A DNA stretch of 64,000 nucleotides. It comes from Candidatus Bilamarchaeaceae archaeon (GTDB lineage: Archaea; Micrarchaeota; Micrarchaeia; Anstonellales; Bilamarchaeaceae). The DNA lies in assembly GCA_038870635.1 (NCBI GenBank), contig JAVZJR010000003.1, positions 4,880 to 68,879 on the forward strand, given 5' to 3'. The translations under genes were made by a program, and so were the position numbers. Within the stretch, counting starts at the first letter, position 1. Every line of letters starts with the position of its first letter. This document shows positions 1 to 64,000 of this stretch, in pieces. A model generated the notes under the pieces. It saw nothing but the letters and a program-made list of their open reading frames with translations, was not told where the DNA came from and ran no database searches.

Positions 1-45
1 AGATCTATAAAAAACATATTTGTTGAATTTCCCCGTGCATTCCAC

Positions 46-270
46 ATGGCCCATCGCAATTACATTAGTGTTTCAAGAAGAGCATATTTTGACCTCTTTA
101 TGTTTTTCTTGTTTTTCACATTTGCGCTTTTTTTTCCGGTATTTTTCACTCTTATTTCCTTGCCCGTGTTTATGCAACTTGCTGCACTAATCCCGCTCTT
201 AATAAGTTTTGCGTTTGCGCTTGATTTAGGAAGTGTTCTTATTAATTATATCCGCCATAGAAAAGAATAA
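46..270 (+). CDS. hypothetical small membrane protein (74 aa)
   Basis: ORF with very hydrophobic Phe/Leu-rich segments; no recognisable family; no clear SD. Confidence 0.3.
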   Translation: MAHRNYISVSRRAYFDLFMFFLFFTFALFFPVFFTLISLPVFMQLAALIPLLISFAFALDLGSVLINYIRHRKE

Positions 271-294
271 ATTATTAGCACTCGTAAGTGATTC

Positions 295-1536
295 ATGATA
301 ACATTGGATTGTCTTGGCGCAGCTGGAGAAGTCGGCAGAAGCGCCTTTCTTCTAAAAACCGACAAACGCCTTCTTCTTGATTATGGTGTAAAGATTTTTG
401 ATATTTCTGGAAAACCACGTTTCCCAAGCGAGGACGTAGAAGTAGATGCGATGCTGCTCAGCCACGCACACCTTGACCATAGTGGCTTTGTGCCTGCGCT
501 CTATAAACGAAATCAAAAAATAAGGTGGTTTGCTACACCACCAACAGAAGAGATATGCGAACTCCTGTGGTATGACTCAATGAAAATAATGGGAGAAAAC
601 CTACCGTACTCTCAGCAACATTTCAAAAAAGCGCTTTCTAACTGGAGCCCGATGCTTTACGGGCAGCCTTTGCAATTTGGAGAAACAGAAGTTATGTTAA
701 ACGATGCTGGCCACATAGCAGGAGCAGGAATAATAAGCATAGAATACAACAATAAAAAAATAGTTTATACAGGTGATTTTAAGTTAGAAGACACAAGAAT
801 GCACAAAGGCGCAAAAACAATAAAAGGCGCGGATGTTTTAATAATAGAGAGTACTTATGCTGATAGAGAACATCCAAACAGAAAAGAAATAGAATTAGAA
901 ATAATAAAACAGATAGAAGAAACTGTCGAAGAAGGCGGAAGCGCTCTTTTTCCAGCATTCTCTCTTGGAAGAACGCAGGAACTTATCGCATTGATAAGAC
1001 ATTACAACAGAGAGGTACCAATATTCGTAGATGGTATGGGAAAAGATATAACTCAGATTTATCTTCGTTATGGAAATTACATAAAAGATATTGGTGCATT
1101 TAGAAAAGCAGTTAATAGCGTTGTAATGATAGAAAGAAGAGACCAAAAAGCAGAAGCTACACGAACGCCAGGAGTGATAATAGCAAGTGCAGGAATGCTC
1201 ATGGGCGGACCAATGGTCAATTATTTATTCAATGCAAATAACAAATCAAGAATAATATTCACTGGGTATAACGTAGAGGGAAGCAATGGTTGGTCATTGC
1301 TAAACAAAGGTACTATAATAGTTGACGGACAGGAATTAGCAGTTGATCTTCCAGCACAATATCTTGACCTTTCAGCTCATGCAGGCAGAAGCGATCTCTT
1401 AAAATTCATAAACGATGCATCGCCCGAGAAAATAATATTAGTCCATGGGGATAAACCTGACCTATTCGCAGCAGAGCTCCAAGCAGCAGGATATGATGCG
1501 GTAGCACCTAAGATTGGTGAAAAAATTTCAATCTAA
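295..1536 (+). CDS. beta-CASP metallo-beta-lactamase ribonuclease, aCPSF2-type (no KH domains)
   Basis: MBL motifs 'SHAHLDHSG', 'NDAGHIAG', 'YTGDF', 'ESTYA'; beta-CASP motifs 'SAHAGRSDL' and 'LVHGD'; 413 aa. Confidence 0.85.
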   Translation: MITLDCLGAAGEVGRSAFLLKTDKRLLLDYGVKIFDISGKPRFPSEDVEVDAMLLSHAHLDHSGFVPALYKRNQKIRWFATPPTEEICELLWYDSMKIMGENLPYSQQHFKKALSNWSPMLYGQPLQFGETEVMLNDAGHIAGAGIISIEYNNKKIVYTGDFKLEDTRMHKGAKTIKGADVLIIESTYADREHPNRKEIELEIIKQIEETVEEGGSALFPAFSLGRTQELIALIRHYNREVPIFVDGMGKDITQIYLRYGNYIKDIGAFRKAVNSVVMIERRDQKAEATRTPGVIIASAGMLMGGPMVNYLFNANNKSRIIFTGYNVEGSNGWSLLNKGTIIVDGQELAVDLPAQYLDLSAHAGRSDLLKFINDASPEKIILVHGDKPDLFAAELQAAGYDAVAPKIGEKISI

Positions 1537-2772
1537 CTCAACACAAGCTTCTGAAAGCGGCAGATGGCTAAGGTTGTCTTTATTGCGTAAAAGCACTTCT
1601 TCAACAGCCTTAACTATTCCTTTCTTTTCAAAATTAACAATAGCTATCAATCGACCATTTTTCTCTTTAAAAACGCAGCCGCTATGCGCTTTTCTAAACC
1701 GCATCGCGTGTTCTTTAAAAGAAAGGGGCGGTCCAACTATTTCTTTTTTTCCTCCACTTTCTTTTTTTCTCGCCAAGATGGCCATTATAATCTCACAATT
1801 AGCATGAGCAATTATGGAAGAGATACCATAATCAATTAATTCGCGCTTTAATATACTGATTAATCTTTTTACTTGTCCCCATAAAACATCATCAACAACT
1901 TCTGGTTTTTTGAATCTTACAAAAACCACAAACTTTTTTCTCCTTAAAGATCTTAACCTTTCATCAAAAGTTTTTTCACCGGCAAAATACTTCTCAGATG
2001 GTTTTTTTAAGAAAGCACGGGCAAGTCGTATAAATTTCTTAAAGTTCTCTTCGCTAACAGGTGCGGCTACATTTCTGTTTTTGTCAGTCGGGTCAATAAC
2101 GATAAAACTTTTATTGAATTTTTCTACAAGTTTGCGGTAGTCACTTTTTTTGTAATATTTTTTTAAATCAATGATAACAGGAATCTGCCATTTTGAAGCA
2201 TTTCTAAGAGTTTTTAAAAAACTTCCATAACGTATAACCAAAAGTTCGCAGAGATAACCGGAAAATCCTTCTACACGTATCTCTGCTCCGTACAATCCTG
2301 CTGTTTTAAGAAACTTTTTTAACAAGCGCACTTCGTCTTTTTGCTTTTCTTTAAGGTTTTTTAAAATGAATTTAGTGTGAAGAACAGAACGATCAACCGC
2401 AGTGAGAAGACTATCACCAACTGCAATCTTATATGCAGGCACAACATCTACTTTTTTCCCAAGATAATGAAACTTTATATAAGGATGTTCAGCATAATTC
2501 ATCTGATAGGAAAGAGAAGGAAATGCCTTTTTGAAAATTTTCTCTAATCTTTCTTTCATTTCTTCTTTGCTGATTTTTTTCTTGAATAATATAAAAATAT
2601 CTATATCTCCTTCTCCTGCCAAAGCTGTGTCTTTTGCAACCGAACCTGCGAGTACAATTTCCTGTCTTGATGCCTTTCTTAATCTCATTGCAATCTCATT
2701 TGAGATTTTCTTTATTGAATATTCTTCTTTTTTTGATGGACGAATTTTAGCGAGAATGTGTCCTAAATTCAT
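1528..2772 (-). CDS. cca: archaeal class-I CCA-adding enzyme (tRNA nucleotidyltransferase)
   Basis: N-terminal signature 'LAGSVAKDTALAGEGDIDIFILF'; 414 aa, typical length; converges on and overlaps the upstream gene by 9 nt. Confidence 0.85.
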   Translation of the reverse strand: MNLGHILAKIRPSKKEEYSIKKISNEIAMRLRKASRQEIVLAGSVAKDTALAGEGDIDIFILFKKKISKEEMKERLEKIFKKAFPSLSYQMNYAEHPYIKFHYLGKKVDVVPAYKIAVGDSLLTAVDRSVLHTKFILKNLKEKQKDEVRLLKKFLKTAGLYGAEIRVEGFSGYLCELLVIRYGSFLKTLRNASKWQIPVIIDLKKYYKKSDYRKLVEKFNKSFIVIDPTDKNRNVAAPVSEENFKKFIRLARAFLKKPSEKYFAGEKTFDERLRSLRRKKFVVFVRFKKPEVVDDVLWGQVKRLISILKRELIDYGISSIIAHANCEIIMAILARKKESGGKKEIVGPPLSFKEHAMRFRKAHSGCVFKEKNGRLIAIVNFEKKGIVKAVEEVLLRNKDNLSHLPLSEACVELD

Positions 2773-2823
2773 AGATAACCTTCAACGTCTTTAAATTAAA
2801 ACGTTTCGCACATAAGGGAATGT

Positions 2824-3849
2824 ATGAAGATAATTCATTATGATGAAAAAGAAGGAGAGATGAAGATTGCGGTAGATAGCCTAGAAGATATGTGGCATCT
2901 CTCCAAAATAATCAGAGAAGGAGATGAAGTGGAAGGCTCTACTTTTCGTACTTACAAGGTTGGAAAAACAGAAGAAAAAAAGCACGTCAAGATTAGGATA
3001 AAAACAGAAAGAGTGGAATTTGCTGAGGCAGCGAATAGGTTGCGTGTGCTTGGAAAAATAACATGGGGAGAACCAGAAGAATTTGTCCAATTGGGAAAAC
3101 ATCACACCATAGATATTGCAGCTGGTGATAAAATAAAGATAAAAAGAAAATGGATGGCGCATGAGTTAAAACGCTTGAGAGAAGCAGAGAAAGAAACAAA
3201 AAAACCAAAGCTAAACGTAATATTGCTTGACGAAGAGCATGCATTATTAGCATCTATAAAACCATACGGCGTGGATTTCGGAGCGGAATTTCACAACGCG
3301 GCGAGAAAAAAAAGTGATGATTTTGACAAAAAGCAAGAGGAATATTTTAAGAAACTCACAGAAGAAATAGAAAGGTTTGAAGGTAAAACTGTTGTTGCTG
3401 GACCGGGTTTTGCAAAAGACAACTTAAAAAAATATATAACAGAAAAAAAGCCAGAACTTTTAAAAAAAATAATTTTTGAAAGTTGCAGTTATGCAGAGCC
3501 AAGCGGAATAAAAGAACTGATAAACAGAGGAGTAATCGAAAAAGCAGTAGGACTCGCAAGGTTTGAAAAAGAGGAAAGAGAAGTAGAAGATTTTTTTATG
3601 CATATATATAAGGAAACAGGAAAGGTAGTGTATGGTATAGAAGAAGTAAAAAAAGCAGTGGCTGAGGGTGCAGCAGAAAAGATTTTAGTTATAGATAGCC
3701 TTTTCAGAACTTCTGAAGAAATACAAAAAATAATAGAAGATGCTGAAAAAACAGGCACTGATGTAATAGTTGTCGCGGCCGAAGGAGACCCTGGATTAAA
3801 GTTAAAGAATTTCGGTGGATTTGGCGCCATTCTCCGTTGGAGAATATGA
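2824..3849 (+). CDS. pelA: Pelota/Dom34 ribosome-rescue factor
   Basis: N-terminus 'MKIIHYDEKEGEMKIAVDSLEDMWHLSKIIREGDEV' matches the Pelota Sm-like domain; eRF1-like central and C-terminal domains ('GPGFAKD'); 341 aa. Confidence 0.85.
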   Translation: MKIIHYDEKEGEMKIAVDSLEDMWHLSKIIREGDEVEGSTFRTYKVGKTEEKKHVKIRIKTERVEFAEAANRLRVLGKITWGEPEEFVQLGKHHTIDIAAGDKIKIKRKWMAHELKRLREAEKETKKPKLNVILLDEEHALLASIKPYGVDFGAEFHNAARKKSDDFDKKQEEYFKKLTEEIERFEGKTVVAGPGFAKDNLKKYITEKKPELLKKIIFESCSYAEPSGIKELINRGVIEKAVGLARFEKEEREVEDFFMHIYKETGKVVYGIEEVKKAVAEGAAEKILVIDSLFRTSEEIQKIIEDAEKTGTDVIVVAAEGDPGLKLKNFGGFGAILRWRI

Positions 3850-4053
3850 TTAATTTGTCTTTAAGCCAAGGAGTTTATAGAGCGCACAAAAGCCAGTTAT
3901 GCCAGTAAAAAGTAAGATTGCGCCAACAATGTAAAGTATGATGTCTAATGGCGACACAACATACCTGAGATAAGCAGCCACGATTAAAATTACGCCGGCG
4001 ATAATTCTTGCTGCACGGTCTATATCCCCTTCATTTTTCTCAAAGCCAAACAT
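3850..4053 (-). CDS. DUF2892 (YgaP-like) small membrane protein
   Basis: 67 aa, two TM helices, pattern 'DRAARIIAGVILIVAAY...GFCALYKLLG'. Confidence 0.6.
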   Translation of the reverse strand: MFGFEKNEGDIDRAARIIAGVILIVAAYLRYVVSPLDIILYIVGAILLFTGITGFCALYKLLGLKTN

Positions 4054-4142
4054 AGAATCACAAAAATAATAGAAAATAAAGATTAATAAACAGCCTATTT
4101 TATAATATTAAACATTTATATACTGTTTAAAACACAATAAAT

Positions 4143-4955
4143 ATGGTCATTATGTTGTTTTTTAATAGTAGAGAAACGCAAAAAGAACAAGTTCAAAAAA
4201 ATAAGTTTAAGTTATTCTCAAAACTAAAAGTTTTAATTGAGAGAAACAAAGATAATGAGAAAAACAAAAGTGAGCAATCACAAAATAAAGAAACAACACA
4301 AACAACAAAAAAAACAGAGAGAGTATCTATAGCAAAAGAAGAAAAGAAAAAAAGCTCAACATACATAAACTTAGTTGATATCGCACTTGACGGCTATGAT
4401 GATATATTTTCTGACTTTGACCCATCCCCCTACTCCAAAAGAGAGTTATCAAAAGACTTTGTAAAAGAAGTAGAAAGAAGGTACAGCCTCACACGTGGTG
4501 GCCAAATAGAGGTTGTTTTCTCACTTCCAAAAAAATTAAGAAACACAAAAGACGAAGCAACAATAAAGGAAAGAATAAGAGAGTATTTTCAGTGGAAGAT
4601 GAATGAGGTTGAAGAGGAAGCTATTAAGAAACAGAAATTAGGTGGATTGCTGATAGGTGTTGGAGTTGTATTTATTACAATATCAAATATCATAGGCTTA
4701 TACAGCGAGAATAGCTTTTTCCTAAAAATACTGCACGAAATAACCCTTGTGCCTGGTTGGGTTGGCGAATTTGTAGGAATAGAAAAGTTATTACTTGAGA
4801 GTAATGAGATAAGACAAAAAAAAGCGTTTTATGAAAAGTTTAGAGATGCAATTTACATATTCGTATCTGAGGAAGACGTAGTAAAGAAAATGGCGGATGC
4901 GATAACACCGCAAAAGGAAAGTGAAAACAAAGAACAAAAAAAGATGGAGTTATAA
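4143..4955 (+). CDS. hypothetical protein, Lys-rich N-terminus plus TM segments
   Basis: 270-aa ORF; low-complexity K/E/T-rich N-terminus; hydrophobic stretch 'GGLLIGVGVVFITISNIIGL'; no family recognised. Confidence 0.5.
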   Translation: MVIMLFFNSRETQKEQVQKNKFKLFSKLKVLIERNKDNEKNKSEQSQNKETTQTTKKTERVSIAKEEKKKSSTYINLVDIALDGYDDIFSDFDPSPYSKRELSKDFVKEVERRYSLTRGGQIEVVFSLPKKLRNTKDEATIKERIREYFQWKMNEVEEEAIKKQKLGGLLIGVGVVFITISNIIGLYSENSFFLKILHEITLVPGWVGEFVGIEKLLLESNEIRQKKAFYEKFRDAIYIFVSEEDVVKKMADAITPQKESENKEQKKMEL

Positions 4956-4977
4956 ATCCAAAAGAGGAAAACAAAAC

Positions 4978-5283
4978 ATGATAAAGAAAAAACACGTCTT
5001 AGAAAAACTAAAAGAAGTTTTAGACCCTGAACTAGGCATAAACATTGTTGATATGGGGTTCATATACAAGATAGAAGAGAAAAAGAAAAAAAATAATAAG
5101 CAGCAATTTTACATAGAGATGACTTACACAACACCGATGTGTCCTTTGATGGGTTTCATAGAAGATGAAATAAAGAAAAAACTAGAAGAACTCGATGCTG
5201 ATTTTGACATAAAGGTTGTTTTTGACCCGCCTTGGACGCCTGCGAAGATGAGTAAAAGCGCCAGAAAAAAACTCGGCATATAG
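4978..5283 (+). CDS. DUF59/MIP18-family Fe-S cluster assembly protein (SufT-like)
   Basis: 'LKEVLDPELGINIVDMGFIY...MTYTTPMCP' pattern. The ORF track starts at GTG 4921 inside the upstream gene; ATG 4978 is the more plausible start. Confidence 0.7.
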   Translation: MIKKKHVLEKLKEVLDPELGINIVDMGFIYKIEEKKKKNNKQQFYIEMTYTTPMCPLMGFIEDEIKKKLEELDADFDIKVVFDPPWTPAKMSKSARKKLGI

Positions 5284-5294
5284 TCAGTGAGAGG

Positions 5295-6584
5295 ATGAGA
5301 GTAACATTTTACGGTGGTGCAGAAGAAGTTGGAAGAAGTTGCATTGTGCTTGAGCACAATCGCTCTAGAATAATGTTAGATTGCGGAATAAAGCTAGGGG
5401 AAAAAGTGGAAACACCACTCATCAGCGATGACGAGTTGAAAAGGATAGATAATATAATAATAACACATGCTCATCTTGATCACAGCGGCTATTTACCCCA
5501 CGTCTGCTCAAAAGGAACGAATGCAAAAATCTACTTGACAAAACCAACCCACGACTTAATGGGCGTCTTGCTCGCTGATTATTACAGAATACAAAAATCA
5601 AAAAACGAATTATCTTTTTCAATGAATGATGTCAATAAAGTAATGCAAAAAAGCACTATGATAGAGTACAACGAAAAGGTCGAAGGCGAACTAAAATTTG
5701 AACTTCGAAACGCTGGCCACATATTAGGGAGTGCAATGGTCTATTTTCCAGAAAACAAAATACTCTACACTGGGGATATCTGCATGCGAAAGACAAGAAT
5801 ACTTGACAGATGCGATGTTGGGCTAAAAGCAGAAACATTGATAGTCGAGTCAACATATGGAAATAAAAAAGATATCTTGCCACCCTTAAAAGAATCTGGC
5901 CAAAAACTCGCAAAGATAATAAACGAAACCATTGACAGAGGAGGGCATGTCTTGATACCGAGCTTTGCAGTTGGCAGAGCGCAGGAAATCCTTTTACTTC
6001 TTGACGATTATATGCGCTCAGGCGCCATTAGTGAAGCGAAAATATACGTAGATGGAATGATAGGAAAGGCGATGAAAATATACAGGCATAATGCAATATA
6101 TGCAAACGATGATATAAAGAGAAGAATCCTAATGAGTGAGGACGATCCATTCAAAAGCAAGAGGTTCCACAAGCCAAGAAAAAAAGATAGAAGCGATGTT
6201 TTGACAGAACCATCAATAATCATATCAACATCTGGCATGCTCACCGGAGGACCAGTTTTATACTATCTTGAAAAGCTTCACGAAAATCCCGCAAACTCTT
6301 TGGTGTTTGTAGGTTATCAGGCGCCAGGTACTTTAGGTAGTAAAATACTTGAAGGCGAAAGAGTAATCAAGATAGGTGATAAAGAGATAGAATTAAATAT
6401 GAAAATTGAGCGAGTGAAGATATCTGGTCATGCTGATTACAATGAACTTCTCCAGTTTATAAGAAGCACACCAGACTTGAAAAGAGTATTCATAATTCAT
6501 GGTGAAAAAAGCGAGTTAAAAGATGCTTTGGAGAAGAAATACGAAGTTATAACGCCGCGGCTTCTTGAAACCTATGGTTTTTAA
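5295..6584 (+). CDS. beta-CASP metallo-beta-lactamase ribonuclease, second aCPSF2-type paralogue
   Basis: 'THAHLDHSG', 'NAGHILGS', 'YTGD', 'ESTYG', 'SGHADYNEL', 'IHGE'; 429 aa; SD 'GTGAGAGG' upstream. Confidence 0.85.
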   Translation: MRVTFYGGAEEVGRSCIVLEHNRSRIMLDCGIKLGEKVETPLISDDELKRIDNIIITHAHLDHSGYLPHVCSKGTNAKIYLTKPTHDLMGVLLADYYRIQKSKNELSFSMNDVNKVMQKSTMIEYNEKVEGELKFELRNAGHILGSAMVYFPENKILYTGDICMRKTRILDRCDVGLKAETLIVESTYGNKKDILPPLKESGQKLAKIINETIDRGGHVLIPSFAVGRAQEILLLLDDYMRSGAISEAKIYVDGMIGKAMKIYRHNAIYANDDIKRRILMSEDDPFKSKRFHKPRKKDRSDVLTEPSIIISTSGMLTGGPVLYYLEKLHENPANSLVFVGYQAPGTLGSKILEGERVIKIGDKEIELNMKIERVKISGHADYNELLQFIRSTPDLKRVFIIHGEKSELKDALEKKYEVITPRLLETYGF

Positions 6585-6610
6585 CATATATTTTTAAATC
6601 CAAAAAAAGA

Positions 6611-7861
6611 ATGGTTTTTATGACATCTAAACTAACTCCAAAAGGAATGAGAGATTTTCTTCCAGAAGAAGCAGCAGTGAGAGAAGAGGTAAGAAATAAG
6701 ATAGCAACGATTTACAAAAAATATGGTTTTTTACCTATGGAAACTCCTGCACTAGAATATCTTGAAACACTAAGAGCAAAAGCAGGCGATGAAATAGACA
6801 AACAGATATTTGTACTTAGCGACGAGAGACTTGCACTACGTTTCGACATGACTGTTCCGCTCGCAAGAGTGGCCTCAACAATTGAGGCACCAAGACCTTT
6901 TAAAAGATATGCGATAGGACCTGTTTGGAGAAAGGAAGAGCCACAAAAAGGAAGGTTTAGAGAATTTTGGCAAGCAGATGCTGACATAATTGGCTCTTCT
7001 TCTATGCGCGCAGAAGCAGAGTTGCTCACGATGGCAAAAGAGATATGCACGGAATTTGGATTTAGCAAACCAAAGATACTTCTAAATAATAGAAAAATAC
7101 TAAACGCAATGGCAAAAGAGTTAGATTTTGAAGATAATAAAAACGAGGTGTTTCGAACACTTGATAAAATAGACAAGATAGGAAGAGAAGAAGTTGAAAA
7201 AGAAATAGTAAAGTTAATAGGCCAAAGAGGGACAGAGTTAATACGTGAGATAAGTAGCGGAAAAAATAATGAGGAAAAATTGGCGATAGCAGAAAAATTC
7301 TCGAAGGAAGGTGCGGATGAACTCCGTGAGATACTCAGATTTTGCAACTTTGAAATAGATGTTGACCTCTTATTGGTTAGAGGGCTTGGTTATTACACTG
7401 GACCTGTTTTTGAAATAAAACTAAGTGATGAAATAGGAACAGTAATAGCAGGCGGGAGATATGATGGTTTATTATCACTTTATGGTAGAGGTGAGGCCGC
7501 CACAGGGATATCAGTTGGAGTAGAACGTCTGATAACGTTGACGATAGAAAGAAAAAAAACTAAGAGCACATTGCAGGTTTTTGTTGCAAATGTAAAAGAT
7601 GAACAGTACCTTTATGCATTAGAAGTGGCATCTAAATTGAGGAATGCAGGAATAAACTGCGAAACTGACTTAAATTGCAGAAACTTAAGAAAACAATTAG
7701 ATTATGTAAATGCTAAAAAGATAAAATATGCAGTTATAGTTGGAGAAAAAGAAGCGAGTAGAGGTAATTATAAACTCAAAGACATGGAAAGTGGTAAAGA
7801 AGAGGAGGCTAATATAGAAAAGCTTATCAACTTATTAAAAGAGGCAGATAAAAAATGCTGA
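6611..7861 (+). CDS. hisS: histidyl-tRNA synthetase
   Basis: Class-II aaRS layout; HisRS motifs 'RFREFWQADADIIG' and 'AGGRYDGL'; C-terminal anticodon-binding domain. Start could instead be ATG 6620. Confidence 0.9.
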   Translation: MVFMTSKLTPKGMRDFLPEEAAVREEVRNKIATIYKKYGFLPMETPALEYLETLRAKAGDEIDKQIFVLSDERLALRFDMTVPLARVASTIEAPRPFKRYAIGPVWRKEEPQKGRFREFWQADADIIGSSSMRAEAELLTMAKEICTEFGFSKPKILLNNRKILNAMAKELDFEDNKNEVFRTLDKIDKIGREEVEKEIVKLIGQRGTELIREISSGKNNEEKLAIAEKFSKEGADELREILRFCNFEIDVDLLLVRGLGYYTGPVFEIKLSDEIGTVIAGGRYDGLLSLYGRGEAATGISVGVERLITLTIERKKTKSTLQVFVANVKDEQYLYALEVASKLRNAGINCETDLNCRNLRKQLDYVNAKKIKYAVIVGEKEASRGNYKLKDMESGKEEEANIEKLINLLKEADKKC

Positions 7862-8352
7862 TGGTCCCAGTGATATATATAAAAGATAAGCAAGCATTCT
7901 CTAAATCTGGCGGAACATTAAAATTGCTTGGACCGGCGGTGGAAACAATAAAAAAACTCTCTCAAAAATATGAGCTCTTTCACATAATAGACTTGGATCT
8001 TAAAAAAGGAAACTTAACGAATTTTGATGTTTATGATAAATTGACATATAGTACGCATATAGAAGTTGAATGTGAAAAAGAAGAAATTGTGGAAAGATTG
8101 TTGGGTATAAATGCTCGCGCGGTAATCGAACTACCATCTCAAATGAATTTAGACAAGTTTAACAAAAAATTGCTCGTTGGAGTAGTTAGAGATAAAGATA
8201 CAGACGTATCTAAAGTAAATGATGTAATAATAGAAAATGCGGAAAAAGATGCAATCAGTTATTATCAAAACAAAGGCAAAAGAATAATGTTAAGAGAAGA
8301 CAAATGGGATAAAAAAACAAAAGTATGGGCGGTTATTTTGACAGCACCGTGA
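7855..8352 (+). CDS. truncated, degenerate HisA/HisF-like (beta/alpha)-barrel protein
   Basis: 165 aa. 'MLMVPVIYIKDKQAF' and 'ELFHIIDLDLKKGNLTNFDVYDKL' parallel the HisA N-terminal half, but the catalytic Asp and 'GGGIR' are replaced. ATG overlaps the hisS stop (ATGCTGA). Confidence 0.45.
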   Translation: MLMVPVIYIKDKQAFSKSGGTLKLLGPAVETIKKLSQKYELFHIIDLDLKKGNLTNFDVYDKLTYSTHIEVECEKEEIVERLLGINARAVIELPSQMNLDKFNKKLLVGVVRDKDTDVSKVNDVIIENAEKDAISYYQNKGKRIMLREDKWDKKTKVWAVILTAP

Positions 8353-9034
8353 TGCCTTTGGGAGTAATTGTTAATGGGTATATCTTCATTGAATGTTGTA
8401 CTCCTTTCATCTTAAGCACTTCTATAAATCTTGCCCTCTCGTTTTTCTTTTGATCATATTTAAAACCAAGGTTGACCCAACCATCAGTAAAACTTTCTAT
8501 ACCATAAGTAGTGTATGGAAGAGACTCAGCAGGTGAAGCTGTTGTGTCCTCAGAAATAATAAAGGTGGTCGCCCCCCACGCCCTAATGTTTTCGATGAGT
8601 TTAAGAAAACCACGCTTTCTCTCTTCTTCGCTCTTGAAATGTAAGGCAATGGGCATTATTGAATCTACAACAACACGTTTTACATTTGCTGTATGCACTA
8701 TTTCTTTTATTGCATTTGATTGCTGTAAAAACTGCTCAACTTCGTAAATAGGGTAATCTAAAAATATGAGTTTTTGTTTTCTTTCAAGCGAACTTAAATC
8801 CCATTCATAGCCGCTCATGTTAAAAAGCACTGCCTCTTTGCTTTCCTCTATTGAAATATACAAACCAGTTTCATCAAACTGCTTAGCACCTTCGTAAATA
8901 AATTGCATGCCCAAAGTTGACTTACCAGAGCCCGTGGGACCACCTATAGTAACTATAGAACCATAGAGCAAACCGTCACCTAACACTTTATCCAAGCCAG
9001 GGATACCGGTTTTAACAAAAACTCTTCCAGCCAT
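8333..9034 (-). CDS. single-domain KaiC/RadA-like (RecA-superfamily) ATPase
   Basis: 'GIPGLDKVLGDGLLYGSIVTIGGPTGSGKST' (Walker A) and Walker B 'RVVVDS'; 233 aa. Confidence 0.8.
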   Translation of the reverse strand: MAGRVFVKTGIPGLDKVLGDGLLYGSIVTIGGPTGSGKSTLGMQFIYEGAKQFDETGLYISIEESKEAVLFNMSGYEWDLSSLERKQKLIFLDYPIYEVEQFLQQSNAIKEIVHTANVKRVVVDSIMPIALHFKSEEERKRGFLKLIENIRAWGATTFIISEDTTASPAESLPYTTYGIESFTDGWVNLGFKYDQKKNERARFIEVLKMKGVQHSMKIYPLTITPKGITVLSK

Positions 9035-9042
9035 ATAAACAC

Positions 9043-9552
9043 CTATTTTTTATCTTTTTTTTCGAGAATTTTTTTTCCCATTTCTGCCCGGAGTGCAAGT
9101 TGTCTTTGAAACTCCGCCAACTCTTCCGGGCTTGCTAAACGAGTTATAAACATTTTTTTATAATCCGCAGTCGTGGCAGAAAGCTGCCCTAACAGCTCAT
9201 TGGCCTGATTAAGAGGCATTCTTATCTCTTCTGGTCGATGTATCTCTATTGTAAAGGGTGAATGCGTAAGGCAAATATTTGCCAAAGCAAAAAAAGTGCG
9301 AGTGAGAACCTTAACTTCTATATATGAAGAAAAATTTTTCCCTTCTTCAGAAAGTATTGGCTCCTCTATCTCGCCAACAGCATAAACAACTCCAGGCATT
9401 TGGATAAGGTGCTGAAGAAAGCCTGCACCTAATTTCTGTGCATCCTCTTTTGTTGCAGCATGGATATCAAAATAAAGCGTTGCTAAAACACCACCCTCAT
9501 TTATTGTTTTTTCCGTCAACTTCTTAACATCTGCTTTTACGTCCATTGCCAT
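9043..9552 (-). CDS. hypothetical protein, apparently co-transcribed with the KaiC-like ATPase
   Basis: 169-aa ORF ending 8 nt upstream of the ATPase start; no family recognised. Confidence 0.6.
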   Translation of the reverse strand: MAMDVKADVKKLTEKTINEGGVLATLYFDIHAATKEDAQKLGAGFLQHLIQMPGVVYAVGEIEEPILSEEGKNFSSYIEVKVLTRTFFALANICLTHSPFTIEIHRPEEIRMPLNQANELLGQLSATTADYKKMFITRLASPEELAEFQRQLALRAEMGKKILEKKDKK

Positions 9553-9606
9553 ATTCGTTATATCTAAATAGTTGGATTTAAAATTCCTTTTATTTAACTT
9601 TAAAAC

Positions 9607-9990
9607 ATGAACCTCGTATTTAGTGAAGAATCTCTTAAATGGCTAAAAGAGAAAGGTTTTAACGATTGGGAAATCGAAGATGCCCAAAAGTACATAAACA
9701 TTGCTGCCAAAAGCATATTGAACAATGAAACTGCAATTAGGATACCAGAAGGAACAACAGTAAAAGTGGCGGCTCTTGCATATGCTGTGCTTTCAAACTT
9801 TGATGAAAATATGGCCCAAAGTAAGATGATAACCATTTCTCAAGAAATACGCGATGCGTATAATGAGGAAATAGAGATAGGACAATTGGAAGAGCTTCAT
9901 GCCAAAATAAGAAAGGTTAAACTTGGAAAGATTTATTCAGATGCAAGAAAAAAATCCAGCGTTAAAAAAGGAAGTCCAACAATAGATTAA
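9607..9990 (+). CDS. hypothetical protein (127 aa)
   Basis: ORF with protein-like composition, preferred over the hydrophobic antisense ORF 9600-9836; no family recognised. Confidence 0.5.
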   Translation: MNLVFSEESLKWLKEKGFNDWEIEDAQKYINIAAKSILNNETAIRIPEGTTVKVAALAYAVLSNFDENMAQSKMITISQEIRDAYNEEIEIGQLEELHAKIRKVKLGKIYSDARKKSSVKKGSPTID

Positions 9991-10529
9991 AGCAACTCGC
10001 CACGTGCTTGTTCTATCTGAATGCGCGCAACGTCCTGTTTTCTTCTGAAATCAGGAAGAACAGCATTAGAAAAACGTAATGGTAAAAGAGAATCATAGAT
10101 GTCCTCCATTAAAGAGAAATAAATCTCAGCCTCTTTTCTCTCGTTTCTTCTAAGCGCCTCGTACATCTCTCTTTTTAATTCCCCAATGGCATCGAGCAAG
10201 CCATTTAAGTAAGATACTTCGTCAACACCCACTTCTTTCAAAGAAGGTACTCTTTTTTTTGTAACAACATCGAGAACAATCCGTGCTTCAGCATATTCCT
10301 GCATAATATGACCAATCTGAACTGGAAAAATTAGTGCTAATGATTTTATTTTTTTTATACCATCATCAGCTTCCTTGAGAAACAACATCGCTGCTTTTTT
10401 ATCTTTTGAGTGGATGGCCTTTATCGCGTTCGCGCATGAACGAATTATTATTCTGCTTTTAGCATTTATTTCATCCATCGCTTTCTCTTTTTCCATAAGT
10501 TTCTCTTCAATAGAAGCAATATCAATCAT
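9987..10529 (-). CDS. translin-family (COG2178-like) nucleic-acid-binding protein
   Basis: All-helical 180 aa; 'EVSYLNGLLDAIGELKREM' and a C-terminal 'LPDFRRKQDVAR' pattern as in archaeal translin-like proteins. Confidence 0.6.
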   Translation of the reverse strand: MIDIASIEEKLMEKEKAMDEINAKSRIIIRSCANAIKAIHSKDKKAAMLFLKEADDGIKKIKSLALIFPVQIGHIMQEYAEARIVLDVVTKKRVPSLKEVGVDEVSYLNGLLDAIGELKREMYEALRRNERKEAEIYFSLMEDIYDSLLPLRFSNAVLPDFRRKQDVARIQIEQARGELL

Positions 10530-10650
10530 AAGTCTTATTCTTCCTCTATATTTAAAATGTTTGATATTTTAACTCTAAAAATTTAGCTGGACTTTGGTCA
10601 GGCCATAAGTTTATAAATTTTTTTTTCAAAAAGCAAGAAAGGTGGGTTTT

Positions 10651-11577
10651 ATGGCATTGAAAAATTTAAAAGGCAGGCACCTTCTTAGCGATTTTGATCT
10701 CAACGCTGAGGAGTATTTAGAGGTTTTGGATTTAGCGCAAAAGATGAAGAGCGGAAAGGTTAAGAAAAAACTAACAAATAAATCGCTGATAATGCTTTTT
10801 CAAAAACCTTCAACAAGAACACGACTTTCTTTTGAAATCGGAATGACAAGATTAGGCGGCCATGCGGTTTTTGTCGATATAAGCACAACACAATTAGGAA
10901 GAGGAGAAACCATAGCAGATACAGCAAGAGTGATGGCGCGATATGCAGACATCATCATGGCTCGTCTAAATTCGCAAAAGGATCTTGAAGAAATAGCAAG
11001 ATATTCTAAAGTTCCTGTCATAAATGCACTAACAGATATGTTTCATCCTTGCCAAGTAATGGCAGATTTACTAACGGTAAAAGAGAAAAAAGGTAAAATC
11101 GCAGGTTTAAAAATAGCGTTTCTTGGCGATTGCGGATTTAATATGTTTAATTCAACTGCGATAGCTTTCAGCAAATTAGGCGCTGATGTTTATGGGGGCT
11201 GTCCTAACAAACCAGAGTATAGAATAAAACAGGAAATACTTGAAAGAGCGTTGAAGGATGCAAAAGGAAAGATAGTACTTACAGAAGACCCAATAGAAGC
11301 AGTAAAAGATGCTGATGTTGTTATGACAGATACGTGGGTATCAATGGGCCAAAAAGATGAAGAAAAAAGAATAAAGGACTTGTCGCCTTATCAAGTAAAC
11401 CCAGAACTTATGAAGCACGCAAAACCAGACGCCATATTTATGCACTGCTTGCCAGCACATAGGGGACATGAAGTGGTTGATGAAGTCGCAGATTCTGAGC
11501 AGTCAGTAATATTTGATCAAGCGGAAAACAGATTGCACGCACAAAATGCAATAATGGTAGCGCTTCTTGGAGAATAG
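10651..11577 (+). CDS. argF: ornithine carbamoyltransferase
   Basis: 'KPSTRTRLSFE', 'HPCQ', OTC-specific 'DTWVSMGQ', 'HCLPAHRG'. SD AAGGTGG sits before ATG 10651 (the track starts at GTG 10642). Confidence 0.9.
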   Translation: MALKNLKGRHLLSDFDLNAEEYLEVLDLAQKMKSGKVKKKLTNKSLIMLFQKPSTRTRLSFEIGMTRLGGHAVFVDISTTQLGRGETIADTARVMARYADIIMARLNSQKDLEEIARYSKVPVINALTDMFHPCQVMADLLTVKEKKGKIAGLKIAFLGDCGFNMFNSTAIAFSKLGADVYGGCPNKPEYRIKQEILERALKDAKGKIVLTEDPIEAVKDADVVMTDTWVSMGQKDEEKRIKDLSPYQVNPELMKHAKPDAIFMHCLPAHRGHEVVDEVADSEQSVIFDQAENRLHAQNAIMVALLGE

Positions 11578-11949
11578 CTATACACGCCTTAATCCTTTTA
11601 TCTTTTCATAATCAGTTGGTTTTCTCGTAAAGAGAAAGGCGTCGTTCACAATACAAGCAGCAGCGTTAAAAAGCACTTCTTGCGGCGCTATTACACCGCT
11701 CTCTTCCAATTCATTTTTTAGTTTTGATGCCACTACTGCAACTTTTCTATCGATAGGGATAACAGTTATACTATTTGCAAATGAGACGACCACATCTTGT
11801 TTTTTTATTGTAAAAAGCAGGTGCGCTAATGTTATAGAAGAAATGCATATTTCATCTGTTTTTAAATAGTAATTTAGTTTCTCCACTGTAGATGGTTCGC
11901 CACGTAGAAAGTCAAGCGCAGCATAATAGTCAAGGCATATCTTTTCCAT
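11578..11949 (-). CDS. vapC: PIN-domain toxin VapC
   Basis: 123 aa; N-terminal acidic 'CLDYYAALDF' and C-terminal 'NDAFLFTRKPTDYEKIKGL' PIN pattern; start overlaps the upstream antitoxin stop by 1 nt. Confidence 0.75.
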   Translation of the reverse strand: MEKICLDYYAALDFLRGEPSTVEKLNYYLKTDEICISSITLAHLLFTIKKQDVVVSFANSITVIPIDRKVAVVASKLKNELEESGVIAPQEVLFNAAACIVNDAFLFTRKPTDYEKIKGLRRV

Positions 11950-12158
11950 TAGAATACCCTGTTGCTTATTCTCATGAGAGCCCGCTTATCAACATCATCT
12001 TCTTTTATTGTACCTGCAAAAACCTTTAACTGCTTTTCATTTTCATTCCTTTCGTGCAACAGATACCTAATTACCTCGCTAAAACTCATGCCCTTTGACT
12101 TCTTGAGCCTATTAAGCTCTACATATACATCATCCATTATTGTTATCACACGGACCAT
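11949..12158 (-). CDS. vapB: VapB-type antitoxin
   Basis: 69 aa; 'ITIMDDVYVELNRLKKSKGMSFSEVIRYLL' is typical of archaeal VapB-like antitoxins; lies immediately upstream of the PIN gene. Confidence 0.65.
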   Translation of the reverse strand: MVRVITIMDDVYVELNRLKKSKGMSFSEVIRYLLHERNENEKQLKVFAGTIKEDDVDKRALMRISNRVF

Positions 12159-12344
12159 GGGGGATCAATAAATACATTTAGTAAATATATTTAAACTTTT
12201 CGTCGGTTTGGTTTTGAGAGTGTATAATAGTGGTAATTTGCGTTTATATTTTTTAGACGAAAAAGAAAATATTTTTAAATAAAAAAAATACCTTCTTCTC
12301 ATCCTCGTTATATTTACGAGGAAAAAAGCGACCAGGTGAAAAAT

Positions 12345-13424
12345 ATGGAAGATTTGGTAAAATCTGTTATGGGAGAAAGTACCTCCCAGGTTAAGGATGA
12401 GAGTGAGAGCTTGAGCTCAGAGACGATTAAAATCGTCACTGTCGGTGTCGGTGGTGCCGGAAACAACACTATAAATAGGTTGATAAAAGCAGGTGTTAAA
12501 GGCACAGAGCTAGTAGCCATTAACACAGACAAGCAGCACTTGAGCATAATACACGAGAGAGCAAAAAAGATTTTAATAGGTAAGAGCGTGACAAAAGGTC
12601 TTGGTGCTGGTGGATACCCTGAAATAGGTGCAAAATCAGCAGAAGTCGACAGACCATTAATAGAAAAAGAGCTCGAAGGAGCACACCTTGTTTTCGTATG
12701 CGCTGGTATGGGCGGCGGAACAGGTGGCGGGGCAGCACCAATAGTTGCACAAATAGCAAAAGAACAAGGTGCAATCGTTGTTGCGATGGTAACTTACCCA
12801 TTCGCACTTGAAAGAGCAAGAAAGAAAAAAGCAGATGAAGGCATAAAATTGCTCAAAAAGAGCTGCGACTCAGTCATTATATTAGATAACAACAGATTAG
12901 TGCAATTAGTTCCAAACTTGCCAATGACAGAAGCATTTGCAGTTGCAGACGAAATTTTAGCAAGAGCGATATCTGGTCTTGTTTGGACAATTACCCAACC
13001 ATCACTCATCAACATTGACTTTGCAGATGTGCGCGCTATTATGGAAGGCGGCGGAGTTGGATTTATAGCAGTAGGTGAAGGAAAAGGAAATGATAAAGTA
13101 AGAGCAGCTGCAGAAGGAGTTATAAAGAACAGATTGCTCGACGTTGATTTCGAAGGTGCTAAGGGTGCACTTATACACATAAGTGGTGGAAGCGACCTCA
13201 CACTCGGCGATGCAATAAAAGCAGGTGAGTTAATAACAGAGAAGATGGATGCTGAAGCAAATGTTAAGTGGGGCGCAAGAATAATGCAAAACTACGAAGG
13301 CAAACTCGAGATAGTGGCCATAGTAACTGGTGTTAAAGGCGCATCAGTTGGTGGCGCTCAATTCAGCCAAGAAGAAGAAACAAGCGCACCTATATATGGT
13401 GAAGAACTCGAAGTACTTGGTTAG
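12345..13424 (+). CDS. ftsZ: cell division GTPase FtsZ
   Basis: '[13 protein letters not shown]' and tubulin signature '[15 protein letters not shown]'. SD AGGTGA sits before ATG 12345 (the track starts at GTG 12336). Confidence 0.92.
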
Positions 13425-13453
13425 TTTTTTCTTTTTTTCTTTTTTTGATTTTT

Positions 13454-14248
13454 ATGCAGTATAGCGACCTCGTTAACGATATTCAAAAATTATCTTACGA
13501 GATGGTTTTTCCTTTAATTCCTTTTTTCTTAGTGAATTTTTTTAATATGGAAATAAAATATGGCGTAGAGGCTGCCATATTAATAGAAGTAGTTAGTCTC
13601 ACGGTTTTTGTTTTAACTATTTTTATAAGACAGCGCTTCAAAAAAAATGCAAGTCCATTAGGGCTTGCGACAGCAGCCATAGCACGATGGTTTTTGGCAG
13701 GAGCACAAAGCACTTTGGGCATGTTTACTTATAGAATAGCAGAATATGTTGGTTTAGGAATAGCAGAAAAAAGCACGCAAAATCTTAAAATTCACAGAAG
13801 TGCAATGATCACGGGACCATTACTTACTTTATTCCTTGTTATTTTTATTGAGGTAAAAACAATAATAACAATCTCTGCTTTTGTATTAGGATGCGCATTT
13901 CTTTTATCTTTATTTTTAAAAAAAGAAAAAGAGGAAACCTATCTGGCCCAAAACAATCTTCTTAAAACGATTATACCAATTTTGCTTGTATTTATTTTTT
14001 TAGCATTTGAAACGCTTTCAGCGCCCCTATTTTTCTTACCTCTTTTTTATATCGCTTATCAAACATTTCGTATCTTGATGGGAAAACGCCTCGCAAATTT
14101 TCTAAGAAAAGAAAGCAGTCGAACGACTGTTAGTATAATCGCGATTATTCTTTCGTTATATTTTCTTTTTTCTTCTACTCTATTGACAATGCACATATTA
14201 GCTTTTGTCTTACTTGGAATTTTTACTGCTATGTATGAAAATGGATAA
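13454..14248 (+). CDS. hypothetical polytopic membrane protein
   Basis: Multiple hydrophobic helices; no family recognised; ATG 13454 preferred over TTG 13445. Confidence 0.55.
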   Translation: MQYSDLVNDIQKLSYEMVFPLIPFFLVNFFNMEIKYGVEAAILIEVVSLTVFVLTIFIRQRFKKNASPLGLATAAIARWFLAGAQSTLGMFTYRIAEYVGLGIAEKSTQNLKIHRSAMITGPLLTLFLVIFIEVKTIITISAFVLGCAFLLSLFLKKEKEETYLAQNNLLKTIIPILLVFIFLAFETLSAPLFFLPLFYIAYQTFRILMGKRLANFLRKESSRTTVSIIAIILSLYFLFSSTLLTMHILAFVLLGIFTAMYENG

Positions 14249-14287
14249 AATTTTAAATACACGCTCTTTAATATTCTCGGTGAAAAA

Positions 14288-14689
14288 ATGTTAGGAATGG
14301 TTGGGATAAGGCTTCTTGACGGAAGTGTAAAGATAAAAGAAGACACGCCACCCAAAGGGCTTGCAATCGATTTAAAGATAACGAAGATAAGCAAAACTGA
14401 AAGGCCAGAGCTTGCGAATGTAAAGTTTTCTTATACAGTCTCATACACGCCAAATACAGCAGTGCTTAAGCTTGAGGGAGACGCGTTATTTACTGATGAA
14501 CCAGCTGTCCTAGAAAAAATAATAACATCTTGGAAAGAAAAGGAAAGAATAGATGAAGAAATAGCAGCGCGAATACTTAATTTCATAAATCCGTTTGTAA
14601 CACACAATGCCTTACTTATGCTCCGCGCGTTTAACCTTCCGCCACATATATCCCCGCCTCCGATAATACCACAGAAAAAAAGCAAATAA
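14288..14689 (+). CDS. hypothetical protein (133 aa)
   Basis: SD GGTGA upstream; Pro-rich C-terminus 'LPPHISPPPIIP'; no confident family. Confidence 0.5.
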   Translation: MLGMVGIRLLDGSVKIKEDTPPKGLAIDLKITKISKTERPELANVKFSYTVSYTPNTAVLKLEGDALFTDEPAVLEKIITSWKEKERIDEEIAARILNFINPFVTHNALLMLRAFNLPPHISPPPIIPQKKSK

Positions 14690-14700
14690 AGTGATAATAG

Positions 14701-15423
14701 ATGGAACTAAAAAGTGTTTTTGCAGCATATGGTGAAAAACCACTACTTTTCTTATGGGGGTCATTGCTTTACGTTTTTTTCTCTCTTATAGTTTTACTTT
14801 CAACTATTGGCATTCTTCTTGTCTCATTCTTGCTGCTTTTCTTTTTTGGATACTTACCTAATTTTGATACACCTCTAAATCTAATACTATATGCCCTACC
14901 AACAACAATAGCATTGCTCTTTATGTTATACATGAACGGATGCATCACCGCAGCAACTATTTATGCTTACAAAAATGCCACGAATGGCACTGCAATCTCT
15001 CTAATAGATTTTTATCACTACGGTCTATCCCGCGGTCCGATGATGTTCTCTATAGGAGTACTAAGGGATTTCTTTATGTTTATCGTAATAGGAGTAGGGG
15101 CTGCGATTTATTATTATGGATTGCAGGGATTTGAGTATGGCACCCATATACTAGTAATTTATACTCTTATGGTTCTCTTCGTGTTCCATCTTATTACAAA
15201 ACCAGGAATAATTGCTTGTGGTCTTGGTGAACGTCCATTTGAAAGTTTTAAGAAAACCTATCTTGTTTTTGCAAAAAAACATATTTATTTTATAGTGTTT
15301 TTTACAATGTATGCCTTTGTTTGGCTAATGAATTTTATTCCAATTTTGCAGTTTATTTCTCTCTTTGTACTCTTCCCTCTTTCATATAGCGCATTGATAA
15401 AAATGGTTGAAGAGATAAGGTGA
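14701..15423 (+). CDS. hypothetical polytopic membrane protein
   Basis: 240 aa with about 6 hydrophobic helices; SD GTGAT upstream. Confidence 0.6.
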   Translation: MELKSVFAAYGEKPLLFLWGSLLYVFFSLIVLLSTIGILLVSFLLLFFFGYLPNFDTPLNLILYALPTTIALLFMLYMNGCITAATIYAYKNATNGTAISLIDFYHYGLSRGPMMFSIGVLRDFFMFIVIGVGAAIYYYGLQGFEYGTHILVIYTLMVLFVFHLITKPGIIACGLGERPFESFKKTYLVFAKKHIYFIVFFTMYAFVWLMNFIPILQFISLFVLFPLSYSALIKMVEEIR

Positions 15424-15428
15424 TTTTT

Positions 15429-15737
15429 ATGGATAGATTATACGAAATCGCTTTAGAAAAAAGGGCACAGTTAACTAAAATACTAGAAAACGAGCCTTAT
15501 GCTCCTGATAGTTTTGCCCGCGTGGGCTATCGTATTAGGGATGGTGCAACATTGGAAGAAGATAAAACTAAAATTTATTTATTCATATCATCTTCAGAAG
15601 AATTCGTAAAAAAAGCAGATGATAGATTAAAAGATGTTGCAGTCGTTGTCGAAGGTGAAAAGGCTTCACGCATAATTTCAAAAATAAAAGCAGAAGAAGA
15701 AGCCGCGGAGAGTGGGTTTGGCTCACTTTTCGGCTAA
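15429..15737 (+). CDS. small protein with a ribosomal stalk (aP1/P1-P2)-like C-terminal tail
   Basis: 102 aa ending 'KAEEEAAESGFGSLFG'; SD AAGGTGAT lies 5 nt before ATG 15429; the N-terminal part does not resemble canonical aP1. Confidence 0.55.
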   Translation: MDRLYEIALEKRAQLTKILENEPYAPDSFARVGYRIRDGATLEEDKTKIYLFISSSEEFVKKADDRLKDVAVVVEGEKASRIISKIKAEEEAAESGFGSLFG

Positions 15738-15815
15738 TTTGTTTTTTTTACTCTTTTTTATACTAACATACACATTTATAAATAGAATTATGTTTAATAA
15801 TTATTAGGGGTTGAG

Positions 15816-18800
15816 ATGAAATATAAGTTTAATTTATTAACTACGAAAGATTTAAATAAACTAAACAATACTAATTATAAGTCGAGATGTTTCTCGATAA
15901 AGTATCCGCGGCTCTCAAAAGCAATTGCTGCTGGATTAGGTTTATGGTTAATGTTAGAGGGTGTTATTATGCCTATAGGCGGTGGTGTTTATGGAAAATT
16001 TGGAAAAGAGGTTTATGCGCAAACTCCAAAGAAAGTTGACCCATACGACGAATTAATTGAATCGTTGAACCAAATAATAAAGGAAAATGAAAAAATAAGT
16101 AAAGAATTGAAAGAAGGGACGGCGATACCACTTTACTTAAACAGTAAAAATGGGAAAAATATATTAACTAGATTAGAAAAAGCCGGTTTTGAAGTAAAAG
16201 ACGGTAAAGTATTATACAAAGGAAAAGAAGTATATACATTATCTAAGGACAAGAAAGGACGCTATTATATAGGGGATATTAATGAGTTTACAAATGAAAT
16301 TGTAGTCATATATAATAAAGAACAAGCAAACATGGCAATTGAAAACATAGAAAAAGAAGAAAAAAATAAGCCTACTGCTGTAGCTGTAACTCCTGTTAAA
16401 GAAAAATCACAAATAGAAAAATCACAAATACGTGAAAAAACGGCAGAAGAGAAAGAAAGTATAAATAAAATAAACAAGTATTGGAGCACCGTTTTAGGCA
16501 ATTGGGTTGCATACTACTACCAGACAACTAATAGAATAAAAGAAGAAATAAAAAAAGAAATAGGATATTTAAAAGCGCAGAAAAGTGAAAAAAAACTTAG
16601 TAAAAAAGAAATAGAAGAACTCAATAATAAAATAAATAAACTTGAAGAGAAACTTACAAAAATCGATGATGATTACATAAAATTGAAGAAAGAAATTGAA
16701 CAAAAAAAGAAAGAAGGATATTATACTGAAGAAGACATAAACAAACTAGCAAACATTCTATTAAAAGATTCTCCTCAATTAGAAGAATTTAATAAGTTGG
16801 CTTACCCTGAAAAACTCTCATTCCTAGAACAACATCTCTTTTATGTGTTACATCTTCAAAGTGAAGCAATTAATTCCTACTTAAAACAAGTAGACACACC
16901 TACAAAAGATCTTTTATATGTTTTAGATATTATAAATAAACAAGAACTAGAAGGTTATTCATTAAACAATATTTTAGGAATACGTCTGCTTTTAGCTGCA
17001 ATTAATGATAGAGATCTAGAGAGAAATATATCCAATGCCAAAGAGTACTACGACCAACATAAAGATAAAGGAGAAAAGTACAGAAATATAGCTGAAATAG
17101 AAAAAACCCGATTAGAAGGAATAAAAGGACTTATAAAAGAAAATGAACTCTACAACAAAGCATTAGAGATTACAAAAAACACTTTCGGTGAAAATAGCGA
17201 ATTTTATAAAAATGCGAACAGTAAGTTGGTTGGCGATAAAAAAATAATAGCATACACACTCTTGTCAATTTGTGAATTAAAGAATCTCAATGATTTGAAA
17301 AAAAATACACAAGGATTTCGCTTGGAATTGGCAATTGAACATTTCAACAAGCTCTTTATACCAAGCATGAAAAGCGAGCAGATAAAGAGATTTGAAATGG
17401 CGGGGTATGATATGAAAGAAGATCCTTTATTATTTAATCCTTATGCTGCTCTAGTAATAGCAAATGTTGGTATAGCGCAAATAATGGGAGGATCAAGATA
17501 TATTGATTTAGTAGCTTACTTAAATCGCCATGACCAAATACAAGATGTGCATGCAGTGATAACTTACATATTGGAGAAAGGAGGCATTGCGTACCCATTC
17601 ATATATCAAAATCCTATACTTACAAATGACGATGTGGGTGTTACATTTCTTACAAAAATAATAGATGAGAATAATGAAAAGTTTAATAAATATGTTGGGG
17701 GAATAGACCAATCTTTTTACCCAAATCTCATAACAGATAATAAGAATAGGCAACACAATCCTTACATAGGGTCACCCATCGAAATTATTGAAAGCTACTC
17801 ACCAAATTATATAAAAAGGAAAATATTTCCCCAATTTTTAACCCATCGAAATAATGATAGATATGAAGTAGAGTACAAGAGGTTCAATAATAGACAAAAC
17901 TACCCTGATGAAAGAAAAAAAGAAGACATACTATCACTACTAACACCTACTGAACAACTTTTAGCATTTGAAGCACCGCAGTCAATATTAGCTCCTCCAC
18001 CCACAAAAATACCACCGTCAACAACAGCAAGATTCGAAAGATTATATGTACTCCCAACGCAATTTGAAATGAAAATTGGCGAAAGTGGATTTTATTATAA
18101 TGGTGTACCGTCTCCGAGCGCAATACAAAAAGTTGGGGAAGAAGGCGCAGAGGCGTTAATTAGGGCATTGGTATATGGTTTAAATGTAAAAGAGACGGGC
18201 GATGTTAAAAATGCCGCAGATAATATAATAAATGAACTTAACAAATGGCAACCAAAAAGTGATGAGGAAAAAAAAATTAAGGATGATATAATAACACAAC
18301 TTCAAAACGCAAAAACGCCGGAAGAATTAAGAGCAGCCATAATCAAACTCCAACAAAAAGAACTCGGCATAGATTTTTTAAGTTCTATTTGCTCTTATCA
18401 GTGGGAGGGAAATACACTCCGTATAAGAAATTTGTATGGATTTGAAGTCAACATTAATATGAATGTAACTAAGGAAGAGATAAAAAAAGAATTAGGTGAA
18501 AAATATATAAATTTAATAAGTATTCCAGCAGGATTAGCAGGAAGGATTGGTTTAGCCTATTCACAAATAGCCGGTACTTTAATTGAAGAAAAACTTATTG
18601 ATTTTAATGAAAAGAACGAACCTGTTTTTGAACCGACTGGCAAAACAAAAAGAGCGATTATGAGTGAATGGGAGGTATATTTAAATGGTATATATAATTT
18701 CTTAGCATTCAAAGCGCCAGCTGTCTTGGGTGGGGTTGGATTGGTTCAAGTAAATGTAGATATTAATCTTGACAAACAATCGTTAGAAAGAACAATATCT

Positions 18801-19280
18801 GATAATAAGTTTGATTTTGATAACTGGTTATTCTCTAGTAATATAAGTGTTTCTATTGATTTTCCATTTGGTGAAGGTTTCTTCATAAGAAGATTAGAAT
18901 TAGGTTATCTCAATCCAATATTTATAACACAAGAAGGAAAAATGCAACTAACAGAGAATCCATTCGGAAGCATAACATTCGGATATAAAGAAAAGTTAGG
19001 AAATATACCTCTTGAAATTTATGTTACTCCAACCTATCTAATTAATACAAAGGAACTTATACTATCTTCCCTCATACGAGCACTAATTCCTGTTGGTAAA
19101 AACTGGGGGATTATACCCACTTTGGGATCGAGCTATGATTTTAGAGATGGTCGTCTAAATGCTAATTTTGAACTACCTTTACAATGGGGGATATTTAAGT
19201 TGGGACCGTCGGTAGGAATAGAATATAAAGGCGAAAACATTAATTTCAATATATTAATAAAAGGTGAGGTTAATTTTTAG
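15816..19280 (+). CDS. giant ORFan envelope protein (1154 aa): N-terminal anchor, coiled coil, beta-rich C-terminus
   Basis: Long uninterrupted ORF; hydrophobic 'AIAAGLGLWLMLEGVIMPIGGGV'; K/E-rich heptad-like region; Pro-rich linker 'APPPTKIPPS'; amphipathic beta-strand pattern to the final Phe. Confidence 0.8.
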   Translation: MKYKFNLLTTKDLNKLNNTNYKSRCFSIKYPRLSKAIAAGLGLWLMLEGVIMPIGGGVYGKFGKEVYAQTPKKVDPYDELIESLNQIIKENEKISKELKEGTAIPLYLNSKNGKNILTRLEKAGFEVKDGKVLYKGKEVYTLSKDKKGRYYIGDINEFTNEIVVIYNKEQANMAIENIEKEEKNKPTAVAVTPVKEKSQIEKSQIREKTAEEKESINKINKYWSTVLGNWVAYYYQTTNRIKEEIKKEIGYLKAQKSEKKLSKKEIEELNNKINKLEEKLTKIDDDYIKLKKEIEQKKKEGYYTEEDINKLANILLKDSPQLEEFNKLAYPEKLSFLEQHLFYVLHLQSEAINSYLKQVDTPTKDLLYVLDIINKQELEGYSLNNILGIRLLLAAINDRDLERNISNAKEYYDQHKDKGEKYRNIAEIEKTRLEGIKGLIKENELYNKALEITKNTFGENSEFYKNANSKLVGDKKIIAYTLLSICELKNLNDLKKNTQGFRLELAIEHFNKLFIPSMKSEQIKRFEMAGYDMKEDPLLFNPYAALVIANVGIAQIMGGSRYIDLVAYLNRHDQIQDVHAVITYILEKGGIAYPFIYQNPILTNDDVGVTFLTKIIDENNEKFNKYVGGIDQSFYPNLITDNKNRQHNPYIGSPIEIIESYSPNYIKRKIFPQFLTHRNNDRYEVEYKRFNNRQNYPDERKKEDILSLLTPTEQLLAFEAPQSILAPPPTKIPPSTTARFERLYVLPTQFEMKIGESGFYYNGVPSPSAIQKVGEEGAEALIRALVYGLNVKETGDVKNAADNIINELNKWQPKSDEEKKIKDDIITQLQNAKTPEELRAAIIKLQQKELGIDFLSSICSYQWEGNTLRIRNLYGFEVNINMNVTKEEIKKELGEKYINLISIPAGLAGRIGLAYSQIAGTLIEEKLIDFNEKNEPVFEPTGKTKRAIMSEWEVYLNGIYNFLAFKAPAVLGGVGLVQVNVDINLDKQSLERTISDNKFDFDNWLFSSNISVSIDFPFGEGFFIRRLELGYLNPIFITQEGKMQLTENPFGSITFGYKEKLGNIPLEIYVTPTYLINTKELILSSLIRALIPVGKNWGIIPTLGSSYDFRDGRLNANFELPLQWGIFKLGPSVGIEYKGENINFNILIKGEVNF
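16401..16430 (+). repeat. perfect 2 x 15-nt in-frame tandem duplication (EKSQI EKSQI)
   Basis: 'gaaaaatcacaaata' occurs twice back to back. Confidence 0.9.
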
Positions 19281-19290
19281 GTGAGCACGG

Positions 19291-20757
19291 ATGTTTGATG
19301 AAAAAGTTGAAAATGCATTATGGGTTGTTGATGTAGCAAAAGGGAAGAAGAAACCAGCAACGCTTGAAGAGTGGTTAAAAGTTGTGATATATTCCACTAA
19401 AATACTGCGTTTGTACGACATAAGCGGAAAACTAAATGGCTGGGCGAGATATGTTTTTGATAAGACAAACGCAACATTGGAAAATAAGGCAAAAATACTC
19501 TTGCGTACTATACGAAAAGAAGCACTTTCACAGATACTTTCCCATTCACCTGAAGAAATAAAAGCAATTAGAAACTCTCTTAAAGAAGAGTACATTTCAA
19601 CAAGGGTCATAGACTTTGAACCAGAGATAAGAGAAAACTTTTACACACTACTAAATATTTTCTTAAGCGATACTTCATTAAAATACTACAAACTTGCTCT
19701 TGCAAATCCTGCGCCGGTAAATGTACTTATAAATGATATAGGATATATGTTAATAATAATAGACAATTATTACCTTCCTATAGAAACAATAAATGAATTT
19801 GAAAACGAAAATGACGCATATGCTTTCTTCGCAAACTTTTTGATGCTCATCCTTTATGCAAAAGAGAAAAAAATATTTGAAGCAGATGTATTAATAAATG
19901 ACAAAATAGCATCAAAATATGTAAAAGAATGTTATAGAATATTTTCAAAAAGCATAAAAGATGAGAAAAAATCAGGAATAGCAGAACTAATACGCTCTGG
20001 GAATATTTGGGATGCTGTTGGAGAATTGCAAACTTATGAATCCTTCTATTCAGCATTTAAACAAATGCATAACATAAATCTTGTTTCATTTGCGTACGGA
20101 GAGATAAAAATAACTTCTTTTGTAGCGGAAATAACACTGTCAGTTGATAAGTACGGACTTGAAAAAATGGCAGATATATTTGAGAAAAATAAAAATTCAA
20201 CAAAAGGGTACTTTACTGGAATTTTCTACTTAAACGCTGCGATACAAGATTATTTAATAGATAGAAGAGTTTACCTCTCAAGAGAACTCGACCCAATCCT
20301 CCCAGACGGAGTAGGTTGGGCACTTCCCCTAAAAATAAAATTTGAGTGCACGGCAGATTGGAAAACCATCGTACCATTAAACAAACCTGCTTATCTTTTT
20401 GGTATAAAAAATGCGTATATTGAAACCATGGATAATAAATTTATTTCAGTAAGAAAAGCACCAGAAGATTTTGAAATAGACCCAGTAAATGGTAGCATAG
20501 CAAAAATAGAAGTTTACTCGACAGAAGAAGAGAATGACTTATTTAAAGGGAATATTATGTTCATACCAGAATTTTTAGGATTGCTATCCAACCTTATGTT
20601 AAAAGGAAGAATAGATGAAAGCATAGTTAACACCCTAAATCTAAACCCAGCGTATAGGAAATTTAATTTTATATCAGAAAAAGGTAAAATTGGAATTGAC
20701 GGGCATTTCACAGGATATATAACTGCAGAAACAAAAACAGGAGGTTTGAAAAAATGA
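19291..20757 (+). CDS. ORFan protein (488 aa), no signal peptide
   Basis: SD AGGTGA upstream; 10-nt gap from the upstream gene and an ATGA overlap with the downstream gene; no family recognised. Confidence 0.75.
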   Translation: MFDEKVENALWVVDVAKGKKKPATLEEWLKVVIYSTKILRLYDISGKLNGWARYVFDKTNATLENKAKILLRTIRKEALSQILSHSPEEIKAIRNSLKEEYISTRVIDFEPEIRENFYTLLNIFLSDTSLKYYKLALANPAPVNVLINDIGYMLIIIDNYYLPIETINEFENENDAYAFFANFLMLILYAKEKKIFEADVLINDKIASKYVKECYRIFSKSIKDEKKSGIAELIRSGNIWDAVGELQTYESFYSAFKQMHNINLVSFAYGEIKITSFVAEITLSVDKYGLEKMADIFEKNKNSTKGYFTGIFYLNAAIQDYLIDRRVYLSRELDPILPDGVGWALPLKIKFECTADWKTIVPLNKPAYLFGIKNAYIETMDNKFISVRKAPEDFEIDPVNGSIAKIEVYSTEEENDLFKGNIMFIPEFLGLLSNLMLKGRIDESIVNTLNLNPAYRKFNFISEKGKIGIDGHFTGYITAETKTGGLKK

Positions 20758-23123
20758 AAAAAATAATATTTTTGTTTTTTTTGTTAACAGTATTTTTTGC
20801 TACTGAAAACTCTATTAGAATTCATTACCACAGCCAATATGAAACATCAGATGTTATTACAAATCAGAAATTTGTCGCAGATTTAAAAGAATGCACAATA
20901 ACTGGAAAGGTTATAGAAGGTGATCCATGCAAAGCAGGCATTTCAAAAGTATGTAAAAACACCGTTATTACATATACGCCTCGGATTGTTGGGTTGTGGG
21001 GAGATAACAACAACTATATTACAACAACTTTGCCAAATTGTTTTTGCAAAGCACCAGCGGGCTCTGGTCTTCCAGATAGACCATCATACTGTGATCCAAA
21101 CACAAAAACATGTTCATGTACTGTGGAGGGGTATACTCTTTATTGTCCTGAGAATTACTTAGTTGATTACAACACTGATAATAGAGTACTAATTGCTTGG
21201 TTACCAGAAAGCATTTATAATAAATATGATGTAGAGCATCATGGTTATGCTGAGCAAACAATTTGGTCAGGTTATGCAGCTGGAAAACAAATACTCCAAC
21301 TTTATAAAGAACTTGGACCAAATAATTATCACGCACAAACAATAGATAGATACGATGCAACTTTCACTACATATTATAACAAAAAAGGATATGCAGCAGT
21401 ATTTTGCAAAGGAAAGTATGAAATGAAAGAAGGAAATAATATAATAAGAAGCGGAGAGATGCCAATCCAAGAAGGTCTACCCCAAAGAATTTTGATTTTA
21501 AACAATGTTGGGACAACAGCGACATTTAGTTCAAAACTTTATGGTCTTGATTGTTTTGCTTCTGTTATAAGGCATCCAAAAGATGATGACTACCTTTATG
21601 GTTTTGAAATACAATTTAATGGTTATAAAGTACCACCAATTTCTAATGTAGAAGACATTCACCAAATTGAAGTTGTCGATATAAAATCATCTATGGAGAT
21701 TATAAGCACAGAAGTAATAGCAAAAGATGGAAGCGGCAATTATTTACTTAAAACAATTGTAAAAAACACAGGTGATGTAAGAATAAAGATAAATGAAACA
21801 AAAGCAGATTATTTACCAAATTCAGGAGCAACACCAATGGATAGACAACTATGTAATTTAATCTTCGGACCAAATCCACCAGCAGAATGCAATTATCCAA
21901 ATGGATATAATTCATATTTTAATCCTGGTGAAGAAAAAACGCTTTATACATTATACCTTTATCAAGGAGAATCCAAAGAACTCTGCGATGTTTCAATTAT
22001 GAGATTAAGTTATACATCCGACCAACCAACTTGCTCGCAATATGATAAATGGTGGGCAGCGGTTAATGGACCGTGTATAACCGAACCTATAAAATATCCG
22101 CCAAAATGCGAGGTAAAACCAAAAGAGAATACCATTAATCCTCTTGAGATTCACGAATGGACGGTTAGTTGTTTTGATGAGAATAATAAAGCAGTAGCGT
22201 GTGTAGGTAATAATTGGAGATGGGAAGGAATAAAAGGTGATTTCGTAACAAAAACAAATGAAAAAGCATTAGCGTATTCAACTGCAACTAGTAAAGTAAG
22301 TGGTAAAATAGTTTATAGACAAGGTGAAATAAATTGCAGTGCAAATGTAACAGTTGATCCGCGCTCTCTTCCACAATTTGTTTGTATGCTTGAGCCATCA
22401 TCTGCAGAAATGGTTGTTAATGAAACTAAAAATTTTGACTTAAAATGTATATTTAGAGACGAAAGCGGCTCTTCAAAAGAAACAAAGCCTCAAAAAGCAG
22501 ATTATGCAGCAGTCGAAGGGCTCATAGGAAAAGTCGAGCCATATCCACGCGATCCAACAAGTGGTGTAACCTTTAATGCAACTGACGTAAGCGCAGGAAA
22601 ACTTAGAGGAATAGGTTATTACACAACACCTTTGGACCCAACATTAAGAGGAGCGATTGCCTTTTCATCAATAAATGTTGGTGCTGGTGAATTACAATGC
22701 GGTGAAAACGAGACGCTGGTTTGCCACCTTGAAGAGATAGAACTTCCATTCGGAGGCAGTACATTTATAGTTATATGCGAATGTGTGCCAAAAGAAGATA
22801 ACGAGGAAGAAGACAAGTCAAATATGGAGTGCGTTATAAGCCCACCAAATCAAAGGATATCACCATTACAACCTGGATTAGCAACTGTGAGTTGCTATGA
22901 TAAGCAAACTTGGAGCAGGGTAGAATGTGGCAGCGATATAACCTGGTCAATAAATGAGAACCTAGCGACATTCAAAGATAATACTTATGGAAAAACAAAT
23001 GTTGTATTCAATGCAAAACCAGGCGCTACTGGCGAGGGGTTCTTAAACGCCAAAGTAGGCGATAATGTAAGATGCGAGGCCAAATTCCTCGTTTCTCCAT
23101 ACACATGCTTAGAAATCAGCTAA
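20754..23123 (+). CDS. secreted Cys-rich ORFan (789 aa) with a CARDB-like segment and three Cys-framed Ig-like modules
   Basis: Signal-like N-terminus 'MKKIIFLFFLLTVFFA'; SD AGGAGGT; 'TIVKNTGDVRIKI' CARDB-like segment; three repeated modules of about 90 aa at aa 451-781. Confidence 0.8.
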   Translation: MKKIIFLFFLLTVFFATENSIRIHYHSQYETSDVITNQKFVADLKECTITGKVIEGDPCKAGISKVCKNTVITYTPRIVGLWGDNNNYITTTLPNCFCKAPAGSGLPDRPSYCDPNTKTCSCTVEGYTLYCPENYLVDYNTDNRVLIAWLPESIYNKYDVEHHGYAEQTIWSGYAAGKQILQLYKELGPNNYHAQTIDRYDATFTTYYNKKGYAAVFCKGKYEMKEGNNIIRSGEMPIQEGLPQRILILNNVGTTATFSSKLYGLDCFASVIRHPKDDDYLYGFEIQFNGYKVPPISNVEDIHQIEVVDIKSSMEIISTEVIAKDGSGNYLLKTIVKNTGDVRIKINETKADYLPNSGATPMDRQLCNLIFGPNPPAECNYPNGYNSYFNPGEEKTLYTLYLYQGESKELCDVSIMRLSYTSDQPTCSQYDKWWAAVNGPCITEPIKYPPKCEVKPKENTINPLEIHEWTVSCFDENNKAVACVGNNWRWEGIKGDFVTKTNEKALAYSTATSKVSGKIVYRQGEINCSANVTVDPRSLPQFVCMLEPSSAEMVVNETKNFDLKCIFRDESGSSKETKPQKADYAAVEGLIGKVEPYPRDPTSGVTFNATDVSAGKLRGIGYYTTPLDPTLRGAIAFSSINVGAGELQCGENETLVCHLEEIELPFGGSTFIVICECVPKEDNEEEDKSNMECVISPPNQRISPLQPGLATVSCYDKQTWSRVECGSDITWSINENLATFKDNTYGKTNVVFNAKPGATGEGFLNAKVGDNVRCEAKFLVSPYTCLEIS

Positions 23124-23126
23124 CTC

Positions 23127-23140
23127 TTTTTTAATTTTTT
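23127..23140 (+). terminator. oligo-T terminator candidate after operon 1
   Basis: Two T6 runs (23127-23132 and 23135-23140) directly after the stop at 23123. Confidence 0.5.
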
Positions 23141-23161
23141 AAAAAACATCATAGTTTGGGT

Positions 23162-23345
23162 GAGCGTAAGCCTTTGCCCTTGTAATACAGAAGTCAAAGG
23201 CTTCGTAAGAAGCCAAGAAAACAGGAGAAAACATAAAACGGCTGCGGTGGCCGATGAAAACATAAGTCCACCGCACATAGAAAACAGAAAGTATAACAGA
23301 GAAAACAGTAAGAAGCCAAGAAAACAGTAAGAATACCTAAAAACG
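23162..23345. repeat. conserved GC-stemmed noncoding element, copy 1 (candidate ncRNA)
   Basis: Near-identical to 44352-44580 apart from one indel; stems 23168-76/23195-203 and 23243-50/23268-75; six GAAAACA heptamers. Confidence 0.8.
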
Positions 23346-23390
23346 AAAACTATTTATTTATAATTATTGTTATCTTAGCAGGGTGGTCTT

Positions 23391-24752
23391 GTGAGCTCAA
23401 TAGATGATGTTTTGAAATATATAGCAACAAATGAGATTAGATGGGTTGACTTCCAATTTTTTGGTTTAGATGGTAGTTTACACCGTACAACTGTTTCAAA
23501 CAGAAAAATTGACGAAAGCACGTTCGGAAAAGGACTACGAAGTGCAGATTTAAGAGAAGTCTTTGGTGAAACAAATGGCGAAATAACACTCTTGCCTGAT
23601 CCTGATACAATGGCAAGACTTCCATGGGAACCCGCAACAATTAGATTAATTTCAGATATTATGGTGATGCCCGAGGGCGAAAAATATGTAAAGGATTCGA
23701 GGAGTATGGCTGATAGAATAGAAACAAACCTACAAGCAGCAGGTATAAAAGAAGCAAAAATAGGTGCAGAAGTAAATTGTTATATATTTGACACAGTAAC
23801 ACTGGAAAAGATGGATATAGGAAGAGGAACAGGTATAATCATGGATTCAAGAGAATCAAAATGGAGCCCATCACCATTAAGTTGTGAAAAAGGAGCATAT
23901 ATCAATCAACCTAACGATAGCTTATACGCTGCAAGATGCCAAATAGCAGAGACATTAGAGGATAATTTTGGTGTCTTGATAGACGGTCATTGGCATGGAA
24001 GCAGTCCAACAGGCCAGCAAACATTTGAATTAGCAGAGACAAATATAAAAACAGCAGGAGATGCGTTTGCAACATTAAAATTTGTAACACGAAATCTTGC
24101 AACTGCTGTAAACGTATCGTCTACTTTCATGCCATACCCAGTAGAAGGTGAAAAAGGAAACAATTTATTTATATCAATTAGTCTATGGAAAACAAGTGAT
24201 AATAACATCTTCTATGATGCAGAAGAAAAATACGCGCAAATAAGCCAAAACGCAAGATATTTTATTGGTGGCCTTCTTGAGCACACAAGGGCGTTAACGC
24301 TTTTCACCTGTCCAATTCCAAACTCCTACAAAAGGTTAGCCGCAGCTAACTTTATAGCGGGTTGGAGCGCAATAAAAGGAAACACAATTGTATATGTGCC
24401 GCATGCAAAAAAGAACAGAAAAGAAACCAAGAGGATAGTATTTAAGCTTTCTGACCCGGCAGTAAATCCGTACCTTGCCTACGCAGCAGTTTTGTCTGCT
24501 GGTCTTGACGGAATAAAAAACAAAATAGAGCCTGGTGAGCCAGCAGAAGAAGAAGGAAAAAAGAAAAAAGAAACCACTCTTCCATCCAATCTTTACGAAG
24601 CTGTAGAGGCGCTAGAAAGCGATCCTAAATTTATAAAAGGCGTGGTAACACCAGAGTTCTTAGAAAGCTATTTAGAATTGAAACTCTCGCAGTATAAAGA
24701 AGACAGAACAGCAGTCAGCATGGCAGACCACAGAAAGTATTATAACATCTAA
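23391..24752 (+). CDS. glnA: glutamine synthetase type-I family homologue with degenerate catalytic motifs
   Basis: GS fold markers 'RWVDFQFFGLDG', 'LLPDPDT...LPWE', 'NSYKRL', 'DPAVNPYLAYAAVLSAGLDGI'; GTG start with SD GGGTGG. Canonical metal/ATP motifs are altered (see findings). Confidence 0.8.
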   Translation: MSSIDDVLKYIATNEIRWVDFQFFGLDGSLHRTTVSNRKIDESTFGKGLRSADLREVFGETNGEITLLPDPDTMARLPWEPATIRLISDIMVMPEGEKYVKDSRSMADRIETNLQAAGIKEAKIGAEVNCYIFDTVTLEKMDIGRGTGIIMDSRESKWSPSPLSCEKGAYINQPNDSLYAARCQIAETLEDNFGVLIDGHWHGSSPTGQQTFELAETNIKTAGDAFATLKFVTRNLATAVNVSSTFMPYPVEGEKGNNLFISISLWKTSDNNIFYDAEEKYAQISQNARYFIGGLLEHTRALTLFTCPIPNSYKRLAAANFIAGWSAIKGNTIVYVPHAKKNRKETKRIVFKLSDPAVNPYLAYAAVLSAGLDGIKNKIEPGEPAEEEGKKKKETTLPSNLYEAVEALESDPKFIKGVVTPEFLESYLELKLSQYKEDRTAVSMADHRKYYNI

Positions 24753-24838
24753 TTCTTTCTTTTTTTATTTTAAACTTACCGCTCGTCAATTATCTAAGAT
24801 GATATACATTTAAAAACACTTTTAATAACAATATAATT

Positions 24839-25054
24839 ATGGCAAATGTGAAACAAGATAACATTAAGGCTAAGGCATTACTGTTTGTATACAAAATTAA
24901 CAACTCGCCATATTTTGAAACTCCACTTAATGAAACAATTACAAACACTGAAGTAATAAAAAGAATAAACAAATTAAAAGAGGTTTGGGAAAAGCTTCCG
25001 GAAAGGGTAAAAATATATACCGTTATTAAAAGAAGTAAAAAAGACGAGTTGTAA
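24839..25054 (+). CDS. hypothetical protein (71 aa)
   Basis: Protein-like composition; competes with a hydrophobic antisense ORF at 24790-24972; no SD seen. Confidence 0.35.
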   Translation: MANVKQDNIKAKALLFVYKINNSPYFETPLNETITNTEVIKRINKLKEVWEKLPERVKIYTVIKRSKKDEL

Positions 25055-25111
25055 GCATTTATAAACTTTCTCTTTTATTATTAAAACAACTATTTCTCCC
25101 GATGTGATTTT

Positions 25112-25750
25112 ATGGAAAACGAAGCAAATGAAAAAATGAAAATACAAGCTCGAAAAACAGGAACAACAACGGTGGGGTTAGTTTGTAAAGATGGTGTCGT
25201 TCTAGCATCAGATAGAAGAGCAACAATGGGCTATTATATAGCGAGTAAGGACATTGATAAAATCTACCCTATAAGCGATCATATCGCAATGACAATTGCA
25301 GGAAGTGTGGGCGACGCTCAAACACTTGTTAGATGGATGAAATCAGAGTTAAAGATATACGAATTAAGGATGAACAAAAAACCTAGTGTAGAAGCCGCAG
25401 CAACTTTGCTTGCAAATATATTAGCGCAATATAAATTCTATCCTTTCTTTGTACAATTATTAGTTGGTGGAATAGACGAACAGCCACGATTATTTAGTGT
25501 TGATATGCTCGGGGGAATAACTGAAGAAAAAGTAACTGCTACTGGTAGCGGAACTACAATAGCGATAGGAGTGCTAGACAGTCTTTACACTGAAGGAAAA
25601 ACAACTGAAGAAAATCTAAAAATAGCCGCTAAAGCAGTGACTGCAGCCATGAAGAGGGATGCAGGAAGCGGTGAAAGAGTAGACCTTGTTGCAATAACAA
25701 AAGAAGGTTTCAAGAGAATACCAAAAGATGAAATAAAGAAATACTTATAG
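25112..25750 (+). CDS. psmB: proteasome beta subunit
   Basis: Propeptide followed by active-site 'TGTTTVGL'; 'AGSVGDAQ'; 212 aa. Confidence 0.9.
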   Translation: MENEANEKMKIQARKTGTTTVGLVCKDGVVLASDRRATMGYYIASKDIDKIYPISDHIAMTIAGSVGDAQTLVRWMKSELKIYELRMNKKPSVEAAATLLANILAQYKFYPFFVQLLVGGIDEQPRLFSVDMLGGITEEKVTATGSGTTIAIGVLDSLYTEGKTTEENLKIAAKAVTAAMKRDAGSGERVDLVAITKEGFKRIPKDEIKKYL

Positions 25751-25830
25751 AAAATATATTTTTATTTCATAACGCGCAGCTCACAAAAAGTGCTGCTTAA
25801 AACTCATTCAAATTAACGAGAGGTGTTTTT

Positions 25831-27729
25831 TTGCACTACAAAGATATAGTCAAGAAAGTAGAAGAGCTTATGCCAAAAGAATGCGGTATAACAAAAATAG
25901 AACCAGAAGGACTTGCAATAGTTGTGTACATAAAAAATGTAGAGGCTTTTTACAACAATATAACCTTAATAAAAGACCTTGCAAATGCGATAAAAAAGAA
26001 GGTATTAGTGAGAACAGATCCAAAATATTTAATGCAGATAGAAAAAGCCAAAAACGAAATAGAAAAACTTATCCCACAAGAGGCAGGAGTAAAAAAAATA
26101 GTATTTGTACCAGAAATGTCAGAAGTGCACATAGAAGCTATAAAATCAGGTTTAGTCATAGGTAAAGGGGGAGCTCTACTAAAAGAAATAATGATAAAAA
26201 CAGGTTGGGCGCCAGTGGTCGAGCGAGCCCCCACTATGCCTTCAGTAACACTCGATGGCGTAAGAAAAATAAGTAATGAAGGTGCAGAAGAAAGAAAAAA
26301 ATTCCTTCTTGAACTTGGTAAAAAGATATGCCATCCATCACCAACAAGCGAATGGATAAGAGCGGTGTCTTTAGGTGGTTTCGGTGAGGTTGGCAGGTCT
26401 TGTCTTCTTATCCAAACACAACACAGCAAAATACTCATAGATGTCGGTGTAAACGCAGCCACAAGCGACCCTGCAAAAGCCTATCCTTATCTTAATATGC
26501 TTGGTTTTTCTCTAAATGAAATAGATGCAGTAGTTATAAGTCACGGACATATGGACCACATGGGTTTTCTTCCTTACCTTTATGCATACGGCTATGATGG
26601 CCCGGTTTATTGCACTGCCCCAACTAGAGACATAATGGTGTTATTGCAACAAGATTACATAAATCTATGCAAAGGGTCTTTTGGTATAGAACCACTTTAT
26701 AGCAAAAAAGACATACAAAAAGAATTAAAGAAAACAATAGTTGTTGATTACGGAGAAGTAGTAGACATCACACCAGAAATAAAGATGACTTTATACAATG
26801 CAGGCCACATACTTGGAAGCGCAAGTATTCATCTCCATATAGGAGATGGATTATACAACTTAGTCTACACTGGGGATATAAAGTTCGGTTTTACGCGTCT
26901 TTTTGAACCAGCACAAGTTAGGTTTCCGAGATTGGAAGCACTTTTTATAGAGAGCACTTACGGTGGACGCAACGATACAACAATAAACAGACATGAGAGT
27001 GAGAATAAATTAATGGAAGTCATAATGCAGACAGTTGAAAAAAGAGGAAAGGTACTCATACCTGTTTTTGCAGTTGGTAGAAGCCAAGAAATATTGTTAG
27101 TTTTAGAAGAATACAGCAGAAAACATCCAGAATTTAATATACCAATATATATCGATGGAATGGTATTAGAAGCTTCTGCAATACATACCGCTTATCCTGA
27201 ATTTATGCGGGAGCAGGTTCAAAGAAGGATACTCTCGGATAGAAGTCCTTTTGAATGCCCTTTAATAAAAGTCGCAAAAGGACCAGATAGAGATAGTATT
27301 GCAAATAGTGAAGAAGGTGCGATAATATTAGCGCCATCAGGTATGCTTGCTGGTGGCCCATCATTAGAATACTTAAAAATGATGTGTGATGATGAAAAAA
27401 ACACCCTCATATTTGTTGGTTATCAAAGCACACTTTCAATTGGATATAAAATTCAAAACGGTATGAAAGAAGTGCCTATAATAGGAGATGACGGAAGAAC
27501 AAAACTACTCAATATAAATATGAGAGTTGAAACCGTAGAAGGTTTTTCTGGACATAGTGATAGAACACAACTCATGGCTTATTTAAGAAATCTTAAACCG
27601 ACTCCTGAAAAAATTATCACGATGCATGGCGATTTAGGAAAAACCGAAGATCTTGCTCGTTCTGCTGCTATGATGCTAAGAAAAGATGGTCGAGCTCTAA
27701 TGAATCTAGAAGCCATTAGATTGAGATGA
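25831..27729 (+). CDS. aCPSF1 (two KH domains plus MBL/beta-CASP ribonuclease)
   Basis: N-terminal KH region 'GLVIGKGGALLKEI'; 'SHGHMDHMG', 'NAGHILGS', 'YTGD', 'ESTYGG', 'SGHSDR', 'MHGD'; 632 aa; TTG start with SD GAGGTG. Confidence 0.9.
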   Translation: MHYKDIVKKVEELMPKECGITKIEPEGLAIVVYIKNVEAFYNNITLIKDLANAIKKKVLVRTDPKYLMQIEKAKNEIEKLIPQEAGVKKIVFVPEMSEVHIEAIKSGLVIGKGGALLKEIMIKTGWAPVVERAPTMPSVTLDGVRKISNEGAEERKKFLLELGKKICHPSPTSEWIRAVSLGGFGEVGRSCLLIQTQHSKILIDVGVNAATSDPAKAYPYLNMLGFSLNEIDAVVISHGHMDHMGFLPYLYAYGYDGPVYCTAPTRDIMVLLQQDYINLCKGSFGIEPLYSKKDIQKELKKTIVVDYGEVVDITPEIKMTLYNAGHILGSASIHLHIGDGLYNLVYTGDIKFGFTRLFEPAQVRFPRLEALFIESTYGGRNDTTINRHESENKLMEVIMQTVEKRGKVLIPVFAVGRSQEILLVLEEYSRKHPEFNIPIYIDGMVLEASAIHTAYPEFMREQVQRRILSDRSPFECPLIKVAKGPDRDSIANSEEGAIILAPSGMLAGGPSLEYLKMMCDDEKNTLIFVGYQSTLSIGYKIQNGMKEVPIIGDDGRTKLLNINMRVETVEGFSGHSDRTQLMAYLRNLKPTPEKIITMHGDLGKTEDLARSAAMMLRKDGRALMNLEAIRLR

Positions 27730-27733
27730 TAAA

Positions 27734-28036
27734 ATGCTAAATGAATTTTTCAGAATAAAACCTTGCAAAATAATTCTTTTATTAAGAGAAGAAAAAGAAG
27801 GTGAAAAAAGAAAATATATAAGTGAACTGGCCAGACAAAGTGGCTCTACCTATGTACACGCCACCAATCTAATAAAAAAACTAGAAAGAGTAGGCTTAGT
27901 TAAAACTGAGAAAAAAGGAAGAGAAAAAATCGTTACGCTAACAGAGGAAGGGTTAAAAGTAGCGAATGCTATTTCAGATGCTGTAAGTAGGTTAAGCGCA
28001 ATTACTCCACCATCTCAACAACAAAATAAACATTAA
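27734..28036 (+). CDS. winged-helix transcriptional regulator
   Basis: 'ISELARQSGSTYVHATNLIKKLERVGLVKTEKKGREKIVTLTEEG' HTH plus wing; 100 aa. Confidence 0.7.
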   Translation: MLNEFFRIKPCKIILLLREEKEGEKRKYISELARQSGSTYVHATNLIKKLERVGLVKTEKKGREKIVTLTEEGLKVANAISDAVSRLSAITPPSQQQNKH

Positions 28037-28040
28037 AAAG

Positions 28041-28496
28041 TTAGACCACTCTTAAGCGCGTCTTGTTTTTTTGATAGTTTAAAACTTTATCATAGCCGAC
28101 ATAGTGCGCATAAACAACATAACCTATTTCGTATTCGCCCGGAGCTGTTTGTGACCCTCCCCAAATTGGTATAGAAGTAGAAATAGATTCACCTGGTTTT
28201 ATTTCCCCTAATCTTTTTTCTATAACTTTATTTATACATGATGGTTCAAAACCCATATAAGCAGCTTTTGGAAGCATAACATCTACCGAAACCAATTGAG
28301 GGTCAGGCGTTATGTTTTTTATGTTGATGTTAAGACTGACAGAATTACTTTTTTTGGCAGCCATTCTCAAAGGTGTGAATGAAGTTGTTATAATAAAAGG
28401 CTTTGCTAAAATTTTTTTATTTTCTATATTTACCTCTGCAGCTTTTTCTTTCCCCTCTTCCTTTTTCGTACCGAGTAACCAATCTAAAATACCCAT
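28041..28496 (-). CDS. hypothetical protein with beta-sandwich (CARDB/DUF11-like) character
   Basis: 'SVSLNINIKNITPDPQLVSVDV...GEIKPGESISTSIPI' pattern; ATG 28496 preferred over GTG 28505. Confidence 0.55.
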   Translation of the reverse strand: MGILDWLLGTKKEEGKEKAAEVNIENKKILAKPFIITTSFTPLRMAAKKSNSVSLNINIKNITPDPQLVSVDVMLPKAAYMGFEPSCINKVIEKRLGEIKPGESISTSIPIWGGSQTAPGEYEIGYVVYAHYVGYDKVLNYQKNKTRLRVV

Positions 28497-28552
28497 AATA
28501 GTCACGTATTAACCTATCTTCAAATTAAATAAAAATATATCGTTTTACGAAA

Positions 28553-29845
28553 TTAGTCTAAAAATGATAAAGCTTCTTTAAAAGAGGCCTTAGCGCGCCA
28601 CACGTCGTTGTTTTCAAGGCGTTTTAAAGCATTTTTAAAATGTTCCATAAAAGAAGACAGATAGGGGTCAGCAGTTTTCTCTAATTGCTCCAACACATAC
28701 CAAGGGTTTTTAGAACTAAGAAACACACTAAGAGAATCTAATTTTCTTAAACCACTTTCATAATCTACCTTAAATGTTTTTGCTATGTCCACGATATTAG
28801 TCTCAATGTTAGTGCCTTTTGCACAAAGATAGAACTCTTTCAGAAGCTCACGCAAAATAGGATAACCAATTTTCTGTTCTGCTGCTTCTTTTATGATGGC
28901 GATGTGCCCAAGAAACCATAAATCTGTTCTCCAAGTACGCAATACAGAAAAAGCTTTTCTCTCTTCGGTAAGCAGTATTATATATTCTTCTACTAAAGAT
29001 TTAAGGTAAAAGTCTCTTTTTGCACGAAGGGCACACTCTCGTAAATCATTCCAAGCCAAAAGTTTTCCTATGCCTTTATCCCTCCATTCTCCTAAACGAT
29101 TTCTAAGGGCAGTAAGTTTAGCACACGCACCTGCTAAAAACATAGTTTTTTCTTTGCCGTTATGAGTGTTTGCGCTTTTTTGCAGAAACTCAATGGTCTT
29201 ATTTAGATATTCCTTTGCTAAAAATTTCTCTGCACTTCTCCAACGAACTGCTACTTTTGAATAAGAAGAAAGTGCTTCAATAAAAAACATGACTTCTTCC
29301 TTCTTTACTTTTCCGCGCAAAATTAACGCATTCATCTCAGAGTTCATTTTCTCTAATTCCTCAAGAATTTGATTTTTTGAGTCAATTTCTTTTTTGTAAC
29401 TCTCACGAAGATGTTTGCACAACCTCACGGCAGAAAATATATCAGTAGACACAAAAACATATTTTTTTGGTGCTTCCTTGCCTTTTTTCATTCTTCGTTC
29501 AATTTCTAAAAAACCGATATTATTCATTAATTTGATATTTTCTCTCTTAAAACGAATGATAATTTTTTTAGGATATGGTTTTCCATTCTTAAGATTTCTT
29601 TCGTATATTTTTATGCCCAGACTGGATAGCGGTTTTGTTTTTTTTATGTTGCCATTTTCATCTACTCCGTTTTCAGTAAGACCATTCTTAAGAAAATTTT
29701 CACGAAGAGGTTCAAAATTAAGAAAAAGTTGTTGAGCTTTAACTCGTTGCTTTGCAAGATTTTCAACAGTAGCAGCAACCTTTTTTTTGTCTATCCCCTC
29801 TATAACCATAACAATATTTACTTTCAAACAATTTATTAATGCCAT
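28553..29845 (-). CDS. hypothetical all-helical protein (430 aa)
   Basis: Long ORF, no family recognised. Confidence 0.65.
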   Translation of the reverse strand: MALINCLKVNIVMVIEGIDKKKVAATVENLAKQRVKAQQLFLNFEPLRENFLKNGLTENGVDENGNIKKTKPLSSLGIKIYERNLKNGKPYPKKIIIRFKRENIKLMNNIGFLEIERRMKKGKEAPKKYVFVSTDIFSAVRLCKHLRESYKKEIDSKNQILEELEKMNSEMNALILRGKVKKEEVMFFIEALSSYSKVAVRWRSAEKFLAKEYLNKTIEFLQKSANTHNGKEKTMFLAGACAKLTALRNRLGEWRDKGIGKLLAWNDLRECALRAKRDFYLKSLVEEYIILLTEERKAFSVLRTWRTDLWFLGHIAIIKEAAEQKIGYPILRELLKEFYLCAKGTNIETNIVDIAKTFKVDYESGLRKLDSLSVFLSSKNPWYVLEQLEKTADPYLSSFMEHFKNALKRLENNDVWRAKASFKEALSFLD

Positions 29846-29914
29846 GTTTAGCAGAATGCGATGAGGAACCTTTATAAAAGTTTGTATAAATTACAAAACA
29901 GAAAGGTGATCCTA

Positions 29915-30007
29915 ATGAAAATCTTTAGGGCAGATGAAGAAGAAGATTGGGAAGATGAAGAAGATGAAGAAGACTGGGAAGAAGAGGAAGAGGAAGAAGA
30001 GTTCTAA
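29915..30007 (+). CDS. 30-aa poly-acidic micropeptide MKIFRADEEEDWEDEEDEEDWEEEEEEEEF
   Basis: Not in the ORF track (too short). ATG is preceded by AGGTGATCC, the longest SD match I saw in the window; the ORF is in an otherwise empty intergenic region. Confidence 0.4.
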   Translation: MKIFRADEEEDWEDEEDEEDWEEEEEEEEF

Positions 30008-30101
30008 ATAACATAATTTTTATTTATTTTTCCTTATTTTTCAACCCAGGTTTAGAAAGCTTACCGTTCTGTTTAAAAAATCTGTGTTAGTAAATATAAT
30101 T

Positions 30102-30722
30102 ATGAGTTTTATACTAAAAAGAAAGGGAAAAAATAAAGACCGCACAGAAGATGTATTTTCTAAAAAAGAAGTTATCGACGAAAAGTTAAGAAAAATTCAG
30201 ATAACTTATCTTACAGAAAAATTCGCAATGTATAGGAATAATATAGAATCTGCTAAAATGGATTTAGAAGAATACGAAAAACTAAAAGACAATTCTCTTA
30301 AAGACTTAACGCAACAACTAAAGGATGCGATAAAAGAATGGGAAAAAAGATTAAATGAAACAAAAGAAAAATTAGCTTCGATAGTTGAAAGTGAAAGTGA
30401 AATAGATAAGATAATTGAAAAAACAAAACAAAAAATAAAAACGCGCAATTTTATAGAAAACGCTAAAAAAATAATAAAAGCAAGCGTGTTCACGTTCATA
30501 ACAACACTCGTGATTGTAAATCTTATAGGAGTTCCCATTAATGAAGCTATAAAAAATCCTATGTTATTTTATCCAACTTTTATTGTGGCATCTTTGTTAA
30601 GTGCGTTCTATATAATAAGTCCAAAAAGAAAAGAATTTTTGCAAGCGATAAATGAAAAAGTCAAAAAAGATGAATTAGACATAAAAGAAAGAGTGCAAAA
30701 AAATGCCGCGGGTCGGATTTGA
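30102..30722 (+). CDS. hypothetical coiled-coil protein with C-terminal TM helices
   Basis: K/E-rich heptads followed by 'VFTFITTLVIVNLIGV' and 'FYPTFIVASLLSAFYII'; the last 19 nt overlap tRNA-Phe on the opposite strand. Confidence 0.55.
   Translation: MSFILKRKGKNKDRTEDVFSKKEVIDEKLRKIQITYLTEKFAMYRNNIESAKMDLEEYEKLKDNSLKDLTQQLKDAIKEWEKRLNETKEKLASIVESESEIDKIIEKTKQKIKTRNFIENAKKIIKASVFTFITTLVIVNLIGVPINEAIKNPMLFYPTFIVASLLSAFYIISPKRKEFLQAINEKVKKDELDIKERVQKNAAGRI
30697..30703 (-). terminator. T7 run immediately after tRNA-Phe
   Basis: A7 on the plus strand is T7 on the minus strand, directly after the discriminator base; no encoded CCA. Confidence 0.5.
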
Positions 30723-30790
30723 ACCAACGACCCTTCGGTATCTGCGGAAATCGCTTCAGCCGAATGCTCTCCCAACTGAGCTACCGCGGC
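30704..30790 (-). tRNA. tRNA-Phe(GAA) with a 14-nt intron at the canonical 37/38 position
   Basis: Minus-strand read GCCGCGG-TA-GCTC..GAGC-A-TTCGG-CTGAAG[intron]A-CCGAA-GGGTC-GTTGG-TTCAAAT-CCGAC-CCGCGGC-A; all four arms fold. Confidence 0.9.
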
Positions 30791-30850
30791 ATTAAAATGT
30801 GTGTATAATCTTTTAAACGAAAAGTTTAAAATTGTTTGAAAATGCAAGAT

Positions 30851-30864
30851 TTTTTATTAATATC
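30851..30864 (+). promoter_or_regulatory. TATA-like box upstream of RNase P RNA
   Basis: 'tttttattaatatc' centred about 25 nt upstream of the first P1 nucleotide. Confidence 0.35.
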
Positions 30865-30881
30865 ACAAGCATAAATATAAT

Positions 30882-31120
30882 GGTGAGGGGAGAACAGCTT
30901 ACCGGTTTTCACCGGAGGAAGTTCTGTCCACGGGAGGCTGATGCTCTTAAGGAGCGGAAAATGTAATAGAAACGATACCCTACGGGGATGAAACGGACAT
31001 TTTCCAGCCTTTGACCGTGCAAGGCCATTTGGCCGCTTTTCAGGCTAAAACCTGAAACCCGATAGATTCGGTGTAGTATAATGCTGTTTAAAACAGAAGA
31101 CAGGCTACTTCCCTCACCAT
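30882..31120 (+). ncRNA. rnpB: RNase P RNA (compact archaeal form)
   Basis: GC-rich island. P1 closes GGTGAGGG.../...CCCTCACC. CR-I-like 'GGAGGAAGTTCTGTCC' and CR-V-like 'ACAGAAGACAGGCTAC', with the long-range P4 pairing TTCTGT/ACAGAA; 'GATAGAT' CR-IV-like. Confidence 0.75.
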
Positions 31121-31157
31121 TTTTAAGCTAACTGACATAAATGTTTTTGGTGGGATT

Positions 31158-31919
31158 ATGAAAATAAAGAATTACATTGACGGAGAATTGTCAAAAAAAG
31201 GAGCTTTGTTCTTCGCACTTATAGATCCATTAGATTACAAAAGCTCAGAAGACGCAATTAAAACTGCAGTGGTTGCAGATGAAGCGGGAAGCGATGTTAT
31301 ACTTATAGGAGGAAGCACAGGAGTGCAAGGACAGGTTTTAGATGATGTCACAAAAGCGATAAAGCAAGCGGTATCAAAACCTGTTGTTTTATTTCCAGGC
31401 AACATAGGAACAGTTACTAAATACGCGGATGCAGTATATTTTATGTCAATGTTGAATTCTCGCAATAGTTATTGGATAAGCGAAGCACAAATGCTTGCGG
31501 CGCCCATTGTAAAAAAATATGGTATTGAGCCTCTTTCTGTTGCTTACACTGTAGTTGAACCGGGTGGCACAGTTGGGTGGGTTGGAGATGCCCGCCTAGT
31601 ACCAAGAAATAAACCACAATTAGCTGCCGCATACGGTCTTGCAGCACAGTACATGGGATTTGATTTTTTTATAACTGACGCCGGCAGCAATCCTCACAAC
31701 GGCCACATTCCTTTAGAAATGATAAAAGCGGTGTCGACTACAATAGACATAAATTATATTGTAGCTGGTGGAATAAGAAAACCAGAAGAAGCAAAAGAAA
31801 TAGCAAAAGCAGGTGCAGACATAATCCAAGTAGGGACATTTTTAGAAAAAGAAGGTAAAAAAGAAAGAATAGTAGAAATGATAAAAGCGCTTAGAGAAGG
31901 CGCAAAAGCAAGAGTTTAG
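31158..31919 (+). CDS. geranylgeranylglyceryl phosphate synthase (PcrB/GGGPS family)
   Basis: 'ILIGGSTGV', 'DAGS', 'IVAGGGIRKPEEAKE'; 253 aa; archaeal lipid backbone enzyme. Confidence 0.85.
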   Translation: MKIKNYIDGELSKKGALFFALIDPLDYKSSEDAIKTAVVADEAGSDVILIGGSTGVQGQVLDDVTKAIKQAVSKPVVLFPGNIGTVTKYADAVYFMSMLNSRNSYWISEAQMLAAPIVKKYGIEPLSVAYTVVEPGGTVGWVGDARLVPRNKPQLAAAYGLAAQYMGFDFFITDAGSNPHNGHIPLEMIKAVSTTIDINYIVAGGIRKPEEAKEIAKAGADIIQVGTFLEKEGKKERIVEMIKALREGAKARV

Positions 31920-32269
31920 TCAAATACTTTTTTTGCAATCTTTTCAAGAATAGATTTGCTTTCTTCTTCTGTAATTCGCTTTCCGAGATAGTATGCTTTT
32001 TTTGCCCACTCATCTTTTTCAATAGTATGTTTAAAAGTATCCGGATCATTTTTCTTTAATTCTTCTAATTTATTGTAAACATAAACAGCGGCGTGTTCAA
32101 TAGATTTATTTAAAATCTTCATATGAAAATAGTACTTTATATAGTCTTTGATTGTTTTTGCTTCTCCCCATTTCTTTGCCGCTTCTAAAAAAGATTCAAA
32201 ATATTTTTTGAATGAATTTTGACCAACATTCGCGATTATCTTAATTTCCACATCTGATTTAAATTCCAT
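31916..32269 (-). CDS. hypothetical protein (117 aa)
   Basis: Helical, Lys-rich ORF; no family recognised. Confidence 0.5.
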   Translation of the reverse strand: MEFKSDVEIKIIANVGQNSFKKYFESFLEAAKKWGEAKTIKDYIKYYFHMKILNKSIEHAAVYVYNKLEELKKNDPDTFKHTIEKDEWAKKAYYLGKRITEEESKSILEKIAKKVFD

Positions 32270-32420
32270 GAATTTTTTTTAATTAGAACATAATAAAATA
32301 CTAACGTCTAACTAAGAATTGGATAAACTTTAAAATATTTTTGTATAATATTAGCACATACTTTTTCTGTTCTAAAATATTAGAAAGAAGAAAAAGAGCA
32401 AAATTTTTAGAGGTGGTAAT

Positions 32421-34073
32421 ATGGCAAAACAGGTTAGTGGAGAGCCGATGTATGTGCTCCCAGAAGGGGCGCAGAGGATCATTGGAAGAGACGCGATGAG
32501 AATCAACATAGCAATAGGTTATGCGGTAGCAAACATAGTAAAGACAACGCTTGGCCCAAAAGGAATGGACAAGATGTTGGTAAGCGACTTAGGTGACATT
32601 GTAATAACAAACGACGGCGCCACTATATTAGAAGAGATGAATGTTGACCACCCCGCAGCAAAGCTTATGGTAGAAATTGCAAAAACGCAAGATAAAGAAG
32701 TTGGGGACGGCACCACAACCAGTGTTGTCATAGGAGGAAACCTATTAAAGAATGCAGGCACATTACTTGATCAAGGTATTCACCCAACAACAATAATAAA
32801 AGGCTATGAAATGGCAGAGCGCGAGGTTGCAAATCTACTGAACAAGATAAGTAAAACAGTGACGCCAAATGATAGCGAACTTTTAGAAAAAATAGCATTA
32901 GTGTCTATGGGGTCAAAAGGCATAGGAAGCGAAGAGGAAAAGAAAAAATTAGCGAAGCTTATAGTAGAAGCGATAAAACAAATAGCAACTGAAAAAAATG
33001 GAAAATATGTTATAGACACTGAATTAGTTAAGATAGAGAAAAAAGCAGGTGGCGAAGTCCTTGACACCGAACTTATAAAAGGCGTGGTTGTTGACAAAGA
33101 AGTAGTACATGCAGGTATGCCTAAACTAGTAAAAAACGCAAAGATTGCGCTTATTGATGCGGCGCTTGAGATAGAAAAAACAGAAACCGATGCAAAAATA
33201 GAGATAACCTCTCCAGAACAAATGGAAGCATTCTTAAAACAAGAAGAGAAAATGCTTAAAGATATGGTAGAAAAGATAAAAGCAAGTGGAGCGAATGTTG
33301 TTTTCTGCCAAAAAGGAATCGATGACTTAGCACAGCATTACTTGGCAAAGGAGAAGATAATGGCTGTGAGAAGAGTCAAGAAAAGCGATATGGAAAAGTT
33401 GGCAAGAGCAACTGGCGCAAAAATAGCATCCAGCATAGAGGACTTAAATGCAGATGACCTTGGAGAAGCTGGCTTAATAGAAGAGAAAAAAATAGGCGGG
33501 GAGGCAATGGTTTTTGTACAAAACTGCAAAGACCCAAAATCCGTCAGCATATTCGTTCGAGGTGGCACCGACCACGTAGTAAGCGAAGTTGAAAGAGCAT
33601 TAAAGGACTCGCTTGGTGCAGTTTCATCTGCAATAGAATACGGTAAGTATACTTTTGGTGGCGGCAGCGCAGAAATGGCGCTCAGTGCTGCATTACAAGA
33701 GTATGCGGTTAAAATAGGTGGAAGAGAGCAATTGGCGATACAGGCTTTTGCAGAAGCATTAGAATCAATACCAAAAGCGCTTGCAGAAAATGCAGGGATG
33801 GATGCGATTGACACAATCGTTGTATTAAGAAATAAACACAAAGAAGGAAAAACAACTTATGGTATTGATGTTATCGGTGGCAAAGTGGATGACGTTGAAA
33901 AATTAGGAATTCTTGAACCTACGAAAGTAAAAAAGCAAGCAATAAGCTCGGCTACTGAAACTGCAAGATTAATTCTTAGAATAGACGACATAATAAGTTC
34001 AAAAGGTAAGAGCAGCTCCACAAGTGGAGCAAACCAATCTGGAGGCGGAAGCCCAGGAATGGATATGGAATAA
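32421..34073 (+). CDS. ths: thermosome subunit (group II chaperonin)
   Basis: '[11 protein letters not shown]', 'ITNDGATIL', '[11 protein letters not shown]', C-terminal '[10 protein letters not shown]'; 550 aa. Confidence 0.95.
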
Positions 34074-34124
34074 TTTTTTCCTTTTTTACTATTTTTTAAA
34101 TGTTTTTATCCATAATTACATAGT

Positions 34125-35828
34125 ATGGCAAGGCAGACTGAGCTAAAAAGCAACGAAATCCTCCAACAAGTGCCCCAAAAAAATATTACGGCAAGAATTT
34201 TAGACACACATAAAAAACATAATCAAATGATAAAAAAAATAGAACAAAGGCTCGACTATTTAAAAGAAAAATATGGTATAAAAGAAGAATTGGGATTATA
34301 CTTATTGGGTTTTTTAGCAGGCGCAATGGATGGTAAAAACTATCTAAAAATTGTGCCTTTAATCTTTTCAAATGGAAAAGCAATGCAAGTCTCTGAAATT
34401 TTAAAAGATAAAAACATAGTATTTGCCATAGATGACTTAAAAAAATTAGTAAAAAACAAAGAAGAGATTTACAATTTTTACAATGAACTAGAAAAACTAG
34501 ATTCAAAAGATTTAAGCAAAGAAAAATTGTGGGAGGCGTATATAAAATCATACGAAAGGAAGTATATACTAGAATATGTTAGTGGATTATGGGAAAAAAG
34601 TTACACAGAAGGAAAGTACGAAATCATTCCAGAAGAAAAGAAAAAAATACCTGAATTAAGAGAAGAACTTATAGAATTGCCGCCAACAACAACTGACCTC
34701 TATATTTATGGCTCTAGACCGATATATTTTGACAGTCAGACGGGTATAAGCGGGACAAAAGAACAGATTAAATTAGTTCGAGAAGCAGAAATTAAAAAAG
34801 AGATAGTGGGCAATGACGAAATGCTTCTCTATCTTCTTCCGTTGATAGGAACGGGTTATGCTCTTGTAAAAGATTTAAGAATAATAAAAGAAGGAAGCGA
34901 ACAAGAGCTAATTAAAATAGGTAAATTAAGAATCTCAGAAAAAGATATAGGCAAAGGAATGCTTGTGCTTGACCTGTTGTTTGGATGGTGGGACGCAAGT
35001 TTCGTTATCCATTTAGGAGCAAAAAGCGCTGTTAAAACAGCAGCACGGGAAATTGAAAATGTAACAAAAAGTGGGAGGGCGATTGCGGTAAGTGAAATAA
35101 ACAAAAAAGTCTTATTAAAAGCAGCAGAAGAATTGGACAATAACGAAATGAAAAAGTTCATAGAGATATTAGGACGAAACCCAAAGTTAGGAGAGGAAAT
35201 AGTAGCTAAAGCAGGAGGTGTAAACAACATAACAAAGGAAATACTTAAGGAATATATCAACAAAGAAAAAACAAAAATTAGCACAGTAAAAGAAACAGCA
35301 CTTTTACTTTCTGAAAGAAAATTTAGAGAGTATGCACCTCTCGTCCTTTTCAAGGAAATGGCAGAAAGAACAGAATTAGAATCATTAAGATATCTTGGAC
35401 AAATGGCAAAAGGTTTAGATGAAAGAGAAAGAAAAATTGTGCTTAAGGCAATATTCGCTACACTAACAACATTTGACAAAAACGCTCAGAAATCCCTTGC
35501 GAATTACGTAAAGAAAAATGGTTGGAAAGGAATAATAGAAAAAATAGAAATGAAAAAAGATGTCGTAAGGGCACTACAGGAATTGTTTCCAGAATATAAA
35601 GATGCTTATAAATATGCACCTTTGGAGGACATAGTAAAAACAGCGCGAGACCTAGGCGCATTGCACGCGGTATTTGTGTTTGTGCAGTTAATTGGCAGTT
35701 ATATAAGCACAAAAGAAGAAGAAAAGCTAAACGAGATTGAATTTATGCAAGGATTAAAGGAACTATCGTATAAAGAAAAGAACAAGGGGTTATTAGATTT
35801 ATTTATGAAAAGTTATGAAAATAAATAA
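34125..35828 (+). CDS. ORFan protein (567 aa), first gene of giant-ORFan operon 2
   Basis: Long ORF; TATA-like 'tttttaaatg' about 25 nt upstream of the ATG, so possibly leaderless; hydrophobic segments 'LLYLLPLIGTGYALV' and 'MLVLDLLFGWWDASFVI'. Confidence 0.75.
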   Translation: MARQTELKSNEILQQVPQKNITARILDTHKKHNQMIKKIEQRLDYLKEKYGIKEELGLYLLGFLAGAMDGKNYLKIVPLIFSNGKAMQVSEILKDKNIVFAIDDLKKLVKNKEEIYNFYNELEKLDSKDLSKEKLWEAYIKSYERKYILEYVSGLWEKSYTEGKYEIIPEEKKKIPELREELIELPPTTTDLYIYGSRPIYFDSQTGISGTKEQIKLVREAEIKKEIVGNDEMLLYLLPLIGTGYALVKDLRIIKEGSEQELIKIGKLRISEKDIGKGMLVLDLLFGWWDASFVIHLGAKSAVKTAAREIENVTKSGRAIAVSEINKKVLLKAAEELDNNEMKKFIEILGRNPKLGEEIVAKAGGVNNITKEILKEYINKEKTKISTVKETALLLSERKFREYAPLVLFKEMAERTELESLRYLGQMAKGLDERERKIVLKAIFATLTTFDKNAQKSLANYVKKNGWKGIIEKIEMKKDVVRALQELFPEYKDAYKYAPLEDIVKTARDLGALHAVFVFVQLIGSYISTKEEEKLNEIEFMQGLKELSYKEKNKGLLDLFMKSYENK

Positions 35829-35878
35829 AAAATGTTTATAACAGAGATATGTTGGTGATGTTTATGGTTGGTGGTACT

Positions 35879-38395
35879 ATGGTACAAGAAACGTCTGAAA
35901 AAAATCCTCAAGAAAAGAGTGGAATGGACCGTATTAAAAAAGGAGTGCAAAAAATTTTACCACAAAAAAAAGGAAAGAGTATGCCTCATCATCTTGGTGC
36001 TCTGATGGAGGAAAACGATTATATTAAAAGAGCTTTAAAAAAATTTGAGGATACATATAAAAAATTGCCGCAAACAGAAGCAAAAGAATTACTAAACAAA
36101 ATTTACGAAGAATACAAAGAAGCTCTTGAAAGAAACGACAAAGAACAGATAACAATTCTCTATGACATTTTGCAAAAACTTCAAGCAAAAAGAGACGACG
36201 TAAATGTAATAAAGATGAGCCCTATTTTAAAAACAAAAGCAATGAAACAAGAATTAAATGCTGATGATGTGATAAGAATAATAAGCATCGATTTAAAAAA
36301 TAACGAAAATAAATTAATGAGTTGGTTAAAAAATCTAAAGTTAGATATGGCAGAACAAGCTGCACTTTTAGTTGAACTAGAAAAAAGAGGACTAATAAAA
36401 AGAGATATTATTTTCCAAACGTTTGAGCGGTTAAGCGGAACAGTAGATGAAGAGATAATCAATAGAATAATAAATGGGCAAACAGCAGTAGATGCTATCG
36501 CAAATAGTATACCATCACACCTCAGAGAAACATATAAAAAATATCAAAGCAATACTTTATCTGAAACTATAAAAAATATAGATAACAGGATAGATGAAAT
36601 AAAAGATCAAATTAAAAGAAAGCTTTATGTAGACCAAGCTTTAGATGACGAACTAAAAACTTTAAATGAATTAAAAAATGAAGTGAAAAAGTTTATTGAA
36701 GGGGGAACCGAGGCTCTTGAGATTTTAGGGAAAAGAATAAGCACTATAGCAGAAGAAGAATTAAGAATAAGCCAAGAGCTAGCTTACCTAAACCGACCGT
36801 TTTCATTTAACCTAGGTATATTTAAAAAACCAATTATTTTTGGTTTGTGGGCAGGCGGGCTTTATGGTATTTATGAATTAGCAGAAACACCGTGGGCTTC
36901 AGTAACAGCATTTATTTTCGGAATAGGAACGTACTCAACATACAAAAAAGCCAAAGAAGTTGAAGGCCTACGGGCTAGAATAAGAAGAACAGGACCAATA
37001 GCGATTTTATGGGCAACTCTTACTGGAGTTTCTGGTTACTTAACTTACGAAGCTCTGCAAAAAAAAGAGAATGAATTACAAAACGAACTTATGAAAGAAT
37101 ACAAGCTTTCAAGAGAAGAAATAAAAAGATTGGGTGATTTCGCAAAATCAAAAGAAGGAAAAGCAGTGATTAATTATCTAAAAGATTTAAGAGGTAAAAT
37201 GGTGCGAGAAGGAGAGAGATTAGATTTCAACAAATTAGAAGAATGGCTCAAAGACGAAAAAACTATTGGTTCATTCAAAAATCTTGAATATTTCATTAAA
37301 GCCCTGCTTGAAATTGCTCCTCTTGTGAAAAATAAAAATGAAGATGAGATAAAAAGAATAATAAATCAAAAAATAGATGAATTTAAACAAAAAGGTTATC
37401 TCTACAATAAAGGAGAAAGTGTGCTTTTTGAATATGGGTTAGCGATTGGCTTATCTGAACAACAAATAGAAAAATTACTATCTTCTGCTGAAAATAAAAA
37501 AGAAATTGTTGAACTTTTAAAAGCAGTTTATGAAGGTAGATTACCGCAAAGCTATGCAATGATATATGCTGAGTTTATACTGCAAGGCAAAAAAGAAGAA
37601 GCAGAAAAACTTCTCCTTCAACAACCAATACAAAAAAACTCAGCACTCGATCACTTGGACAGGTACACATTGGATATATTGATGGATCCTAATAAAGACA
37701 TAAAAGAAAAACAAAATGCAAAAAGGAGATTAGACGAAATAATTAAGTGGTATAATACAAACGAGACGTACAGAAACAATTTAAACCAATCTCTGGGTGA
37801 AAACGTAATTTATGGTGATGATAAATATGGATGCATAAGTGCTATTATGAGAGGTGACATAACTATAGAACAAATTGCTAATGGTGAAAAATTAGAAGTA
37901 GGATATATAATAGCGAACCCTTTATTAGCAATGATTGACAAGAGATTCATAAGCGATGCGCGAGCAGCAAATTTTGTTAACGAATATGGTTTGCTAGAAT
38001 TTATTAAAGGCTATATAAAAGAGAATAAAATCGGCATTGATGCCTATGGCTTAGTAAAAGAATTAGAAAATGATAAAACCTTTAGAGCTATAGATAAAAA
38101 TAAAAGAAAAGAGTGGTTAAAGGAAAATCTTGAAAAAGGATTGCTAAAGAAATATCTAAAAACTAAAAATTTGGAAAGAACATATATGGCAAACGGAATA
38201 GAAACTGCTCCCCCTACCATAATAGAAAAAAAAGAGGGGAAAAGGGCACCTCCAAGCAAAAGAGCACCTCCAAGCAATACTCCTTCACAAGTAATACCAA
38301 GGAAAACAGAAAGGCCGCAACAACCATCAGGGCGTAAAAAAGTAGGAAAAGAGGAAGAAGGAGGGGGAAAAAAAGAAGAGGAGATAAGTTGGTAA
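35879..38395 (+). CDS. ORFan membrane protein (about 838 aa) with three central TM helices and a basic Pro-rich tail
   Basis: SD GGTGG before ATG 35879 (the track starts at 35849); TM block 'PIIFGLWAGGLYGIY..WASVTAFIFGIG..GPIAILWATLTGVSGYL'; tail 'KRAPPSKRAPPSNTPSQ'. Confidence 0.75.
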   Translation: MVQETSEKNPQEKSGMDRIKKGVQKILPQKKGKSMPHHLGALMEENDYIKRALKKFEDTYKKLPQTEAKELLNKIYEEYKEALERNDKEQITILYDILQKLQAKRDDVNVIKMSPILKTKAMKQELNADDVIRIISIDLKNNENKLMSWLKNLKLDMAEQAALLVELEKRGLIKRDIIFQTFERLSGTVDEEIINRIINGQTAVDAIANSIPSHLRETYKKYQSNTLSETIKNIDNRIDEIKDQIKRKLYVDQALDDELKTLNELKNEVKKFIEGGTEALEILGKRISTIAEEELRISQELAYLNRPFSFNLGIFKKPIIFGLWAGGLYGIYELAETPWASVTAFIFGIGTYSTYKKAKEVEGLRARIRRTGPIAILWATLTGVSGYLTYEALQKKENELQNELMKEYKLSREEIKRLGDFAKSKEGKAVINYLKDLRGKMVREGERLDFNKLEEWLKDEKTIGSFKNLEYFIKALLEIAPLVKNKNEDEIKRIINQKIDEFKQKGYLYNKGESVLFEYGLAIGLSEQQIEKLLSSAENKKEIVELLKAVYEGRLPQSYAMIYAEFILQGKKEEAEKLLLQQPIQKNSALDHLDRYTLDILMDPNKDIKEKQNAKRRLDEIIKWYNTNETYRNNLNQSLGENVIYGDDKYGCISAIMRGDITIEQIANGEKLEVGYIIANPLLAMIDKRFISDARAANFVNEYGLLEFIKGYIKENKIGIDAYGLVKELENDKTFRAIDKNKRKEWLKENLEKGLLKKYLKTKNLERTYMANGIETAPPTIIEKKEGKRAPPSKRAPPSNTPSQVIPRKTERPQQPSGRKKVGKEEEGGGKKEEEISW
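38240..38275 (+). repeat. 2 x 18-nt in-frame tandem duplication (KRAPPS KRAPPS), one mismatch
   Basis: 'aaaagggcacctccaagc' followed by 'aaaagagcacctccaagc'. Confidence 0.9.
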
Positions 38396-38416
38396 AATAA
38401 TGAGGTGAGATGTTAA

Positions 38417-39007
38417 ATGGTTGTAGCAAAAGTTGCACCAAAAGAAAAAAAAGAAGAGACAGTAGACGAAATAATAGATAATTTTATAAAAATAGAAAGA
38501 GGAAAAGATGTAATTAGTTATTTCATTGGAAAAGAGGAAAAAATAAAATCCAATAAAGAAAAATTTATAGATAAATTGTACAACCGATTAGAAAAATATA
38601 TGCTTTCGGATGAAAAGAAAAGAGAAATCGTAAAAAAGAACAAAAAACAGATTATTCAAACTCTTAACAAGGATAAGTATTATACCAAATTGAAAGACTA
38701 TTTTCCAACCGAAGACGATGCTTTTGATTTTTATGTAGATAATGTTAAAAATATAGATGCGCTTTACAATAAAATAAAACTTAAGATTGACACTAAAGAA
38801 AAATTAGAAAGAATAAAGGAATTTTTAACTAATGAAGCACAAAAAGACGAACGAATAAAATCTGAATTAAGCGATTATGTCAAAATAAATTTTGAAAAGG
38901 CACGATACTCTGTTTTTGGGGCGATGCTTTATTTGCGAGCTAAAGAAAACCCAAAAAGTGAGCCGTGTGAAGAATCATTAATAAAAAAAGATGAGTTTAC
39001 ATTTTAG
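38417..39007 (+). CDS. ORFan protein (196 aa), Lys-rich
   Basis: SD GAGGTGA 8 nt upstream; 21-nt gap from the upstream gene. Confidence 0.65.
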   Translation: MVVAKVAPKEKKEETVDEIIDNFIKIERGKDVISYFIGKEEKIKSNKEKFIDKLYNRLEKYMLSDEKKREIVKKNKKQIIQTLNKDKYYTKLKDYFPTEDDAFDFYVDNVKNIDALYNKIKLKIDTKEKLERIKEFLTNEAQKDERIKSELSDYVKINFEKARYSVFGAMLYLRAKENPKSEPCEESLIKKDEFTF

Positions 39008-39068
39008 GATTGAAACCAAAAAACACCATCCAACAGGATTTTAAAATAGTTACTATAAATTATAAATT

Positions 39069-42000
39069 ATGGCTGATGGAAAAAAAACAATCAGCTTACG
39101 CTATAAAATAATTTCCAATATATTACTTGTTAGTTTATCAACTACAACTTTTTTCTCTCAGCCTAACTTTAAAAATCCTTTTAGGCTAAATGATGTTATG
39201 GCAGAGGGATATCGTGTCTCTAAACAACCACAGGAGATAGACATAAATAAAAAGATAGAAGAAATAACAAAGATAAACAATGAGAAAAAGAAAAACCAGA
39301 ATATAGAAGAATTGATAAATTATATTAATAAAAATAATAAAAATTTAAATAACTTTTTATCAACCTTCAAACAAACAACACTTAAAGCAATGGATGATCC
39401 TCAAGAATATCAAAAATTCCTTATCTATGTGCAAATAATAAATAAAATAGAACTACACAAAAATGAAAATTTCATTAGCATAGTAAAAGAAATAATAGAA
39501 AAAATTAAAGAGGAAAAAAAAGATATTTGGGAAGCTTATGATAAATATCTGAAGGATAAGGGTGAAAAACCAAAACTGACAACATTAATCAAAATAATAA
39601 ATGATATAAAAACAGGGGAAGATTCTTATCCGAACTATCTTAAAGAGGCCGTACTTGGGGGAAAAAAGGGAACACAGGAAATACCACCATCATTGATAAT
39701 ACCGACTCCAATCAAAAAGATTGATAAAGAAGATATAGAAAGCACATTAAAATTTGCAGAAAAAAGAATAGAATATGCTAAAGAAACCATACAACAACTT
39801 AAAGAAATGGCTAACGAAATAAAAAATAATGAAGAAAAAAAGAAGGTAGACGAAATTATTGCAAAATGGGAAGAAAAAATAGAAAATTATGAGAAGATCA
39901 TAAAAGAGAGTAAAGAAGCTTTCTATAAAACTTCTTATGAAAAAGAAGATGCGACGAAAATAAAAAACATAACAAAGATTGCAACAGAAATTGAAGAATT
40001 TATTAAAAATGAATTAGTTCATTCGAGCGACATAAGAATAACAAAACAATTTGCTTATCACCTTATAGGAGCAATGACCACCGGTACAGAAGGGGACTAC
40101 ACAGAAGTACAAAAACTTAAAGCTATTCTTGAAAACACGAAAACGATAGCACCAAAAAAATATGAATTTTGTATAATGCTTATTAAATCATTCGTGCAAG
40201 AGGTCTCACCGGATGTCTACAAAGCATTAGAAAGCATTAATTCTGAGAGAGCACTCAATATAGCGATAGCAGCAGTATTAACTGCAAATGATAGAGAATT
40301 ACAAAAAATAAAAGAACAATATGGCAATGATTTTGTATCTTATGTTTTAGGAAATAGAGAAAAAATAAATGAAAAAGAAATAAGAGAAGAAGCGAAAAAA
40401 AGGATAAACATTGACTTTGAAACTCCAATTACACAATCGCTTGCTTTGCTCGACGCAGTGAGAATTCTTAGAAATCGACTTACTTATATTCTAACATCAA
40501 CTGATTCATTAGAGAGTATGCAAAAAAACATCTCAAATTGGATGGAGAATTATAAAAAAATAGCAGGCAATGATCTTGCCTTACTCAACTTATTTTATGA
40601 TATCGATAAAATAGCCGAAACTGCGGGACTAAAAAAACCAACCAACACAGAGGAAGCAAAAAAACTATTTTTAGAGATTTTTAATTACCTCAATCAGAAC
40701 CAACAACAAACAAATATAGCTTCTGCTGATGCGATAACAAAATTTTATCTTTTAAAAGTAAGAGAGCTAGCAACCAAATACAATCTAGACGCAAAAGCAG
40801 TAGAAGCGATGGATATATCGATAATCGCCTTGGAAAAAATAGATCGTAAATTAATACCTGCTTTTTATGAGGATGTAGTTGTAGTATTAGCAAAAACACT
40901 AGAAGGTAGATCTGCTGAGTTCTCAGAATCATTACTAACTTTTAGCGGTCTTCTTCAAGCTCGCTATCCCACTGAAAGAGCAAATCTGTCATTTTTAGTT
41001 TTGGATGTAGAAGAAAAATTCAAAAAGGTATTTATATGGTTTAAAGAGAATATACCACAAGCAACAGCGAAAATGACTCATTATGAACTTATGGAAGAAA
41101 CAAGAGAAAGAAGTGAACTAACAGAATACGAAGTTTACCCCCCCTATAACTTATATGGATTAAAAGAATCAATATGGCAAAGACCATCTGCGGTCTATTT
41201 TCAGGATGTATTTTATAGATATGGAATTGATTATCTTCCAAATCCTCAAATTCCTTACCCTGCTACAATGCCTTATGGCCCATTGACAATAAACACAGAT
41301 GCAGAAGGACTTCACCTAAAATTAGACAACCAACTTAATCCATTCATTCCTACATTTGGAAGACCAACCTTAAGCGGAGATTTTAGGATTACTGCAGTTT
41401 CAAGAGCAGTCATGCTTGCAACAATAAGAAAAGCATTCGGTCAAATATCTATGTATTCTCCATATGAATTAATAGCGGCATATGGTGAAAGCGCAGGGTA
41501 TTATAGATGGGAAGAAAAAAAAGGAGGAAAAATAACTGAAACGATGGGGGCAGGCGGCCTCAGAGGTAAATATGAAGAAAGGCATCCTGCTGGTGGTTTA
41601 GCTGCACAAATAGTAGGTGAAAAAAGCACAACAACAAGAGAAGAAGGTGGTGGCACTGAGGAAATCAAAACAACAATTGGAAAAACAGATTTGTATGGAA
41701 CATTAACTGGCGGCGGTGTTGGATCCATAGTCACCGTGGCGGATAATTTAAGATTCACAGAAGAAGAAAGACCGAATAGCAAAAATGCTGCTATGAAAGC
41801 TACCATCAATCAATTAAGCGCATTATCACAAGAAAATGGACAAAGTTTGCTTGTTTATTTCCCTGATATTGAGACAGAGGAAAAAATAGTAAAAGATGAA
41901 AAAGGCGTGGAAAAAACAGAAAGTAAAAAAATAATGGGTGGGAAGGTCTACTATATTAATCCTCATGGTGATGTTTATCAGTTAGCACTTGGCCATAATG

Positions 42001-44294
42001 AGTTTGATGCTTTTAAGCAGTTCCTTTATGGAAGCATGGAAAAAGAAAACGTGCTCGCTAGCATGCGAAAATATGGCCAATGGGGTAAAACCGATATTGA
42101 AAATTTAGGTGGAGCGATTGGTTTTACTATTGGACCTATCGCTACGTTTGCCATGGAAGATGCAATTAGAAGGATAGGCGCGACAACCACAACAAAATAT
42201 GACGAAACTGTAGGGAGAAATGTAAGTGTTGTTGATTTCACAAAACTTGAAGCAGTTGGGTATAGCGGTGTTCCGCTTGCAATGGCATTTAATACATTAG
42301 AAAATGGGACTTTTGCTTTTATAACCAGATTCTCAACGCCTGTAGAAACAGTGACTAAAGAAAGTACATCAAAAACAGGACCAGCATATGAAAAAGGCAT
42401 CTATAACTTAGAAATGATAATAAGGAATATACAGCCACAAAGAGAATATGAAGTAAGAGTAATGGGAGGCTGGCCTGGAGATTTTGGTGTGCTTTATAAA
42501 ATAGGTAAAAAGGAGGGAGAGAAGGAAACGCGATGGCTTGCTAAAGCATCTACATCTACTTATATTCTTTATTCTGATCTTTTCACCTATGAAAGAGAAG
42601 CACAAACAGTTGCAGAGTATGTTAGAACAACAATGGGCGAATTGTATAATTGGAGCGAAGATAGAAAAACAATGGAAGGACATTTTATTGGTTTTACATT
42701 GATGAATGCTGCAATTTCAGATACTATGGAGAAATATACAAAGCTTTCTGACATGGGATGGGATAATACTTATTTCACAGTCGTGGGATCATATTATGCT
42801 AAAAAGTTTGGTATGTTCGGTGGTTTAGAAAGAACACCAGGATATGGTAATCAAATAAATCAATTAACACTGCTAATAGAACAACGAAGACAAGAGATGT
42901 TGCAATATCCTGAGAGGGCTGAAGAAATAGCAAAATCATTGGATGAAGAGATAAAGAGGATGAGGAATACCAAGTTTTGGAAACCAGTTGTTGGTATGCA
43001 ATGGGACCCAGAAACATTCCAAGTCAGACTTATAGGAAAAGCAGAAATAGCAGAGTACAAGGAGAAAGGTATCGACCTTGGCTATTCATTATTTGGCGGA
43101 AACTTTTTTGTTGGACATAAGAAAGGAATGCAACCTTACTTTGAATTATCAGCTAATACTCTGAGGTATAACCAAAATGCCTATCTTGATTTATTATTTG
43201 CTTTGGGAGCTGCAAAAGTAAACTGGAAACCTTCAAGCACATTTACATTTTATACAAGTGAGAAAGATAATTTAGAAGGCATTATGAAGTGGTTGAAAAA
43301 CAACAAAAAAGAATATTTAACTGCGTTGTTCACAAAATACTATAAACTCGATCAAAATCTCGAAAAAATAGAAAATTATAAAGTAGAGATGGCCAAACAT
43401 CTCAAAGAAGAAGGAGGGGCAAAAGTATATTATATTCTTTTTGACCAAGCTAGAGAGATAATTTTTATAGGAAATGAAAAAGATAGAGAGAGTTGGATTG
43501 ATAAATTCCTTGAAGAAGGTAAAGATTTCTTTGTGCTCCATGCAGAAAAAGAAAAAGATGGGACGAAAATAACAATAGAAACAGCAAATGTCAACGAAAG
43601 CAAAATTATGCCAAGAATGAAGTTAATAGGCAGCGTCCCGCTTAAAATGTATGAAAAAGAAACAGAAAGGGTTGGAGGAGTGGGAGCACTTTTGGCCGAT
43701 GTATTCACTAACTACAAACAACAATGGCTTATGGCGTTAGTGGCAGGAAAAAGAATATTTGAAAATGAAGATTGGTCACAGTATAGTTTTGTTGTTTCAA
43801 CAAAATGGAACAATGTTAATCTTGCCAACATTCAAGATAAAATGTATGGCTACGTTGTGATAAATCACATAACAAAAGAAATCAGTGTTATTACACCTGA
43901 AGAAATGAAAGAAGAGATAAAGAGGACAACTGGTGCGACAGGAATAACTTGGGCGCGGTTTGATGGTATTCTAGGTGAAACAGCAAAGCTAAACTTTTAT
44001 CTTGAGGCAGGTGTTGAAGAATATACAACATCTATCCAAAAAATAGGTGAAGCATCAAAATATTATAATGAGAAACTGATAGGTAGGTTAGGATTAAGTT
44101 ATGATTGGAAACAACAACTATACGGATACCCAGCATGGCTAACAATAGGAATAGTCGGATACGTTGGTTATTGGCCTCTTTTAGGCGTACCTACAAATAT
44201 AACTGATATAAGAACGCTAATGCAACAACCATTCTATGGCGCTCCTAATTATGATACAAGAGGAGTTATGTTCTATATTGGTGGAAGTTTCTAA
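39069..44294 (+). CDS. giant ORFan envelope protein (1741 aa): signal-like N-terminus, coiled coil, helical region, Pro-rich linker, beta-rich C-terminus
   Basis: 5.2-kb uninterrupted ORF; 'IISNILLVSLSTTTFF' h-region; ends 'RGVMFYIGGSF'. Confidence 0.8.
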   Translation: MADGKKTISLRYKIISNILLVSLSTTTFFSQPNFKNPFRLNDVMAEGYRVSKQPQEIDINKKIEEITKINNEKKKNQNIEELINYINKNNKNLNNFLSTFKQTTLKAMDDPQEYQKFLIYVQIINKIELHKNENFISIVKEIIEKIKEEKKDIWEAYDKYLKDKGEKPKLTTLIKIINDIKTGEDSYPNYLKEAVLGGKKGTQEIPPSLIIPTPIKKIDKEDIESTLKFAEKRIEYAKETIQQLKEMANEIKNNEEKKKVDEIIAKWEEKIENYEKIIKESKEAFYKTSYEKEDATKIKNITKIATEIEEFIKNELVHSSDIRITKQFAYHLIGAMTTGTEGDYTEVQKLKAILENTKTIAPKKYEFCIMLIKSFVQEVSPDVYKALESINSERALNIAIAAVLTANDRELQKIKEQYGNDFVSYVLGNREKINEKEIREEAKKRINIDFETPITQSLALLDAVRILRNRLTYILTSTDSLESMQKNISNWMENYKKIAGNDLALLNLFYDIDKIAETAGLKKPTNTEEAKKLFLEIFNYLNQNQQQTNIASADAITKFYLLKVRELATKYNLDAKAVEAMDISIIALEKIDRKLIPAFYEDVVVVLAKTLEGRSAEFSESLLTFSGLLQARYPTERANLSFLVLDVEEKFKKVFIWFKENIPQATAKMTHYELMEETRERSELTEYEVYPPYNLYGLKESIWQRPSAVYFQDVFYRYGIDYLPNPQIPYPATMPYGPLTINTDAEGLHLKLDNQLNPFIPTFGRPTLSGDFRITAVSRAVMLATIRKAFGQISMYSPYELIAAYGESAGYYRWEEKKGGKITETMGAGGLRGKYEERHPAGGLAAQIVGEKSTTTREEGGGTEEIKTTIGKTDLYGTLTGGGVGSIVTVADNLRFTEEERPNSKNAAMKATINQLSALSQENGQSLLVYFPDIETEEKIVKDEKGVEKTESKKIMGGKVYYINPHGDVYQLALGHNEFDAFKQFLYGSMEKENVLASMRKYGQWGKTDIENLGGAIGFTIGPIATFAMEDAIRRIGATTTTKYDETVGRNVSVVDFTKLEAVGYSGVPLAMAFNTLENGTFAFITRFSTPVETVTKESTSKTGPAYEKGIYNLEMIIRNIQPQREYEVRVMGGWPGDFGVLYKIGKKEGEKETRWLAKASTSTYILYSDLFTYEREAQTVAEYVRTTMGELYNWSEDRKTMEGHFIGFTLMNAAISDTMEKYTKLSDMGWDNTYFTVVGSYYAKKFGMFGGLERTPGYGNQINQLTLLIEQRRQEMLQYPERAEEIAKSLDEEIKRMRNTKFWKPVVGMQWDPETFQVRLIGKAEIAEYKEKGIDLGYSLFGGNFFVGHKKGMQPYFELSANTLRYNQNAYLDLLFALGAAKVNWKPSSTFTFYTSEKDNLEGIMKWLKNNKKEYLTALFTKYYKLDQNLEKIENYKVEMAKHLKEEGGAKVYYILFDQAREIIFIGNEKDRESWIDKFLEEGKDFFVLHAEKEKDGTKITIETANVNESKIMPRMKLIGSVPLKMYEKETERVGGVGALLADVFTNYKQQWLMALVAGKRIFENEDWSQYSFVVSTKWNNVNLANIQDKMYGYVVINHITKEISVITPEEMKEEIKRTTGATGITWARFDGILGETAKLNFYLEAGVEEYTTSIQKIGEASKYYNEKLIGRLGLSYDWKQQLYGYPAWLTIGIVGYVGYWPLLGVPTNITDIRTLMQQPFYGAPNYDTRGVMFYIGGSF

Positions 44295-44351
44295 TTATGG
44301 AGCAAAGTTTTCAGATAAATTAGTAGTATAGTTAAAAACCAGTTTTAAAAC

Positions 44352-44580
44352 GAGCGTAAGCCTTTGCCATCGATAGCTATGCTATCGAGCTGTAAACGTA
44401 TAGACGTTTACACAAGGAGATGATAGAAGTCAAAGGCTTCGTAAGAAGCAAAGAAAATAGGAGAAAACATAAAACGGCTGCGGTGGCCGATGAAAACATA
44501 AGTCCACCGCACATAGAAAACATTAGAAATACAGAGAAAACAGTAAGAAGCAATGAAAACAGTAAGAATAACTAAAAACG
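44352..44580. repeat. conserved GC-stemmed noncoding element, copy 2 (with a net ~46-nt two-hairpin expansion)
   Basis: Aligns with 23162-23345; extra perfect hairpins CGATAGC/GCTATCG (44371-87) and GTAAACG/CGTTTAC (44392-411) lie inside the stem-A loop; abuts the tRNA-Arg 3' end. Confidence 0.8.
44574..44578 (-). terminator. T5 run after tRNA-Arg
   Basis: A5 on the plus strand directly after the discriminator base; it lies inside repeat copy 2. Confidence 0.4.
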
Positions 44581-44678
44581 GGCCTGGCAGGATTTGAACC
44601 CACAACCGCCTGGTCACTCCTACAATCAGGAGAGTGCATCCGAAGCCAGGCGCTCTATCCAAGTTGAGCTACAGGCCC
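44579..44678 (-). tRNA. tRNA-Arg(UCG) with a 25-nt intron at position 37/38
   Basis: Minus-strand read GGGCCTG-TA-GCTC..GAGC-G-CCTGG-CTTCGG[intron]A-CCAGG-CGGTT-GTGGG-TTCAAAT-CCTGC-CAGGCCC-G; the T-stem needs two G-U pairs. Confidence 0.8.
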
Positions 44679-44712
44679 TTTTTATTAAATTAGAGTAATT
44701 TGTTTAAATTGA

Positions 44713-45294
44713 TTATCTTTTTTCAATAAAATTCATTACAAGAGGTATAAGGTAAAATGTTGCGGCAAAACCAGCAAACGCACCAGTTAAAAATCGGATA
44801 GTATTCGTACTTTCATAGTGGCCTACTAAATTTAATACACCAAGAAGTTGAAGCCCACCATCTATAGCCAATGGTATTAGTGCTAAAATAAAATAAATAG
44901 GCGGAAGAACCTCATCGCTGTCCCATTTTCTTAAAAGCGGATAGATAAATGCGGCAATCAGCATCATTCCATATATACCAGTATCACGAGAACAAAAAGC
45001 GATTTTGTATCCAATTTTACCTTCGTATTCTGTTTTTATTATCTTATTATCATTAGGTATGAATTTACCTAGCTGGGGTGTGCAATCTCCTATATTAAGT
45101 GGGTTGTCATCAAATACACAAAATGAACGAGAAATTTTTTGATGGCAAGTGGGCGCATATATTTCATATATCATATTTGCAATTTTTTCATCTTTAAATG
45201 CCACGAAAGGGGCTAAAAAAGCCCCACCAACAAATCCTATTAATAAAATAACATATGAGATGTAAAATAATTTTTTTATAGTTTTTTTATCCAT
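44713..45294 (-). CDS. DUF2085 membrane protein
   Basis: 'APTCHQKISRSF' and 'AFCSRDTGIYG' Cys motifs plus TM helices. Confidence 0.7.
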   Translation of the reverse strand: MDKKTIKKLFYISYVILLIGFVGGAFLAPFVAFKDEKIANMIYEIYAPTCHQKISRSFCVFDDNPLNIGDCTPQLGKFIPNDNKIIKTEYEGKIGYKIAFCSRDTGIYGMMLIAAFIYPLLRKWDSDEVLPPIYFILALIPLAIDGGLQLLGVLNLVGHYESTNTIRFLTGAFAGFAATFYLIPLVMNFIEKR

Positions 45295-46263
45295 CTACAA
45301 CACCACTATTCTTTTTCCATCATGGTATACTGTGTTTTCGTATCTCAATCCATACTCTTTAGTGTAAACACCAGGCTCTATCGTAAATGTTGTTTGTATT
45401 ATGTCGTCATTATATTTCTTACCAAATCGTGGATACTCGTGCACCTCTAGTCCTATACCATGCCCAATTGAGTGGAGCGGAGCCGGAAATCCTGCTTTTT
45501 TGTTAAGCATTTGGTAATACTCACTTATTTCTTTGCTGCTTTTCATTTTTCCACATTTCTCTACTATTGTTTCTGATATTTTTTTTAGAGTTTCATATTT
45601 TTCTTTCAGCTTTTTCCCTTTTTCTGTATCAAAAAAATAACAACGAGTGACATCTGCGCAGTACTTTTTATATTTCACTCCATAATCAATAAGTACATAA
45701 TCTTCTATTTTTTTTCTTGTGCAGAGTGCATGAGGAGTGGATGCATTTTTACCTGTTGCCACAATCGGTAAAAAAGCAGGTTCTAAACCGTTTTTATAAG
45801 TCTCTAAAATTATCTCTTCCGCTATCTCTTTTTCGCTTTTGTTCTCACATCGCGAGAATTTTTCTATTATATCTAAAGTAAATCGCACAGCTTTTTTTAT
45901 CTTTGAAATTTCTTTTTTTGTTTTTTTTGCCCTTCTTTTGTAAAGTTCATCAGTTGCATCTTCTGCAAAATCCTTACCGCAAATTTTTTTGTATATTCTT
46001 AATGGGATCGAAGAATCTACTCTAAATTTTTTTCCTAATCTTTTTTTTGTTTCTTCAAAGATATCCTCAGCTATTACAAAATCACCATTAAATCCGTTTT
46101 TTAGACCTCTGTTAAGCACGTTTGTTATTATCGTTTTCTTTTGCCCATCCAAAATCAAAAAAGCATGAGTGATGCCTAATTTAGAATAATAATAAAAATT
46201 TGGATTTAATGTATCGCCATTGTATATTAATATTTTAGACTTCATATGTTTTTTTCCCACCAT
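45295..46263 (-). CDS. M24-family Xaa-Pro peptidase
   Basis: 'DYGVKYKKYCADVTR', 'HSIGHGIGLEVHEYP', 'TIEPGVY' metal-ligand motifs. Confidence 0.85.
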   Translation of the reverse strand: MVGKKHMKSKILIYNGDTLNPNFYYYSKLGITHAFLILDGQKKTIITNVLNRGLKNGFNGDFVIAEDIFEETKKRLGKKFRVDSSIPLRIYKKICGKDFAEDATDELYKRRAKKTKKEISKIKKAVRFTLDIIEKFSRCENKSEKEIAEEIILETYKNGLEPAFLPIVATGKNASTPHALCTRKKIEDYVLIDYGVKYKKYCADVTRCYFFDTEKGKKLKEKYETLKKISETIVEKCGKMKSSKEISEYYQMLNKKAGFPAPLHSIGHGIGLEVHEYPRFGKKYNDDIIQTTFTIEPGVYTKEYGLRYENTVYHDGKRIVVL

Positions 46264-46540
46264 TTTCTATCGTAAGTTGTGCTGGTTCGCTACTTAATTC
46301 ATAAATAAATTCTACTTTTTCTCCTTTTTTTATGTTCTGTCTACCGAATTTTACTTCTCCTCTTTTTTGTTTTATTTGTAGTTCAATAGATTTTATATCT
46401 TTATGAGCCTGGAATATAAAAGTAACACGATCTCCTGTAATCTCTTTTTTCCATTCATACGGTTTTTGAATAAATAACAGTATCGCAAAAATCAGGATTA
46501 AAGCTATTATAATTATAAAAACTAATACAGTCTCGATCAT
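46235..46540 (-). CDS. hypothetical protein with an N-terminal TM anchor (101 aa)
   Basis: 'VLVFIIIIALILIFAILLFI' followed by a beta-rich segment; tightly packed in the operon. Confidence 0.5.
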   Translation of the reverse strand: MIETVLVFIIIIALILIFAILLFIQKPYEWKKEITGDRVTFIFQAHKDIKSIELQIKQKRGEVKFGRQNIKKGEKVEFIYELSSEPAQLTIENGGKKTYEV

Positions 46541-46960
46541 CTAAACAAACCCCAACCAATCTTTACCTTTTGTAGTTATTACCTGTATACCATTTTGTTT
46601 TAGTTTATTTTTTAATTTTTTGTCATTTGTACAAACGATAGCATTTTTTTCTTTTGCGTATTTTTCTACCCAGTTATCCACTCTCATGTTGGAATCAATT
46701 ATTTCTAAATCCTTTCTTGATGATAATATTTTCAATCCTAACTTTGCAGCTGCGCCGGTTTTTCCTTTGTTTTCTGCGAGTTGTTCAAGTTCTTTGATTA
46801 TTCCTTTACTAATGATGTATTTGTGTTGTTCTTCAACAATCTGATCAATGAGTCGAAATATGTCTATCTTATTTTGATAAGGAAGAAGAAAAAAATTTGT
46901 GTCCACTATTACTACTCTGCTCATATGCCTTCCTATGATAGAAAGGTTTTTAATTATCAA
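46541..46960 (-). CDS. Fcf1/Utp24-like PIN-domain nuclease
   Basis: 'VVIVDTNFFLLPYQNKIDIF', 'ISKGIIKELEQL', 'IVCTNDKKLKNKLKQNGIQVI'; the start may be ATG 46924. Confidence 0.7.
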   Translation of the reverse strand: MIIKNLSIIGRHMSRVVIVDTNFFLLPYQNKIDIFRLIDQIVEEQHKYIISKGIIKELEQLAENKGKTGAAAKLGLKILSSRKDLEIIDSNMRVDNWVEKYAKEKNAIVCTNDKKLKNKLKQNGIQVITTKGKDWLGFV

Positions 46961-46990
46961 CCTATATATTAGTCCAAAAGGTGATAATGT

Positions 46991-47242
46991 ATGGCGACTA
47001 GGTTATCAAAAATGTATAATATGGAGATTTTTACCGACACTGGTAAATATGTCGGTAATGCACAGGATTTCATCCTTGATTTTGAAAGTGGCGAAGTTAT
47101 AAGAATTCTCACAGAGAATCTTCCTTCTGCACGTGAAGATGTTAGAAAAGCATTGAGGGAAAAGAGTATAATGTATAAAAGCGTTAAATCTGTGGAAGAT
47201 GTTATAGTTATTTCAAAAATAAACCCATCACCAGTTGAGTAG
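46991..47242 (+). CDS. PRC-barrel domain protein
   Basis: 83 aa; 'MEIFTDTGKYVGNAQDFILDFESGEVIRIL' pattern. Confidence 0.6.
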   Translation: MATRLSKMYNMEIFTDTGKYVGNAQDFILDFESGEVIRILTENLPSAREDVRKALREKSIMYKSVKSVEDVIVISKINPSPVE

Positions 47243-47255
47243 ATTGGTGATTTAA

Positions 47256-47441
47256 ATGGGCGAATCTCTTCGGAAGTGGGTAGCTGTTATAGGAGGGTTG
47301 GGTATAGGAATAGGCATTACATACCTCCTAAAAACCATAGAAGTTTTTACCATTAGCGATGAAATGTGGATTGGTTTGGGTGTTTTACTTTCTTTATGTG
47401 TCGGTGTTTCACTCTTTTTTATGATGAAGGGCGGCGGTTAA
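47256..47441 (+). CDS. hypothetical small membrane protein (61 aa)
   Basis: Two hydrophobic helices; SD GGTGAT upstream. Confidence 0.4.
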   Translation: MGESLRKWVAVIGGLGIGIGITYLLKTIEVFTISDEMWIGLGVLLSLCVGVSLFFMMKGGG

Positions 47442-47963
47442 TAATTTTTTTATTTTCATTTTTAAACTCTTTTTTTCAGGTTTTACTTCGATTATTCCTT
47501 CATTTGGTTGTCCGTAAAGAATAATATGATTTTTACCTGCCTTAAGCATAAATGCAAGAGCAGTTATGTCTTCCTCCCCGTAAATTTTCACCAATCCGCC
47601 AGTACTAAGATGTTTTTTTGCATTTTTTAATATAAAGGTAGAGAGAGTGCCAGGTGGGTTTTTATATTTTGCCTTTATCTTACCAAACGCCGCTATTATT
47701 TTTTTCTTATCTCTAGCTTTAATCTTTTTTCTTTTTATTCTGAAATCGCATACCGCGAGATAGGGTTTTTTGTTTATTTTTATTAAGCGAAGGGTTGTCT
47801 CATCACCGATTGCTACTATTTTTCTTTTTGTCTTTATATTTTCCACAGTCGTCTTCTTTCCAAATGGTTTTTTTAGTTGGGCCCTATTCTTACCACTAAA
47901 TACTATGTACAAAAAACCGCCCGCAGGTGGATTAATCGTTAGCGTATTTTTCTGCATATTCAC
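47409..47963 (-). CDS. DUF359-family protein (archaeal GTP-dependent dephospho-CoA kinase type)
   Basis: 'VAIGDETTLRLIKINKKPYLAVCDFRIKRK' and 'IYGEEDITALAFML...ILYGQPNEGII' pattern. Confidence 0.6.
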   Translation of the reverse strand: MNMQKNTLTINPPAGGFLYIVFSGKNRAQLKKPFGKKTTVENIKTKRKIVAIGDETTLRLIKINKKPYLAVCDFRIKRKKIKARDKKKIIAAFGKIKAKYKNPPGTLSTFILKNAKKHLSTGGLVKIYGEEDITALAFMLKAGKNHIILYGQPNEGIIEVKPEKKSLKMKIKKLLTAALHHKKE

Positions 47964-48324
47964 CTATGTAAGGCACAAGATATTTTTCACCTTTATACGC
48001 ATAAGTGAAACCTATGTATAAGCAGTATAACCACACTAAGAACCCACCTAAAAAAAGCGTAAATGGAGATATAATAAAGCCTATGATTCCTAATAAGATA
48101 GCTTGCATCGCATGAAATTTTACATATTGTGGGTTTTTTGCTCTATCCTTTGCTATTAAAAAAACAATGAGGCCGGTAAGCCAAGTAAGAATGTATGCAA
48201 TAAACGCCAAGGTATTGTCCTCATTTTTTTCTTCTGTTGTTGTTTTTTGTACCTCTTCTTTTTTTGTTTCCTCCACTTTTTCTTTTACTTCTTTTATAGT
48301 TACAGTTCCTCCCACTTGAATCAC
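47932..48324 (-). CDS. DUF4870-like membrane protein
   Basis: 'FIAYILTWLTGLIVFLIAKD...VKFHAMQAILLGI' pattern; GTG start. Confidence 0.5.
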   Translation of the reverse strand: MIQVGGTVTIKEVKEKVEETKKEEVQKTTTEEKNEDNTLAFIAYILTWLTGLIVFLIAKDRAKNPQYVKFHAMQAILLGIIGFIISPFTLFLGGFLVWLYCLYIGFTYAYKGEKYLVPYIGEYAEKYAND

Positions 48325-48376
48325 CGTTTATCTATCTTTAATAATATTTTTAAACTTCATTATATTAATCAAAACC

Positions 48377-49882
48377 ATGAATTCTGACGACATTAAGAGC
48401 CTGCACTGGTCAGAAATAATAGCAAAAAAAGTTTCAGAAAAACAAAAACCCCCCTTTGTAGTAGCTGCAGGTATAACTCCTAGTGGTCCAGTCCATCCAG
48501 GTACTTTGTGCGAATTTCTTTTTGCCTACGCAATAAGCAAACAATTGGAAAAATACGGCCAAGTGCGATATATATTTGTATCTGATGATTTTGATGATCT
48601 TGATTCTGTTCCAGAACCACTTAAAAAATACGAAAAAGTCATTCTTGAAGATATGGGGCAGCCTTTATGTATTGCACGTGATCCTGCTGGTTGTCACAAA
48701 AGCTTTGCAGATCACTTTATTGCTGAAACTAAAACTATTATGAATATTTTTGGCGTATCTTTAGAATTTCTTAGAGCAAGCGATTTATATTCGAAGGGCT
48801 ATTACGATGAATACGCCAAAATGTTATGTGAAAAAAAAGATGAAGTAAAAGAAATTGTGCGTGTAAGTTCAAATAGAGAGGAAATGCCTTCGGATTGGTT
48901 TCCTATAATTCCACTTTGTGAAAGATGCAGTAATCTCTCAAAAAATGTGATATTAGAATATCATAGCGGAGAGTATTCATATAGATGCTCCAAATGTGGT
49001 TATGCTGGAAAAGATAAAATTGAAAACCACCATTATAAGCTTCTCTTTCGTCTTGACTGGCCTACCCGGCAAAAATTTCTTAATGTTTCTGTAGAAGGTG
49101 GCAGTGTTGATCATCATAGCCCCGGAGGAACTATAAGTACTTTGATTGCGATTCATAAACAGATATATAAAGAAGAACCGCCTTTTCTCTATAAATTTGG
49201 TTTGTTGAAGTATATGGGAAAAAAATACAGCAAGAGCAAGGGCATAGGTCACACTGTTAACGAACTTCTTGAACTTTTGCCGGTAGAACTCATAAAATAT
49301 ATTCTTTTTAGACCCGATATAGATGAGGATAAGGAATTAGCGATTACAAAAGAAACGCTTTTTCCTTTGCTTGATGAGTTCAAGTACATCTCTTCGGTTG
49401 ATAAAACCAGCAAAAACATAACAAGGGCGGATTATAAAAAAGCAATAGCGTTTGAATTATGCGAAGCTAAAACAATATGGAAAGCTGATATAAGTGATAT
49501 GGTTATTTACTATAACATTTATGAAGACTGGGACAGAGTTGGGAAGCTTTTAGATGATGCCCAAGGTGTTAAATACTTACAACCTTATATCGATAAATGG
49601 TTAAGTAGAGGTCTTGTGCCTGACCGTTATGTATTTAAGATATCCTTAGCAGGAGAGCCATCCGCTGCAGTAAGAGAATTTTTCTTGTCTCTTGATGAAA
49701 GTATGAATGCAGAGACCATCCATAATACTGTGTTTGTAGTTGCCCAAAAATTAGAAATAGAACCAAAACAACTTTTTAAGGAGTGTTATCAGTGGATACT
49801 TGGTAAAGAAACAGGTCCGAGATTAGGAAAATTAATCTATGCTGTTGGTGTAAAAAAGTTTAAAGAAAATATAAAAGTGTGA
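48377..49882 (+). CDS. lysK: class-I lysyl-tRNA synthetase
   Basis: 'GITPSGPVHPGTLCEF' (HIGH region), Zn knuckle 'CERCS...CSKCG', 'KYSKSKG' (KMSKS region); 501 aa. Confidence 0.85.
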   Translation: MNSDDIKSLHWSEIIAKKVSEKQKPPFVVAAGITPSGPVHPGTLCEFLFAYAISKQLEKYGQVRYIFVSDDFDDLDSVPEPLKKYEKVILEDMGQPLCIARDPAGCHKSFADHFIAETKTIMNIFGVSLEFLRASDLYSKGYYDEYAKMLCEKKDEVKEIVRVSSNREEMPSDWFPIIPLCERCSNLSKNVILEYHSGEYSYRCSKCGYAGKDKIENHHYKLLFRLDWPTRQKFLNVSVEGGSVDHHSPGGTISTLIAIHKQIYKEEPPFLYKFGLLKYMGKKYSKSKGIGHTVNELLELLPVELIKYILFRPDIDEDKELAITKETLFPLLDEFKYISSVDKTSKNITRADYKKAIAFELCEAKTIWKADISDMVIYYNIYEDWDRVGKLLDDAQGVKYLQPYIDKWLSRGLVPDRYVFKISLAGEPSAAVREFFLSLDESMNAETIHNTVFVVAQKLEIEPKQLFKECYQWILGKETGPRLGKLIYAVGVKKFKENIKV

Positions 49883-50493
49883 TGGTTGTGGTAAGAATAC
49901 TTAAATTAGGAAAGCTATCTGATGTAATAAAAGAAGCTAAAAAAGTTGTTGAAGAAGGCGGAATAATAATCTACCCCACTGACACTGTTTATGGGATCGG
50001 AGGTGACGCTACCGAACCATCTGTTGTGAAAAAAGTAAAAGATATCAAGAAGATAACAGATGATAAGCCTTTCTCAGTTATGTTTTCTGATATTTCAATG
50101 ATAGAGGAGTACTGTATTGTTGATTTTGCTACCGAGCTCATTCTTAAAAAATATCTTCCGGGTCCTTACACTTTTATACTTAAGCTCCACCGCCCAATCG
50201 CTGCCGCAAATGATCTTACACTCGGTGTAAGAATACCTGAATTGAGTTTTTGTTATGAACTTTGTAATGCGGTTAAACGACCCATAATCACTACAAGTGC
50301 AAATATAACTGGTTTTTCCCCACCCACAAAATTCTCAGATATTGACCCTCTGCTAATTGAAAAAGTAGATCTTGCAATAGATAGTGGGAGTACAAAATAT
50401 GGAGCTCCATCCACTATAATAGATTTAGTCGAAAAAAAGATAAGACGACAAGGTGAGGCACCAATTGATCTTCAGGAGTTTCTTTCAATTTAA
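49882..50493 (+). CDS. tsaC: threonylcarbamoyl-AMP synthase (TsaC/YrdC/Sua5 domain)
   Basis: 'GGIIIYPTDTVYGIGGDA', 'RIPELS', 'ITTSANITG'; its ATG overlaps the lysK TGA (TGATG). Confidence 0.85.
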   Translation: MVVVRILKLGKLSDVIKEAKKVVEEGGIIIYPTDTVYGIGGDATEPSVVKKVKDIKKITDDKPFSVMFSDISMIEEYCIVDFATELILKKYLPGPYTFILKLHRPIAAANDLTLGVRIPELSFCYELCNAVKRPIITTSANITGFSPPTKFSDIDPLLIEKVDLAIDSGSTKYGAPSTIIDLVEKKIRRQGEAPIDLQEFLSI

Positions 50494-51243
50494 TTATATC
50501 TCGTTATATGTTAAACTATTTTTTTGACAGAACGATTTTATTTTTTCCTTTTGTCTGAGGTTTGTTTGCTCTTTAAGTAAAACTACGCCTTTTACTTTTT
50601 CCACGTTTTTCTCTACTCCTTCAAGTAACAGTTCCTCAGAAACCTCGTTTATCATATACTTAGGTAGTATATGTCCTACTGCGTGAGGTGTTGTTTGAAT
50701 AAATGAAGTAAACTCTTTTGCATAATGTCCTCCCCCGATTGCGAAAAAACTTTCATATATTTCTTTTTTTCTGACCATATATGCAGTTGCTTCTGCTACA
50801 ATTTCTGCTGCTTTTTTATCTTTCCATTCATTTTCTGTGCTACCTATCTCTACGAATATAATAGGTTTTTTTATTGTAGGGCCGTGGTGGTCTGCTTCTA
50901 TTACAACACTCCAATCAGTCATTCCTTTTTCTCTTCTCAACTCTTCTGCCTTTATAATAAAATCTTTTATTCTACTTCCGTACGCAATGTTTAATTTTCG
51001 TGCTTCCCCGCCCATATCTGCATCACCCCAATTACCTGGGTGGTGCGCTGTTATTAATTTCAGAGGATTTTTGCTCTTATGCGAACTGAGTATAACTAAA
51101 TAATCACTATCTATTTCAGGTTTTTCTAAAACACTTTCTGCTCTTGTGTTCACCATTTCCACTCCCTTTGGGCAAAATGAAAATAATATTTCTGCTATGT
51201 TTTTGCTTGCAATATTTCTACTCGTATATATAATTGCTGGCAT
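50494..51243 (-). CDS. dtdA: archaeal-type D-aminoacyl-tRNA deacylase (DtdA/DTD2)
   Basis: 'SSHKSKN..LITAHHPGNWG', 'IEADHHGPT', 'FVEIGSTENEW', 'GGGHYA', 'GHILPKY'; ATG 51243 avoids overlapping the upstream gene. Confidence 0.85.
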   Translation of the reverse strand: MPAIIYTSRNIASKNIAEILFSFCPKGVEMVNTRAESVLEKPEIDSDYLVILSSHKSKNPLKLITAHHPGNWGDADMGGEARKLNIAYGSRIKDFIIKAEELRREKGMTDWSVVIEADHHGPTIKKPIIFVEIGSTENEWKDKKAAEIVAEATAYMVRKKEIYESFFAIGGGHYAKEFTSFIQTTPHAVGHILPKYMINEVSEELLLEGVEKNVEKVKGVVLLKEQTNLRQKEKIKSFCQKNSLTYNEI

Positions 51244-51251
51244 TTTCTCAC

Positions 51252-52286
51252 CTAAACCAGCAAAAATAGAAGTGTTAGGGCACATGCTACAGTTATATTG
51301 TCGTCAAATGGAAGAGGAAGCGATTCAACAATCGCCCCTGCTAAACCAGCTAAAAAAGCCAGTGGGCCTATGAAAAAGAAAGCAATAATAGAAGATAGAA
51401 AAAAAGAAATAAAACCTTCTAATGTTTTATTTTTATTATAGGGTAGTTTTATTTTTCCACGTATTCCCACTAACGTTGAAAAAGCATCACCAAATCCTAT
51501 TATGATTAAACCAGCAGCTATATAGAGCGGATTTTGTATTATGCTTATCATAAAAAGCACACCGGTTGCATAGCAAGCTGACCCCCACCCAGGAAATCTT
51601 GTACCTTCTCTTTCAAAATTCTTTATAAACCAGTCAACTAATGGATTAGTCTTTCCTAAATATGCTTGGTTAACTAAAATTAATCCTATTAAAAGTATAA
51701 CGAATGTTGCGCCCATCAAAACTCCTTTTCCATAAAAGAAAAGTATCGCAATAGCAACAATAGCCACAATCATATGAAATATCTGTCTTTTATCCTCGGT
51801 GCCCTTGTTTTTGATTTTATTTTCTTTTTTCCATAAAGAGTCAATTAAATGATATATTATCAGTGCAAGGGCCAAAGCAGCACTTATGTCTCTGAAACTA
51901 TGAACTGCGAGTACCAACCTGGTTAATGATATAAAAAGTGCCAACAGTGCATACGCAATAAATGAATTTTTATTAAGAAAAGAAATCATCAATATGAAAG
52001 CAGTTAAAGCATGTAAACTTGGCAAAGAATAATCTTGCGGACAGTAATCAAGCCCAAGCGAAACGCAGGGTCTTTCAACAGCCAAAGCAATTTTAAGAGC
52101 AGTACCAATTATTACACCTAATGCCAAGGCCAATACTATCTTTGCAATCTTTTGTGGTCTTCTTTCACCAATAACTATCGCAAGTAAAAGAAACGTAAGA
52201 TAGATTATGTCATTGTCTAAAAAAGAACTCACCGATGCTAACAATCCGCTATTCATAGTATGTGCAAATTGAGTTATTATATCCAT
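51252..52286 (-). CDS. fusion of a PAP2 phosphatase domain and a dolichol kinase/CTP-transferase-1 family domain
   Basis: PAP2 motifs 'KIALAVERP', 'PSLHA', 'TRLVLAVHSFRD' in the N-terminal half; 'GDAFSTLVGIRGK...NKTLEGF' in the C-terminal half. Confidence 0.7.
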   Translation of the reverse strand: MDIITQFAHTMNSGLLASVSSFLDNDIIYLTFLLLAIVIGERRPQKIAKIVLALALGVIIGTALKIALAVERPCVSLGLDYCPQDYSLPSLHALTAFILMISFLNKNSFIAYALLALFISLTRLVLAVHSFRDISAALALALIIYHLIDSLWKKENKIKNKGTEDKRQIFHMIVAIVAIAILFFYGKGVLMGATFVILLIGLILVNQAYLGKTNPLVDWFIKNFEREGTRFPGWGSACYATGVLFMISIIQNPLYIAAGLIIIGFGDAFSTLVGIRGKIKLPYNKNKTLEGFISFFLSSIIAFFFIGPLAFLAGLAGAIVESLPLPFDDNITVACALTLLFLLV

Positions 52287-52296
52287 CTTACCACTC

Positions 52297-53901
52297 CTAA
52301 AAATTTACAAAGGTAAAAACTAACATGCTTGCAAAAGAGAGCAACACGAAGTAGACCGCACCTCTTGACTTTCTTCCTTCAATATCTGCGACATAAAGAG
52401 AAGCGATTAAAGCATAAATAATTAAATACGCAGGTATAAGCGAAGTTATAAAGTTTAATTTTGCTGTGGCTATTGTGCTATTCTCAATTATGAAGGTCGC
52501 TATACTGCCAATGAGTGAAAGAGAGATTTTCAATATAAATGGTATTATCAAACCACCGAATAAGATGGTGTACTTTTGCATTGACATCAAAGCCGCTCTT
52601 TCCCTTTTTATTTCAAAGTTTTTTAGTATATCCTCAGCGATGAAGTGTAGCTGTTCAACAGAATTAGTGTCGTAAGCATGTTTTATCATCATACAAACTT
52701 TTTTTAGAGCAGGCGATTCATTTCTTTTCCAAAAATCTTCAAGCACCTTATCAGTGTTTATGTTTGTGTTTAACTGCCTTTTAGCTATGATTGCCTCTTC
52801 TGAAAGTGCTTTGTAACCACCAGACGCCATAACTTCAAATATTTTCTCAATCTTTGCTGATTTTGGTAATGCAGCGATAGAAAAAAGAGCATCAGGTAAA
52901 TACTGTTCTATTTCCTCTATTCTCTTTTCTTTTTTATAGTCTTTGTATATGCTCGCCCCCATGATGATAAGACCTAATAAAACACCAACCACATTTATAA
53001 TAGAGTCGTTGAGTAAGGATGAAATTATAAAAAGTCCGGCGCCTATTATAAGACCTACTGGTGGCGCGGATTTTTTTGGCATTAAAGGACTGTAAGGAAC
53101 CATACTTTTGCTGAGCAAGAGAAGGGCTGCGCTTATCGCGGGAAAAACTATTAACAAAGCCAAAGCAATAGTGAGATCATCAAGAAAACTGCCACCGCTA
53201 TAATTCCCCACAAGCACATATATTATAAAGAAAGTGGGGAGTATAGCAGTAGTCATTATAAAAAGCATTCCAAAAATAGCATTTTTAGAAGCGCTTTCTC
53301 TTAACTCATGCTGCTGGACAGCTAAGAGTTCATCGCCTATTCTTTTCATCTCAGTTCCTGAACTTCCTACTTCATACGCTGAGAGTATTTGAGCAAGTGC
53401 TCTTTTTATAGAATAAGATGAGAAAAGAGTGGCAAATCTTGAAAAAGATTTTTCAAGTGTAATCCCACGATTAACATCATTTATTATTTTTTTTATTTCT
53501 TCAGCCATTTCACTTTCTTCTTCAGCAGCCATCGCCAAGCATCTTATAAACGGTATTTTCATATTTCTGAGCATTCCAATAGTTCTTAATAGAAAAGGCA
53601 TTTCAGCTTCCATTTTTTTTGTTTTTGTTTTTAACTCGAAGGAAGGCAATGAGATTAGAAAAAGAAAGATTATCAATCCACTAAAAATAGAATAGGTAAG
53701 AGCATCTGTTAATTCATTAGATGCTGCGAGCAGCAACAATAGGATTAAGATAAAAAAAATAATTGAAACTGTAAGTGAAAGGGTAAAGTATTTGCCTGTT
53801 TTTGTTTGAGGGTAAAGCTTCTCTAAAGGTTCAAGTAATTTGCTTTTTACTTCTATTTCAGGAAAGTTTTGCGAAAGTTCAGCGAGATTTTTTAGTAGCA
53901 T
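52297..53901 (-). CDS. FlaJ/TadC-like (T2SS-F family) polytopic platform protein
   Basis: 534 aa; two cytoplasmic helical domains alternating with TM blocks; overlaps the upstream ATPase gene by 23 nt. Confidence 0.7.
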   Translation of the reverse strand: MLLKNLAELSQNFPEIEVKSKLLEPLEKLYPQTKTGKYFTLSLTVSIIFFILILLLLLAASNELTDALTYSIFSGLIIFLFLISLPSFELKTKTKKMEAEMPFLLRTIGMLRNMKIPFIRCLAMAAEEESEMAEEIKKIINDVNRGITLEKSFSRFATLFSSYSIKRALAQILSAYEVGSSGTEMKRIGDELLAVQQHELRESASKNAIFGMLFIMTTAILPTFFIIYVLVGNYSGGSFLDDLTIALALLIVFPAISAALLLLSKSMVPYSPLMPKKSAPPVGLIIGAGLFIISSLLNDSIINVVGVLLGLIIMGASIYKDYKKEKRIEEIEQYLPDALFSIAALPKSAKIEKIFEVMASGGYKALSEEAIIAKRQLNTNINTDKVLEDFWKRNESPALKKVCMMIKHAYDTNSVEQLHFIAEDILKNFEIKRERAALMSMQKYTILFGGLIIPFILKISLSLIGSIATFIIENSTIATAKLNFITSLIPAYLIIYALIASLYVADIEGRKSRGAVYFVLLSFASMLVFTFVNF

Positions 53902-55309
53902 TTTTAGACCTCTTTTCTTTTATATCTGTGGCATTTTCACTAAAACTATACATCTTTTGTTGGAAGTCTTTGTAAAAGTTCACAAATTCAAGTGGGGCTT
54001 TTTCTATTATTTTAGTCCTCAATTTCCATTCTTCAGTAAGCTCTTTACTGCTCATGTTGAAGCTCGTTGCGATTTTCTCAAAGAGTTTACTGCTTTTTTT
54101 GAATCTTAATTTTTTACTTTTGCTATCAATCACAAAAATTGTATTTATGTTTTTTCCTACTTCTGCTATCTCAGTCATTTTTCTTATTTCAACATTCTTC
54201 CTTTTTTTCTTATCGTAAACGAGCATCCTACGTTGGATTACTAAACAATCTATAGCTTCTATATCATTTTCATTTATTCCGAAGGTTTTAATTCTCTGAA
54301 CCGCTTCATACGCACCCTGCGCGTGTATGGTCGCATAGCTTCCTCTCGCTTGGCCAGCGAGTAAAACATCAAAAAGTGCTTCAAATTCTATTTTATTTCT
54401 CACTTCGCCTACTATCATCCTATCCGGTCTCATTCTCAATGTATCGTACATCAAGTCCTTTAAACTTATATTCATATCTCTATTTGCAACTAGTCGCAAT
54501 TGGTGCTCGTGCGGGATGTTAATTTCTGGTGTTTCCTCTGCTATTATCACGCGCTCGTTCCCAGGTACAAAAGAGAATAATGCGTTTAGCAAGGTTGTTT
54601 TTCCGCTTCCTGTGTTGCCACCTATAACGACTGAGCTATCGCTTTGCATTACAAGCGAGAGAAATGCCAGTGCTTCCGTTGTTGTTGAACCAAGTGTAGC
54701 GAGTTCTTTTGGCGAGAATGGTCTTGATCTAAATTTTCTTATGGTTATTTCCCCTGCGGATATTGGCGGCAATGATGCATGAAGACGACTCCCATCGGGA
54801 AGCATTGCGTCTAATCTTGGATTTTGAAGTGTGATATGCCTACCTAAACCCATTGCCATCTTATTAACAACATCTCCTATTGCTTTTTCACTTGTGAAAC
54901 AAGCATTAACCATTTTCCATCCTTGATTTTTTACGTATACATAAGCAGGTTTGTTTATCCCAATCACACTTATCTCTTCTATATTTGGGTCTTTTAACAA
55001 ATTTTCTATGAATGCAAAACCATAAACGTGCAGATAAGCGAATTCTGTAAGGTACTCCATCTGGTCTGTGTCTAATACTATTCCATTTTCTTCTGCAATT
55101 ACTGTTAAAAGGTTTTTTATAAAATCTTTACTTTCCTCAGGTGTGCTAATATCTTTTGCGCGTACTGCTTCCCTGAATCTCTCCTCAATATTAAATATCA
55201 TCTGTTCTTCCTCTTGACTAAGACGGGGAAGAGGAAGTTTGTACTCACCCTCACTCAATATTTTCCAACCTAGCATTAAATTTCTATAGGAAGTAAGATT
55301 TTTTAACAT
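53879..55309 (-). CDS. FlaI/VirB11-type type IV filament assembly ATPase
   Basis: Walker A 'GGNTGSGKTTLLNAL', Walker B 'RVIIAEETPE', 'RMRPDRMIVGEVR', 'GSYATIHA'. Confidence 0.85.
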   Translation of the reverse strand: MLKNLTSYRNLMLGWKILSEGEYKLPLPRLSQEEEQMIFNIEERFREAVRAKDISTPEESKDFIKNLLTVIAEENGIVLDTDQMEYLTEFAYLHVYGFAFIENLLKDPNIEEISVIGINKPAYVYVKNQGWKMVNACFTSEKAIGDVVNKMAMGLGRHITLQNPRLDAMLPDGSRLHASLPPISAGEITIRKFRSRPFSPKELATLGSTTTEALAFLSLVMQSDSSVVIGGNTGSGKTTLLNALFSFVPGNERVIIAEETPEINIPHEHQLRLVANRDMNISLKDLMYDTLRMRPDRMIVGEVRNKIEFEALFDVLLAGQARGSYATIHAQGAYEAVQRIKTFGINENDIEAIDCLVIQRRMLVYDKKKRKNVEIRKMTEIAEVGKNINTIFVIDSKSKKLRFKKSSKLFEKIATSFNMSSKELTEEWKLRTKIIEKAPLEFVNFYKDFQQKMYSFSENATDIKEKRSKNATKKSR

Positions 55310-55359
55310 AATATTAGAAATGTATTGTTAATATTCTATACCAAATTAGCGGTGATTTT

Positions 55360-56613
55360 ATGAACAACTCTGAAAAATTTTTAGTCTTAATTGCACTAGT
55401 GCTTTTTGCAATAGCGATTTTTTTACCATCTACAACTCATCCAACAAATCAAACTAAAGAAAATTCTACTTTGATTAAAGGAAAGGAAATAATCTATAAC
55501 GCAATAAATTTTGGTTATAATAAGTCTGAGTATTATTATGTTTTTTCTGAAAATGTGAATGGCTACGAGCAAGTATATACGCTTATGAAAAATGTTAATG
55601 GTGAATATGTTAAGATAGATGATAAAATTGGTACTAAAGAAATTTATTTTGTGGGAGGCAAGTCATTTCTTTGTGTGCAATATTTAGATGAAATTAAATG
55701 CTCAGAAACTACTAATCTAAACGAAACCCCACTTATTAGGTACTATGCCTCTCTTAAGTCTAAATTTTTCAATAACAACCAGATAGAAAAAGAGAGAACT
55801 ATGTTTGATGAATTTTTTTCTAAAGGTTATGTGGTAATAAAAAAAGTTGAAGAAACTACAAAGTATGGTAAAAAATGCATAGCGGTTAATTATGTAATAG
55901 ACTACACTAACATGAGTGTTAGTGATGCTACAAAATATGGCATTTCTCTTGATATACCTAAGTATTTTGAGTGGTCAATATGCGAAGCAGATGGCATTCC
56001 CTTCTACAAAGAATTTACTTATTCTCATAAAGGTGTCGAATACAAAAATGAGTTTTTAATAAAGGAATTTGGAAAACCAAGTCAAATAATTGTCCCTGAA
56101 AATCTTACTGATGATGCATACTCTCTTTTAGTTACTGAAATGCAGGTTCAAAATACTTTTGCTGAATGTTTCACCAAAACCTCAAAACAAGATAAGGAGA
56201 AATGCATCTCTTTGTTTGCTTTTAAAATTGCAAACCCATCCTTCTGCCTTTTAGCAGGCGATGAATCTGACCGATGCATCGTGCGTTTAATTCCTTATAT
56301 AAAAGATGAAAGTTGGTGCCAAAAAGTACAGGATAGCGATTTCAAGGATGATTGTTTTATAGAAGTTGCTGGAGCTCTAAAGAATTCATCGTATTGTCAA
56401 AATATAACTAATGCTAAAAAGATTGAATTTTGCATGAATGTCTCTGTTCAAAACCAATCTGTAAAAGTTGAGGAAGAAGGACACTCTAATGAAAATCAAT
56501 CTCAATCCAACTCTTCAATAAACACTTCTAAGACTAACTCTTCTGATCATCCAGAAATAATAAAAAGGATTTTAGATGAAATAGAGAATTCAAGTAAAAG
56601 TGAAGAGAAATGA
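55360..56613 (+). CDS. secreted/anchored ORFan with C-terminal Cys-pair repeats and a Ser/Asn-rich tail
   Basis: 'FLVLIALVLFAIAIFL' N-terminal hydrophobic helix; four units of about 25 aa, each with a Cys pair (aa about 270-365). Confidence 0.65.
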   Translation: MNNSEKFLVLIALVLFAIAIFLPSTTHPTNQTKENSTLIKGKEIIYNAINFGYNKSEYYYVFSENVNGYEQVYTLMKNVNGEYVKIDDKIGTKEIYFVGGKSFLCVQYLDEIKCSETTNLNETPLIRYYASLKSKFFNNNQIEKERTMFDEFFSKGYVVIKKVEETTKYGKKCIAVNYVIDYTNMSVSDATKYGISLDIPKYFEWSICEADGIPFYKEFTYSHKGVEYKNEFLIKEFGKPSQIIVPENLTDDAYSLLVTEMQVQNTFAECFTKTSKQDKEKCISLFAFKIANPSFCLLAGDESDRCIVRLIPYIKDESWCQKVQDSDFKDDCFIEVAGALKNSSYCQNITNAKKIEFCMNVSVQNQSVKVEEEGHSNENQSQSNSSINTSKTNSSDHPEIIKRILDEIENSSKSEEK

Positions 56614-57764
56614 AGATTGCGATAGTAAGTGATACTTTTAGACCACAAAAAAATGGCGTAGTTGTGTTTTTAGAGGATTTTCTTCCTCGCCTTGCAAAAA
56701 AAACAGACGTAGTTGTAATCGTGCCCGGACAAAAAAACTATTTAGTAAAAAGTCGAGATGGCAATATAACTTACTATTTTTTGCCATCTCTTCCATTTCC
56801 TTTCTATCCTGGTTATCGTATGGCTATTTCCTCTCGTACTGAAATAAAAAAAATATTAGAAGAAGAAAAACCTGATGTTGTTCATTTACACGCACCGGTA
56901 TTAGTTGGCTTAAAAGCTCTCTATATTTCTAAATCTATTAACATACCAACAGTTATCACTTACCACACTCACTTTCCAGATTATGTTTCTCATCTTTCTA
57001 AAGGTCTGCTTAAGGGCGACTTTGAAAATATTGCGAAATTACCAGTAAAAAAACTCATAAAAACAGTTTTTTCTAAAGCAAATGTTGTCACCGCGCCTAC
57101 TCCTGCATTACGAGAAGAGCTTCGCTCCTATGGTTTACCAAATGTGGAGTTTATTCCTAATGGAATAGATTTTTCAAAATTTAAAAATTCAAAAAAAGTA
57201 AATGTAAGGGCAAAACACAACATACCTAAGAAAAACAAAATAGTCCTCTATGTCGGAAGGATAAGTTTTGAAAAGAAAATTGATATTCTTTTAAGCGCTT
57301 TTAAAAAAGTACGTGCTACTCGTGAAAACACTACCCTTTTGATTGTTGGCACTGGCCCTTACCTTAACGATTATGTAAAACTTGCAAAAACAATGAATTT
57401 GCAAGATGTAATTTTTGCTGGTTTTGTACCTGATGCTTATCTTCCTTCTTATTATAAAATAGCAGATGTTTTTGCTTCTGCTTCTGACACTGAAACCTTT
57501 GGTCTTACTTTTATAGAAGCTATGTTTTTTGGTTTGCCCGTTGTCGGTGTTAATAAGCTTGGGGCAAGTGATGTTATAAAAAAAGAAACTGGTCTTCTTG
57601 CAGAAGCAGGAAATGCAGGAGATTTTGGTCGTTGTCTCTCTATCCTTCTTGACCACGATAACTTTGCAAAAGAGCTCGGAAAAAATGGCAAAAATGAAGC
57701 TAAAAAATATTCAATAGAGAAAGTCACTCGGGATTTTATGAATATATACAAGCGATTATGTTAA
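56610..57764 (+). CDS. GT4-family glycosyltransferase
   Basis: 'MKIAIVSDTFRPQKNGV' N-terminus; 'VGRISFEKK'; 'SDTETFGLTFIEAMFFGLPVV' (E-x7-E region). Confidence 0.85.
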   Translation: MKIAIVSDTFRPQKNGVVVFLEDFLPRLAKKTDVVVIVPGQKNYLVKSRDGNITYYFLPSLPFPFYPGYRMAISSRTEIKKILEEEKPDVVHLHAPVLVGLKALYISKSINIPTVITYHTHFPDYVSHLSKGLLKGDFENIAKLPVKKLIKTVFSKANVVTAPTPALREELRSYGLPNVEFIPNGIDFSKFKNSKKVNVRAKHNIPKKNKIVLYVGRISFEKKIDILLSAFKKVRATRENTTLLIVGTGPYLNDYVKLAKTMNLQDVIFAGFVPDAYLPSYYKIADVFASASDTETFGLTFIEAMFFGLPVVGVNKLGASDVIKKETGLLAEAGNAGDFGRCLSILLDHDNFAKELGKNGKNEAKKYSIEKVTRDFMNIYKRLC

Positions 57765-57767
57765 TTG

Positions 57768-58949
57768 CTATCTCTCTACTGGGAAATTTTTTTCATTTTC
57801 TTCTAGAGCATCAAGACCAGGTAGTTTTTCTCCGCATAGATATTTTATCAATGCTTTACCAGATAAGCTAACATATCCATACTTTTCTTTTCTAAAACCA
57901 AATGTTTCTATTGCGCTTGTGGTATGTCCTCCTCCAAGTAACGAGAAGCCCTTACTGTTTGCTATTTCATTTAGTAATTGCTTCGTACCAGTACCGAAAA
58001 GAGGTTGCTCATAAACCCCCATCGGCCCGTTCATAACTATTGTTTTAGCATTTTTTATTATAGCTGAATACTTTTCTATTGTTTTTTGGCCGATATCGAA
58101 TATTTCACCTTTTTCTATTCTATCAATTGATGTCTCTACTCTTTTTCCATCTATATTGAGAGCAACATCAGATGGTATTTCCACTCCTTCTATTTCTAAT
58201 ATTTTTTTTGCCCTTTCGAAGTATTCTAAAAGACCTTCTTTTTCTAAGTATTTTTCAGAATCGCCGACACTGTAGCCTTTCGCTTTAAGAAGAAGAATAG
58301 CAATAACCCCTCCTGTTAAGTATTTTCCTTTTTTGCCTGCTCTCGCGTAGTTCTCTATCATATCAAATGAATCCTCTATTTTTGAGCCACCTAAAACAAA
58401 AACTGTACCATCGCTTTCTTTTACTTTTTTGAGAGCGCTTACTTCTTGTGCCAAAACTGGTCCATAAAATGCAGGTATGATTTTTGAAAAACCAACAACA
58501 CTTGAGTGCGCTCTATGCGCTACGCTCAGCGCATCTAAGACATAATAGTCTGCAAGATAAGACAATCCAACTATTTCGCCACTCTCAAGATTTTCTGATT
58601 TAAGGAATCTCACATTTTCCAGAAGAACAATGTCGCCATCATTCATCATCTCAACAGTTTTCTTTACATTAGCACCAATTACATATGGTACAAATATTAC
58701 CTCCTTTTTCATTTCGCTAGAAAGAAGTTCTGCATGTTGCTGCAGCATTATAAAGTCAGGGTCGCCGTCTCTCCCCTGATGAGCCAATGCTATTACTTTT
58801 GCTTTTTTGTCGCTTAGCATTTTAAGCGTTTTTGCGTGCATTTTTATTCTTTCATTCATCTGCACCTGACCGTTTATAACAGGAGAGTTTAGGTCTACTC
58901 TAACTAAAATTTTTTTACCTTTAATATCATAGTCCATAATATTTCTCAT
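57768..58949 (-). CDS. pgk: phosphoglycerate kinase
   Basis: 'ILVRVDLNSP', 'LAHQGR', 'NGPMGVYE', 'LGGGHT'. Confidence 0.9.
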   Translation of the reverse strand: MRNIMDYDIKGKKILVRVDLNSPVINGQVQMNERIKMHAKTLKMLSDKKAKVIALAHQGRDGDPDFIMLQQHAELLSSEMKKEVIFVPYVIGANVKKTVEMMNDGDIVLLENVRFLKSENLESGEIVGLSYLADYYVLDALSVAHRAHSSVVGFSKIIPAFYGPVLAQEVSALKKVKESDGTVFVLGGSKIEDSFDMIENYARAGKKGKYLTGGVIAILLLKAKGYSVGDSEKYLEKEGLLEYFERAKKILEIEGVEIPSDVALNIDGKRVETSIDRIEKGEIFDIGQKTIEKYSAIIKNAKTIVMNGPMGVYEQPLFGTGTKQLLNEIANSKGFSLLGGGHTTSAIETFGFRKEKYGYVSLSGKALIKYLCGEKLPGLDALEENEKNFPVER

Positions 58950-58967
58950 TTATCCCACCAAATCTAA

Positions 58968-61010
58968 TTATTCAGAATTATTTTTAGGTTTTTTTCTTTT
59001 TTCCCATTCCTCTTTTGATTTGCAATTAGGATCTATGCACATATCATATCTTTTCTTTCCTTGAATCACTCTTATCATTGGCTTTTTGCACCATTCACAT
59101 TCCTTACCTAAAGATTTTACTAAAGCACCAGAAGGCAATGGATAAATATTTTTGCAATTTGGATAGCCTTTGCAACCAATAAATTGTTTTCCATCCTTCG
59201 TTTTTATTATGGTTAACTCATTTCCACATTTTTCACACTTTCCTATATAATTTTCTTTTTTTTGGGTTTCTCTAAATGCTTCTGCTAGTTCCTTCCCTAT
59301 TTTTTCTTCATTTTTTTTCCATTTATCGAGTATTTGTATTAATATTTCTTTACCTTCTTTTATTACTTCTTCTTTATCTATTTTTCCTTCAACTATTTTA
59401 TCCATGTCGTTTTCTATTTTTCTTGTTAGTTCTTCATCTAATATTTCAGGAGCGTACTTTTTTAGTATAGCATCTACTGTAAGGCCAAAATCAGTTACCT
59501 CTATTTTATTACCTTTTATATATTGACGTTTAAACAAAGTATCTATTATTGTTGCCCTTGTAGCCTTTGTTCCTAAATGTCTTTTTTCGAGTTCTGCTAC
59601 TATGGATGCATGGGTATATCTTTGCGGCGGTGTTGTCTCTTTTTTTGTTTTTTTCTTGTCCTTTATATCAACATTTTCTTTTTCTTCAAATTTTGGTAAT
59701 TCTATTTCCTTTGTTTTAGCATATGGATAAAAATCAAACCAACCCCTTTCTACTGTTCGCCCTCCGCTTGCAACATATTCTTCGCCATTGCTTTCTACTA
59801 TTATGGTAATATTCTCTCTTTTTGCGGGTGGAGCGAATGCTGCTAAAAATCTTCTTACTATCAAATCATAGAGTTTTCTTTCTTGAGTGCCTATATTTTT
59901 TGGTGAGAGGCCGGTTGGATGTATAGCCGGATGCGCAGGGTCTTCTTTAGTTCCTTGTCTTATTTTAAACCATCTGTTTTGGATTATCTTTTGGGTATCT
60001 TTTTGATATTCATTTTGCTCGCCAAGTCGTTGCACGATAGATACGACGTTTATTGTAGAGGGTATTTTTTGTGATGAAGTTCTTGGGTAAGTTATTAACG
60101 AATCCTCATAAAGAGATTGGGCGACCTCCATTGTTGTAGTTGGAGCAAATCCAAAAACTTTGTGTGCTTCTACTTGAAGACTAGTTAAGTCGAAACAAGG
60201 CTCTGGATAAATTAATGAGTCTTTTTTATTTATTAAACTTACAACACCTTCATTTTTTGTATTTTCTAATGCTTTGTCTGCTGCTATTTCATCAAAAAAC
60301 CTCTCTTTTTTGTGTGTAAATTTAACATCTTTTATTTTTACCGTGAGTACCCAGTAGGGTTGTGGTACAAATGATTTTATTTCTCTTTCTAAGTTAGCTA
60401 GTATATCTAGGGCCGGACCTTGCACTCTACCTATGCTCAGTGTTTTATATGTAGAGGCAGTTCTTAACGATTTCATTAGGGCGCGGCTAAGGTTAATACC
60501 ATAATACCAATCTAATATATGTCTAGTTTCACCAGCGTATGCATTATTATAATCAAAATCGCCCATTTTTTCATAAGCTTCTGCAAGGTCGTTTTTTGTG
60601 AGTGCAGAGAACTTCATTCTTCTTCCTTCTTTTATATTAGTTGCAAATCTAAAGATATTATAAGCAATAGTGGAACCCTCTATATCATAATCGCAAGCAG
60701 AGACAAAATGATCAGCCTTTTTTCCAAGATTTTCTAAAACCTGAAGATATTGTTTAGTGTAATATGATTCTTTGGAGACTTTGTAAGCAGGTGCCCACTC
60801 TATATCAAAAACAGGATAATCCCAGCTTTTTTTCTTTTCTGTGAGAGTGTATATATGGCCAACTGCTGGTGCAACATAGATTTCCTTATTGTCTCTTGTT
60901 AGGTGGTAGTAACTAACGTTACCCACATTTACTCTTTTTACCGTTCCGCCTATTGCTTCAGCTATTTTTTGAGCAACTTTTGGTTTTTCTGCTACCACCA
61001 ACTCAATCAT
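58968..61010 (-). CDS. topA: type IA DNA topoisomerase I with C-terminal Zn fingers
   Basis: Toprim 'LVVAEKPKVA', 'ACDYDIEG', active-site region 'ITYPRTSSQ', two C4 knuckles 'CEKCG..CKGYPNC' and 'CEWCK..CIDPNC'. Confidence 0.9.
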   Translation of the reverse strand: MIELVVAEKPKVAQKIAEAIGGTVKRVNVGNVSYYHLTRDNKEIYVAPAVGHIYTLTEKKKSWDYPVFDIEWAPAYKVSKESYYTKQYLQVLENLGKKADHFVSACDYDIEGSTIAYNIFRFATNIKEGRRMKFSALTKNDLAEAYEKMGDFDYNNAYAGETRHILDWYYGINLSRALMKSLRTASTYKTLSIGRVQGPALDILANLEREIKSFVPQPYWVLTVKIKDVKFTHKKERFFDEIAADKALENTKNEGVVSLINKKDSLIYPEPCFDLTSLQVEAHKVFGFAPTTTMEVAQSLYEDSLITYPRTSSQKIPSTINVVSIVQRLGEQNEYQKDTQKIIQNRWFKIRQGTKEDPAHPAIHPTGLSPKNIGTQERKLYDLIVRRFLAAFAPPAKRENITIIVESNGEEYVASGGRTVERGWFDFYPYAKTKEIELPKFEEKENVDIKDKKKTKKETTPPQRYTHASIVAELEKRHLGTKATRATIIDTLFKRQYIKGNKIEVTDFGLTVDAILKKYAPEILDEELTRKIENDMDKIVEGKIDKEEVIKEGKEILIQILDKWKKNEEKIGKELAEAFRETQKKENYIGKCEKCGNELTIIKTKDGKQFIGCKGYPNCKNIYPLPSGALVKSLGKECEWCKKPMIRVIQGKKRYDMCIDPNCKSKEEWEKRKKPKNNSE

Positions 61011-61046
61011 ATCCTAACCTTTCAAAAGAAAAGAAATAAAAAGAGA

Positions 61047-61886
61047 CTACTGGCATTTGTGCGTTAATTGATTGCAGGTTTCTCCAGTGATGCAATCTTT
61101 ATCTGTGTTGCAATAGCCTGTTTTTGCTTTGCATATATGGTCTATGCAAACCTCCCATTCATAGCAGTCAGTATTTGCATTACAGTGGTCTTTTCTTGGT
61201 ATGCATTTATGTACTTGAGAGCTACAGTATTCCCACCAATTGCAGTCATTATCGGCTACACAGTATCCTTGTCTTGCTATGCACTTATGTTGCTCTAGAT
61301 CACACTTCGTCCAAGCCGTACAATCATCATCATTTTTGCAATAACCAGTTTTTGGTTTGCAATAATTTGTCTTTATATCACAAACCTGCCAGGTTTCGCA
61401 ATGTCCGTCCATGTTGCATCTCCCTGCTAAAGGCAAACATTTTTTAGTTGCAAAATCACACTTTTCCCAACTATTGCAATCAGTATCCTTATTACAAAGA
61501 CCAGCTTTTGGTTCACATTTGTGCCTTTCTGGATTACAGTATTCAAAATTTGTGTCACACGCTGCGTCAGAATCACAATAGCCCGCTGCTGCTATGCATT
61601 TGTTTTCTGCATTGCAAACTTGCCAAGTTTGACAATCTTTATCCTCTCTGCACATTCCACTTAAAAAATTACACTGATGTGTTTTTTTGTCACATATCTT
61701 TAAGGTATCATTACAATCAGCATCAGCATTACAATAACCAGGTTTTAGTTCACAAATTCCTTTTTCTATGTTGCATATTTGATACTCTTTGCAATCGCTT
61801 GCTTTAGCACATTTTGTTGTGCTTTCCGTGCAGCCGTATAAAAACAACATACCTAATATTAATACTAATAACACAAATCGTTTCAT
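61047..61886 (-). CDS. Cys-rich tandem-repeat lipoprotein (10 repeats of about 26 aa, 4 Cys each)
   Basis: Signal plus lipobox-like 'LFLYGC'; repeated 'GYC.(A/N)D.DC..W..C....(H)KC....' units. Confidence 0.75.
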   Translation of the reverse strand: MKRFVLLVLILGMLFLYGCTESTTKCAKASDCKEYQICNIEKGICELKPGYCNADADCNDTLKICDKKTHQCNFLSGMCREDKDCQTWQVCNAENKCIAAAGYCDSDAACDTNFEYCNPERHKCEPKAGLCNKDTDCNSWEKCDFATKKCLPLAGRCNMDGHCETWQVCDIKTNYCKPKTGYCKNDDDCTAWTKCDLEQHKCIARQGYCVADNDCNWWEYCSSQVHKCIPRKDHCNANTDCYEWEVCIDHICKAKTGYCNTDKDCITGETCNQLTHKCQ

Positions 61887-61896
61887 AGTTTTTTGT

Positions 61897-62562
61897 TTAT
61901 TTAGATGGTTTTTTAACTATTTCTAAGATCTTTTTTAAATCTTTTCCGCTAAAATCTGCAGCTGTTTTTTCTATATTTCCTCTCATAATTCTAAATGTTA
62001 GCATTCCTGCTTTTTTGGCAGGCACTATGTCTTTTTCTTCTTTATCCCCGACCATTAAACACTCTTCAGGTTTTGCTTTTATTTTTTTTATTATTTCTTT
62101 GTAAAATTTAGTATTTTTTCCTCCTTTTTTTTCATTCACTACAAAAACTTCTTCAAAATACTGTGCTATTCCTAATCTTAGCAGTTTATCCCATTGCTTT
62201 ATGCTTATTCCTTCTGAAGCTATATAAAGTTTTATTTTTTTATCTCTTAATTCAAGAAGAACACGAGGGACTTCTGGGTAAGGAAGAATTGTTATTTTAG
62301 TATCGTGGTAAGCGGCCACTGCTGCGGCAACATATCTCTCCCTTTTTTTGACTCTCAATTCTTTTAATAAATCATCAAAATGATGTTCATAGTTAGAGCC
62401 TTTTTCTTTTATTTGCCTGTAGAGAAGTTTTTCTAATTCTTCTTCTTTTACGTTTAAACCTGCTCTTATCATTGCTTTGATTGCATTTTTTCTCGCCAAT
62501 GTAGCAAAATCTCTCGATGGATAAAGAGTATCGTCAATATCGAAAAATATGTGTTTTATCAT
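61897..62562 (-). CDS. HAD-superfamily hydrolase
   Basis: Motif I 'IFFDIDDTLY', motif III/IV 'MVGDKEEKDI'. Confidence 0.8.
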   Translation of the reverse strand: MIKHIFFDIDDTLYPSRDFATLARKNAIKAMIRAGLNVKEEELEKLLYRQIKEKGSNYEHHFDDLLKELRVKKRERYVAAAVAAYHDTKITILPYPEVPRVLLELRDKKIKLYIASEGISIKQWDKLLRLGIAQYFEEVFVVNEKKGGKNTKFYKEIIKKIKAKPEECLMVGDKEEKDIVPAKKAGMLTFRIMRGNIEKTAADFSGKDLKKILEIVKKPSK

Positions 62563-62588
62563 AAAAAAATAATAAAAGGAAAGGTTTA

Positions 62589-63425
62589 TTATTTTCTTGT
62601 ACCTACCGAACCAAAATCTATGGGAACATCGAATGATGGTCTGCCTTTAGCCACCTTACAATCAGTTTCCTTTGCTTCGGGTATCTTGTTTTCGTCATAG
62701 CCGATGACTACTATGCTCTGTCCCCTATCTTTAAGTACGACGTCTCTTTTATCACATGAACCATTTCCAAGCAATGATATATATTTTCTATATGCAACAT
62801 CATTTATTGCTTTTTTAATTTCTCCTGTTAAGTTTGCGACTGCGCCCCCTTTACAAGTGGGTTTTTCACCTTTGCAAATTTCGTCGATAGATTCAAGTGA
62901 GTTACATTCTATTACTTTTCCTTCGTTTTTAAAGCTGCACCCAACTTCTGCGAGTTTATTATCACTCATCTTCTGCGCTTTTGTAATAAAACTTGTATCA
63001 CCATTTTTTCCGTTTGCATCTATTTCTATTTTGCCTACACCTGAATAATAAGTATCTTTTAATGTCATAGGACTACATGGATCACATTCATCTTGGGTAG
63101 GGTATTTTTCTTCTATTTTATTTATATATACTACCGGTAAGAGGCCTTCGCCATCTTTTTTAACTGTTTCTCTCGCTATTTTTATCATTCCTACTCCTAA
63201 TTTTTCGAATGCGTTGTCATGTTTTTCTTTTGTCACGTACTCTTGCGCTTTTTTATCCATTTTATCCATTTTATCGTACAACTTTGCGCCACTGAACGCT
63301 ACTCCTCCTAAAGCAATTATACCTGCAACTGCGGGTAATATTTTCTTCCATTTTTTTGGTACTGGTTTTGCGGCAACTTCTGGTTTTTTAACAACATTAT
63401 CTATTTTTTCAACCATATTAAACAC
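62589..63425 (-). CDS. hypothetical N-terminally anchored extracellular protein
   Basis: TM 'ILPAVAGIIALGGVAFSGA'; Cys-containing ectodomain; in-frame MDKMDK micro-duplication. Confidence 0.6.
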   Translation of the reverse strand: MFNMVEKIDNVVKKPEVAAKPVPKKWKKILPAVAGIIALGGVAFSGAKLYDKMDKMDKKAQEYVTKEKHDNAFEKLGVGMIKIARETVKKDGEGLLPVVYINKIEEKYPTQDECDPCSPMTLKDTYYSGVGKIEIDANGKNGDTSFITKAQKMSDNKLAEVGCSFKNEGKVIECNSLESIDEICKGEKPTCKGGAVANLTGEIKKAINDVAYRKYISLLGNGSCDKRDVVLKDRGQSIVVIGYDENKIPEAKETDCKVAKGRPSFDVPIDFGSVGTRK

Positions 63426-63473
63426 CTTTTATACACATTATATGTATGTGTTAGAATGTATTTATAAATGTTT

Positions 63474-64000
63474 TTATTTTTTCAATGCTTTTTCTAGTTC
63501 TTCTAAGAAGTTATCTGGTGTTATCTTTCTTTTTTTATAGCTCTGTAGGAATAGTTTCTCTAATTCTGTCTTTTGTTCTTCTGTTTTTATTACTGTGGTC
63601 TCTTTCTTTATTGTCTCCTCATTGTTGTTTTTATAATTTGTGTAAAGTTTATACGCTCCGACAATAGTCGCTGCAGCTACTGCTGTTGCCACTATACTTC
63701 CTACTATCCATTTCCCTACATTATTTTTCTCTTCTTTTGGCTTTGTCGATGGTTTTTTGTTTGATTGTATAGATTGCAAAACTCCGTCAATTATTTTTTC
63801 CATTTCTATTTTTTCATTTTCTTCTTTCCTTGTTTCCGGTCTTCTTATAACTTCTGTTTTTTCGTATTTTGTTTTATCTTCATTCTTTTCTTTAGCATCT
63901 ATTATAATTGTCGGCGTCTCTTCTTTTACTTCAGTTTTAACTTCTTCTTTCTTTTCTTCAGGCTCTTTTTTCTCCTCTACAACAGCCTTCTTATCTTCTA
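63474..64000 (-). CDS. hypothetical K/E-rich anchored protein, possibly 5'-truncated by the window edge
   Basis: The track gives 109 aa from ATG 63803, but I read the frame as open with no stop up to position 64000; TM 'WIVGSIVATAVAAATIVGA'. Confidence 0.45.
   Translation of the reverse strand, partial: EDKKAVVEEKKEPEEKKEEVKTEVKEETPTIIIDAKEKNEDKTKYEKTEVIRRPETRKEENEKIEMEKIIDGVLQSIQSNKKPSTKPKEEKNNVGKWIVGSIVATAVAAATIVGAYKLYTNYKNNNEETIKKETTVIKTEEQKTELEKLFLQSYKKRKITPDNFLEELEKALKK

Follow-up and report, generated by a model that had tools for sequence, protein, structure and literature searches.

The molecular basis of host attachment and material exchange in DPANN archaea is largely unexplained. 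Micrarchaeota are generally regarded as a host-dependent lineage, for which we know of no envelope machine encoded by the symbiont. Within the 64,000-nucleotide stretch of a Candidatus Bilamarchaeaceae archaeon analyzed here (the window), a cluster of four genes, termed operon 2, raises the question of what a giant protein and its three partners might contribute to such a cell. The chromosomal neighbors of the cluster are thermosome, GlnA, proteasome, FttA, RNase P RNA, and PcrB. The original prediction described these genes as ORFans without recognizable domains and as architecturally parallel to a second cluster of the window, operon 1.

A conserved four-gene module in Micrarchaeota

Gene A (34125..35828, 567 aa by the ORF call), gene B (35879..38395, 838 aa), gene C (38417..39007, 196 aa), and gene D (39069..44294, 1741 aa, the giant protein) all lie on the plus strand. 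The ORF coordinates give gaps of 20 (or 50), 21, and 61 nt for A-B, B-C, and C-D, respectively, agreeing with the initial description of four same-strand genes separated by 20-61 nt. The ORF of gene B itself opens at 35849 (848 aa). Its most likely start is M11 (35879), giving 838 aa, since a GGTGG Shine-Dalgarno-like motif precedes this codon and the alignment to the family HMM begins at residue 11. A T-rich stretch and the TATA-like TTTTTTAAAT are located ~25-30 nt 5' of the gene A ATG, and GGTGA is found upstream of gene C. Due to a TATA-like box (TTTAAAAT/TATAAAT) within the 61-nt C-D gap and the lack of a Shine-Dalgarno motif, gene D probably has its own promoter. A related locus (L004), in which the gene D homologue is divergent from the A-B-C trio, was counted as further support. 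The module probably consists of two transcription units, A-B-C and D.

No domain was detected at threshold in the operon-2 proteins with Pfam, PHROGs, NCBIfam, or PADLOC, and profile searches against PDB sequences gave no match, which bears out the initial statement on recognizable domains. Congruently, a Pfam scan of 19 D-family members returned no domain, including no outer-membrane family and no SLH domain, and an NCBIfam scan of all seven proteins of both operons found no S-layer model. An assignment of the cluster as a defense system was rejected on the negative PADLOC scan, and an assignment of its proteins as S-layer proteins on the negative NCBIfam scan and the absence of any S-layer structure among the best 50 Foldseek matches. 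A match of gene A to TraI_2_C (E 0.0011, 19 bits versus a cutoff of 27) was treated as noise because it is absent from the gene A homologues. The idea of gene A as a GspF/PilC-type (T2SSF) platform arose from three similarly arranged hydrophobic segments and a weak HMM match (E 0.02). It was rejected on the hhalign comparison of the A family with the T2SSF protein of the window (probability 0.3%, E 0.19), and gene A has no Pfam T2SSF match.

The designation as ORFans did not hold. An exhaustive phmmer search with aa 690-1741 of gene D recovered 31 cluster representatives at E ≤ 0.001, 14 of them at E ≤ 1e-30, and the synteny recurs in other Micrarchaeota loci. Apart from some short fragments, the D-family representatives comprise 1.3-3.1 kaa. 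All six members bearing a taxon name belong to Micrarchaeota or Bilamarchaeaceae, and both genome loci with the D family are Micrarchaeota MAGs. Word-indexed searches using the whole protein, a 32-sequence alignment, or a 260-aa core alignment returned the query alone or nothing. These negatives are considered an artefact and not evidence of orphan status, as the exhaustive search and exact look-ups find relatives in the same collection.

Related loci were searched for with a six-sequence D-family alignment. According to the family HMM, a gene C homologue adjoins the giant gene in six of six other loci, with E-values of 3.8e-24 in L002 and 4e-14 in L003, neither of which was part of the seed. 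Homologues of gene B were detected in L004 (E 3e-66), L006 (2e-11), and L007 (2e-9), while the one in L003 is weak but collinear; gene B, or a B-like gene, is present in every locus whose flank is covered. Gene A was found in two of the three loci whose sequence covers that flank, L004 (41% identity, E 1e-115) and L003 (E 7e-33), in both cases beside the giant gene. With respect to arrangement, L003 encodes proteins of 620/952/411/2117 aa on a single strand, L004 has A(570)-B(920)-C(237) divergent from D(1824), L006 and L007 keep the order B-C-D, and L002 carries a B-like 698-aa protein followed by C and then D. With the D-family gene adjoining C-family and B-family genes, gene order and family profiles show A-B-C-D to be a conserved four-gene module in several Micrarchaeota lineages, and among the named members the module occurs only in Micrarchaeota. 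Strain variation of gene D amounts to 51 differences in 1741 residues (about 3%), mildly enriched in the N-terminal half, ruling out that it is hypervariable among strains.

None of the three partner proteins has a signal peptide. The gene A protein contains three hydrophobic segments (aa 232-248, 279-295, and 511-527), which are conserved in its homologues. Long helical K/E-rich flanks enclose the center of the gene B protein, where three Gly/aromatic-rich hydrophobic segments (about aa 319-394 in the 838-aa numbering) are conserved throughout the family; its C-terminal tail is basic and Pro-rich. Of the three central transmembrane helices initially ascribed to this protein, the conserved hydrophobic segments were recovered, but only one of them exceeds a modest Kyte-Doolittle threshold. 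Its proposed role as a membrane partner of the exported giant is supported. The gene C protein is soluble and K/E-rich, with no transmembrane segment. We infer the roles of A, B, and C considered below from co-occurrence and hydrophobic segments only.

Architecture and predicted fold of the giant protein

Protein D divides into four regions, all encoded on the plus strand. In the leader (aa 1-45; 39069..39203), the n-region is basic, the hydrophobic core spans 16 aa (IISNILLVSLSTTTFF), and the c-region is conserved, reading FKNPF....VMA↓E, with the arrow marking the predicted cleavage site. The leader together with an xMA(E/Q)P motif was found in 14 full-length members of the D family, and five further gene calls begin exactly at the M of this motif. 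The N-terminal arm (aa 46 to about 699; 39204..41165) is K/E-rich and alpha-prone, as judged by composition and an alpha-type hydrophobic moment, and contains the family repeat motif L...YG..FV..V in the family consensus. It is followed by a Pro/aromatic-rich linker (aa about 700-802; 41166..41474) that includes NPQIPYPATMPYGP and has 11% Pro and 4% K/E, which is partly conserved (P...P..P..LP.G) and for which the AF2 confidence is mixed. The beta-rich C-terminal domain (aa 803-1741; 41475..44291) is predicted by AF2 to form about 40 long antiparallel strands with a few helical inserts.

The AF2 model of this C-terminal part was built on a shallow 24-sequence alignment and reached a mean pLDDT of 64 and a pTM of 0.56. 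Confidence is distributed unevenly: the last ~450 residues score 70-95 and form 13-24-residue hairpins, and residues about 970-1200 fall below 50. A Foldseek comparison of the model with the PDB gave 27 matches at E ≤ 1e-3, almost all of them outer-membrane barrels. The best match was MtrB (E 3.4e-7, probability 1.0), followed by SlpA of Deinococcus (8ae1_A; E 2e-5, probability 0.99, TM-score 0.2); further matches included PapC/FimD ushers, TbpA, SusC, LptD, BtuB, and EspP (EspP barrels with a probability of 0.93-0.97). TM-scores to all barrels were low (0.1-0.36). In a structure search of a viral library, the top named matches with non-negligible probability were mostly autotransporter, porin, or outer-membrane-type barrels. 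Based on these data, the last ~940 residues of D are predicted with moderate confidence to form a very large all-beta meander, the nearest structural neighbors of which are, at the same level of confidence, bacterial outer-membrane beta-barrels.

Two sequence features that do not depend on AF2 would fit a barrel. In about 10 strands, a hydrophobic/polar dyad alternation over 7-9 residues is conserved across the 24 sequences, and the terminal residue is aromatic: protein D ends in ...GVMFYIGGSF, and in most D-family sequences whose C-terminus is intact, the last residue is W or F. The corresponding family motif is hydrophobic-x-hydrophobic-G-x-x-W/F, with Gly at -3/-4. The canonical beta-signal of outer-membrane barrels, G(-5)/Y(-2)/F(0), shares the terminal aromatic residue but differs in the spacing of its Gly. 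On the other hand, the confident strands begin with four (aa 803-883) that are rich in G/T/E/K on both faces, unlike membrane-spanning strands, and a crude test of beta-amphipathicity was not significant for aa 1300-1741 (z 0.2) and negative for aa 800-1300.

Several known systems come closest to D. The outer-membrane barrels MtrB, PapC/FimD, LptD, and TonB-dependent receptors resemble the D model in their long antiparallel meander strands and in having an aromatic residue at the end, but the 19 scanned D members lack any Pfam outer-membrane family, and many D strands by far exceed membrane-spanning ones in length and polarity. In type V autotransporters, a Sec leader likewise precedes a large N-terminal “passenger,” followed by a beta domain at the C-terminus with an aromatic end; however, this domain comprises ~300 aa and 12 strands compared with about 940 aa in D, which has no PF03797 and other gene neighbors. 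The tethers SlpA of Deinococcus radiodurans and OmpM show the same order as D, namely a signal peptide, a long helical/coiled-coil arm, and a very large C-terminal beta-barrel (predicted in the case of D). In contrast to these, D has no SLH domain, no sequence similarity, a TM-score of just 0.2, and three dedicated partner genes, and it belongs to an archaeon without a demonstrated outer membrane or BAM. Very large proteins have been reported in Nanohaloarchaeota, with a suspected cell-surface role in DPANN episymbionts. Such giant surface proteins resemble D in being very large exported proteins of host-dependent, nano-sized archaea, whereas D is devoid of recognizable domains for adhesion or enzymatic activity and is accompanied by a conserved set of three partner genes. 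An exported envelope protein is also known from within the phylum: SLP_Mh of Ca. Micrarchaeum harzensis, about 101 kDa in size, the N-terminal signal or anchor of which is debated. It has S-layer domains of the TIGR01564/TIGR01567 type, whereas the operon-2 proteins match no NCBIfam model (bioRxiv 10.1101/2021.04.28.441871 for SLP_Mh).

Proposed function and competing explanations

The best reading of the module is a lineage-specific envelope or host-contact system, a function that we infer. In its specific form, to which we assign a probability of roughly 0.5, operon 2 is a copy of the Micrarchaeota four-gene module in which D is exported, barrel-like, and anchored by a platform of A, B, and C, serving as host attachment or conduit. 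D would leave the cytoplasm through Sec, with cleavage following the conserved V/A-M-A, placing its barrel-like domain in or against a layer beyond the cytoplasmic membrane of the symbiont. For the layer receiving D, an outer envelope layer and the host membrane are both conceivable, and the ~650-residue helical arm would span back to the cell. There, the membrane-embedded A and B together with the soluble C may form a cytoplasmic-membrane platform anchoring, assembling, or gating D. The likely role would then be host attachment, or a conduit for host-derived material, either of which fits a lineage generally regarded as host-dependent.

Several points count against this reading. We know of no BAM/Omp85 machinery in archaea, and among the genes scanned in the 64-kb window none encodes an Omp85-like protein. 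A cultivated micrarchaeon was reported with an S-layer and not a second membrane, and a micrarchaeal outer membrane is disputed (bioRxiv 10.1101/2021.04.28.441871). Furthermore, the intercellular nanotubes of the ARM-1 co-culture were ascribed to the host and not to the symbiont (PMC11329633). We regard as unlikely the more far-reaching version in which Micrarchaeota make membrane-inserted beta-barrels of ~40 strands that are Sec-exported, BAM-free, and partner-assisted, and that act in an outer lipid layer of the symbiont or in the host membrane as a conduit or anchor of the symbiosis.

With a ~40-strand membrane barrel of this kind, archaea would for the first time have a transmembrane beta-barrel system of their own. 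A real, membrane-seated barrel would challenge the confinement of transmembrane beta-barrels to bacteria and organelles and reopen the question of what early images of these cells show as an outer layer. If D is only a surface sheet, it would still represent a new, lineage-defining envelope protein family. Four “hypothetical proteins” become a defined module of four families with a predicted cleavage site and a predicted barrel-like domain, which can be searched for in cultivated Micrarchaeota and in existing proteomes.

Among the competing explanations, the strongest, albeit unlikely, is that D is a structural envelope protein, i.e., a sheath, canopy, or tether in the manner of SlpA/OmpM, holding an outer layer at a fixed distance with A/B/C as its anchor. 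The rank of SlpA (8ae1_A) as second Foldseek match and the shared order, in which the beta domain follows a helical K/E-rich arm, speak for this. So do the chromosomal location of the module and its retention across the lineage of the named members, as for a core envelope part, and the low strain variation of about 3%. However, the domain scans revealed no anchor domain, SLH or otherwise, in the members, the NCBIfam search detected none of the TIGR01564/TIGR01567-type domains of the known micrarchaeal S-layer protein, the TM-score to SlpA is only 0.2, and an outer membrane in Micrarchaeota is itself in dispute.

Rather unlikely in our view is that the barrel is an artefact of the shallow alignment, with D being a generic giant beta-repeat secreted adhesin and its neighbors unrelated envelope proteins. 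The mean pLDDT of 64 with much of the model below 50, TM-scores that are all ≤0.36, and the weak amphipathicity tests would be expected from such a case. Against it stand the ~450 C-terminal residues at high pLDDT with their 13-24-residue hairpins, Foldseek probabilities of 0.99-1.0 with significant PDB matches almost exclusively to outer-membrane barrels, and viral-library matches mostly of the same fold class. The conserved dyad pattern and terminal aromatic residue do not depend on AF2, and the tight synteny of the four families can hardly be put down to chance.

An improbable alternative treats the beta domain as a lipid-binding or lipid-transfer sheet, comparable to a large lipid transfer protein or an AsmA/TamB-type groove, that would take up host lipids. 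ApoB-100 (9bde_A, E 6e-4) and lipovitellin (1lsh_A, E 1e-3) are among the Foldseek matches, and strands with one hydrophobic face would be as compatible with a groove as with a barrel. Yet, both matches have a probability of only about 0.2, no AsmA, TamB, or VPS13-type structure appears among the best 50 Foldseek matches, and the window encodes a PcrB/GGGP synthase.

Operon 1 and the shared noncoding element

Operon 1 (15816..23123, plus strand) served as a comparator and encodes proteins of 1154, 488, and 789 aa. Its giant 1154-aa protein has a leader ending in ...VYA↓Q, a beta-prone stretch in the last 295 aa, and the terminus ...NILIKGEVNF. The giant gene comes first, followed by the genes of the 488-aa protein without transmembrane segments and a Cys-rich, secreted 789-aa protein (31 Cys). 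The order differs in operon 2, where the genes of three proteins without signal peptides precede the giant gene. Given this inverted position of the giants, and as the HMMs of the partner families match no operon-1 protein, the proposed parallel architecture of both operons had to be abandoned. Of the claim that the 1741-aa protein repeats the layout of the 1154-aa protein, the coarse order persists (V-x-A leader, K/E helical region, Pro-rich stretch, beta-prone C-terminus, and Phe), but homology is not supported.

The distant paralogy suggested for the two giants found no backing in any comparison. BLASTP aligned them only through a K/E coiled-coil match (E 0.001-0.005), the D-family HMM scored the 1154-aa protein at E 0.07-8, and the HHalign check proposed at the outset returned a probability of 0.15% (E 0.39), the 1154-aa side being a single sequence (Neff 1). 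The local match between LLAAINDRDLE and VLTANDRELQ, initially cited as a hint of common origin, does not appear among the BLASTP matches up to E=10 and falls into columns that are not conserved in the family alignment. Prediction of the 1154-aa protein by AF2 without an alignment was uninformative on its fold (pLDDT 35). Paralogy is thus not supported by these comparisons, leaving a loose similarity in layout, with the 1154-aa profile consisting of that one sequence, with which very remote homology may go undetected.

Both operons are followed by a noncoding element on the plus strand, copy 1 at 23158..23346 downstream of operon 1 and copy 2 at 44349..44581 downstream of operon 2, each with a z of -3.9. 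The copies have in common a 157-nt core of 93-98% identity and a 5' hairpin arm. In copy 2, the 5' hairpin GCGTAAGCCTTTG / CAAAGGCTTCGT has two extra hairpins inserted in its loop; a second hairpin, TGCGGTGG / CCACCGCA, is followed by an A-rich tail with repeated GAAAACA, and the copy abuts the 3' end of a minus-strand tRNA gene. Searches against Rfam assigned no family to copy 2 and none above noise to copy 1. That the element regularly accompanies the D family was rejected, since blastn and a covariance model find only two copies, both in the window. The occurrence of the same element after both operons was described correctly at the outset, but the link between the loci drawn from it is not supported, as the element is absent beside homologues elsewhere. 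The element is a recent, species-level duplication and, lacking conservation beside homologues, no proof of an ancient functional link.

These data bear on the view that the two operons represent one system in two diverged, paralogous copies that are functionally tied together by the downstream element, which we consider very improbable. Both giants share the V-x-A leader end, K/E helical region, Pro-rich stretch, and Phe terminus, the last 295 aa of the 1154-aa protein are significantly beta-amphipathic (z 3.3), and the element is nearly identical. These similarities are opposed by the negative HMM and hhalign comparisons, by partner genes that are unrelated and differently ordered, by the absence of the element beside D homologues in five other loci, and by a single-sequence AF2 model that adds nothing on the fold.

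Finally, the two direct repeats, 21.2 kb apart and one of them abutting a tRNA gene, could be read as att sites of a virus, plasmid, or integrated element comprising the cluster, but this is effectively refuted by the housekeeping genes that fill the interval between the repeats (GlnA, a proteasome subunit, FttA, RNase P RNA, tRNA-Ser, PcrB, and thermosome). Moreover, the proteins gave no PHROG match, viral contigs yielded no relatives, and the scanned genes did not include an integrase.

A conserved four-gene module in Micrarchaeota

The four ORFs of operon 2 were confirmed on the forward strand at their original positions, with gaps of 20 (50 to the later start of B), 21, and 61 nt: A (34125-35828, 567 aa), B (35879-38395), C (38417-39007, 196 aa), and D (39069-44294, 1741 aa). 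The most likely start of B is 35879, giving 838 aa: this ATG has GGTGG ahead of it and is the start chosen in the public annotation, and alignment to the family HMM begins at residue 11 of the longer ORF. Between the thermosome gene, located immediately upstream of operon 2, and gene A lie a T-rich stretch and a TATA-like box; a second TATA-like box is found in the 61-nt gap upstream of D, which is devoid of a Shine-Dalgarno motif. The predicted lack of recognizable domains was borne out, as all four proteins stayed below threshold in Pfam, PHROGs, NCBIfam, and PADLOC, and so did the three proteins of operon 1 (15816-23123, forward strand).

The designation as ORFans did not hold. Exhaustive phmmer with residues 690-1741 as query recovered 31 cluster representatives at E ≤ 0.001 (14 of the 31 at E ≤ 1e-30), 1.3-3.1 kaa in length apart from some short fragments, and exact look-ups placed every taxon-named member in Micrarchaeota or Bilamarchaeaceae. 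Similarity within the family spans the whole protein length. A Pfam domain was detected in none of 19 full-length members, the family profile matched no PDB sequence, and no description of the family was found in a literature search. Word-indexed searching for homologues gave back nothing beyond the query, a false negative, relatives being present in the same collection by exact look-up; it missed even those that are cluster representatives there, and a search with a 260-aa core alignment missed the query protein itself. Word-indexed negatives on K/E-rich or divergent proteins are not to be trusted.

Scans of species-representative genomes and metagenomes yielded six further loci with D homologues (L002-L007), in which ORFs were called and compared by BLASTP and by HMMs built from the first hits. 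L003 encodes, on a single strand and in unchanged order, homologues of all four proteins (620, 952, 411, and 2117 aa). In L004, the trio of 570, 920, and 237 aa (E 1e-115, 3e-66, and 4.5e-9) retains its internal order and is divergent from the 1824-aa giant gene. Genes resembling B and C lie immediately upstream of the giant gene in L006 and L007, L002 carries a C-like gene (HMM E 3.8e-24) and a 698-aa protein built like B, and the sequence of L005 ends too near the giant gene for the upstream flank to show. This synteny defines operon 2 as a module of four families, named A-B-C-D. The divergent arrangement in L004 and the promoter-like box ahead of D in the window suggest that the module consists of two transcription units.

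Further genes were observed around the D homologues. In L002, a 687-aa protein encoded close to the giant gene (2468-4531, reverse strand) shares 75% identity with a 680-aa protein of the window (58968-61010, reverse strand), marking L002 as a fairly close relative with a rearranged module. L005 (6763-7572) and L007 (9227-10036), representing one lineage, share a gene for a 269-aa protein whose start resembles a signal peptide; it lies 26 nt after the giant gene and has no counterpart in the window; one member, not specified, of a scanned set including this protein gave a weak cupredoxin-like match.

Predicted architecture of the giant protein and its partners

In 14 full-length members of the D family, the protein opens with a leader of 34-88 residues composed of a basic stretch, a hydrophobic core, and the conserved end (F)INN.G.N.[AV]MA[EQ]P. 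Five more gene calls start exactly at the M of the [AV]MA[EQ]P motif; at least one of these starts is mis-called, since the ORF in L003 runs 45 codons further upstream, matching the L002 leader. With Ala, a small residue, at -1 and V/A at -3, the leader of D is compatible with a signal-peptidase-I site and would be cleaved there. It is followed by approximately 650 K/E-rich, alpha-prone residues, a Pro/aromatic-rich stretch, and a region rich in Gly, Ser, Thr, Tyr, and aromatic residues. Where the C-terminus is intact, the final residue is W or F in most members and follows a hydrophobic-x-hydrophobic-Gly pattern.

An AlphaFold2 (AF2) model of the C-terminal 1052 residues, calculated from a 24-sequence alignment, reached a mean pLDDT of 64 and a pTM of 0.56, with values of 70-95 in the last ~450 residues and a weak zone at ~970-1200. 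It predicts ~40 antiparallel strands of 13-24 residues in consecutive hairpins with a few helical inserts. Foldseek returned 27 PDB matches at E ≤ 1e-3, the leading ones all being bacterial outer-membrane barrels: MtrB (E 3.4e-7, probability 1.0), Deinococcus SlpA (E 2e-5, probability 0.99), the PapC and FimD ushers, TbpA, SusC, LptD, BtuB, and EspP. In a viral structure library, the top named matches of non-negligible probability were mostly autotransporter, porin, or outer-membrane-type barrels. We therefore assign the domain, with moderate confidence, as a predicted outer-membrane-barrel-like meander, this grade reflecting serious caveats: TM-scores to the matched structures of just 0.1-0.36, first confident hairpins (aa 803-883) that are polar on both faces, and a crude beta-moment test without significance. 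Its closure into a barrel is putative and its strand count a prediction. The domain may be membrane-inserted.

The partners A, B, and C have no signal peptide. A contains three hydrophobic segments, kept in its homologues, and a tested assignment as GspF-like protein was rejected. The original prediction of three central TM helices in B stands as far as three central hydrophobic segments are concerned, their TM character being predicted; these Gly/aromatic-rich segments are flanked by long helical regions, the third of them contains an invariant Trp, and the C-terminal tail of B is basic. C is a soluble protein. Profiles of A and B had no match in the PDB, and Pfam scans of their homologues added nothing consistent.

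For the whole system we propose, at a probability of about one half, that D would be exported and then processed, that its barrel-like domain would sit within or abut a layer beyond the cytoplasmic membrane, and that its helical arm would reach back to a platform formed in the membrane by A, B, and C, with attachment to a host or exchange with it as putative function. Rival to this is a purely structural role of D in the envelope. Among known architectures, SlpA/OmpM tethers and autotransporters come closest, but D lies outside their sequence-defined membership, as it does for the known micrarchaeal S-layer protein (bioRxiv 10.1101/2021.04.28.441871). As a second rival, the barrel prediction could be an AF2 artefact, to which the low TM-scores would be congenial; independently of AF2, hydrophobic/polar alternation is kept across the alignment in many predicted strands. 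Third, the beta domain could form a lipid-transfer sheet.

Relation to operon 1 and the shared noncoding element

Paralogy of the two operons, proposed originally for the 1154-aa protein of operon 1 and the 1741-aa protein D, is a further rival that the comparison does not support. BLASTP aligned the K/E coiled coil only (E 0.001-0.005), the D-family HMM scored the 1154-aa protein at E 0.07-8, and hhalign gave a probability of 0.15%. The local match LLAAINDRDLE/VLTANDRELQ, quoted as a sign of distant kinship, was unreported by BLASTP and falls in non-conserved columns, and HMMs of A, B, and C had no match among the operon-1 proteins. Of the parallel architecture, a loose likeness of layout persists, but the operons differ in the order of their genes and the kind of partners: the giant gene comes first in operon 1, ahead of genes for a 488-aa protein that lacks hydrophobic segments and a secreted 789-aa protein containing 31 cysteines, whereas the proteins of operon 2 are almost Cys-free. 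The 789-aa protein (20754-23123, forward strand), which has a signal peptide and no known domain, is probably secreted and rich in disulfides.

The 1154-aa protein has a leader ending VYA|Q, a helical K/E region, and an outer-membrane-protein-like C-terminus (...GIEYKGENINFNILIKGEVNF). Its last 295 residues (18393-19280, forward strand) show significant beta-type amphipathicity (z 3.3 versus shuffles); an AF2 model without alignment was uninformative (pLDDT 35). It may represent a second, unrelated barrel-like exported protein of the same genome, and convergent architecture or very remote homology are possible explanations for the likeness of the two giant proteins.

Both copies of the noncoding element thought to link the operons are real (23158-23346 and 44349-44581), sharing a 157-nt core of 93-98% identity. 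Blastn and a covariance model did not find it beside D homologues at other loci; the link thus holds only within this species. Conservation begins at GAGCGTAAGCC, pairing as a hairpin with CAAAGGCTTCGT; copy 2, following operon 2, carries a 46-nt insertion in the loop of this first hairpin, forming two extra hairpins. Downstream of it lie a second hairpin and then the A-rich tail; GAAAACA, repeated in the tail, recurs about six times. Each copy folds better than its shuffled versions do (z about -3.9), and no Rfam family was matched. Because a TATA-like run lies ~25 nt upstream of GAGCG, where conservation starts, in each copy, we consider it as likely that the element is a structured small RNA gene of 190-230 nt with its own transcription as that it belongs to a 3' UTR. 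The 3' end of a 100-nt tRNA gene (44579-44678, reverse strand; Rfam, 52.9 bits) abuts copy 2; ARAGORN missed it, presumably due to an intron.

Genomic setting

The window is archaeal and chromosomal, containing archaeal RNase P RNA, glutamine synthetase, a proteasome subunit, FttA/aCPSF1, PcrB, and FtsZ, and exact sequences of its proteins were found in ~10 near-identical MAGs labelled Candidatus Bilamarchaeaceae (Micrarchaeia, DPANN group). An origin of the cluster as a mobile element is effectively excluded. Adjacent T2SSF and T2SSE genes (52297-55309, reverse strand) occur 8 kb downstream of operon 2; they code for the platform and the ATPase of a system resembling archaeal type IV pili, and no link with operon 2 was found. 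A 212-aa protein (30084-30722, forward strand) with weak EMC3/TMCO1-like matches (E 0.006) is possibly an archaeal Oxa1/YidC-type insertase; its weak D-family HMM match (E 0.001-0.01), lying within a K/E-rich stretch, is spurious.

In several MAGs, the D gene is cut at differing points (partial proteins P0015-P0021), indicating that assemblies tend to break in or near it, probably caused by strain mixtures or by the repeat downstream of it. The last 150 residues of D recur with three substitutions as P0013 (150 aa), which opens another long contig (393 kb) in five MAGs, the window's own among them.

Follow-up and report, generated by a model that had tools for sequence, protein, structure and literature searches.

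The window analysed here is a 64,000-nt stretch (G000:C3:4880-68879) of G000, a genome assembled as 859 kb in 8 contigs, with 35% G+C and an estimated completeness of 89.6%. That the host is an archaeon is apparent from an RNase P RNA that Rfam matches as archaeal, and from the introns that ARAGORN finds in most tRNAs. At the locus under study, a tRNA-Arg(TCG) gene on the minus strand adjoins with its 3' end an array of short modules, called copy 2, which is related to another array of the window, copy 1. The features are as follows:

23153-23344, no strand assigned: copy 1, with one A-short1 module, one B unit and the terminal segment
25831-27729, plus strand: aCPSF1/FttA gene (TIGR03675, 817 bits, above cut-off, at G000:C3:30719-32602), not part of the repeat and a proposed trans factor
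44352-44441, no strand assigned: A module of copy 2, stem A enclosing a 64-nt loop
44352-44366 and 44431-44441: arms of stem A in copy 2, GAGCG-T-AAGCCTTTG and CAAAGGCTTCG, the same stem in all A modules
44371-44416, no strand assigned: 46-nt two-hairpin block, an insertion relative to A-short2
44371-44387: hairpin 1, CGATAGC-tat-GCTATCG
44392-44411: hairpin 2, GTAAACG-tataga-CGTTTAC
44441-44542, no strand assigned: B unit of 102 nt, starting with GTAAGAAGC
44479-44511: hairpin B, arms TGCGGTGG (44479-44486) and CCACCGCA (44504-44511), 17-nt loop CCGATGAAAACATAAGT
44562-44579, no strand assigned: terminal segment GTAAGAATAACTAAAAAC, read on the tRNA strand as GTTTTTAGTTATTCTTAC
44579-44678, minus strand: tRNA-Arg(TCG) with a 25-nt intron in the anticodon loop (Rfam, 52.9 bits; ARAGORN)

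ARAGORN detects the tRNA-Arg gene only when introns are allowed, and misses it when they are not. Copies 1 and 2 are 93-98% identical over ~150 nt, and their similarity stops at ...CTAAAAACG, that is, at the discriminator and first acceptor base of the tRNA; a T5 run comes immediately after the discriminator when the tRNA strand is read. A preliminary description of the locus had placed the end of the element and the adjacent T5 run at this point, and this is correct, as are the positions it gave for the two hairpins and stem A. The net expansion of ~46 nt that it reported in the A loop is also found: the loop measures 18 nt in copy 1 and 64 nt in copy 2, and relative to the A-short2 form (GCCAT|GAGATGATAGAAGT), copy 2 carries a single clean insertion of 46 nt at 44371-44416. 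Both extra hairpins form on either strand, the folding z-scores of copy 2 being -4.4 for the plus strand and -4.1 for the minus strand. In the minimum-energy fold of the minus strand they are nested within a preserved stem A, as had been proposed; in that of the plus strand they form together with hairpin B, and stem A is absent.

Copy 1 is the only array of G000 that has no gene 3' end at its right end. A glutamine-synthetase-like ORF starts at 23391, 46 nt downstream of it, and a separate TATA box lies between the two. The 21 kb separating copies 1 and 2 contain core genes (RNase P RNA, tRNA-Ser and aCPSF1). A 21-kb integrated element bounded by the two copies was considered and rejected, as core genes lie inside and no integrase is found.

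A BLAST search of the whole of G000 with copy 1 returned 31 matches. In total, the genome holds 13 arrays of A and B modules, with 21 B units, and an assembly gap lies inside one of the 13. The preliminary description had presented a two-copy element; the copies are real, but they are two of these 13 arrays, and the two-hairpin block occurs at 7 loci. Module A is an 11-bp stem with one bulge, and exists with three forms of loop, A-short1, A-short2 and A-long, the last being the form with the two extra hairpins. A spacer rich in A/T lies between one A module and the next. The outer stem A shows a compensatory C-G to T-A change in one copy of a related genome, G001 (locus L049). Module B is a unit of 101-103 nt, repeated head to tail, in which hairpin B is surrounded by degenerate ~10-nt RAGAAAACAG sub-repeats. 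The hairpin itself takes two forms, B1 (TGCGGTGG/CCACCGCA) and B2 (UGCCG/CGGCA with an inner stem). Arrays are made of 0-3 A modules, then at least 1-2 B units, then the terminal segment, which is constant in every array. The cassette end, GTAAGAAT..., always meets the gene boundary exactly, and the opposite end is variable or truncated.

The arrays are mosaics of A-long, A-short1, A-short2, B1 and B2 modules, and copies at distant loci reach 99% identity. Three contig ends lie inside or beside arrays, and the starts of C1 and C4 look as if a single array had been split between them. Two loci have a duplication of the terminal 14 nt. T runs flank several arrays on both sides, for example at tRNA-Arg (G|TTTTTAG...CGCTCG|TTTTAAAAC).

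The 46-nt block is found in two A-module backgrounds: in copy 2 it sits in an A-short2 background, and in the other A-long copies the same block sits in an A-short1-like background. Its variants are limited to two inverted loop versions and one 5-nt duplication. Over the 7 loci the stems are invariant, with no covariation. A relative of hairpin 2, with the adjoining AGCTCG, is present in the 5' leader repeats of another tRNA (G000:C2:41213-41245). Expansion within an intact stem had been taken to argue for a function at the RNA level, an argument undone by a block that is identical across copies, does not covary and occurs in two A backgrounds. Rather than an expansion segment, the two hairpins are, as their sequence reads, a recurrent block derived from the shuffling of DNA modules, because the same sequence is found everywhere, in two backgrounds, and because hairpin 2 has its relative in a tRNA 5' leader. 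In copy 2, the pair of additional hairpins would then be one interchangeable module of the kit, to which we do not assign a separate role.

Covariation in hairpin B was analysed over 33 distinct B units. In this set, 85% of cells are paired, and compensatory double changes occur at 4 of the 8 pairs; the covariation score was reached by none of 500 shuffles, and slid controls collapse. Eight fully complementary versions of the stem are found across genomes, with a similar purine-rich loop of 17-19 nt, and further stem versions occur in G007, G049 and G009. The cassette unit can be summarized as a covarying, G+C-rich hairpin of 7-8 bp with a purine-rich loop, and an A-rich linker of ~10-nt sub-repeats. 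Types B1 and B2 are both retained in G000 and G001. The covarying stem and its double changes indicate that hairpin B is under selection for pairing, in RNA or in single-stranded DNA. The closing pair, read on the A-rich strand, is divided between U-A (17 units) and C·A (16 of the 33); this C·A reads G·U on the T-rich strand, and no G·U is present on the A-rich strand. This is weak evidence that the tRNA-sense strand may be the one that folds in the genus of the window (g1), and it comes from one informative position in that genus, with almost none in G007.

Known RNA motifs were not recognized in the element. At a permissive threshold, Rfam gave only CrcZ, with 14.5 bits for a threshold of 95, which is noise. 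A C/D box reading of hairpin B was rejected, the loop having GAUGA or CUGA alone, with no GA beside the 3' arm of the stem; a K-turn or K-loop fails on the same missing partner GA, and an H/ACA reading fails because the ACA that follows the stem varies (ACC in G005).

Ten of the 13 arrays of G000 stop precisely where a small stable-RNA gene on the opposite strand has its 3' end; the genes concerned are 8 tRNA genes and those for 5S rRNA and SRP RNA. The tRNA genes are located at C1:181082, C1:206921, C1:217995, C1:393534 (cut by the contig end), C2:42908, C3:49458 (the tRNA-Arg of the window), C4:261 and C4:10960; seven of the eight were identified by Rfam, and C1:217995 by ARAGORN alone. An eleventh array adjoins a tRNA-like 3' fragment (C1:204548) rejected by both Rfam and ARAGORN, and a twelfth is co-directional with a 175-codon ORF, 63 nt past its stop. 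With ~40 small stable-RNA genes among ~900 genes, less than one of the 13 arrays would be expected beside such a gene by chance (our own arithmetic). Elsewhere in G000, the terminal segment is present as degenerate remnants after tRNA-Asn, tRNA-Leu(GAG) and a candidate C/D box sRNA; its 16S, 23S and RNase P RNA genes are without the element. A quarter of the small stable-RNA genes in G000 share the cassette family as their 3' flank. The survey of other tRNA genes suggested in the preliminary description was what brought out the ten genes above; the link that it drew to the trailer of tRNA-Arg is real as a link to a 3' end, but it is not specific to tRNA-Arg. As a separate observation, the stable RNAs met by the cassette all have paired 5' and 3' termini.

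The strands of the arrays differ strongly in their content of T runs. Runs of at least four T (T4+) number 3.76 per 100 nt on the tRNA-sense, T-rich strand of the G000 arrays and 0.05 on the other strand, for a genome mean of 1.42; the values are 4.5 and 0 in the arrays of G005, and 1.55 and 0.19 in the cassettes of G007. The A-rich strand is 66-71% purine. Directly past the 3' end, 8 of the ten stable-RNA genes have a T5 run (T4 at SRP RNA), and only T2-T3 is found at the tRNA at C1:181082 and at the 5S gene. UGUUUUC is repeated ~7 times per B unit. In Methanococcus maripaludis the terminator signal consists of U4-tracts, non-coding RNAs obey the same rule, and termination is most efficient, and the KH domains of aCPSF1 bind most strongly, when two or more tracts are present (PMC8716108). 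Every G000 array has 3-6 T4+ runs within its first 100 nt, and reaches the density of at least 2 U4-tracts in ~30 nt taken from that work (PMC8716108). The tRNA genes of N. equitans end in T-stretch terminators (PMC3491384).

Relatives were searched by BLAST and with a covariance model of the B unit in ~170 genomes of the order. The cassette family is present in 6 of them, all belonging to one taxonomic family. Within genus g1, 3 of the 7 genomes carry it (G000, G001 and G005), and it was not found in G002, G003, G004 and G006; the tRNA genes of G006 end in plain T runs. Exact-pattern scans of genome and metagenome contigs detected nothing related, six chance matches having failed the covariance model. 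Arrays of G001 and G005 lie at the opposite-strand 3' ends of RNase P RNA, SRP RNA, tRNA-Thr and a candidate C/D box sRNA; among relatives, the loci with an array are L030 for RNase P RNA and L037 and L121 for SRP RNA. The candidate C/D box sRNA of G001, which adjoins its array at locus L048, is recognized from box motifs only and has canonical 12-nt guides, and a further array-linked tRNA of the G001/G005 set (locus L042) is a reading by eye only. At the 3' flank of SRP RNA in G001 (locus L051), the terminal 33 nt are conserved and the rest of the flank differs. G007, from the sister genus, has a cassette at the 3' end of SRP RNA, in antisense as in G000 and G001, so that this association extends to three genomes and two genera. 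G049 has 102-nt tandem arrays, one of them against the 3' end of a putative tRNA (by eye only).

The association with tRNA-Arg is found in four genomes, and in three of these (G001, G005, G007) the orientation is sense. In G001, the tRNA-Arg gene lies 30 nt downstream of the array. In G005, tRNA-Arg and tRNA-Gln start exactly at the constant end of an array; there is a TATA box before the array, and CTTAAG at -29 to -24. Considering its tRNAs together, two have the array as upstream flank and one has the A-rich strand as trailer. In G007 the family takes the form of 29 single cassettes pointing to the following gene, with about 16 ORF starts located 54-65 nt past the cassette hairpin and TATA-like boxes at promoter distance. 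Three intron-containing tRNAs of this genome, one of them a tRNA-Arg(TCG), begin exactly at the cassette end (L128 confirmed by Rfam and ARAGORN, the other two by eye). The arrangement at the tRNA-Arg of the window looks like the derived, inverted one. A simple inversion of tRNA-Arg at repeats in its acceptor stem does not fit, as the discriminator is on the cassette side. An empty-site comparison at tRNA-Arg found flanking genes that differ between species.

Since homologous cassettes lie upstream of genes and in sense in the relatives, a fixed tRNA-trailer RNA, as first described, is not the defining role of the element. The structured trailer RNA with an expansion segment is most likely to be understood instead as an array of an orientation-constrained intergenic cassette family. 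Judged by sequence, the element is one array of a modular family of this kind, confined to one archaeal family.

The relatives raise the alternative that the A-rich strand is the functional one, as a promoter or 5'-leader module or as an A-rich hairpin RNA, in which case antisense or convergent transcripts would run toward the stable-RNA genes in G000. The 29 gene-directed cassettes of G007, with the fixed position of its ORF starts and the three tRNAs starting at the cassette end, fit this well, as do its TATA-like boxes (TTTATATAAGTAA, and TTTATAAGAATG ~30 nt before the gene), the sense tRNA-Arg and tRNA-Gln of G005 with their TATA box and CTTAAG, and the A-module spacer of G000 (GTAGAATACCTCA), which resembles the box region of G007. 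However, no array of G000 stands at promoter distance before a gene, the sole candidate, copy 1, being followed by a TATA box separate from it. In genus g1 the TATA-like motif is degraded to ACAGTAAGAA, and the terminal segment leaves just 10 nt before the junction. Firing head-on into 10 highly expressed stable-RNA genes would be costly, and the sole wobble signal of the genus favours the T-rich strand. We regard this alternative as unlikely.

Every configuration inspected has the T-rich strand downstream of genes and the A-rich strand upstream, and in none of them was the T-rich strand seen between a promoter and its gene; the A-rich strand is also found behind convergent ORFs that have T runs of their own. 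Most probably, the array of G000 acts, or is tolerated, as a series of signals that stop transcription in one direction. The fuller reading that we prefer, tentatively and with confidence a little short of even, is that the arrays are polar U-tract terminators or insulators, derived from a promoter-type cassette and spread by recombination. In such a scheme, an array read on its T-rich strand would be a one-directional terminator or insulator. The T5 run after the discriminator would halt most transcription, and the UGUUUUC repeats downstream, with at least 2 U4-tracts within 30 nt, would act as a fail-safe series read by RNA polymerase and aCPSF1/FttA. The A-rich strand would be transparent to transcription, which would explain why related cassettes are tolerated upstream and in sense, where they resemble promoter or leader modules. 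Copies would spread and be reshuffled through recombination between them, with no dedicated transposase, and their orientation would be filtered by selection against premature termination.

Several observations count against the terminator reading. The density of T4 tracts in the arrays is just ~2.6-fold the genome mean, and single T4 tracts are often broken (GAATAC variants). The cassette at the 3' end of SRP RNA in the sister genus has few T runs. The two G005 tRNAs with an upstream array, and the one with an A-rich trailer, are further observations of this kind. As the element is absent from 4 of the 6 same-genus genomes and G006 has plain T runs, it is dispensable, which argues against a necessary terminator. 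Natural T4 and T5 runs are present just past the array at tRNA-Arg, and the array is therefore not needed for termination there. Finally, a terminator requires neither 200-490 nt nor a covarying hairpin with a conserved loop, and hairpin B is thus left unaccounted for by the terminator model. T runs after the ORFs of G000, an AT-rich genome, are barely strand-biased (1.23 versus 0.98 per 60 nt).

How the arrays reached their positions was examined through the enzymes and element classes that could be involved. In the 89.6%-complete G000, there is no match to a Y1 transposase/RAYT (PF01797), and TnpB (PF07282), reverse transcriptase (PF00078) and tyrosine recombinase/integrase (PF00589) are absent. 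The arrays have no terminal inverted repeats, their ends GGGTGAGCG... and ...CTAAAAAC not being inverted repeats of each other. No consistent target-site duplication was seen: left ends vary, and just T runs recur at the flanks. A MITE is ruled out by the lack of these two features, and an IS200/IS605-derived PATE by the absence of PF01797 and PF07282. A CRISPR array is excluded too, as the whole 102-nt unit repeats, with no unique spacers. A non-LTR, SINE-like retroposon would have an A-rich fixed end and a variable other end, as found here, but PF00078 is absent. Two explanations of another kind were discarded: the frames of 60-132 codons on the T-rich strand reflect the shortage of A, and units of 101-103 nt shift the frame, so they are not coding; and A-tract spacings of 10, 7, 23, 23, 20 and 19 nt are not consistently in phase, as curved DNA would require.

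Given the lack of an enzyme and of terminal inverted repeats, the T-run brackets and the 14-nt duplications, ectopic recombination or slippage at T runs would be the most economical route of spread. It leaves unaccounted for the base-exact meeting of the cassette with transcript ends. One way to account for it would be a mobile "transcript-boundary" element, whose constant end is joined base-exactly to transcript ends by an RNA-templated or structure-guided mechanism, with the covarying hairpin and its conserved loop as recognition site. The constant end would be the part that meets ORF and tRNA starts in the relatives, and stable-RNA 3' ends in G000 and the relatives. To our knowledge, no such joining mechanism has been described so far in archaea, and we hold the proposal to be very unlikely.

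The same route of spread could also carry a modular repeat of the REP/BIME, BOX or Correia kind, selfish or neutral, with no function of its own. Ectopic recombination or slippage would place its copies in oligo-T terminators and in gene flanks rich in A/T, and it would persist only where the polarity of its T runs is harmless. The patchy distribution of the family (6 of ~170 genomes in the order, 3 of 7 in the genus) and its dispensability in G006 are expected of such a repeat, and so are the variable mosaic arrays with up to 99% identity at distant loci, the contig breaks inside arrays, the fixed end opposed to a truncated one, the T-run brackets on both sides of several arrays, the terminal 14 nt duplicated at two loci, and the inversion of tRNA-Arg relative to the cassette between G000 and G001, G005 and G007. 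However, G000 has no transposase, reverse transcriptase or integrase to move it, and the arrays have neither terminal inverted repeats nor a consistent target-site duplication. The covarying stems and the conserved loop point to selection on the hairpin; both B1 and B2 are kept in G000 and G001, and the SRP RNA and tRNA-Arg associations persist across genera. Moreover, the 10 of 13 arrays at stable-RNA 3' ends call for a targeting mechanism that this model does not supply. We consider a purely selfish or neutral repeat somewhat unlikely.

A further possibility comes from RNAs that are linked to tRNAs, such as 3'ETS-leuZ of E. coli, a functional RNA. By analogy, and in an extension of the preliminary description, co-transcribed trailers freed by RNase Z in G000 could accumulate as stable, U-rich hairpin RNAs, with a function in trans, for instance as a sponge of aCPSF1, of Sm-like proteins or of other RNAs. 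A DPANN precedent is the dicistronic tRNA-C/D sRNA of N. equitans, which is processed by RNase Z (PMC3491384). Both known systems start, as the element does, at the RNase Z site of the tRNA, and with N. equitans it shares a DPANN-type archaeal host. The start of the trailer at the discriminator, the structural selection on the hairpins with their conserved loop, the wobble pairs that fit the tRNA-sense strand and the ~7 UGUUUUC copies per unit would agree with such RNAs. In contrast to both systems, the element has no C/D boxes or other functional RNA motif (neither H/ACA boxes nor a K-turn, and CrcZ at noise level), and the same trailer is found after 5S rRNA, SRP RNA and RNase P RNA. A T5 terminator stands between the tRNA and the hairpins, and should stop most transcription before they are reached, and in the relatives homologous cassettes are used in the opposite sense. 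Stable trailer RNAs are thus very unlikely to be what the arrays provide.

Bacterial genomes have well-known modular intergenic repeats, including REP/BIME of E. coli, BOX of S. pneumoniae (boxA-boxB(n)-boxC) and Correia/NEMIS of Neisseria. The likeness with the cassette family is wide: short hairpin modules in variable numbers, strictly intergenic, reshuffled between loci, often placed between convergent genes or after gene 3' ends, and able in some cases to supply promoters or terminators or to influence transcripts. The multi-copy, intergenic, palindromic mosaic modules of a REP/BIME-type family are thus found here, but the RAYT (Y1) transposase is not. The cassette family differs also by its archaeal host, by having no other transposase that we could find and no terminal inverted repeats, by its strong preference for small stable-RNA ends with base-exact junctions, and by its extreme purine/pyrimidine asymmetry. 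Putative mobile promoters, reportedly described by Matus-Garcia et al. in 2012, are said to be identical upstream regions before unrelated genes. The G007 cassette recalls them, since about 16 unrelated ORFs and several tRNAs have it upstream at a constant spacing, along with TATA-like boxes, whereas in G000 the cassette is tandemly amplified, lies antisense at 3' ends and has a degraded TATA-like motif.

Compared with the archaeal U4-tract terminators that work with aCPSF1/FttA in M. maripaludis (PMC8716108), the arrays have in common T4-T5 runs directly after the gene, at least 2 U4-tracts within 30 nt, an encoded aCPSF1/FttA and the use of the same signals by non-coding RNAs. However, the known terminators are short, unique flanks, and here a dozen unrelated stable-RNA genes have in common, at 85-99% identity, a repeated array of 150-490 nt that contains covarying hairpins. 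In compact genomes, the Dictyostelium TRE and yeast Ty3 retrotransposons target tRNA genes (PMC5006619), and the cassette family resembles them in that repeats accumulate, in a preferred orientation, beside the genes for tRNA, 5S and further small RNAs of a genome dense in genes. Those elements are autonomous and targeted via RNA polymerase III factors, whereas the cassettes have no reverse transcriptase or coding capacity, and their host has a single archaeal RNA polymerase. In the literature, we found no published archaeal repeat family marking the boundaries of small stable-RNA genes.

If the arrays are terminators or insulators, they would show how the ultra-compact genome of a symbiont handles read-through from its most heavily transcribed genes, and would offer a ready-made polar terminator that can be tested with aCPSF1/FttA. 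If they are selfish, they would represent a rare non-autonomous repeat with a base-exact preference for transcript ends, in a genome without a visible transposase. The repeat accounts for breaks in the assembly and for rearrangements on a local scale, the inverted tRNA-Arg among them, and it is a marker for unannotated small RNA genes in these genomes.

Hairpin-bearing leader units were seen upstream of several tRNA genes of the source genome (G000), in the following regions.

G000:C2:41150-41283, leader unit region, outside the window
tRNA-Asn (G000 C1:77122), hairpin-bearing leader region upstream of the gene
tRNA-Leu(CAA) (G000 C1:157311), hairpin-bearing leader region upstream of the gene
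tRNA-Glu (G000 C2:97261), hairpin-bearing leader region upstream of the gene

Within one tRNA leader unit of G000, the initial bases of the tRNA (GGGGTAGCGA...) are copied, and this unit also contains a relative of hairpin 2 of A-long, the A module with the extra 46-nt block. Hairpin 1 (ATCGATAGCTATGCTATCGAGC) has an exact 22-nt match in a different taxonomic family, within a hairpin-rich intergenic region (L024, G034:C65:5657-5678).

In G006, a genome of the same genus in which the cassette is absent, tandem trailer units lie 3' of one tRNA.

L099 and L106 (G006:C43 and G006:C1), each the 3' flank of one copy of this tRNA

The final ~11 nt of the tRNA (CTCCCTCGGCG) recur in each trailer unit, each enclosing a hairpin; being made of a tRNA 3'-end copy with an enclosed hairpin, the units each look like an acceptor-stem minihelix.

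Two C/D box sRNA candidates were found, both with the canonical order of C box, 12 nt, D', C', 12 nt and D.

G000:C1:385378, + strand, C/D box sRNA candidate
L048, about 3704-3760 (G001:C3), C/D box sRNA candidate

The cassette adjoins the G001 candidate. The G000 candidate shares with the tRNA at C1:172540 a ~35-nt trailer (TGTTTTCTAAGCATATCTATATCTCCTGTACGCTCA) that is unlike the cassette.

Most G000 tRNAs contain introns, some at non-canonical positions, and the tRNA-Arg of relatives carries further introns in the T arm; in default mode, ARAGORN detected only one of the two window tRNAs and missed the tRNA-Arg at window 44579-44678. At G000:C1:204548-204640, a tRNA-like 3' fragment (GGGGTTCAAATCC...TCTGGGCG) adjoins an array. 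Neither Rfam nor ARAGORN accepted it as a tRNA; it could represent a pseudogene or one of the halves of a split tRNA.

The contig starts G000:C1:1-142 and G000:C4:1-261 read as the halves of a single array (...GGGTGAGCGTAAG then AGCCTTTGCCC...), so that C1 and C4 are probably neighbours in the chromosome. Pfam Phage_integrase (XerA-type) had no match across the whole G000 assembly, which is 89.6% complete.

In the sister genus (G007), the cassette is ~130 nt long and highly regular (29 loci, L108-L135). At constant spacing it precedes some 16 ORFs that are unrelated to each other, along with several tRNAs. A TATA-like box comes first, followed by a covarying hairpin, CAYTATAGAGAAYATAAGTAGTACGACG and then TTTATAAGAATGAGAAAAYAGGAGG, and the cassette is a candidate for a propagated promoter or leader.
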